A DNA stretch of 45,154 bases, filler included, from Jimgerdemannia flammicorona (taxonomy: Eukaryota): NCBI GenBank assembly GCA_003990765.1. It is 2 parts of 2 records of this genome, joined end to end, with 100 filler letters (N's around TTAATTAATTAA, not from the genome) between each part and the next. Parts side by side here need not be neighbours in the genome. Positions count along the whole stretch, not along the records: positions 22,631 to 45,154 come from RBNJ01001255.1; 1 more part is not named here. One strand, written 5' to 3'. Positions within the stretch are counted from its first letter, which is position 1, and the number at the start of each line of letters is the position of its first letter. The notes below the pieces were generated by a model. That model was not told where the DNA came from. It did no database searches and saw only the letters and a program-made list of their open reading frames with translations. This document shows, piece after piece, positions 1-45,154 of this stretch. The translations under genes and the position numbers were made by a program.

Positions 1-1213
1 CACCCACTACCCTAATTCTCCCCTCACTCTTCTTACAGATACATTCCACCAATTTCCGGTGACACCCCCCACCCTCTCCCCATCCCCGCCACCAACCATT
101 CAAAATGTCAAGTGTTAACCATTCTCAGCGTGCAACCCTCGCCGCAACGATAGTCGCCCGACCCTCCTCAAAGACACTCAACCAATGGCCCGCCATCCCT
201 ACCCAGATTGCCAGGGCCCAACCCAGGGTCAACCATTCATCCCCTACCCCACCCACTAACCTCCGCCTAAGGTACCCCCATCTCTCTCCCTCCCCTTCCA
301 ACAGAGGCCATAGGCCCAACCGACTAGCAATAATGTCCCAAAAGTCCCCCATCACTATACACTCACCAAGCCAATGTTCAGGCGTCTGTACCACTCCCCC
401 CTCCTGACCGACATTCAAACATTCCTCACACTCAAACGTACCATCAGGCACTAAGTGCCCCAACTGGTAGTTCAGCATCACATTCCGCCTCAAGAACCTC
501 CACCATGTCACCCAGAATTTGGGGGGAAGCCACCGCGACACCTGTTTGCTCCAAAGCCAGACCCCATTCCAATCCCACTCCTCTCCAATCCCAGCCCGCT
601 GCCAAGCCTCAGGCCATACATCACCCCCAAGACCCATCTGGCATTCCATACCATCGCCAAGTTGAAAATCCTCCACCAAAGTACCGCCCAGTAGCAGCCA
701 GTCCCATCGCCACATCTGCGGACCCCACTCCTCCTCCCCCTCATCACCTCTCCATCGCAGCCCTATTCGCTTCGCACCGTCCACCACTCCCCACCAAAAG
801 CCCTTGTAGCACATCTTTTGACTACCATCCAGAGCCACCAGCACCAACAGATCACCGGATGTGCCACGGGGGGAGTACCGAGCTTCCCATACTCTCTGCA
901 TAAGTGGCACCCATTCTCTTCCACGCAACTCACTAGCCCTCTTCAGCCACCAAGCTCTCAGGCAATGTAGATGCTTGGTCAAGTCCACCAAGCCCAGCCC
1001 ACCCCGGTCAACCGGCAGTGACAGAACCTCCCAGCCAATTTGGCTCCGCCTTCCTGCCCAGATCCATGAACGTGACATTTTCACAAGCCGCTTGACTACC
1101 CAGGGAGGAAAGTCCAGATGATACCCCAAATACCACAACTTCGGCAGCCAATACCGGTTCAGCACCATCACCCTTCCTGCTAAGGATATATGCTGACCAC
1201 CCCACCTCAGCTC
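1..1213 (-). mobile_element. 5'-truncated L1/Tx1-like non-LTR retrotransposon, ORF2 C-terminal region (young copy)
   Basis: Open ORF 125..1171 has the post-RT 'WEVLSLPVDRGGLGLVDL' motif and a C-terminal CCHC zinc finger (CEEC...EHWLGEC). CpGs are retained. It abuts the family A LTR fragment at ~1214. Confidence 0.85.
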
Positions 1214-2568
1214 AATGATATCGTCTCTGATGAAGTAGTCATCTAGAAAGAGTTATTTGCAGACTAACTCTCCTTATTTGTTGAGGTAATAGTATATTGG
1301 AACTTCATTACTATTCCACAGAATAGCATTATCTGTCTTGTATGCTGGATAAGGTATTGGTGAGAGAAGGGGAAGTATATCATCTTTGCTTTCATTGGAT
1401 TCACTATCTGTATACCTCCTATAAGTTATGGTACTATGAGTTGCTGGGTTGTAGTAAGCTGGTAGCTGTGGTTTATGTTACTTGTACTCAGGTGGCAGAG
1501 TTATTGGTTTGATCTCAAGGGTTGTCTGGAGGTATAAATTATATTCTCCAGTCTCTTTATTATAGTTGAAGTAATTGGAGATAAATACAGATTGGTATTT
1601 ATACTAGTGGTCATTATTCCAATAAGTTTTGTATATAGTTATGAACTATTGTAAGTTCATCAACAAGATTAGCTGTATGATCAGGGTTAGCAGAGATCCT
1701 TGGCTCGAGATCATATCAGCATCAGAGGGATCATTGTCTTCTGCTTTGTCTTTATCAAATCAGATTATATCATAGATATCCTTCATAGTGTATCCAATTT
1801 AAGGCATTTGTAGGATATGGTCATTGGGGTGTAGGAAGGTTCTATCTGTGGTCTGAATGTATTTGAGATACTTGTGGTTGAGTTCTTGTATCATATCATC
1901 TATTTAGCTATAGGATAGGATAGTAATCATTTTAGCAGTAGTAACTCAGAGATAGGAAATAATGGTACTATACTTATAGAAGAGTTCTTGGTGTTTACAG
2001 GTGATGAGTTTCTGGTGTTGAGACATCTGGATAATGTCTGTATTATAATAGTGTTTGATCATGTCTTCCAAGAGGTGGCTGATCTGGTAGTAGCTTGAGA
2101 TTTTTCTGATTCAGTGAGCTTCACTAAGCATGTTCAGGGTATTCCATCAGGCTTCTACAAAGTAGAGAGATGCTAAGCTATGGATATTTATAAGGAGCAG
2201 AGGGGGTATGGCTCAGTTGATAATGGTATTCCAAATGTCAGCATGGATGCAGTTGTAGATCTCAGTGGTCATATTTGTGTATGTTCAGGAGTTGGGGTTG
2301 TTTGTTTGGTTTGTTTTGGTTCTCTGTTTTGATGCATCTTGGTGCTTGGTATATATGTATTTGGTCCTGATTAGTAAGATTCTATTTGTATAAATCTTAT
2401 ATTCCATGACTTTATGTTGACTCAGCTTTGTGCACTGTGACTTCAGTTTGACTCAGCTTTGTGATCTTATAGGTAGTTTTCAGATTTGTTCAGAGGTCAT
2501 ATGTGATTTCAGTGGCTTATTCTGAGGGTGATATGTGATTTTGGTGGCTTGAAGGTTGTACACTTATA
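1214..2568 (-). mobile_element. Family A LTR, partial (first ~1.35 kb), inserted into family B pol
   Basis: Reverse-complement match to 40232-~41590. Starts TATAAG (TGTAAG mutated) at 2568. Flanked by family B 'DVFPDKLSGLLP' sequence. Confidence 0.9.
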
Positions 2569-4648
2569 GGTAGTAGACCAGATAGCTTGTCTGGAAAGAC
2601 ATCCTTAAATTCTTCTAGCAGTAGCTTGATACTTTCATTGACTGATAGTCTCTTATCTTATTTCTTGGAGCAGATTATTATAATAAAGGCATGTATTACC
2701 TTTTTGAGTGCTTTCTTGTATTGTATAGCTGACAGTATTGCAATCTAGGTCTTGCTTATGGTCTTGTCTGTCTTGATTATAATGTTGGCTCTATCTTGAA
2801 ATAAGATAACTTTATTCTTACACCAATCAATGTCTGGGTTGTGTTTCATGAGCCAGGGTTTTTCTAAAATCAGGTCATAATCTCCTAGTAGTGTAATCTC
2901 AAAGTCTACTCATTCCTAATATTTCTGAATCTTGATGGACAGTTTGGTGGCAATTGACTCAATGGGATATAGAGTATCATCTGTAGTAACTATATTATTA
3001 TTCTTGGGTGCAGGCTTGATGAGGATCTTGAGGCTTTCAATGAAATTCTGATTAATGAAGTTCCCTGCAGCTCTACTGTCTATGAGTACTTGAACTTCTT
3101 TTCTTTTGACTAGGTCTTTAAAAATGAGCATAGCTTAAGCTTGATTTTCACTAAGACTTGCTACTTGATCAGTGCTACCAAAACTCTTTTGATCTCATTT
3201 GATTTCAGAGAGTTCTTAGACTTCTGTAATCTTAAGTTGACTGGCTTTTTCTAGGATCATTTGTGTGACTTGGTCTCCTTCTTTAACTATGTAGTCTTGA
3301 TCCTTCTGATTGATAAGTAAGACTTGAACTTATTCTCAAAAGTCTGGATCAATGACATCAGCACCTACATTTAAATGATGTTTGATACTGAGTTCTGATT
3401 GTGGTACAATTCTGGTATAATGTCCTTCAGAACATTGAACTGCAATTCCAGTAGGTACCAGAGTATGGCCCTTGGCTAAAATAGTGACTTGTTTGACTGA
3501 GTGTAGGTTAAGACCAATGGCTCCTTCTATTTGATATTGAGAGATCTGGGCCTTCAGATGAAGCTTCTTGACCTTGAGCTCAGGTTGACTGGTAGTGGGA
3601 TTGACAGATGTGTCCTTGGACAACATGGTGACTGATCTTGGGAATTCACTATTCTTCTTAGAACATTTAGTTGTAATGTATCCTATTTGATAATAGAAGA
3701 AACAGGCTCCAGATTTCTTCAAGCAGTCCTTTTCTTCAGAGGTGAGCTTGGTGTTCTTTTTGTTCATAGTATCTAAGTCCATTGGTGCTAGGCCAACTGT
3801 CCTTGGTTGGTTTCTGTGGTGGTTCTTGAAGTGGTTCTTCTTGTGGTGTTCTGGTTTGAAGTAGTTACCAAAGATGATAATATGTATCAAACCTATCAGT
3901 AATTCTCATGGCTTCATCAAGGTTCTTGGGTTCTTCTAGCTCAACCTTGACTCATGTGTTTCCCTTCAGATCTCAGATATAGCAGTTTATCTTTTCATCC
4001 TTAGATATTACTGGTAGCTCAAGTAAGATTAATAGGAATTGTGTATTATAGCTTTATATAGACTTAAGTTACTTGATGTTTACTAGCTTATCTCTGGCTA
4101 GCTTGGTAGCATTAGCAGACTTGAACTGTTTGTGAAGAGCTCTCTTGAAAGCTTCCTAATCTCTGATTTATATATGAGTATATAGATATAACTATGATAT
4201 GATTATACTACCAGATGACTGCATTTCCTCAGAGAAGTGTAGCAGCAAATTGGACTTGCATATCATCTTCCATTCTTATGAGCTTGAAGTATTGATCCAA
4301 CTAGAAGATCTATATATCTGTAGATAGTCCTCCTCGATAACTATCAAAGATATCTGGCTTGAGTGGTTTGAAACTGACTAGTACTATAGCAGGATATGAT
4401 GTACCTGCAGTTTGTGTTTTCTGCTGTTCTAGTTATACTTGAAGTTCTTGGATTTGGTGAGCCATAGTATTGATCATATTCTCTATACTGAGTTGCTGTC
4501 CTCTTGCTTCTTCTGTAGCAGAGGGGTCTGGCTAGTAGACTGACTCTTCATGGCTCATTTCAGATTTGTGTGACTATTGTGACTGGTTTCTGAATTTGTG
4601 TGAGGTTTCTTAATAAGGCAAGATATAATGACACCACTGCTACCAAGT
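2569..4648 (-). mobile_element. Degenerate Ty3/gypsy family B: PBS, gag (PMDLD + zinc knuckle), dUTPase, aspartic protease
   Basis: PBS TGGTAGCAGTGG at 4634-4645. ORF 3336..3890 has APMDLD, a CCHC remnant and dUTPase motifs (LVPTGIAV, NVGADVIDPDF). ORF 2916..3131 has LIDSRAAGNFI (DSGA protease site). Confidence 0.85.
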
Positions 4649-4649
4649 A

Positions 4650-7600
4650 TAATGGTTCTAGTTTCTTTAAGAGGAAGCAGCTAAATCTGGAAGTTCTAGT
4701 TGGCCTAAAGTAGCTCAAAGAGATACTTAAAGATTCAAGTATTTTTGAAGAATTTCTGAGAGAAAATATTCTGAGCTTTATTCAGACAGTGAACAAGAAT
4801 ATTTATATATGATCTGAAAGAAAGATTCAGAAAGATCTTGGAAAGAAAGAGAAATGCCAAGAAATAAGTTCTTGGTAAAGCTGACTTATACTATTTTACA
4901 ATATTCCAAAAGGTTCCATGACTAGCTAAGATAAGATACTTAGTGCCAAGGAAAGACAAGAATGTTCTAGTAGTGTCTGGATACTAAGAGAAAGTTTCTA
5001 AGCAAGTAGAAGATAATGAAATATAGTAGAATATTCAAGAAATAACAGAAAAAGACTAACTAAAAGATGTAAAAATGTACTAAGACTAAATATGACTGTG
5101 AAATTATTACATCATCACTTAGTTCAGAAGTTTACTATCACTATAAATAAGAAAAGAAAAACTTACTATACTTGTAGAGAAGAAGACCACTACTTCTATG
5201 AATATATGAGTGAGACTAAGCATAAGACTCAACCAAGTAATACTACTAGAAACTATAAACAGATCAATATTATCACTTTTGAAGAGATTGAAAATTCAGA
5301 GAAAGAGCAAGAATAGAAAGCTTACTCTACTCTCATCTCTAAGAAGGATGTCTATAAGGAGTTATATAAGAGACCATCAGAAAGATATCAAGAGAATCTT
5401 AGTGAAATGATCTGTAGAAATACAAATAGAAGTACCTATATAAAGTGAAACCATAGCTAAAGAAATAGATTAAAATATAAAACTCAAATAAGTAGTCAAA
5501 GATATTATCTGAGATAATACTCCTACCAGTAAAAGAGAAAGAAGAAGCTATAAAAGAGCAAGACCTTAAAGTAAGATATCTTCAAGAATCTTAGTTAGTA
5601 AAAAGTCAATGTAACCTTTGGATAGTTAGCAGAAATCCCTACCTTTAGACAACAAATGAGACTGAGACTTACAGAAACAGTTAAGAATTAAGAATGAAAG
5701 ATAGTAGAGATCAATAATATATAAGAAGACTCTATTGAAGAGAGTGAGTAAAATAACTACAAGACCTCTACCTATGCTATCTATTAGATTGAGGATAAGA
5801 TCTTTAAAGCTATTATTGATACAGGAGTAAGAGAATACCTTCTTAGCAAGAAAGCTATAGACTGCCTAGGTTGGGAAATCAAAGAAGCTATAAAATTGAT
5901 ATTTGTTATAGTAGATAATATAAAAGCTATATTCTTGGGAAAAATTTAAGATATCTCTATTAAGTTTGGAAGAGTGACTATCTCAGTAGATGTAATTATT
6001 ATAAATATCACTAACTATAATATTTTTATCAATAACTAGTGGCTTTATAAAGTTAAGGCTATAATTGATATAAATTTCCAGAAGATACTAATTATCTACT
6101 GAGAACAAAATATACAAATTCCTATTAATATTAACTCTTTAAAATAGAGGAAGAAGTCAACAAACATGAAGAAGTCTATATAGTAACTATCTAGAAGAAG
6201 AAGAAAAAGAAAAAGAATATCAGATAAATTAGTAAAGAAGATTGATATAAGAAGATTGCTGAAGAATATACTCTATAAGGAAGGAGTCTGTTTTTATAGA
6301 ATTTAGATATACTATATAAAGTATATAGATGAGTACTATTAATATATTGCTAAGATCTATAAGATTTATTATAAAGAGAAAGAAAAAAGACAGAGATAGT
6401 AAGAAAAGAAAGACTGAGAGGATGAACCACTAGCCCTCTTAGAGGTTAGTAATAATAAAGAAGAAATCAAGATCAAGATTTAGAAGATTTATTCTGATAT
6501 ATATAGTTCTGCCAGAATACAAGTTAGAAAATATAGTTAGAATAGATATTACTATAGTTGAGGAGATAATTCTTAAACCTCAGATAACTACTCTACTTAT
6601 AATTAGTCTAGAGATAATTATTTTCAAGAACTATATCAGAATACTCAAGATAAGGAGTAGTTTAGTCAAGAGTGAAATTTTGATTAAAGGAGAAGTTATT
6701 GGTTCTGATTATATTAGAGAAATCCTACTTATTACTAAGAACTACAATTCTATAATTTTCTTTATAGTTAAGAAGAGAGACTAACTTATACAAATATTAA
6801 TCTTCTCAGTACTACAATCTAAAATCTTAGAAGTAAAGAAGCTAGAGAAAATAAATAGAGAAAGAAAAGAATTTAAATTTATAGAAGAGGAGTTTTCATC
6901 AATATTAAGATTACTAAATTAAACTACAAAAAGAAGAAAATTATAGATAAGTACAGCTATACTATTGGAAATAAATTTTTATTCAAGAAAGAATTCAAGA
7001 AGCTATTGTATGAATTTGAAGATATTCTTATTACTGATTTTAAAGATATCAAAGAAAAGATACTATACTATTATTATTATATAGATATAGAAGACATTAA
7101 GCCAATCTATCAAAGGACAAGATCAATTCTATTGATATATTATAAATGACTCAGAGAAGAGATAAAGTAGATAGAAGAAGCCAGTATCATCAAGAAAGTC
7201 ATTAGCTCATCAATTATACTAGTCTTGAAGAAAGAAAGCAAGCTAGAAGAATTTGCTTCAAGACTCTATATAGACTATAGAAAGCTCAATGAGATCACCA
7301 AGAAAGATCACCAATTACTATCTCTTATCAGTAATATCCTAATAATATTAAAAGATAAAGTGCAATACTATACTACTTTAAATTTATACTCAGAATTCTA
7401 TCAAATTAGCCTTATCAAGAAAGCTAGCAAAAAGTCAGTTTTTATTATTTCAGATAAAATCTATGTTTACCTATAAATACTATTCAAGATATATAATATA
7501 TTAATAAGTTTTCAGAGAATAATAAATAAGATCTTCTAAGAAGATATAGAAAAATAAATAATAGTCTATATGGATGATATAATTATCTTCTGCAAGACAG

Positions 7601-10340
7601 CTAAGAAATATCTGAACTATATTTATTGAATCTTGTAGAAATTGAGAGTATATGACCTATTTATCAAGCTAAAGAAATATAAGTTTACAGAAATTAAGAT
7701 CTTCTATCTTGAATATATCATCAATTTGACTAGAACTTATACAGACCTTATTAAGATTTAAACAGTTACAGTCTACTCAAGACCTACTATAATTATAAAA
7801 GCTCAAGCTTTTATAAGACTTGCTACTTATTATAGAATATTTATCAAAGAATTTTCTAATATTACAGACTCTATTTATGAACTATTCCAGAAGAATACTA
7901 AGTTTCAATAAACTAGTAAGCAGTAATATACTTTCAAATATCTCAAAGTTCAATTGACCCAGGTACCTATCTTGAGAAGACCTGACTGATCTCAAGAGTT
8001 CATCTTGTAGACAAATATAAGCTCAATTAGACTAAAAGTTATTCTTATATAAAAGAAAGATAAAGTTGAAAATATAATTGTATATTTTAGTTGAGAAACT
8101 TATAGAGAAGAAAGAGAATATAAATCTTATAAACTAGAGTATCTTACAGTTATCTGGGTTATAGAAAAGTTCTACTACTATCTTATAGAGAGATACTTCA
8201 CCATTCAGATTGATCATTCAGCTCTTATCTGATTGTTAACCATAAGTAAACTTAAAGGAATATTTTTCAGATAGATCATAAAACTACAAACCTATAATAT
8301 AACTATCATATACTACTCAGAAAAAACTAATATCAATATAGATATACTCTTATAGATATCCCAAAGAATCTATATCCAGTAAAATAAAAATGAATAAAAA
8401 ACTCTACTATAGAATTATTATCTATCTAAGAGAGCAATAGATGTCCCAATACATATCTAGAAGAATAGATACAAATAATTATCAATAGAACTAATACTTA
8501 GAATAAATTGAATTAAATCAAATTTGCCCTTAATTTAATTTAATTTAAAATATTTGAATTAAATTAAGGATCAATTCAATTTAATTCAATTTAAATTAAG
8601 ACTCAATTTTAATTTTTCAAAATTCAATAACTCAACTAAAATATATATATTCAAATTTAATGAATTTCAGCTTGTTTAATATACTCTATAATAGAGAATC
8701 TAGTATAATAAAGAATATTAAATTTAGATATATTTTTATTAAGTTATTATATTTTAAATTTGAAATAAATATTTCAATCAGATTCTAATTTAATTTAATT
8801 AAATTAAATCAGACCTTAATTTAATTTGAATAACTCTCAATTCAATTCAATTCAAATTAATTTAATTTGTTTAAGAGTACTAAATAGAATTTGGAAATAA
8901 TTTTGAAACTAATGGAGAAATACTAAAGAAAAAAAAACTACTAGTTATATCAGAGTATAAGAAGAAATAAGCAATGAAGTCAGTATATAAACTTGACTAT
9001 CTAAGAGAAACAAATACTTATAATAAAGTAAAAAATAATAATATAGTGGCCCAAAATAGAGAAAGATATCAGAAAATTTGTCAAGATCTATAATAAATAC
9101 TAGAAATAGAGGTAAGATCAATGAAACTAGATACTAGATTTAGTAGATATAGAACTAGTATTATTTACCCATATTGCAATAGATGTAATTGGTCTGCTAT
9201 CTCTAATATTAACTAGTAACTGATATATTATTGTCATTATAGATCTCTTCATAAAATGAATAGAAGTAGAACTTCTCAAAGAAGTCAATATATAGTCAAT
9301 AGTTAATTTCTTCTATAGAGTAATTATCTACTGATTCAAGATACTAAAGCAAATAATAATAGATAGAGAAACAGAATTTATAAACTAGTTTTTTGAGATT
9401 TTCTACAAGAAGTATAAGATTCAGTACATTTAAACTACAGCTTATTATTTATAGAAAAATAGACAGACAGAAAGGACCAATAAAACTCTTAAAAATATTA
9501 TTGCTAAGATCTATAATAACTACAAAAATTGGGACCACTATCTGTCAATAATATTATCTACTCTTTGGAATATATAATTACAAAGTACCTACTTTATCTC
9601 TCAAGAATCACTATTTAGAGAAGAAATTTCTAAAGAAATACTATTATTCAATAGAGATATAGTATGAAAATAAGTAGATATTAAGATATAGAAATTATAT
9701 CAAATAAAAAAGAAGATTGAAAATTATATAATTAAGATATAGATATTATAATAAAGCAATGTGAAAAAGATCTACAAGTTCTTAAAGATTATTAAGATAG
9801 AAGCCAAAGTTCTGATATATTAAAATATAGTAGAAGCTTCATGGTTATAAAAACTGAAGCCTAAGTGAGAAGAATCTTATCTTGTGCAAAATATAAAAGA
9901 AACTACTTTTTAGCTATAAAAACTATTCAGCACAATCATCCCCACTACCATTTACTGAAACTGACTCAAGAAGTACTATAGCTAACTAATAAAATACTAC
10001 TTTGGCCTTCAAGATTATAAGTACTACTTAGCAAGCTATAGAAAGATAATAATTATCAAGTATCAGATATCCTATATATACCCAAATTACTATTATCAAG
10101 CAGATTTACAAACTATTTAAGAATAATAAATAAGCTCTGGCCTATTTCTGAGAAATAGTCTCAAGAGATTTTTAATAAGTAAAAAAATATCATTGAGAGA
10201 ATATAATTAAGTAGATCATATAGTATAAGAATATGCAACTAGTAGAAGTATAGAAATTTGAATAAGTTAATTCAGAGATAAAATTACTTATTTAGAAAAA
10301 AGTTATAATAATTGATCTAAATTAGAAACAACAATTAGGA
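4650..10340 (+). mobile_element. Highly degenerate Ty3/gypsy family C: gag, protease, dUTPase, RT, RNase H, integrase
   Basis: Zinc knuckle remnant ~5165-5200; AIIDTG ~5810; dUTPase remnant RSSLVK...GEVIGSDY ~6650-6715; RLYIDYRKLN (7225 ORF); YMDD ~7567; RNase H 'IDHSAL' ~8210; integrase remnants ~8900-9980. Confidence 0.85.
8492..8882. mobile_element. hAT-type MITE (391 bp) inserted in family C pol
   Basis: Imperfect TIRs (TAATACTTAGAATAAATTGAATTAA ... TTAATTTAATTTGTTTAAGAGTACTA). 8-bp target duplication AATAGAAC (8484-8491) / AATAGAAT (8883-8890). Internal AATTC/AATTT repeats. Confidence 0.7.
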
Positions 10341-10356
10341 GATAGATATTTGATTG

Positions 10357-10438
<82 letters not shown>
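10357..10438 (+). repeat. Poly(A) runs followed by (TA)n
   Basis: Seen directly. Confidence 0.9.
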
Positions 10439-10477
10439 TTAATTATAGTATCTAAATCTAATTTCTGATATAGTATA

Positions 10478-11340
10478 ATATTACAATTTGTACAACTATA
10501 TAAAATATATAATTATATAGATTATATAGATTACAAATCTCTCAATTATATGAAATAACTTCCAGAAAAAGAAGTTCTAACTTAGCTCCTATATAGCTAG
10601 TAAACTTATATAAATATCCTTAATATTTAGAGTAAATAAATCTCAGATTAAAATAGTTTAAGCAAAGAGATAAGAAACTAGTAAGTCTGTAAATAGATAT
10701 ACTTTGAACTTATCTACTTCTATATTTGAGAACTCTAAGGAGTTTAAGAAGATCAAGTATTCAAGATAAAGAAATCTACTACACTTCTACCAGTATATAT
10801 CTGCTATGTTATAATATATTGCTAGTTACTGCTCATAATTAACAGTTTTTTATTTTATTTTCTTTCTATTATAATATAGTAGAAACTTAATTTAGAAAGT
10901 ATATCAGATTTCTTTATTTTGAATTTTATCTTTTTTAACTTTCAGAGTTAGTAGTAGTGAATTTAAAGATATATATATCTGCAGGTTTTTTTTTATCAAA
11001 CTACTTATTCTTTTGAACTATTTTAATTTGAGATTTATTTACAAATTATTTATACAAGATGGTTAACTATAAAGTAACTAAGTTATGAGTTATTACTACA
11101 AAAATATAAGGATCATAAATATAAAGTACTGATTGTAAATATGAAATTCATAAATTGGAGACTATCAACTATAACTTAGATTTGAATCTCTTTCTTTTAT
11201 TTTTCTCCTTAAGTTATTTCTTTATATCTTACATATTTTCTTTTTTTTAACCAGTCTTTACAGATCTCTTCTTTTAATTTAAATATATATTTAAATATAC
11301 ATCTATTCACTTATCCTTATAGATCAGTTGTGGGAACATT
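10478..11340 (+). mobile_element. Possible degenerate 3' LTR of family C
   Basis: AT-rich, CpG-free noncoding block after the integrase, with a TATAAATA near 10608. Boundaries are guessed; there is no second copy in the window. Confidence 0.3.
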
Positions 11341-11846
11341 AAGAGTTCTTCTAGTCTTTATATATATTGAATAATATGATAAACATTTTCACCTCAGTGT
11401 CGATTTTTACTAGAAAAATCTTTGATATGTAACAAAGGAGAAGAAAAGAGAGTTGATAGGTTGAAACCTAAGACGACTCCACCGCTCCCATCCAGTCGTC
11501 AATTAAGGATACTGTACGAAACCTTAGAAACCAATCTATTGAATTTGAATGTGCCAAAATTGTACAATGCAATCATGGATTACATGCGACCAAAACTATC
11601 CGATGGGATACGATACAATCAAGCCAACAGAGATTATAACTATACACAATTAACATGAAGAGGCTTGCGAGCGATTACATTACTAATTGTCGAGACTGTA
11701 TATACGAGAATTATGAATTCCATGCGACTTCGAAAATGCAATACAAGAAAAACCGGATGGAAACAAAAAAAAAAAAATTGTCTTGGGAACCGCCCAACGC
11801 CCACCACATCCATTAACAATACTCAGCTTCCTCTCTCGCAACACAC

Positions 11847-14800
11847 CTACTCCAAAATTCCCCCCCCGTTCACCGTCGTTGTCGCCCTGGGGCTCGTCAG
11901 TGTCCTTGGCGGTATCGGGACGGCTGCAGCCTCCACGGCCATCGCGGTTTTTTTCCGGTCCTCCAGGTATTCGGAGTAGGCTGTCCATAGCGTGCGTGGG
12001 AAGATGGCGATGGCGCGACCGGCTTTGATGAGCTGGACGGCGAACCAGAAAACGAAGGCGATGACTAGATGGGGCAGAATAGCTACGTGGTTAAGTTCCA
12101 AGCCGACTGGAAGAATGCATGCGAAGAAAACGACCTAGTGCCCGAAACAAACTTACAGGTGAGCACGTAGGACAGCGTCGCGTACCCGGCGTCTAGCCAA
12201 GGGTTCTGTGCGCGTTTGGCGTTGATGGCCGCCACATCGTCTTCAAGCAATTTCAACTACAGAAGTCAACAATCCCAGAATGAATGACGGATAAGTTCAA
12301 CGGTCTGTACAAAAAATGTATATCATCACCCCTCCCCACTCACATGATGATAATACTCCTCTGATATCTCCAGTGTCATATCCTCAAATTTATCCAATGT
12401 GATCCTCATCTCCTTTGCCATATCCTGCAGTAACGTTTGCGTGTCGCTTACATTCCTCTCCAGCAAGTCTATGTCAGTTTTAAGCGCGCCGACGCCAAGC
12501 TCAGTCTCCTCAAGCGTGTACTCGAACGAGTTCAGGCGCCCGTACGGGGTGCTGAGGAGGATCGACGGTGCTCGCTTATCCGGTAAGTACAGGTCGGGTC
12601 TCGGCGTGGTAACGTCGTGTGGCGAGGAGGGTGGGGATAGCTCGGGAGAAGAGGTGTACACTTGCTGGGTTTCGGGGCGGGAGATGACCCAGTTGCCCAT
12701 CTCGTCAAGGTCGTTGAGGCAGAGATCGTCCATAATGTCTTGATGTTTCGTTAGGAAGTGCTGGAAAGATATGTGATGATATATGTTAGGTTGGAATTGA
12801 AGGATAGATTATTTCATTTCTCATCTTTTATAATAGAAGCTTTAGCACTTATATAGAGGATGATGAACGTACCTCACTCTCCGTCAACGCCTTCTCCGCC
12901 AAGTCAATCTGGGTCGTGAATCTTTCCAACACGCCCTTCATTTCCCCGTGTTTACTATAACAGAGCACAAAAAGACCGTTGTGTGAGAAGCATCCATCAG
13001 ACGAAATCGAGTCAACATTGAACTCTAAGAGTTATCAGCGTGTGTTAGGGGGAAGGGGAGAGCTCACCTTTTATAATCCTTGTCCGATTCGCCGAGCATG
13101 GAGACATGCAGGTGAATCAAGGAGTCTGTATGCAAAAGCAGATGTCAAACGGATTACGAGTTAGTCAGAGAACCAATTATTGCGCATAGGATCCGCAGGT
13201 TCCATTAAATAGAGTTCAACCAGAAACGAAAAATGGACGAATTTCAAAAGAGACGTATCACATCTTACCGTCGAAATAGACATATTTAGTGAAACCGATG
13301 TCATCGGCATCGCTCGCATCGACCTCGACTAGACAAGAACCAAAATGAAAGTGCAGCGTTGATGACAAAGACAGATAATGCATGGCAAACCTGTCGCCAA
13401 AAACACTCAAAAAATGTCACCACCACACCACTGCCACAACCTACCAACATTCCCTTTGCCGGCCCTTTCATCCTCCTCATCGTTCTTATCCAAATCACCC
13501 TCCTCCCGATCCCCGTCATCCTCCGTCTCTGTCTCCGTTTCCGTCTCCGTTTCCGCCTCATCATCATCCGTCTCTGCTCTGACCCCCTGATCCTCCCCAT
13601 CTTCAAACCCACCCCTCCCCTTACGCCTCCTCCCTCTCCTTTTCCCGACCTGCACCACTCTTCCTTCCAACTTCCTATACTTTTCCACTAGTCCCACAAC
13701 CTCACTCGACACGGCCTCTAAATCCACCTGCACGACCCTCCGCCGCACGGGCTCGACTATCTCCTGCGTAGGCGACTGCGACCTCGACAGCTCGCGCTCG
13801 TCGCCTGCCGTGCCGCCGGGGTCCCGCGGACCCTCATCGGGAAGGACAACGGCGGCCCCCGGGAGGAATCCAGATTCATGGCTCTGGAGCTTCTTGATTT
13901 GCGACTGCCTCGGCGTGCTCGGCTCGACGCCATCGGCGGCCAGTTCGGAAGCCCTGGCACCGATCTCGGATAACGAGGGGCGAGTCTCATCGTCGAAGGA
14001 TGAGCGCCCCGACGGAACGAACTTACCGCGGAAGAATTCGACCGAGCTGCGCTTTTCGAGCGAGAAGGGGCCGCCGTGGCCGGTGCGGTTGCTTGAGGAG
14101 TTGTCGGATTCCTGAGCAAGGGTAACGATGCAAAACAAAAAACAAAAAACAAAAAACAAAAAACCGTGATATGAGCGTATTAAACAAATATCACCGTCCA
14201 ATCGGGTAAACAACCAACGTTCAACAACACCCCGTCCTGATAAACCTAATAAAAACCGAAAGCTAAACTCACCACATCACTCTTCTCCTTCTTCCAAAAT
14301 CCCCACATATTCTTCTTCTCCTTCTCCCCCCCACTCTCTCTCTCCTCCACATCACTCCTAAACGTCACGTCCTCCGCGCTCTCCTCACTCGCACTCGTCC
14401 CATCCCCACCAGGTACCTTCAAAAAATATGGCTTCTTCCTCCCACCCTTCTTCTTTGCCTCCTCGGTCGCCGCCGCCGAAACCGGCGTCTCCACACGCTG
14501 CGTATGATCGAAGGAATGTCTCCTCGTGGGCGGCAGCGCAATGATGGACGCGTCGTCGCGCTCCATGGCCGCGAACTGCGAGGGCGCCGGGTGCGTGCCG
14601 TCCATTCCCAGGAAGAGCGGTCGCTCAGCGACATCACCGAGGGTGCGCAGGACAGGCGAGGTTGTGCGGCTACGTAGGTCTGGACGAAGTGAGACGGAGG
14701 TGGTCGAAGATCGACGTCGCGAGCCGTGGGCGGTTGCGGTGGTCAGGCTGTTACTTGCGCGTGGCGGTGGCGGGAGGGGCTGGGAGGATGCATCGTGGGT

Positions 14801-17019
14801 GAGGGAAATACCGAGGGTGGCGGCGATGCGATCGCTGGCGGAGAGGCTTTGGGAACTTGAGGCGGATTCGGAGCGAGGCATCTTCTCACCGCCGTCGGGT
14901 GGGATTTGTTGCGGACCGGGGGAGTGACGGGCATCCTCCTGCGGTGCGGTGGGGGTTTGCGGCTCGTCCTCCTCCAATAGCCTGTTTACGTGCGGGAGGG
15001 AGGTGTGGCGATGGTGTTGCTTCTTGAGCAGGTTACTCTTATCCTTCTTGAACAGTGGGATATGCCACGTCTTCCTCTTCTCCTTTTGCGCGGGCAAATG
15101 GGCCACCTCGTTCTCATCCTCCTCTTCCTCCTCATACCTCTCCTTCGTCGATACATCCAGCGCCGAATGGTTCTCCCTCTCGCTTACCAGCCCCACCAAT
15201 CTCGACAGCGGGCTCGTGGCGCCGAACCTCCCGTCCCCGGTGCGAGGGTCCAACTTTGGCGACGGAGGCGGCGAAGGGGAAGGGGACGATACGGGCGAGA
15301 CACTGGCTGAGTGCGACAGCTTGAAATTGAGCCCCTGGGCTCTGACGGGCCTGGGTTGCACCAGGTGGCTGTTGGGTGGTCGCGGAGACCGGGGGGGGGA
15401 ATCAACCCCGCCGCTACTTATTCCGCCACTCGCCTCGCTCTCAAACGACTGGAACGAGAGCGGCGATGCAGGCGGCTGCGGCAGTACTACCATCATCTCC
15501 GGTGGAATGTTCACTCCCGACGACGACCCCTGGATCTGGATCCGAGGCAGCTCCTCCAGGCTGGACCGGTCGTCCTCCTCCAGGCTACGACGCGGCACCC
15601 TCTGTTTCTGCGACGACGTAGACGATGATGCTGCGAGAAGGGCCCGCGGGTTGGAGGCGCGGAGCGTGAGGATCTCCTTCTGCGGGTTTGCCTTGCGCCA
15701 CGCTTCGTCCTCCTCCATTTCGTCTGTGGTGACGAGCCACTCGCTGACCTTCCTTCGGCGGCCCAACAAGACGCCCGAGGCCGTGTGGCGGACCTGGCGA
15801 TGCGAGGAGGGGCGAGTCTCGTCCTGAGGATAGACAGATGCGTAAAGAGGGTCGGCAGCGAAGGAGTCGGCAGCTCGAACGGCACGGTCGCGGAGGGCCT
15901 GGAGGGGGTTGTAGGGCTCGCCACGAGCGATGGTATCAAAAATGTAAGCGTACTTTTGGGAAAGTGAGTTCTTGAACTTGCGGGAGAGGGCAAGCGTGTT
16001 TTGTGATGGGTGGAAGTCCGGGTCATAAGGGATGGAATCGTCGTCAGTGGTGGTGGCGAGGTTCGGGTTGGATTTGCTGGGGGAGCCGTCCTTGCGTGAT
16101 GTGGAGGTGATGGTGGCGGGGGATTGTGATTTCGGCTTTGGGTAGTGAGGTTTAGTTAGTTGGGTGAGTTTTAAGATATCGTCATTGGAGATTTTGCCCA
16201 GGAGTTCGCCAATCGTTTCTAGAAGTGTGTGTAGAAAGGAACGTCACGGTCGAGAGAAAGGAGGTATATGTTAAGTCGCGTATGGTTAGCTTCTAAGAAT
16301 CTATTCACTATCCTCCCAGATCAAAACACAACAGCGATGCATATATCCTCCCCCCCCTTCCCCTAATCCTCTTCCCCAATCCTCCCCAACCTACCTTCCT
16401 GCCTATCTTCATCCAACAAGCTACCGAATCCCTTCCCCGCCAATCCAATTTTCTCCCTATCGAACGCGCGTATCCTCTCCTGCTGTGGCGGCGACAGTGT
16501 AGTCGACCCCCAAACCTGCGGACCGGCAAGATCCGTTACGGACCCATTTGATCTCCTCCCACCCACAGACTGCCTCCGGGCAACGCCAGTCCCCGCCTCA
16601 GGCGTGTGCCAGCCGGCGCCGTTCACGTTCTCCTTCGCCTGCTTTTGGTGTGTGGACGTCAATGCGCGGCTCGTACGGGCGCTGTGAGGCTTGGAGGAGA
16701 GTCGGTCGTCCGAGGAGGTTGGGCCCGAATCCAGGGAGCTAGGGAGCGTGTTCTGGAGGGAGGCGGTCGAGCTAGTAGGCGAGGAACGGAGGGACGAGGG
16801 TGTTTGGCGTGAAGGGATGAGGTCCAGGTCTGTCGGTTGGGAGGCACGGCGTGGAGAGGAGTGTGGGGGGGTGCTTATGGTGGGTTTGGAATGTGGGCGG
16901 TGGTTGTTGGTGGGGGTGGGGGTGGTAGTGGGGTGGGAGGTGTCTTGGGAGTCGTCTAGGTTTCGGGTTGTTTTTGGGTTGTTGTGGCCGTAGGAGAGGG
17001 CCCTTCTTCGGGAAGTCAT
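11847..17019 (-). CDS. MTC4: Mtc4-like protein (~1390 aa, 9 exons), mostly disordered, with C-terminal coiled coil and transmembrane segment
   Basis: Hand-built GT-AG exons: 17019-16395, 16218-14273, 14111-13445, 13328-13269, 13125-13068, 12954-12873, 12760-12344, 12256-12157, 12064-11847 (4173 nt, phases consistent). Motif YNPLQALRDR followed by W-x-V...W, and C-terminal 'WLDAGYATLSYVLTFIAFVFWFAVQLIK', resemble fungal Mtc4 as I recall the family. Gene structure is firmer than the name. Confidence 0.65.
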
Positions 17020-17500
17020 GGCATTCTAATGATGGTGGGGGTTGTGATGAAATGGAACAGGAGCACAGTTGGGCGGAGGAGGCGGAGGGAGGATTTCTCG
17101 TTTGCTTTGAATTGCTGAACTTTCATGTGCAACCCTGGCTGTGGCCCATATCGGGCAACGTCACTTGACCTCCCCGCGCGGTTAAAAAGACTATGCCCAA
17201 TCCATCCGAACACAAACAGGTTCTCCTCCCCTCTTGGGCTATCCTCCCACATACTCACACATACCCACCGCCTCGCTGCCTGCGCATAATCATCCACCAG
17301 GAGACAATATCATTCCACCATTCTCAATACAAAAAACAATGCAGCCACCACATGTCAAGGGGCCAAACCATATGCCAGTCCCCGTGAGTTGTCATGTTTC
17401 AATCCTCAAATATTAAGCTCCAGATCTTCGTAATGTGATATGGAAATTATAATCTAATTAGCTAGTGTCAAGTCATAATTCCACACCGCCTCACTGCCAC

Positions 17501-17604
17501 ATAGCACAAATAGCACAAATAGCACAAATAGCACAGTCTAATTCTCTTATTGGGATTAATTCTCTTATTTAAGATGGGATTAATTCTCTTGTTTTAAGAT
17601 GGGA
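17501..17604. repeat. Short tandem repeats: (ATAGCACAA)x4 and a ~25-bp GGGATTAATTCTCTT...AAGAT duplication
   Basis: Seen directly, between the LRO1 stop and the upstream region of the Mtc4-like gene. Confidence 0.8.
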
Positions 17605-17665
17605 TAAGGGGGGAAATAGACACAGCCTTCATGATTTTCCAGCCTGACATTCTCAACATCACTTC

Positions 17666-20557
17666 TCATGGCAGATGCTCGATTTCAACCCTATCCCCAT
17701 ACTCCTTCATGTCCGAATGGTAGCGTTCGTCGACACCATCCGGTCTGTTGCAGACAATCTTGAGGATATCGGCCTGTTGAGATCATCGGGATGGCAAAGA
17801 AGAAATGGATGAGTAATGTGGGCCAGACATCCTGCAAATACAACACGTCACTCCCAATCCACACACCGTCATTTCGTGGTTTCCCAGGATATTGACGTGA
17901 TCGGAAGCCCTGTTCCCGCCGCGGATGTCGAGCGCACTCGCGCTGGCCTCGTGTAGGTATTCGCGCGTAATGATGGGGCTGCGCGCCGGATTGTAAAGGT
18001 CAGCGTGCGTCGTCCAGCCCGAGGCGCACATGTATCCGTTGGAGAGAAGAGGAACCGTGCCGTCGCTGTTTTATGGGGGTAGTAGGGTTGTAGGACGAAT
18101 ATGCAGGGACGAGAAAAAATGGTAAGGTCAATAAAGGAAAGAATTAATTAAAATAAAGCTTACCCTTCACCAAAATGGACGCCAGTGTTGATCTTGCTGT
18201 CTGGGTCGTGCACTCGGCCGTCGATGTACTGTAATTCAGGAAGGATGGAGACCGCTCAGTTTTGTCTCGGAGACGTAGGGGATAGACAACTAAATAAACA
18301 CATAGGTCGGATCTCCAACCAAAAACCATAGCATAAATCGCTACATAAAGTTCTATGCCGCGCGAAACCTCCCCCGCGCGGGAAAAACTTACCACCTTTG
18401 GCGGGAACGTAAACTCCCCGGGCCTTTTGGGGCTCTCACCTTCATCATGAGCCAAATTCATCGCGTTCGTCTCATTCAACCTCTCGCAAATTTCTCCCTC
18501 GTCCTCCGACGCCCTGCACACGAGTTTGACCTCGCCGTTCTCCAACTCGCTTCTCGTATAGAAATAGCTCCTTTCCGTCTCGACCCCGACCCCATAGAAG
18601 CAGTACACGCGCATACTCGGTGCTAGCGGCAACCTCGATTCAACCGTATTAGTCCATTTCCTTGGATCCATCTCGTTCTTCTCAATCTCCTTCTTCGACA
18701 TGGTAATTCCGAACGAGTAATTGTTCTTCAATAGCTCATGGTACTCGGGCGACGTGCTCTGATGTAACAGCTCGATCCCCGTGAGTGCCGTATGGTTCCG
18801 GATAATAGTTGCCTGGTCGCGAGTGCCCTCGCGGCCCAGAGCCGGGTCGTCAACGACATCGTAGTTGACTTCCGACGGGAAGGACAGCAGGTTACCGTAG
18901 GAGACGTCGCGGCAGTGCGGATGGCGGTCGTCAGGCGCCCAGCTTAGGTTGCCCCATATATGTTCGCCGCCCTTGGGCAGCATGGACGACCCGCCGGCCC
19001 AGGACCGGAAAAGGTCGGCGCGTTCGTTCTTGGAGAAGAACTTTTCAAGAATGTACGCACCGTAGCTTCCTAAATCCATCGTATCGCGCGTCTCGCCCGA
19101 TAGTAGCGCCGTCAGACCCTTGGGCACGCCCATCATCGGGCCCGCAATGTTGATGAAGGATTCTATGTGGTCCTCGGTCCAGTTGGGACCGGCGTTACCG
19201 CCCAGCGGACTCTCTACCCACTTGAGGAAGTAATAGAAGACGAGCGAGCCCATCGAATGTGCGATGATGACACTCTTGAGGCCTTTCCACTGTCTCGAGT
19301 GCTCGATGTCCTGTTTAAGCCTGGAGAAGTAATGATCGCGGTGCTCCAGATTATCGAAGGAGAGGCGCCAGTCGTAGGCCGCCAGATGCATGTTGTTGCT
19401 GTCATAGCCGACGACAGCCAGGTTCTCGATGATCTTGCCCCAGATCCAGTAGCTGAGAAATTTGGTAGCGGAGTGAGTTAACAATGTATAAAGAAAGCAT
19501 ATGGGGTTATACTATTGCAAATCCTCGAATCATGTCTCACAGGATGAGATCAACTTACCCGGGAACAAAATAATCAGCGGCATCGAGACCTGTGTTTCAC
19601 ATGAAATAAACAACGGTACTTTAGTCAATAGATTAATGAGTTTTCCTCTTCTTCTCTCACAATGTCACTCCATACGTCATACTGCCTCTCTCTTTGCAAC
19701 CATACGGATGTCTGTTAGGCTGATTTTGCTCAGCCAAATTACCCTGGGAAGCCCTTAGTTTGATGCCTGGCGGGTCAAGCCCAGTTACGGGGTCGAGCTT
19801 CAAGTGCTTTACCCAACATTCCTTGTCGGTCAAAACGGCGCGGAACATGGCTGCGTAATTTTGGCGAACGATTAGTGTCATTTTCATCCGATATGATTTA
19901 GCAAGGGTGCCTCGGTGGAACCGTGCTCGCCACCCAATCCTACACCAGAAAATCGCACTCACTCAACGTGCCCCACATCCTCTTCCTGAAGTACTTGGCC
20001 GAACAATCACTCGTGCCCCAGCTTTCCAAGCCTGAGGACACGATCCCGGGGATCAGCATGACGGGGAAATGGGGCTCCAGTCCCAGTTCCTCTTTGAGCT
20101 GCAGTGCGGGCTGGAAGGGCTGCCCATCGCTCCCGGGGGGGGGTTTCAGCAGGTTCGTGAGGTTGGCCATAAACTCCTCGACGAGCAGTGACTGGGGTAG
20201 CAAGGTGGGGAGGTCGAGCTCAGCGAAACTGAGGGCGATATAGTGTTGGAATTCTTCGAGCTGTAGGCGGGCACTTGGGGGGGCCATGTAGAGGGAGAGG
20301 GCAATGAAAACGCCGGCGAGGACACCGAAAACAAAGTGGAAAATCCTGCTCTTGTAGAATGGCCGCGCGGGTTCGAAGATGCGACTGTCGCTGAGAATAT
20401 CTTCGGGGGAGAGCGGCTCGGGTCCGGCATTTGCGTCGCGCTGGCTGGCGGAGGGGTTGGAACGGTTGGTGAGGATGGTGGTTGAGAAGGAGGTGGCGGT
20501 GGTCGCGGCTGTGGCAGGGGCAGGGGCCCTGGACTTTTTGGCGCGCCTCGTTGGCAT
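17666..20557 (-). CDS. LRO1: Phospholipid:diacylglycerol acyltransferase (LCAT family), ~721 aa, 7 exons
   Basis: Exons 20557-19963, 19850-19743, 19589-19559, 19452-18393, 18228-18164, 18065-17867, 17773-17666 (2166 nt). N-terminal TM; PVMLIPGIVSSGLESW; LDPPGIKLRA; AAYDWRLS; AHSMG nucleophile; GEGDGTVPL; DHVNILG. Confidence 0.95.
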
Positions 20558-21042
20558 GGCGGGATGGGGGTGTGGTAGGAGGAGAACGTTAGCGCGCCTT
20601 TTATAGTTTGATTGGAAAATGCCCTAAATGGGTTTGGGATGACATCATCGCATGTCAGAGATATACGTATATAATTATATAACCACATATGTGGATGGCT
20701 TCTTTTCTTTATTCGGAATGATGTTCGCGAGCTGATTCTCGCACATCCCAGACCACAAAATACTCGGGTCTCAGCGCAAGTGCCCAGCGGTGCGGGGTCT
20801 CTCTTTCTGATGAAAGCACGGGGACGTTGTGCAAGAAGGATGCGCAATGCCGAGGATGCAGGTTTTTACCAGAGAAAATTAAAACGGGGTCATGTGATCT
20901 GGATTTGGCGGTGATTTTGGCACGGTGGGTGGGTGTGCGAGAATGTGGGAGAGAGTGGATGATGAGAAAGTAGGTTATGGGCATCTGGATTGGTTATGGG
21001 CTATCTGCATTGAAAAATTTCATCTCATTTGGATGGTGGAAA
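20558..21042. promoter_or_regulatory. Short divergent intergenic/promoter region shared by LRO1 and VPS23
   Basis: Head-to-head gene arrangement about 0.5 kb apart. No specific sites assigned. Confidence 0.5.
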
Positions 21043-21121
21043 ATGCTGACGTCCACGAGCCCAAGTCAGCGGCCTAGCGTCATCCTACTTCCTTCAGTCA
21101 CGCCAAGCAGCCTCTTCCCCC

Positions 21122-21203
<82 letters not shown>

Positions 21204-22530
21204 ACGAAACTGGCTTCACACTGTCTTGCAGCAGGTACTCCCCTCCTCCCTTTCTTCAAGTGTGCTAAAGTCTACTTAGCGCAAAACTGCCCCGAGTTGA
21301 TTTTCAGAAGTTTACCCGTCGACTCATCCTGTTCGGCCCTTACCTTCCCTTATGGCGACGAAATCTGTCAGTACCGAGAACACGAACGGACCTTCCGGGA
21401 CGTGGACGCGGTGCTGCAAATGTACAACTCTCTGAAACCGAAGATGGACACTTATAGTACGTCTTGAATCGACCACCTTCTCGCACTCGATCGCTTCAAT
21501 ACCGTAGGTTCTGGGTTTCTGCGGGATGACGAGGTGTCTTTTCAATTTGGCGGAGACCGCGGTGTTTGGAAATGGGAATCTCATGACCCTGTGTGCGGTG
21601 TCATACAACTCGGATCGTCACCGCCAAGATATCGACCCCTCCACGGCCACCTCCATATAGACCCCGAATGATTGGCCGAATGATCGGTAATCCGTCTCAA
21701 CTACACAACCCGTCTTACTCCTCTCCTCCCCCCCCCCCCCCCAGCCTACGACAACGGTCACACGCAGCTTCTGCTCTGTCTCTACGGCACCATCCCAATC
21801 ACCTATCGCTCTTCGCCGTACAACATTCCCGTTGCGTTCTGGGTCCCCTCAGAATACCCACACTTTCCACCCATCCCTTATGTTAAGCCCACGAGCAACA
21901 TGCTTGTGAGACCGGGGAAGTACGTCGACGTGTCGGGGCTGTGCTATCATCCATATCGGGCGAGTTGGAAGGATGATGTGAATGTATGTTGTGGTCATCT
22001 TTATGTTGGGGGTTGTTAATGTCGTGGTTCTTGGGTGGGGTTGTCAAACGAAGTGCGATAGGCACGGGGTCGATCATGTTCGATTAAGGCTTGACAGCTT
22101 GTCGCATCGGCATCCACGCGCATTCTTTACACGCCATTCTTGTTGATCCCTTTGAAACATTACATTACTCTCTCACCCGACAGACCCATAACATCGTCGA
22201 ACTCATCTCCATTCTCCAACATGTCTTCGGCCAAGAGCCCCCTGTCTACACCAAGCCCACCTCTGGGCCACCGATCCCGCCGCTACCATCCAGCGCCGCC
22301 TCCACCTCATCCCTCCCAGGATCTGACAGTGGAAGTTCGCCCATCGTACCCAGTCGATCGACAGGACCCTACTCGGGTACCTCTACGACGCCGCCGCCGC
22401 CACCACCGTCGTTGCCGCAGTATGGATTTGGGACCGCATCGCAGAATGGCCAGGAGGTTGGGAGGGGGACAACGTTGAGCGAGAGTTATTATAACATTAG
22501 TCAAGGGATGGGGGTATGCATTTTTTTTTT
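21043..22530 (+). CDS. VPS23: ESCRT-I subunit Vps23/TSG101, N-terminal UEV domain and Pro-rich region (3' truncated at the gap)
   Basis: Exons ~21043-21234 (start uncertain because of poly-C), 21372-21456, 21745-21983, 22184-~22455. Translates to NWLHTVLQQ/YREHERTFRDVDAVL...LLCLYGTIPITYRSSPYNIPVAFWVPSEYPHFPPIPYVKPT...YHPY...FGQEPPVY. Confidence 0.9.
21123..21203 (+). repeat. Poly-C homopolymer (81 nt), length probably unreliable
   Basis: Seen directly. Confidence 0.85.
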
Positions 22531-22630
22531 NNNNNNNNNNNNNNNNNNNNNNNNNNNNNNNNNNNNNNNNNNNNTTAATTAATTAANNNNNNNNNNNNNN
22601 NNNNNNNNNNNNNNNNNNNNNNNNNNNNNN
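22531..22630. other. Artificial 100-nt contig linker (N44-TTAATTAATTAA-N44)
   Basis: Six-frame stop linker centred in Ns. Confidence 0.95.
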
Positions 22631-22904
22631 TTTTTTTTCACATCTCTTACCATCTTCAGTATCTCTATTATCTAGCAAATAAGGCTAAATATAGTATATG
22701 GAAATATATAATCTATATAGTAGAATGTGCAAGTTACCTATACATTACAGCTATGTCTAAGTTCTGAATGATTAATTAGACTATAGCCATATGTACAATA
22801 ATTAACAGCCAGATAACCAACTCTATCCCAGTATCTAGTGCCATAAGCTCTATCAACTAAGCCTTATAGGTATATAACATAGGGTGAGTTTTTGAGCTAT
22901 CAGC

Positions 22905-23536
22905 CTCTATGACTGAACTCTTATAACTATTTTATTTTATTTTATTATCTAGTTGGCAAATATCTCTATAATTGAAGACTGATAAGTATTTTGTTATTTT
23001 ATCTAATTGGTAAATATCTCTATAACTGAAGTCTTATAACTATTCTATTTATTTTATTATCTGGTTGATAAATATCTTTATGACTAAAGTCTGATAATTA
23101 TTTAATTATTTTATCTAGTTAGTAAATGTCTCTGTGACTGAAGCCTTATGATTATTCTACTTATTTTATTTTATTATTAATTAGTGAAAGTCTCTGTGAC
23201 TGAAGTCTGATAACTATTCTATTTATTATCTGGTCAGTAAATATCTCTGTGACTGAAGTCTTATGACCATTCTATTTATTCTACCTAGTCAATAAACATC
23301 TCTGTAACTAAAGCCTGATGAGTATTCTATTTATTTCTGATTAGTGAACATCTATATGACTGATGTCTAATATATAACTATTTTATTATTTTATTATCTA
23401 GTTAGTAAATATCTCTATGACTGATACTATATAGCCTTTTATATTATTTAGTTGATGAATATCTCTGTGTCTGATGCCTTATAGCCATTTTACTTACTTT
23501 ATTTCATTATTGATTAGTGAATATCTCTGTAACTAA

Positions 23537-23540
<4 letters not shown>
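22905..23540. repeat. Degenerate minisatellite, ~11 units of ~55-67 bp
   Basis: Recurring core ATCTCTRTGACTGAAGTCT(T/G)ATRACYATT followed by an AT-rich linker and TCTRGTTRGTAAAT. Confidence 0.85.
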
Positions 23541-23614
<74 letters not shown>

Positions 23615-24124
23615 GTTACTTGGACTTTTACTTTATTACCTCTATTCTATATTATATTAATACAAAGGTATGTATATACTCTTCACCCAATCTCATACAG
23701 AAACTCTTCTTCTCTATTTTTTCTTCTCTTTCTTCTCTCTATCTCTTTAGAGAGTTACCAACCCCCTAGTAACTCCAACTCTCCTTTGACTCTTTCTGTA
23801 AATATACTCCACAAGTCTCCTATGGAGTCTCCCTCTAGGTCTCCATCCCTGCCATCAACTATTTAAAATGTCCAGCAATAACTATTCTTACCTCTCAACT
23901 TATATCCCAAGTATCAAATACTGATCATTCTCAAATACATAAAGTTAATATCTGGCAAGCCCAACCTAAATAGTCAGAACTCACCCAATAGTTAACTACT
24001 TATCTCCAACCCCTCTTACTAGCCTTCTCTAGAGATTTCTCCTACCTTCTATCCTCCATCTCTCCAAAAGATAGCACTCTCAGCCAATTCTCAATTATCC
24101 TCCAAAAGTCTTCCATAATCTCAC
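23541..24124 (-). mobile_element. LINE 3' end with poly(A) tail (host of family A insertions)
   Basis: Poly-T 23541-23611. 23870-24124 resembles 100-360 (CEIMEDFW... after the zinc finger). Confidence 0.85.
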
Positions 24125-26174
24125 TATAAGAGAGTTACTTATTAAAGTAACTATTATGTAGTTCTGGAAGGGTTTTCTGGAAGTTCTGGATAATTTAAAA
24201 GACTGTTTTCTTTAGATCAAGATTAATTTCATATAGAGTACATTCTCTATACTTATTGATTTCAAGATTAAGTTGACATCTCAACCAAAGTCCTTTTTTG
24301 GACTAGTTCTGAATATTCAGGATTTTCCATATTTCAGAAAGTTTAAGAAACTAAGACCAGCTTAGTTGAATTGACATATTACTACAAATAATATCCAATT
24401 AGGAAATTTCATAATATAGTTAGGAGTGGGACCTAATAGGGTACAGATTTACTTAAAAGTGATTTGTGGATTATTAAATAGATTTATTTACTATTCATGA
24501 TATTATTATACTAGAAGTAGTTGTATGAAGGGATATTGTAGGGAAGTATTCAGGAGTTGTGTTCAGATTATTTTTGTCTATTTAAGTCTGAGATTCTGAG
24601 GTCTGGGAGAGAGGGTATTTATACTAATGGGAGGCTATCTGGACTATGCTAAATATGAATATAGTACTTAGTATTTTGCTGAGTTGGAATGCAGTCATAT
24701 AGTATAAGTGTGAACTAATATATCAAGAGATCATCTGGCTGCTAAGTCAGTTCATAGTTATATCATACAAGGCTAATCTGACTATGCTAATGACTGTTAG
24801 GCTATCTATAGATTTAGATACTGTCTGGGTAGTCTTCAATAACATCACTATTAATGATATTATCTCTGATAAAGTAGTTATCTAAGAAGAGTAGTTCTTG
24901 AATTACTTCTCTCTGTTTACTTAGATAATAATATATTGGATCTTCATTACTGTCTCACAGAATAGTATCATTTGTCTCATATGCTAAGTAAGGAGTTGGT
25001 GGGTAAAGGAGAGGTATATCAACTTCATTTTCATTGGATTCACTATCTGCATACCTTCTGTAGGTTATGGCACTATATATTGCTAGGTTGTAGTAAGCTT
25101 ATAGTTGTTCTTCATATTGTGCATATTCAGATAGTAGAGTTGTTGGTTTGATCTTAAGAGTTGTCTGAAGGTACAGATTGTATTCTCTAGTCTCTTCATT
25201 ATAGTTGAAGTAGTTGGGGGTAAATGTAGATTAGTACTCATATTAGTGACCATTATTCCAATAGGTCTTGTAGGTGATTATAAACTATTATAAGTTCATT
25301 AATAAGATTGGTGAGGTAATTAGGGCTGGTAGAGATCCTTGGCTAGAGATCATATTAGCATCAGAGGGATCATTATCTTCTGCTTTATCATTATTAAACT
25401 AGATTATATTATAGATATCTTTTATAATATATCTAACTTGAGGTATTTACAGGATGTAGTCATTAGGATGTAGAAAGGTTTTGTCTGTAGTTTAGATATA
25501 CTCAATATACTTATGGTTGAGTTCTTATACTATATTATCAATTTGGCTATAGGATAAAGTAGCAACCATTTTAGTGGTAGTAACTCAGAGATAGAGAATA
25601 AAGGTGCTGTACTCATAAAAGAGTTCTTAATATTTGTAGGTGATGAGTTTCTGATATTAGGACATCTGTCTGTATTATAGTAGTATTCAATTATATCTTC
25701 CAAGAGGTGACTAATCAAGTAGTAGCTTGAGATTTGTTCAATTTAGTGGACCTTACTGAGCATGTTCAGGGTGTTCCATTGGACTTCCATAAAGTAGAGG
25801 GGTACTAGGCTATGGATATTTATAAGGGATAGAGGAGGTGTGGCTTAGTTGTTAATAGTATTCCAAATATCAATACAGATACAGTTATAGATCTCAGTAG
25901 TCATAGTTGTATGTATTGTTCAAGAGTTGTAGTTGTTTGTTTTATTTGTTATAGTTTTCTATTTTGATATGTCTGAGTATTGGGTATATACATATATATT
26001 TGGTCCTAATTGGTAAGATTCCATTTGTATAAATCTTGTGTTCTGTGACTTTGAGTTGACTCAGCTTTATACTCTGTAACTTTAGTTTGACTCAGCTTCA
26101 TAATCTTATATATAATTTCCAGTTTGTTCAGAAGTGATGTGTGACTTTGGTGACTTAGAGATTGTGTACTTACA
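24125..26174 (-). mobile_element. Family A 3' LTR, copy A1 (2050 bp)
   Basis: TGTAAG at 26174, CTTATA at 24125. Preceded by a polypurine tract and followed by target duplication GTGAG (24120-24124, minus strand). Confidence 0.9.
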
Positions 26175-29100
26175 ACTCTCTACTTCTTAGCTTTCAACAT
26201 TCTCATTGAGGTCTTCTATTTTGGTCTAGTGTTATTACATTATTTAGATGGTCAAGAGTTTGGTAATATCTATTTTTTCTCAGAAAGTGACATTCTTATA
26301 GTATAGTTTCCTAACACATTATATTTACACATTAAAGGATCATGTGTTTGATGCTGTACACCAGAAGTGATTCTCATATTATTTACTACTGGAGAATTTC
26401 CTTTAAAGAATCTTCTTAAATATCTATGCCTCATTTCTCACCAGTAGTATAGAGAGAATAGACTGGTTTTTAGTTTTGTTATTTTTTCTAGAGAATCAGT
26501 ATTCTTTTATATTGATTTACTGAGTTCTTAATTTTGTTCATGATAATTATAAGGGTACTTAATATTTGAGAGGAATAGTATATAGTATAAAACTAGTAAG
26601 TACTGGAGTATTCAGTTTCAGTTGTTCAAAGAATCATATTCTTAAACTAGGTCAGTAGTATTCTAGAGGTTGGTCTTGGGTTCCTATGTTATATTATTGA
26701 TTGGATAATCTTTTCATTTGATAAGGTATTTTGGATAATTCTTGTGACTACATTTATTGAGGATTTGTTCAACTTTGTATTCTTCTTGGTCATTAATAAT
26801 AATAAGTATAGGTGGTTTTATAGTTCAATTCAGGAATAGCTTGTCATTATTTTCATTATATTACTTGAGACATTAAACATTGAAGACTGGATGAATCTTA
26901 ATAGTATCTGGTAGTACTATTTGTAGGAGGTTAGAGAGACTTATGCAATAACTTTGAATAGTCTAATAAATTTGCTGTTTAGCTTCATAAATAGTCTGTA
27001 CTTGAGGTTATCAACTTGGTATCCTTAGATATCTAGTAGAACTTTTTCTCTGATATCAAAAGTTTCTTCAGTGGTGCTGATTGATATACATACTATGACT
27101 GTTGTTCTTGAGCTTAAGATAAATTCTCAATTGTGATTTAACTTAAGTTACACATTTGGAGTAAGAATTCTTCAACAGCTTTAATAGTAGAGAGTTCATC
27201 AGTAGTTCTGATAAGTATCAGAGGGGTGTTTAGGTTTTGTTCTATATTAACAAAGAACAGGATTATTCTAAGAGAGACTTGCTTGCTATTGTTGTAGGCA
27301 AACTCAACTATAGTAAGATATTTATGCCAATCATCTTGTCTATAAGAAACATAGTTCCTTAGCATTTGTTCTAGAGTTCAATTCATTCTTTTAGTTTGGC
27401 CATTAGTTTCAGGATAAAAGGCTGTAGATAGTACAAGTTTTGTTCCAAGGTATACATATAGGGCTTTCCAAAAGTAGCTGGTAAACTTCAGATCTCAATT
27501 ACTAATAATGATCTTTAGAAGACCATAATAGTAGAAGATGTTGTCAAACAAAAGTGTGGCTATGTCTGGTATAGTTGCAGTGATAGTAGTTGGTACAAAA
27601 TGGGTTTGTTTGCTGAGATAGTCTATGAAGACAATAATTACATCTTTTCCATTCTTGATTCAGAGTAGTTGTATAATGAAGTCTATAGAGATTTATTTCC
27701 AATTAGTAGATAGTACTGAAATAGGATGGAGTAAGCTAGGTTTTTGCTAGTGTTGAAGACTTGTTATATTGATAGGTATTACAGGAAGTAATATAGGTTT
27801 TTAGCTGATCAGCTATATAGGGCCAATAGAAGTTTTGAGAAATAACTTCATAGCATTTGTCAAATCCTAAATATCTGACTATAGGGACATTATGACATTC
27901 AAATAGAATAGTTCTTTGGAGATCTCAATTGTTAGAAACATATAATCTATTCTTATAGTAGATAACATTGTCCTTTAGTTGGTATTGATAATACTATATA
28001 TGTTTATCAGTATTGTCACTGCTCAGGATTTCTTAGAGTACTTGAGCTTCTTTATCATCAATATATACTGTGATAATTTATTCTATAATAGAGTTGGTGA
28101 CCAAGGTGAGAGTTTGGATAACTTCTTTGATTGGTAGTCTGGAGATTACATCAGTAACAATATTCTCTTTGCTAGAGTAATACTGGATTTTATAGTCAAA
28201 ATTAGTGAGGACTTTCATCCATCTGGCTTGCTTTAGAGAAAAAGTGGCCTGGATCTTAATGTTAACTAATAATTTGTAGTTAGTCAATATAGTGAAGTAT
28301 ACTTCTTCTAGATATGGTTACTATTTGATCAGAGTATCTATAATGGCTAGTATTTCCTTTTTATGAGTTATATAGTTAATTTTAACATCATTGAACTTAT
28401 GAGAATAATAGGCCACAGGGTGTCCTTCTTGCATGAGTACTGCTCCAAGGGCTAGATCAGAGGCATCAGTAGTAACTTCATATGAGAGGATAGGGTTTGC
28501 TGCTTGAAGTACTAGAGTGGTTATCAGGGTATCTTTTAATGTTTGAAAGGCTGTATCTTGTTCAGATCTCTAATTTACAAGATTGTTGAAGTCTTTTTCC
28601 TACTTTGTAGTCCAGGGCTATTCTTCTTTCTTACTATACTTAGTTATTTGGGTAAGAGCAGTAGCAATCTTGACAAAGTTTGCAACAAATTACTGATAAT
28701 AGTTTGCTAGTTCTAAAAATAACTAGAGGTCCTTCAGCTTCTTGGGTTTGGGCTATTTCTTAATTGCAGAGATTTTGCTAGAGTCCACTTTGATTCCATT
28801 GGGTGTAATAATATATCCAAGAAATTGAATTTCTTTTAAAAGAAATTCACATTTGCTGAGTTTTACAAAGAGTCAGTTTTCTCAGAGTTTCAGTAGTACT
28901 AGTTCAAGATGTTCAAGATATTCCTCTAGGGTTTTGCTAAAGACTAGGATGTCATCAATATAGATAATAACAAATTTGTCTAGATATAGATATAGGTGCA
29001 GGATGGTATTTATCAGTGTCTGGAAAGTTGCAGGAGTATTAGTTAAGCTAAAAAACATAACTAAGAACTCAAAATATCTATAGTGAGTTTGAAAGATAGT

Positions 29101-29224
29101 CTTATAGATATCTTCTTCTTTTATAGTAATTTGCCAATAATTATTTTATAGGTCAAAAGAGCTCATAAATTGTGGGTTGGTAAGCCTATCAAATATTTTA
29201 TTGATTCTGGATAGTGGGCAGCAG
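26175..29224 (-). mobile_element. Family A copy A1 pol 3' half: RT, RNase H, integrase, chromodomain, PPT (pseudogenised)
   Basis: CPLSRINKIFDRL at ~29220; YIDD 28951-28962; TDAS ~28465; QARW (28078 ORF); LRNYVSYRQDDW..VEFAYNNS (27138 ORF); chromodomain ~26660-26790. Confidence 0.9.
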
Positions 29225-29356
29225 TACAATGTGATGCTGAATTATAGGTTGGGACATTTGATAGAAGGAAGTACCTTGGAGTGTGAGGAGTACTTTAATG
29301 TTAGGCAAGAGGGTAGAGTAGTATAGACTTCCAAGCATTGGCTGAGGGAGTGTGAG
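29222..29356 (+). mobile_element. Inverted fragment of the host LINE (zinc-finger region)
   Basis: Translates NVMLNYRLGHLIEGSTLECEE...KHWLRECE, matching ORF 125..1171. Ends in GTGAG (target duplication). Confidence 0.85.
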
Positions 29357-31276
29357 TATAAGTGCACAACCTCCAAGTTATTGAAATCACACATCACCTC
29401 TGAACAAACCAGAAATTATATATAAGATTATGAAGCTGAGTCAAACTGAAGTCACAGAGTATAAAGCTGAGTCAACTTGAAGTCACAAACACAAGATTTA
29501 TACAAATGAAATCTTACCAATTAAGATTAAATATATATATACCCAATACTCAGATCCATCAAAACAGAGAATCACAACAAACAAAATAAATAACCACAAC
29601 TCTTGAACAATATATACAACCATAACTACTAAGATCTATAACTGTATCTATACTGACATTTAGAATACTATTGTCAACCAAGCTACATCTCTTCTGCCCC
29701 TCATGAATATCTATAGCTTGGTACCTCTCTACTTTATGAAAGTCCAATGGAATGCCCTAAACATACTCAGCAAGGCCTATGGAATTGGACAAATCTCAAG
29801 CTACTATTAGATCAGCTGCCTCCTAGAAGATATGATTGAATACTACTATAACACAGATATTACTCAGATGTCCTAACACCAGAAACTTGTTATCTATAAA
29901 TACTAAGAACTCTTTTATGAGTATAGCACCTTTATTCTCTGCCTCTGAGTTACTACTGCTGAAATGGTTACTACTCTGTCCTATGGCCAAATTGATGACA
30001 TAGTACAAGAACTCAACTATAAGTATATTTAGTACATCCAAATTACAGACAGAACCTTCCTGTATCCTGATAACTACATCCTTCAAATGCTCTAAGTTAG
30101 ATATGCTATAAAAGCTGTCTATGATATAATCTAGTTTAATAACAATGAAGTAGAAGATAATGATCCCTCTAATACTGATATAACCTTTAGCCAAGAATCT
30201 CTACCAGCCCTGATCACCCTGCTAATCTTACTAATGAACTTATAACAGTTCATAACTACTTACAAGACCTATTGAGATAATGACCACTGGTACAATTACC
30301 AACCTACATTTATTTCCAACTACTTCAACTATAATGAAGAGACTGGAGAACACAACTTGTATCTCCAGACAACTCTCAAGATTAAATCAACAACTCTACT
30401 ATCTAAATATATATGATATGAAGAACAACTATCAGCTTACTACAACCCAACAACACATAGTATTACATATAACCTACAGAAGGTATGCAGACAGTGAATC
30501 TGCGAACCACTCTTCCTAGATGACTACTTTATTAGAGATGATATCATCAATAGTGATATCATTGAAGACTACCCAGATAGTATCTAAATCTATAGATAGC
30601 CTAGTAGTTATTAGTATAGTTAGATTAGCCTTATATAATATGACTGTGAACTGACTCAGCAGTCAGATAATCTCTTGATATATCAGTTCACACTTATACT
30701 ATATAACTACATTCTGACTCAGCAAGGCACTAAGTACTATATCTATATTTAGTATAGTCCAGATAATCTTCTATTAGTATAAATACCCCCTCTCTTAGAT
30801 CTCAGAATCTCAGACTTAAACAGATAAGAACAATCTGAATACAACTTCTGAACACTTTTCTATAATATCCCTTTATATAACTACTCCTAGTATAGTAATA
30901 TCATAAATAGCAAATAAACCTATTTAATAACCCACAAATTACTCTTAAGTAAATCTGCACTTCATTAGGTCTCACTCCTAACCATATTATGAAATTTCCT
31001 AATTGAGTATTGTCTGCAGTAATATATCAATTCAACTAAGCTAGTCTTAGTTTCTTGAACTTTCTGAAATATAGAAAATCCTGAACATTCAGAACTAGTC
31101 CAAAAAAGAACTTTGGTTGAGACATCAATCCAATCTTGAAATTAATAAGCATAGAGGATATACTCTATATGAAATTGATCTTGACCTAAAGAAAACAGTC
31201 TTCCAGATTATCCAGAACTTCCAGAAAACTCTTCCAGAACTATATAATAGTTATTTTAATAAGTAACCCTCTTACA
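29357..31276 (+). mobile_element. Family A 5' LTR, copy A1 (1920 bp, internal deletion near 30500)
   Basis: TATAAG...CTTACA; colinear with 40232-42301. Confidence 0.9.
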
Positions 31277-34200
31277 ACTTAGTTGTAGCAGTTTACAATC
31301 CAATTCTGCTTCAAGATGCTTCATTATCTTATTATAAACTTCTATGAGAATTTCTATAAGTTAAATCTCTGAACTGGAATTTATTCTGAAATATCTGACA
31401 ATCTGGAGAGAATTGAATCTGACATATAAGGACAATTTGACCTCTATATCTGCAATAAGTGGGACAGACTTCATCTACAAAAGAAGTACTCCAATTAAAT
31501 CAACAGATAGATAAAACTCTATATACTGAACTCCTTACTCTATATCCTATAAGTCAAGATGAAGAAGGTCTTATAGAAGTCTTCTTTACTCTTCTCAATA
31601 AGAGTTTTGTTAGCTCTACAAATCTGAGTGACCTAGGACAACCAGTAGCTATCTTTCTAATCTTAGTTCCTTATAAAGCCCAAGCCTCCATAGTCAAGTG
31701 GCTCAACTCTACTAACTTTCACCATATCAGGACCAAGACTATCTTATACTATTACTTCCAGAATTATAAGGCCCACCATATTCTTAAAGAAGAAGTCAGA
31801 GAAACTCTCCATCAATAATCTGACTCTAAACTAGAAGCAGACCCAGCTACAGCCCTATCTGAACCTGAAACCAATACTGAATCAGATCAAACTCTCAAAT
31901 TAAGTCCATCTGAAATCTGATATACAACTGATACTATCTGCTTCAATACTGAACAGACCCAATTACACAGAGACCAAACTGAAGAGAAGAAGAAGTATCT
32001 CAATAAATTCAATTCTAGATATACTACTAAAAGAGACACACCCCTCTTAGGACAAAATACATCTACACAGCAACAGACAGCTATCTATCAAGCTCTTACT
32101 CCAGATCCACAATAGTTACTCCAGTAACTTATACAGACTCAAAGAATACCATCATACTCTACACCAGTATCTCAAGTCATATCAGTAACTCCACTATCAG
32201 TAGTTTAACTGCCTTCAGTAAACAATATGGCAAACTAATAGATTCTAGACCTCATAGTCCAGATAGTCATAATGATAGCAACCATTACTGCCTTAGTTGA
32301 ATAAACCTGACCAACAAAAAATCTGAGCCTATCTATTTTCAATGGTACTGCACAGGAAGTTCAAAGCTTTATTAGTATAGTTGATACTAATTTTGAAGCC
32401 AATTAATAGACTAATGAGTGAGTTGCTGACTGCCTTCTAATAAACAATCAAGACTACACTCTGGAACAACTCTTTGCTACTACTATAGCTTATGTCTGTT
32501 GAGTTGTTACATTCTTCCAAGGACTTGCTGAAGAATAGTGGCAAACTCTTTCTGAAAAATCCCTTATATAGGACACCTGACCTGTAGTTATTACTCAAAA
32601 TACAGCAAATAATACCCCAGGATATAGAAATCATCCTGCAGCCCCTGGACTCAAATAACTCATAATTACTTAATATTGCAGTAAAACTATGATTACTGAA
32701 TCTCAAGTTAAACTCTATAATCTCAAATTTGATATATATAACAAGGAGGAATTCAAAACCTTCTGTACAAAACTCAACACTTCTGAACACTATTGACCTA
32801 GGATATATTACCAATGACAAAGCACAAAATAGTACAAGAGCAGACTATTTATTTAATACACTACCTGAATGGCTTATAAGAAAAATTTGAGAACAAGGAT
32901 GCTCATGTAGTTGTGATCACTAACAATAGTACCTGGTAAGAATCAAGACTATGGTCAAGCAAATCCTAACAGCTAGACCAATTCTGTCTCAAAGACAGTT
33001 TAATAATAAGGAAAAAACTTAGACCAAAAAAGAAGAATCCAAACATGAAGCATTCTGAGCTCCCTCTACCTCTATCTCTTAGACACTCAGAAATCCTGAA
33101 CCCACTCAGCCAAGTACCTTCAAGAAACTCACTAAGGAGAAAGAAATAAACTTCAAAGAAGTGGAGATACAAGCTCCTTTCTCTGCTACCTTACTGGTCA
33201 CAAGGTTTGGTAGACAACCTTCTGAGTCTCCTTTCCCCTATTATTACCCCCTCTACCTCAGATTGGTTTGCTGTACCTGTATGGGCATAGTGGGAGGAGG
33301 GCAATGGTGATGAGTTGCCCCTTTATCAGTATCAGATTAGTGCTTTCTCTACTTTTTTGTGGATTCTGGTGCCTTCAGCTGTATCTGGGGTGTACCTGTT
33401 TTGGTGTGGTGCCTTCTTCCTTTTGCCATCACCAACAAGGAGTTGTCTCAATGTATCTCAGACTATGTAGGGAGTCAGCCGACCTTGGATGTCAAGTGCT
33501 CAGTATAGGTTATCTGCAGGTCCTTGGTACCTGTGGTGGGGCCCTCTGGCTTTGGTAAGCTTCCCAGTGAGCATGGTTCTGGTATAGGTGACTGTTTTTT
33601 GGGTGATATTGGGATGGGAGAGGAGATGGCCATCACAGATAGGAGGAAGGGTGATTACAGTGAACTAGTAGAGTGCCAGGCTGGGGGCGGTTGTTAGAGC
33701 TGGGGCAGGTACTGCTTCAGTGGGGCCTTTTGATTGGTGTGGCGCAGTTAGGTGGTAGGTGTCACTCTTGGCTTCTTTTGGCGGTCAGCGAGATTGGGCC
33801 CCAGTCATCACAGGGGATTGGAGGGCCTAAGGCTATCTATTTCAGACATCTTGACTACACTCAACTGGAACCGGGAGCTGACATGGAAACATGATCGAGG
33901 CTTGCAGGCTTGAGTAGTGGGGTATTGGGGGTTTTCTCCCACCTCACATGTAAGTCCTTTACTCACCTTGACTGGGAGAACCAGGCCCTACCCACTGTGT
34001 TGTACTTTGATGAGGGTTTTTCTTTACCTATTATTCTCTTTGGGGCAGCAGAGGCTATTCTATTTGGCTCGGGCATGGCCTTGTACATACGTTGGGTTCT
34101 CAGGCATATGCTTTCAGTTGTTGGTGTATGGTTGGGTTTTTCCTGGTAGTAGGGAGAGCATGGTGTGCAGAATGAGGTATGGGCCAACATAGGCCCTGCT

Positions 34201-34336
34201 GCATCTGGTATGGTCAAGCTGCTGGACAATAGCTAGCCTAGGTTAATGGAGGGGCAGTGCTTGGTGGGTGGTGGGGGAGAGTTTTGGCCTATATAGTCTA
34301 AGTTCCCTTCCAATAAAAATCCACAGGATATGAGTC

Positions 34337-34408
<72 letters not shown>

Positions 34409-36000
34409 AAGAAGTGGAGCATACGTCTATTGCTAAAAGACAGAATATATGACCAGTGTCTGCTCTAATCAAAAACTCCGAACAGCAATATAAGTGACTG
34501 TTACTACCCTATACTATCTCAATAATCTGATCACCAAAATACTGGACTTTGTCAAGTTAAGGCAAACTGCCAAGGCCCCAACTAAAGAAAGTCAAAAAGT
34601 AGCTAGATATGACCTATATAGCTAAAGAAGCTATAGTTTCCAACTGAGAAGTCAAGTAAGTCTACATAGGAATCAGCATTCAAATCTCTGAAGAATATAT
34701 TGGAAGAATATACTATCACAATAGCCTAGCATTGAAAGGACTCTCAGTAGAAAGAGGAGTCATTGATGAAGATTATATAGACAAAATCATTATTCTCATC
34801 TGAAACTATAGCTGGATATTATTCAAGATCCCTATTAGTTTCTATATTATCTAGATTCTATTTGAGAAAATTTAATCAACTATAATAGTCAAGGAAGTCC
34901 CAAAACTACTGCCTACTATAAGAGAATCAAAAGGATTTGATTCATCAAACAAGGCTCCAGCCTAGCCCACCATAAATAAGAAAGAACAATTTTACAAGAA
35001 AATTGAAGATAGATTTGTACCAAGTAGCTGATATCCCTATAGTATTGGAATGTACTCTTTCTAAATAATTGATGATTGCTTCTCTTATATCAATGAACTG
35101 GCCCAAAGAAGAACCAACAAAAGAAAAGCTCCTACAATTGAAATTACCACCATTGGATCAGACAAACTACTTATACTTCAAGCTTTTGTCAATAGAGTAT
35201 CTATCAAGATAATGATAGACAGTAGTACCTCAGACAACTTCATCAATGAAGAAACAGCCAACAGACTCAAGGTCCTGACCTCTTCAGTACAACAGACTCA
35301 AGCAGTTACCACAGCTAATAGAATCTTATATATCATTAGTAAGAAAGTCTATAACCTACCCTTCTGAATTGATAACTACTAAGTATATATTATACTTCAG
35401 ATCATATCACTTTCTGACAATGAAATCATCCTTGGAACCCCATGGTTAAAACAAGAAAACCCTATGATCAATTGGGTAAACCATTCTCTGATCATTAAGA
35501 AAGAATGTCACAACTTCAAACTATAAGGTGAAAAAGACCCACTCAGTTCTAGTGACTCTAGACCAAAGATCACTCACATTAATAAGCTACAACTTAAGAA
35601 ATTGGTCAAGAAATACTCTCTCTTTACTATCTCTATCTGCCCATTCAAAGGAGAACCTGAAAACCTCAAAGAAGACTTTTCCAAAGTTAACAGCTATATC
35701 AGACCACTACTTTAGAAATTCTTCAAAAAAACTGCTGAAAGACCTACCATCTAAATGAGCAGTAGACTATGCTATCAAGACTATCTCAGATGCCAAGCCT
35801 ACCTTCAAGTCAATCTACTACATATCTCCTAGAGAAATTGATATACTCAAAAAAGAGATTGATGAACTTCTAGAATAAGAATTCATTAGACTCAGTATAT
35901 TACCCTATGGTGCACCAGTCCTCTTTATTGTTAAGAAAGAAGAAGACTAATAAATGTGCATAGACTACTGTGATCTCAATGAGCAAACAATCAAGAACCA
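31277..36000 (+). mobile_element. Family A copy A1 internal 5' half: leader ORF, gag, dUTPase, protease, start of RT (interrupted at 33167-34405)
   Basis: Colinear with 42302-45154. dUTPase ~34555-34945, MIDSST ~35212, ends at 'CIDYCDLNEQTIKN'. Confidence 0.9.
33167..34405 (+). mobile_element. Retroposed poly(A) insert (1239 bp) with 14-bp target duplication
   Basis: TCAAAGAAGTGGAG at 33153-33166 and 34406-34419; AATAAA 34312-34317; A65 at 34341-34405. Absent from the homologous site at ~44195. Confidence 0.85.
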
Positions 36001-37288
36001 TAAAAGTCTACACCATACTATCTAAAACTTGGAAGGAAGCCACCTCATCTCACCACCTGCTTGCTTTAAGACCAAATATCATTTCAGTCCCACTTCTTGT
36101 CGATTCCTACCCCCTGTTAGATCTTAGACTACAAATCTCTCTCATACTTCCACAGATATTCCAAGCTATCCTCTAAATGAAATTTATCCACCAGTATACT
36201 TTCTAATAGCAGACAATCCTACCTCTACATTTGGGGTCCCCATTCTTTCTCCCCCTTATCACCCTACCACCTGAGTCCAATTTGATGAGCACCATCAACT
36301 ACTCCTCACCAGAATTCTCTATAGTATATCTTCTGGCTTCTCTCTAGTACCACTAGAGAGAGCAGATCACCAGTCATGCCCTGGAGAGAGAAAAGAATCT
36401 CCCATACCCTCTGTATAAGGAGTACTCACTCTTGACCCCTCAGTTCACTAGCTCACTTCAACCACCATACCCTCAAGCAGTATAGGTACTTAGTAAAGTC
36501 CACCAGGCCCAGCCCTCCTCTGTCTACCAGTAATTTCAATACCTCTCAGCCAATCTGACTCCATCACTCTACTCATATCCATAACCTGGCCATCTTCAAT
36601 AACCTCTTGACCACCTATGCCAGAAAGTCAAGTAATATCCCAAATACTATAGCTTAGGTAGCCAATATATATTCAATACCATCACTCTTTCTGCCAGAGA
36701 GATATATTGGCCACCCTATCTCAAGAGAGCCTCTCTCCACTCAAATAGCTACTACTTCCACTATCTCTAAGACAGTAGGGAACCATATACTGAGAAGTAG
36801 ATCCTCAGGTATCAGACTGCTTCTTCTGCTAGGGCTACTGTTTCAATCATATCCCTACTATCTCTCTACCTAAGACCAGAGTCTTGTACTTATACCAGTT
36901 GAGCTTAGTATCTAAGTATCTCTCATACTATTTTACTATATTCTTCAGCACTACCACATCCTCCACAGAGTCCAGTCCAACCATTATATTATTAGCAAAG
37001 GCCCCATCTTCCAGTTTACTCCCAGAATGTTCAATCTCTTCACCCTATATTATATTCTATTCAATAGTAGCTCCAGAGAGAGAGTATAAAGAATTGATGA
37101 TAGTTGGTCTCTCTGCAGCACTCCTCTGCCTAGGGGAAATGATGCCCCCCTATACTCATTTACTATAATAGCTGTCTAACTCTCCTCCAACAGACTGATC
37201 AGTAATCTCTTAAACTCTGGGGGGACCCTCATTTACTTTATTACTCTCTCCAGCCACACCTGTCTAACTCTGTTATAAGTCTTCTCCT
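36001..37288 (-). mobile_element. Host LINE ORF2 RT region (degenerate)
   Basis: EKTYNRV (EKAYDRV) ~37270; GAFANNI (FADD) ~36990; RYLRI (YLG) ~36805; joins the WLPSKF region at 36001. Confidence 0.85.
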
Positions 37289-39367
37289 TATAAGAGAGTT
37301 ACTTGTTAGAGTAACTATTATATAGTTCTGAAAGGGTTTTCTGGAAGTTCTGGATATTCTGGAAGACCATTTTCTTAAGGTCAAGATTAATTTTATATGG
37401 AGTATGTCCTCTATACTTATTGATTTCAAGATCAGATTGACATCTCAGCCAAAGTCCTTTTTTGGACTAGTTCTGAATATTCAGGATTTTCTGTATTTCA
37501 GAAAGTTCAAGAAACTAAGACCAGCTTAGTTAAATTGACATATCGTTGCAGACAATACTCAATTAGAAAATTTTGTGATAGAGTTAGGAGTAGGACCTAA
37601 TGAGGAGTAGATTTACTTAAGAGTAGTTTGTGGGTTATTAAATAGGTTTATTCACTATTCATGATATTGCTATATTAGGAGTAGTTGTGTGAAGAGATAT
37701 TGTGGAGAAGTGTTTAGGAATGTTCTTGTATATTTGAGTCTGTTTAAGTCTAAGATTCTGAGATCTGGGAGAGAGGATATTTATACCAGTGTGGGGCTAT
37801 CTGAACTAGGCTAAATATGGATGTAGTACTTAGTACTTTGCTGAGTCAGAATGCAGTCACATAGTATAAGTGTGATCTGATATATCAAAGGATTGTCTGA
37901 CTACTGAGTCAGTTTACAGTCATATTGTATAAGACCAATCTAACTATACTATGACTGCTAAGCTATCTATAGATTTAGATGCTGTCTAGATAGTCCTCAA
38001 TGACATCACCATCAATGATATCATTTCTGATGAAGTAGTCATCTAGGAAGAGTTGTTCATGTATTAATTCTCTCTGTTTACTGAGATAATAATACATTGG
38101 AACTTCATTACTATCTTACAGAATAGTATCATCTGTCTTATATGCTGAGTAAGGTGTTGGTGAGTGAAGGAGGAGTACATTATCTTTACTTTCATCAGAT
38201 TTGCTGTCTGTATATCTTCTATAAGTAACAGCACTATGAGTTACAGAGTTGTAGTATACTGATAGTTGTGCTTTATATCATTCATACTCTGGTGGTGGAG
38301 TTATTGATTCAATCTCAAGGGTTGTCTGAAGGTACAGATTGTGTTCTTCAGTCTCTTCATTGTAGTTGAAGTAATCAGGAGTAAATGCAGACTGGTACTC
38401 ATATCAGTGATCATTGTCTCAATAGGTTTTATAGATAGCTATGAACTATTGTAAGTTCATCAGTAAGGTTGGCAGGGTAATCAGAGTAGGCAGGGATTCT
38501 TGGCTTGAGGTCATGTTAGCATCAGAGGGATCATTATCTTCTACTTTGTCTTCATCAAATTGAATTATATTATAGATATCTTTTATGATATATCTGACTT
38601 GAGGCATTTGCAGGATATAGTTATTAAGGTATAGAAAGGTTCTATCTGTGGTCTGAACATACTCAATATACTTGTAGTTGAGTTCTTGTATCATGTTATT
38701 GATTTGTCCATAGGATAGAGTGGCAACCATATTGGTGGTAGTAACTCAGAGGTAGAGAATAATAGTGCTGTACTTATAAAAGAGTTCTTGGTATTTACAG
38801 GTAATAAGCTTCTGATGTTGAGACATCTGGGTAATATCTATATCATAGTAGTATTCAATCATATCTTTTAGGAGTCAGCTGATCTGGTAGTAACTTGAGA
38901 TTTGTCTGATTCAGTGAGCTTTGCTAAGTATGTTCAGGGTATTCCATCAGGCTTCTATGAAGTAGAGGGATGCTAAGCTATAGATATTCATAAGGGGCAG
39001 AGAGGGTGTGGCTCAGTTGACAATAGTATTCCAAATGTTAGTATAGATGCAGTTATAAATCTCAGTAGTCATGTTTGTATATATATTCAGGAGTTAGAGT
39101 TGTTTGTTTAGTTTGTTGTAGTTCTCTGTTTCAATGCATCTTGGTACTCAGTATATGCATTTGGTCCTGATTGATAAGATTCTGTTTGTGTAAATCTTGT
39201 ATTCCATAACTTTGAGTTGACTTAGCTTTGTATACTGTGACTTCAGTTTGACTCAGCTTCATGATCTTGCAGATGATTTTCAGATTTGTTCAGAGGTCAT
39301 ATGTGATTTCAGTGGTTGTTTGGAGAGTGATATGTAATTTCAGTGGCTTAGAGGTTGTGTACTTACA
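37289..39367 (-). mobile_element. Family A 3' LTR, copy A2 (2079 bp), inserted in the LINE RT
   Basis: TGTAAG at 39367, CTTATA at 37289; PPT AGAAGAAGAGAGT immediately upstream (39368-39380). Confidence 0.9.
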
Positions 39368-40231
39368 ACTCTCTTCTTCTTAGCTTTTGACATCCTCATT
39401 GGGACCTTCTACTTTTGGTCTAGTGTTGTTATACAGTTTGGATGGTAAAAAGTCTGGTAAAGTTCATTTTTCTCAGAAAGTGGTATACTTATAGTACAGT
39501 TGCCTAATGTATTGGATTCATACATTAAAGAGTTATATGTTTAATGCTATATACTAGAAGTAATTCTGACATCATTCACTGCTGGAGAATTTCCTCTAAG
39601 GAATCTTCTTAAATGTCTGTACCTCATTTTTCACCAGTAGTATGGGGAGAATAGGCTTGCTTTCAGTTTTGCTATTTTTCCAGAGGGTTGGTATTCTTTT
39701 GTCTTGACTTACTGAGTTCTTAATTTTATTTATGATAATATAATGTTCAGGAGAGTAATATATAGTATATACTGATAGGTACAGGAGTGTTCAGGTTTCA
39801 GTTGTTCAAGGAATCATATTCCTGAACTAAGTTGGTGGTATTCTGGAGGTTAGTCTTGGGTTTCTATGTCATATTATAGATTGGATAATCTTTCCATTTG
39901 ACAAAGTACTCAGGATGGTTCTTGTGACCATATTTGTTGAGAATATGTTCAACTTCATATTCTTCTTGATCATTAATAATGATAGGTACAGGTGGTTCTG
40001 TGGTTCAGTTTGAGAATAGCTCATCATCATTTTCATTATATCATTTGAAATATTAGATATTGAAGACTGGGTGAATCTTAATAGTATCTGGTAGTACCAA
40101 TTTGTAGGAGGTTGGAGAGACTTGTACAATGACTTCAAATGGTCTGATAGATTTGCTATTTAGCTTTATAGATGGTCTATATTGAGGTTATCAACTTGGT
40201 ATCCTCAGATGTCCAGTAGAACTTTTTCTCC
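39368..40231 (-). mobile_element. Family A copy A2 integrase C-terminus and chromodomain
   Basis: IHPVFNIS; DQEEYEVEHILNKYGHKNHPEYFVKWKDYP (~39885-39972); colinear with 26175-27050. Confidence 0.9.
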
Positions 40232-40414
40232 TGTAAGCACGCAACCTCTAAGCTACCAAAATTACACATCACCCTCTGAACAAGCCATTGAAATCACACA
40301 TGACCTCTGAATAAATCTGGAAATCATCTGCTCAATCATGAAGCTGAGTCAAACCAAAGTCACAGCATACAAAGCTGAGTCAATACAAAGTCACAGAACA
40401 TAAGATTCATACAA

Positions 40415-41615
40415 ATGGAATCTTACCAATTAGGACCAAATGCATATATACTGAGCACCAAGACATATCAAATCAGAGAACCAAAACAAACAACAACTAC
40501 AACTTCTAAACACACAAACATGACCACTGAGATCTATACCTGTATCTGTGCTGACATTTGGAATGCCATTGTCAACCAAGCCACACCCCCTCTGCTCTTC
40601 ATGAATATCTATAGCCTAGTACCCCTCTACTTCATGGAAGCCCAATGGAATGCTCTGAACATGCTTAGCGAGATCCACCGAATCAGACAAATCTCAAGCT
40701 ACTACCAGATTGGCCACCTTCTGGAAGACATGATCGAACACTACCATGATATAGACATTACCCAGATGTCTCAACACCAGAAGCTCATCGCTTGCAAACA
40801 TCGAGAACTCTTCTATGAGTATAGTACTGTTATTTCCTGCCTCCAAGTTACTACAGCCAAAATGGTTGCTACCCTATCCTATGGCCAAATCAACAACATG
40901 ATACAAGAACTCAACCACAAGTACCTTGAGTACATTGAAACCACAGACAGAACCTTCCCCCACCCCAATGATCATATCCTGCAAATGCCCCAAGTCAGAT
41001 ACACCATAAAGGATATCTATAATATAATCTACTTTGATGAAGATGAAGCAGAAGACAATGATCCCTCTGATGTTGATATGACCTCAAGCCAAGGATCTCT
41101 ACCAACCCTGATCACATCACCAATCTTGCCGATGAACTTACAACAGTTCATAACCACATATGAGACTTATTGGGACAATGACCACTGATATGAATACCAA
41201 CCCACATTCACCCCCAACTACTTCAACTATAATGAAGAGACTGAAGAACACAACCTGTATCTCCAGACAACCCTCAAGATTGAACCAACCACTCCATCAC
41301 TCGAGTATGAGTGATATGAACCACAGCCACCAGCTTACTACAATCCCGCAACTTATAGTGCTGTAATATAGAAGGTATGCAGATAGCAAAATCAATAAAA
41401 GCAAAGATGATGCACCCCTTCTTTGTCCACCAATATCTTACCCAGCATACAAGACTGATGATGCCATCTTGTGGGACAGAGACAAAGTTTCAATGTATTA
41501 TTACCTCAGCGAACAAGGAGAAGTAATCTGTGAACCACTCTTCCTAGACAACTACTTCATCAGAGATGATGCAATTGATGGTGATATCATTGAGGACTAC
41601 CCAGACAGTGCCTAA
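40415..41615 (+). pseudogene. LTR(U3)-encoded orphan ORF: 257 codons open (40415-41188), ancestral frame extends to TAA 41613-41615
   Basis: Open frame; likely start MTTEIY at 40520. Downstream continuation is broken by two TGA codons and a small indel near 41365. Remnants are present in the other LTR copies (e.g. 38446..38730). Confidence 0.65.
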
Positions 41616-41803
41616 ACCTATAAATAGCCTAGCAGTCATAGTATAGTTAGATTAACCTTGTACAATATGACTGTGAACTGACTCAGCAGTCAGACGATCT
41701 CTTGACATATTAGATCACACTTGTACTACATGACTGTATTCCGACTCAGCAAGGCACTTAGTACTATATCCATATTCAGTATAGTTCAGATAGCCTCTCA
41801 CTA

Positions 41804-41811
41804 GTATAAAT
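41804..41811 (+). promoter_or_regulatory. Candidate LTR TATA box (TATAAATA followed by a C-rich tract); second candidate at ~41619
   Basis: TATAAATACCCCC, also at ~30778 and ~24617 in other copies (TATAAATAT at ~37780). Confidence 0.5.
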
Positions 41812-42048
41812 ACCCCCTCCCCCAGATCTCAGAATCTTAGACTTGAATACTTGAACAATCCAAACACAACTCCTGAGCACTTCTCCACAATATCCCTTCA
41901 CACAGCTACTCCTAGTATAGCAATATCATGAATAATGAATAAACCTATTTAATAACCCACAAATCACTCTTAAATAAATCTACTCCCTGTTAGGTCCCAC
42001 TCCTAACCCCATCACGAAATTTCCTAATTGGGTATTGTCTGCAGCAAT

Positions 42049-45000
42049 ATGCCAATTCAACTAAGCTGGTCTTAGTTTCTTGAACTTCCTGAAATATGGA
42101 AAATTCTGAACATCCAGAACTAGTCCAAAAAAGGACTTTGGTTGAGACATCAACCTGATCTTGAAATCAATAAGCATAGAGGATGTACTCTATACAAAAT
42201 TGATCTTGATCATAAGAAAATAGTCATCCAAAACATCCAGAACTTCCAGAAAACTCTCCCAGAACTATGTAATGGTTACCATAAAAAGCAACCCTCTTAC
42301 AACTTGGTAGCAGTGGTTTACAATCCAATTCCACTTCAAGATACTTCCTCATCCTGCTACAAACCCCTCTGTGAATTCCTACAAGTTGGTATAAAGCCCA
42401 ACCTCTGAACTGGAATTTATCCTGAACCATCTGACAATCTGGAGAGAATTGAACCTGACGTATAAGGATAATTTGACCTCCACACCTGCAACAAGTGGGA
42501 CAAACTTCATTCAAAAAAAGAAGTACTCCAATTAAATCAGCAAATAGATGAAACCCTATTCACCAAACTCCTTGCTCTACACCCAGCAAGTCAAGATGAA
42601 GAAGGTCTTATTGAAGTCTTCTTTACTCTTCTCAATAAGAGTTTTGTCAGCTCCACAAATCTGAATGACCTAGGATAACCAGCAGTAGTCTTTCTAGCCT
42701 TAGTTCCTCACGAAGCCCAAGCCTTTATAGCCAAGTAGCTCAACTCTCCCAATTTTCACCATACCAGGACCAAGACTACATTATACTACTAATTCCAGAA
42801 CAGCAAGGCCTGCCATATTCTTAAAAAAGAAGCAAGAGAAACCCTTCATCAACTACCTGACCCTGAACCTAAAGCAGGCTCTGCTACAGCCCTACTTGAA
42901 TCTGAAACCAATACCAAACCTGAACTTGACTTTGAATTAAGTCTATCTGAAATCAGATATACAACTGATTCTGTCTACTTTGATACTGAGCAAACTCAAT
43001 TACACAGGGACCAAACTGAAGAGGAGAAGGAGTATCTCAGTGAATTCAATCCTGGATATATCACCAAAGGAGAAGTACCTCCATCAGAATAGAATACACC
43101 TACACAGCAACAAATAGTTATCTATCAAGCTCTCACTCCAGACCCACAACTACTACTCCAGCAACTTACATAGACCCAAAGAACTCCATTACACTCTGCA
43201 CCAGTACCTCAAGTAGTACTAGTAATACCACTACCAGCAGTCCAACTACCTGTAGTAAACAACATAGCAAACCAACAGATTCTTGACCTCACAGCCCAAG
43301 TAGCTATAATGGCAGCAACCATTACTGCCTTAGCTAAACAAACCAGATCTACCAAAAATCTGAGCCTACCTACCTTCAATAGTACTGCACAAGAAGTCCA
43401 AAGCTTTATTAGTGTAGTTGACATCAACTTCGAAGCCAATCAATGGACCAATGAGTGAGTTGCTGACCGCATTCTGACAAATAATCAAGACTACACTCTG
43501 GAACAACTCTTTGTTACCACTACAGCCTATATCTGCCGAGTTGTTACATTCTTCTGAGGATCTGCCAAAGAATGGTGGTGAACTCTTTCTGAAAAACCCC
43601 TCACATGGGATACCTGACCTACAGTAGTTGCTCAGAATGCAGCAAACAATGCCCCAGGATATGAAGCCCATCCTGCAGCCCCTGGACTCAAACAACTCAT
43701 AATTGCCCAATACTACAGCAAAACCATGATTGCTGAATCCTGAGTAAAACTCCGCAACCTCAAATTTGATGTATATAGCAAAGAAGAATTTGAAACCTTC
43801 TGTACAAAACTCGAGTCACTCCTGAACACTGTTGGCCTAGGATATATCACCAATGATGAAGCATGAAATGATATAAGAGCAGACCATTTATTTGATATCC
43901 TACCTGAATGGCTTACTAGAAAAATCCGAGAGCAAGGCCACCCAGTTGGGTGTGATCACCAACAATGGTATCTGATAAGAATCAAGACTATGGTCAAGTG
44001 AATCTTAATAGCTGGACCAATTCTGCCCCAAAGACAATTCAACAACAAGGAAAAGACTTGGACTAAGAAAGAAGAATCCAAGCATAAAGTATCCTGAGCC
44101 CCCTCCACATCCACCTCTTAGACACCTAGAAATCATGAACCCACCCAGCCAAGTACCTTCAAAAAACTCACTGAAGGCAAAAGGAATGAACTTCGAAGAA
44201 GTGGAGTATGCTTCTATTGCTGAAAGACAGGACACATGACCAGTGCCTGCCCTAACCAAAAACCCCAAACAGCAACATGAGCAACTGTTACCACTCTGCA
44301 CCACCTCAACAACCTGACCACTAGAACACTAGACTTTGTCACATTAAGACAAACTGCTAAGGCCCCAACCAAAGAAAGTCAAAAAGCAGCTGGATATGAC
44401 CTGTATGTAGCCAAAGAAGCTACAGTTTCCAACCGAGAAGTCAAACAAGTCTACACAGGAATCAGCATCCAAATCCCTGAAGGACATATTGGAAGAATAT
44501 GCTGTTGCAGCAGCCTAGCATTGAAAGGACTCTCAGTAAAAGGAGGAGTTATTGATGAAGATTATACAGGCAAAATCATTGTCCTCATCCAAAACCACAG
44601 TTGGACACTCTTCAAGATCCCTATAGGTTTCTGCATTGCCCAGATTCTATTCAAAAAAATCGAGTCAACTCTGATAGTCAAGGAAGTCCCTAAACTACTG
44701 CCCACCATCTGAGGATCCAAAGGATTTGGCTCATTGAACAATGCTCCAGCCCAACCTACTATGAGCAAAGAAGAACAATTCTATAAGAAAATTGAAGACA
44801 GATATATACCAAGTGGCCAATGCCCTCATGGTATTGGAATGTACTCTTCCCAAATGATTGATGATTGCTTCTCTTGTGTCAATGAACTGGCTCAAAGAAG
44901 AACCAACAGGAGGAAAGGTCCTACAACTGAAATCACCACCATTGGATCAGACAAACTACTTATACTTAAAGCTTTTGTCAACTGAGCACCTGTCAAGATT

Positions 45001-45154
45001 ATGATAGACAGTAGTGCCTTAGGCAACTTCATCAATAAAGAGACAGCCAACAGACTCAAGGTCTTCACCTCTCCAGTACAGCAAACTCAAGCAGTTGCTA
45101 CAGCTGATGGAACCTCACATGTTATTAGCAAAGAAGTCCACAATCTACCCTTCC
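42049..45154 (+). pseudogene. Family A polyprotein, single frame: N-terminal extension, gag, CCHC, dUTPase, CPHG-CxxC module, protease (runs off window)
   Basis: One frame with scattered transition-type stops: LPTFNSTAQEVQSFI ~43365; CFYC*KTGHMTSAC 44209; AAGYDL 44386; GGVIDEDYTG 44542; MIDSSALGNF 45001. Confidence 0.85.
42305..42316 (+). promoter_or_regulatory. Primer-binding site TGGTAGCAGTGG, likely initiator tRNA-Met
   Basis: 3 nt after the LTR end; TGGTAGC is complementary to the ...GCTACCA end of tRNA-iMet. Identical 12-mer in family B. Confidence 0.75.

Follow-up and report, generated by a model that had tools for sequence, protein, structure and literature searches.

LTR retrotransposons are usually viewed as gag-pol machines, with LTRs that are only regulatory DNA and with any extra genes placed between the LTRs. 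To our knowledge, the other terminal repeats with a protein gene inside belong mainly to a few animal retroviruses. MMTV, a betaretrovirus with sag in its U3, carries its dUTPase upstream of the protease, as does the chromovirus described here, and its Sag protein is a type II membrane glycoprotein. The bel/bet genes of foamy viruses and nef of HIV and SIV overlap U3 of the 3' LTR and begin in the internal region. In foamy viruses the transactivator is expressed from a separate internal promoter and contains an acidic activation region; we borrow it below as a model for the mechanism. The sag gene of MMTV lies in the LTR, as stated in the excerpted text of reports such as PMC2118998.

Extra ORFs of LTR retrotransposons include the aORFs of plant elements, ORF0 of Retrosat2/RIRE, CERV of Cer1, the ORFs of bdelloid elements and the 'add. 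ORF' of fungal elements (PMC3485330, PMC7264820, PMC2864245, as far as excerpts of these sources extend). The ORF reported here resembles them, as they appear in these excerpts, in being orphan, lineage-restricted and under weaker constraint than pol; in contrast to it, the ORFs described there sit between the LTRs, either ahead of gag or in the interval from pol to the 3' LTR. Neither 'in the LTR' nor 'within the LTR' nor 'inside the LTR' occurs in the plant review, and the literature surveyed, to which Additional file 1 of Novikova et al. (fungal elements with 'add. ORF') does not belong, yielded no description of an LTR-internal ORF for an LTR retrotransposon. The 'LTR ORF' of a Talaromyces paper was rejected as a precedent, as the term there means polyprotein ORFs and not ORFs inside LTRs.

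Fungal chromoviruses with a dUTPase at the N-terminal side of pol are described from Phanerochaete, Postia (PosPlaTy3) and Tuber (Tmt1) in the excerpted part of PMC2864245, which mentions neither a 2-kb LTR nor an LTR-borne ORF. The element analysed here shares with them the combination of Ty3/gypsy type, chromodomain and dUTPase, a likeness by domains and not by RT phylogeny. The crapaud element of Podospora is likewise a fungal chromovirus affected by repeat-induced point mutation (RIP), with a hypervariable U3 that evolves apart from a conserved R-U5; unlike the present element, it has LTRs of 339-443 bp, with a U3 of <200 bp, and no ORF in them (PMC10787394). An assignment of our element to crapaud was rejected because crapaud LTRs are under 450 bp.

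Here we analyse a 45,154-nucleotide stretch of the Jimgerdemannia flammicorona genome (GCA_003990765.1; filler included), called the window throughout. In the reading that we consider likely, a chromovirus LTR in a fungus running RIP has a long U3 that contains a genuine 365-codon sense gene for an accessory protein. The observation behind an earlier sequence-only reading of this DNA, an ORF within a repeated LTR, was confirmed, and its interpretation as an accessory factor of the element gained partial support.

A 2-kb LTR of a chromovirus with dUTPase

A blastn search of the window with positions 40232-42301 as the query returned five copies of a 2.07-kb repeat with TG...CA ends (Table 1). 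The termini read TGTAAG...CTTACA in copies E and C, while TG has become TA in some copies. At 2 nt downstream of LTRs E and C starts TTGGTAGCAG, followed by gag, dUTPase and protease; upstream of LTRs D and B lie RT, RNase H, integrase and chromodomain, followed by the purine run AAGAAGAAGAGAG. Since the repeat stands both before a primer-binding-site-like sequence, gag, dUTPase and protease and after pol and a polypurine tract, it represents the LTR of a chromovirus that carries a dUTPase, the two flanks having been read from four truncated elements that each have one end in the window. The domains of element B follow the order RVT_1, RT_RNaseH, Integrase_H2C2. The chromodomain scores 32.8 bits in element D (cut-off 25.1) and 22.2 bits, below the cut-off, in element B. 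Hence the proposals that the repeat is a true LTR present five times and that the element is a chromovirus both hold: the element is of Ty3/gypsy type and comprises gag, dUTPase, protease, RT, RNase H, integrase and chromodomain, and the repeat is its LTR. Solo LTRs were absent from the window.

Table 1. Coordinates of the LTR copies, internal regions, candidate signals and ORF copies in the window.
Feature	Position	Strand	Remarks
LTR copy E	40232-42301	+	5' LTR of + strand element; fewest mutations; GC 0.40
LTR copy D	37291-39367	-	3' LTR
LTR copy B	24127-26147	-	3' LTR
LTR copy C	about 29357/29374-31276	+	5' LTR
LTR copy A	1212-2558	-	truncated at LTR position ~1347; abuts RT of another element
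Primer-binding-site-like TTGGTAGCAGTGG	42304-42316	+	2 nt past LTR E; same in copy C
Internal region, element E	42302-45154 (window end)	+	gag region, dUTPase, protease start
dUTPase, element E	44281-44709	+	
Protease start, element E	44986-45153	+	
Polypurine tract	39369-39388	-	directly upstream of LTR D
Chromodomain, pol end of element D	39813-39959	-	PF00385, E 6.5e-8, 32.8 bits; SH3_Tf2-1 just upstream
Internal region, element B	26148-29373	-	RT, RNase H, integrase zinc domain, weak chromodomain, polypurine tract
31-nt tandem duplication with two TGAGTCA sites (40345, 40376)	40335-40395	+	near LTR 5' end; candidate ORF enhancer
TATATA	40445-40450	+	75 nt upstream of ATG; in 4/5 copies, CATATA in D; candidate ORF core promoter
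TGACTCA	41679-41685	+	between ORF stop and TATA box
TATAAATA	41805-41812	+	identical in 4/4 copies reaching that point; predicted TATA box, presumed genomic-RNA promoter
AATAAA	41938-41943	+	kept in 4/4 copies; presumed poly(A) signal
LTR-borne ORF, copy E	40520-41615	+	ATG 40520, TAA 41613-41615; 365 codons in family consensus
Breaks in copy E ORF	TGA 41186-41188; TGA 41312-41314; 2-nt deletion after 41366	+	
ORF, copy D	37975-39072	-	10 stops, no frameshift
ORF, copy B	about 24814-25904	-	15 stops; 7-nt deletion at codons 79-81
ORF, copy C	29622 to about 30587	+	11 stops; codons about 292-337 deleted
ORF, copy A	2272 down to truncation	-	12 stops; cut after codon ~354

RIP decay and the ancestral reading frame

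All five copies are wrecked by RIP. In the five-copy LTR alignment, C/T or G/A differences account for 612 of the 693 variable columns, and CpA sites are variable in 329 of 330 cases as compared to 35-51% at the other CpN; after collapsing purines and pyrimidines, the copies are 95-98% alike. The stops inside the ORF copies had been taken as independent decay of sense codons, in agreement with which transitions alone suffice to derive 46 of the 50 from sense codons. The codon at 41186 reads TGA in copies E and D, TAA in B, TGG in C and TAG in A, exactly as listed before. The ends of the ORF in copy E likewise stood, whereas the idea that a single stop interrupts it did not: owing to the second TGA and the 2-nt deletion, position 41615 is not reached by passing one stop only.

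Further copies, in two public sequencing runs, have G at 41188 (turning TGA into TGG) and two additional bases where copy E has its 2-nt deletion. These runs are two contig sets of uncertain kind. Their depth, which is not readable as expression, is higher over R-U5 than over U3 and would fit a pattern similar to that of crapaud.

Reversal of the RIP-type changes yields a consensus, built from the five copies themselves and hence from non-independent samples, with a 365-codon ORF that has no internal stop and lies within a 438-codon open frame. One intact frame after reversing C-to-T and G-to-A had been expected for a real gene. It is extremely improbable, and we disfavour the idea, that there is no gene and that the open frame is a by-product of this reversal, which removes AT-rich stops in an A-rich, G-poor strand. 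The reversal does favour open frames, and among the remaining five frames of the same stretch (13, 21, 3, 22 and 16 stops) one antisense frame keeps only 3; however, the four others keep 13-22, and none of 2000 shuffles reached 438 codons (mean 126, maximum 274). A by-product would also have to share its frame and its end with an un-mutated public protein, P0004 (see below), and to show an excess of synonymous changes that rests on transversions only. The ORF was once a real gene, which the LTR ancestral to all five copies carried in intact form.

Purifying selection on the frame

Only transversions were used to examine selection, as these are not caused by RIP. A codon-position bias and a dN/dS below 1 between subfamilies or species had been put forward as marks of a coding sequence, and the copies show such a bias together with an excess of synonymous changes. 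Variable columns with transversions are distributed 9/12/27 over codon positions 1/2/3 of the ORF (binomial p 0.0009). A control stretch downstream of the ORF, read in an arbitrary phase, split 3/7/9 (19 columns), so the codon-position count by itself is modest evidence. Synonymous changes make up 23 of the 48 transversions, compared to 15.3% of all possible ones (p 1.1e-7), which corresponds to an omega of ~0.2 among the copies ((25/1854)/(23/336), transversions only). On the other side, transversions are no less dense within the ORF (4.4%) than elsewhere in the LTR (3.5%). By the synonymous excess, the ORF was under purifying selection while the family diversified.

Placement of the ORF and candidate signals

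The ORF had been described as ending ahead of the TATA candidates, and its end indeed lies 190 nt upstream of the conserved TATAAATA. For this reason, and judging from the predicted TATA box and the poly(A) signal, the ORF is most likely located in U3; the U3/R border would lie ~30 nt downstream of TATAAATA and the R/U5 border at AATAAA. The promoter motifs considered here are short consensus matches. TRF called the same 31-nt duplication in copies B and C, and a second TGACTCA, ~63 nt downstream of the one in Table 1, is intact only in copies C and D. A scan for bacterial promoters and terminators showed no enrichment and is irrelevant here.

As the ORF lies upstream of the main TATA box, the genomic RNA would not have it at its 5' end for translation. 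The ORF may most likely be transcribed from a promoter of its own within the initial 290 nt of the LTR, for which we propose the two TGAGTCA sites of the 31-nt duplication, TATATA at -75 and an A at -3 of the ATG as parts. Such a transcript would stop at the AATAAA of the same LTR, so that every LTR would be a gene complete in itself. Alternatively, the protein could be expressed from a spliced subgenomic RNA from the 3' LTR.

The same TGAGTCA pair, TATATA and good ATG context at the LTR 5' end would also suit a genomic RNA that starts upstream, near TATATA at 40445. R would then be long and the ORF part of R or of the leader, as the first cistron of the genomic RNA in the manner of an 'ORF0', with a short mRNA formed when the poly(A) signal of the 5' LTR is used; the plant element Retrosat2, with a 2-kb R region according to the excerpted PMC3485330, provides a precedent. 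We regard this arrangement as unlikely, as gag would require re-initiation past an ORF of 365 codons, and as TATAAATA at 41805, which is perfectly conserved, and a conserved AATAAA 133 nt further on outline a conventional short R. Placement in U3 remains our preferred reading.

The encoded protein

A single relative of the protein was found, an intact public protein of 247 aa (P0004) from a 998-nt contig, which matches all five copies by tblastn. It shares 65% identity with copy E along 168 aa, and with the RIP-reversed protein 67% identity and 84% similarity over 250 columns with 4 gap positions, the C-terminus being at the same residue. Its first residue aligns with codon 115, so the N-terminal 114 residues are supported by the copies of the window alone. 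P0004 was the sole homologue in a near-length search of 5.8 billion proteins, and no further one was found among longer or shorter proteins. A search of 1.84 billion representatives with a profile of the 247 C-terminal positions only gave no relative beyond P0004, and JGI metagenome contigs and viral contigs gave no homologue. Within the window, the protein is similar neither to the gag of the element nor to anything else.

No Pfam family scored above threshold, and the best match, RAMP with 16 bits (cut-off 27), was taken as chance. A sequence search of the PDB gave no match at E up to 1, in line with the impression that no known domain is present, and the Atlas feature matches were all <0.9. 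The Atlas model of P0004 has a pLDDT of 0.39, and its structural neighbours, all with TM <0.31, were therefore dismissed as meaningless. AlphaFold2 gave no confident fold for residues 1-222 (pLDDT 35, alone and with a 6-row alignment). By these searches the protein is an orphan without a Pfam, PDB or Atlas relative.

The consensus protein contains 67 acidic and 19 basic residues. P0004 is itself acidic, with 46 D+E, 10 K+R, 23 Y and 24 P among its 247 residues, so this composition is no artefact of the consensus. A membrane segment was not detected, the highest 19-residue Kyte-Doolittle mean being 0.98, consistent with the claim that no env-like transmembrane segment is present. In its N-terminal part (~140 aa) the protein is probably helical; the C-terminal half, very acidic and rich in Tyr and Pro, forms a long tail that is predicted to be disordered.

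The lack of a recognisable retroelement domain would suit a passenger, captured as a piece of some host gene or other mobile element and of no service to the retrotransposon, and capture of foreign ORFs by LTR retrotransposons is described from bdelloid rotifers in the excerpted PMC5408684. Such an origin appears very unlikely to us: the searches revealed no host gene family, with one near-length match and none among longer or shorter proteins, nothing else in the window is similar, and the synonymous excess among the copies speaks for selection within the lineage of the element. We retain the view of an accessory gene of the chromovirus itself.

Discussion

As in MMTV, a whole sense ORF is located inside the LTR and duplicated at both ends of the provirus, and the LTR is unusually long because of its ORF; with the gene wholly within the LTR, each new insertion receives it at both ends through reverse transcription. 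Unlike MMTV, the element lives in a fungus and lacks env, and unlike Sag the protein shows no sequence similarity (no Pfam match) and no membrane segment. With bel/bet of foamy viruses and nef of HIV and SIV the ORF has in common that it would be an accessory gene reaching into U3 at the 3' end of the genome. In contrast to these genes, it has its start codon past the polypurine tract, 288 nt into the LTR, and is not homologous to them. A relation to Sag, Nef or Bel was looked for by Pfam (no match above threshold), in the PDB (no match) and by structure prediction (no usable model).

Our best guess for the function, tentative and based on composition only, is a trans-acting regulator or adaptor of the acidic-activator type that would aid expression or replication of the element. 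It is possible, if doubtful, that every LTR forms a self-contained gene, with a Gcn4/AP-1-like stress-type promoter (TGAGTCA), the 365-codon ORF and a poly(A) signal. Both LTRs of an element, and solo LTRs that recombination leaves behind, would then go on supplying in trans an acidic factor that activates the element or blunts silencing by the host.

A combination of a RIP-aware consensus and a transversion-only test can recover genes that are missed by callers in AT-rich repeat nests. A selected gene wholly inside an LTR suggests two transcription units per LTR as a mode of element regulation; it would alter what a solo LTR can still do and how LTR length and U3 turnover in fungal genomes are to be read. 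For activities such as transactivation or anti-silencing in a fungus capable of RIP, the orphan protein is a concrete candidate. If each LTR is indeed a self-contained gene, this would be a regulatory gene in the style of a 'complex retrovirus' in a fungal retrotransposon, with an evolutionary origin independent of the regulatory genes of animal retroviruses.

LTR copies and element anatomy

A repeat of ~2.07 kb occurs five times in the window (copies A to E, E being the least mutated), and the five-way alignment places its ends at TGTAAG...CTTACA. A primer-binding-like site (PBS) beginning TTGGTAGCAG starts two bases past the terminal CA of copies E and C and is followed by a gag-like stretch, a dUTPase domain (element E, 44281-44709, E 3.8e-29) and the first part of an aspartic protease. 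Upstream of copies B and D, on their own strand, lie reverse transcriptase (RT), RNase H, an integrase zinc domain and a chromodomain, which scores 32.8 bits in element D (39813-39959; cut-off 25.1) and 22.2 bits, under this cut-off, in element B. The purine run AAGAAGAAGAGAG, a polypurine tract (PPT), directly adjoins the LTR start in B and D. Since E and C precede the PBS and B and D follow the PPT, the same 2-kb repeat occupies both 5' and 3' ends, a placement pieced together from separate partial elements, as none within the window has both LTRs. By its ends and by the adjoining PBS, PPT and chromodomain, the repeat is the true chromovirus LTR that the sequence-only reading had taken it for. 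Copy A lies directly against the RT of another element, which likewise bears a dUTPase.

LTR copies, signals of copy E and the island gene, in order along the window
Feature	Position	Strand	Remark
LTR copy A	1212-2558	-	recurrence of 40232-42301; truncated at LTR position about 1347
LCAT-family gene	18147-19511	-	in GC-rich island
LTR copy B	24127-26147	-	recurrence of 40232-42301
LTR copy C	about 29374-31276	+	recurrence of 40232-42301
LTR copy D	37291-39367	-	recurrence of 40232-42301
LTR copy E	40232-42301	+	repeat singled out by the sequence-only reading
31-nt tandem duplication with two TGAGTCA	40345, 40376	+	copy E
TATATA	40445	+	copy E
ORF ATG	40520	+	copy E
ORF stop	41615	+	copy E
TGACTCA	41679	+	copy E; second site ~63 nt further, intact in C and D
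TATAAATA	41805	+	identical in 4/4 copies reaching that point
AATAAA	41938	+	4/4 copies
LTR end	42301	+	copy E

Mutational decay of the LTR copies

Identity between copies is 77-85% in four letters versus 95.2-97.7% with purines and pyrimidines collapsed to two letters. Among the 693 variable alignment columns, counted where at least four copies are present, 390 differ by C/T only, 222 by G/A only and 81 by anything else. Cytosine variability depends on the following base, with 329 of 330 cytosines variable in CpA, 132 of 257 in CpC, 54 of 152 in CpG and 97 of 274 in CpT. Damage of this kind marks repeat-induced point mutation (RIP), a process known from filamentous ascomycetes.

An ancestral open frame within the LTR

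The LTR contains a sense ORF, as had been proposed; the state of copy E required correction. Its ATG has an A at -3 and 222 codons can be read as far as a TGA at 41186; before the TAA at 41613-41615 come a second TGA (41312-41314) and the loss of 2 nt after 41366. In agreement with the sequence-only reading, the codon at 41186 is TGA in E and D, TAA in B, TGG in C and TAG in A. The ORF is dead now in all five copies, with 2 (E), 10 (D), 15 (B), 11 (C) and 12 (A) in-frame stops; 46 of these 50 derive from a consensus sense codon (CGA, CAA, CAG, TGG or CGG) via transitions alone, while four also need a transversion. Related LTR copies in the two public contig sets that hold the gene island of this genome carry G at 41188 and two extra bases at the site of the copy E deletion.

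A scripted RIP-aware consensus, with C set at C/T columns and G at G/A columns, yielded the intact frame that the check had sought: exactly 365 codons are open to the shared TAA, within a stop-to-stop frame of 438 codons, and the remaining five frames of the same stretch contain 13, 21, 3, 22 and 16 stops. In 2000 shuffles of the consensus LTR the longest frame was 274 codons, with a mean of 126.

Selection on the ORF

As RIP yields transitions only, transversion differences among the copies were used to record pre-RIP or non-RIP divergence. Transversions vary in 48 ORF columns, distributed 9/12/27 over codon positions 1/2/3 (binomial p 0.0009 for position 3), and 23 of them are synonymous versus 336 of 2190 possible ones (15.3%, p 1.1e-7), giving an omega of about 0.2 for five copies that are mutually related and from which the consensus itself was derived. 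Two further observations temper this result. Transversion differences are no sparser in the ORF (4.4%) than they are in the non-coding part of the LTR (3.5%), and a control of arbitrary phase, placed downstream of the ORF, counted 3/7/9 of 19.

Only one match, P0004, was found among 5.8 billion proteins searched. It is 247 aa long, free of stops and encoded on a 998-nt contig, and aligns from ORF codon 115 to the last residue, leaving ORF residues 1-114 without an outside counterpart. P0004 shares 65% identity with copy E across 168 aa and 56% with the out-of-frame C-terminal piece of that copy; against the consensus protein it reaches 67% identity and 84% similarity (4 gap positions, 250 columns). 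It has Trp and Gln where copy E has its two TGA codons. Because two so distant lineages retain one frame and one stop, these shared features argue for coding constraint. The ORF was intact and constrained, and the data support it as a real, once-selected coding sequence.

Properties of the encoded protein

The absence of a known domain and of a membrane segment, both suggested by the sequence-only reading, was borne out. No Pfam family scored above threshold, no PDB sequence matched at E up to 1, the Atlas held no usable neighbour, and no relative appeared among longer or shorter proteins. Hydropathy nowhere exceeds 0.98 over 19 residues of the consensus protein, which therefore has no membrane segment. 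AlphaFold2 twice returned a pLDDT of 35, with predicted helices at about residues 2-141, and the Atlas model of P0004 has a pLDDT of 0.39. The consensus protein has 67 acidic versus 19 basic residues, and its residues 161-365 include 48 D/E, 8 K/R, 21 Y and 23 P. The composition of the un-mutated P0004 is alike (46 D+E, 10 K+R, 23 Y and 24 P in 247), hence the consensus procedure did not create the acidic make-up. An acidic, aromatic-rich tail behind a putative helical domain would resemble acidic activators; on this analogy a transactivator-type role is conceivable, if rather doubtful, and anti-silencing, RNA export or particle assembly are possible alternative roles.

LTR signals and expression

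The motif TGASTCA, the Gcn4/AP-1-type site, was found 18 times in the window versus 7.7 expected, 14 of them inside LTR copies. The sequence signals would divide the LTR into a U3 of about 1.6 kb, an R of about 0.12 kb and a U5 of about 0.34 kb, and would place the ORF wholly in U3. Transcription beginning upstream of the ORF, so that the ORF falls in a very long R, is improbable. For an ORF within U3, genomic RNA starting after 41812 would leave it unreadable from its 5' end, so that another route would be needed. The preferred one would be a promoter of its own within the LTR's first 290 nt, favored by the TGAGTCA pair, by the TATA-like box and by the context of the ATG; we see about an even chance that it drives the ORF. 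A spliced subgenomic RNA out of the 3' LTR may be a second route. As the gene lies inside the LTR, past the PPT, every reverse-transcribed copy carries it twice. The gene may also persist in solo LTRs; that idea, like its expression and function, is an inference.

Summed contig depth in both public contig sets is 1000-5000 over R-U5 (41882-42205 in copy E; 27 contigs each at 41935), mostly 2-40 over the ORF-bearing portion of U3 and <50 beyond the LTR end; the exception in U3 is one 9.6-kb X1 contig with a depth of ~370 over 41072-41395. R-U5 could belong to a far wider set of LTR subfamilies than this U3 does, a pattern resembling that of crapaud, or short R-U5 molecules could be abundant.

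Genomic surroundings

An AT-rich nest of mutated retroelements occupies 1-11.5 kb and 22.5-45 kb, with a GC-rich gene island between (12-22 kb). Two long open frames (375 aa at 128-1252, -; 665 aa at 14249-16243, -) lie in GC-rich DNA, have no Pfam family and are presumably host genes. Three retroelement copies carry dUTPase domains (3339-3905, -; 6443-6781, +; 44281-44709, +), and at least one dUTPase-bearing family (2.6-11 kb, GC down to 20%) is not alignable to the chromovirus studied; dUTPase-bearing Ty3/gypsy elements seem to be common in this genome.

The gag region of element C contains a 1.24-kb GC-rich (~48%) insertion (33167-34405) with a 65-nt poly(A) run at its end and a ~14-nt direct repeat, TCAAAGAAGTGGAG, on both flanks. 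It has the look of LINE-mediated retroposition and would have come in after RIP; a Pfam scan of its + strand frames found no domain. At 22905-23611 a minisatellite (~54-nt unit, ~9 copies with 71-76% matches) precedes a 72-nt poly(T) run (23540-23611), possibly the tail of a further retroposed element in - strand orientation. Between the N-terminal RT motifs of element C and LTR D, the segment 36050-37290 has a higher GC content (0.42) and no recognisable domain.

Twice a + strand 5' LTR stands head-to-head against the broken internal region of a - strand member of its family (26148-29373|29374 and 39368-40231|40232), with different break points, in RT in one case and just ahead of the chromodomain in the other. 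This arrangement may reflect nested insertion into its own kind or rearrangement. Insertion into its own kind is expected of a heterochromatin-seeking chromodomain.

Relation to known systems

In the full-text literature searched, which had subscription journals and Repbase outside its scope, LTR-internal ORFs appeared in work on MMTV sag and related retroviruses, and none in LTR retrotransposons. A plant review of additional ORFs never uses the wording 'in the LTR', 'within the LTR' or 'inside the LTR'. ORF0 of Retrosat2 is described as internal, upstream of gag (PMC3485330). A survey of fungal chromoviruses mentions dUTPase-bearing elements, and one of its figure legends lists an 'add. ORF' of unknown function, position not stated there (PMC2864245). 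For crapaud of Podospora a hypervariable U3 is reported, but its LTRs are given as 339-443 bp versus ~2 kb here (PMC10787394). The present case resembles MMTV in the probable placement of an accessory gene in U3, but the host element is a fungal Ty3/gypsy retrotransposon and the protein an unrelated orphan. For an LTR-borne accessory gene, the support extends to a real, once-selected coding sequence.
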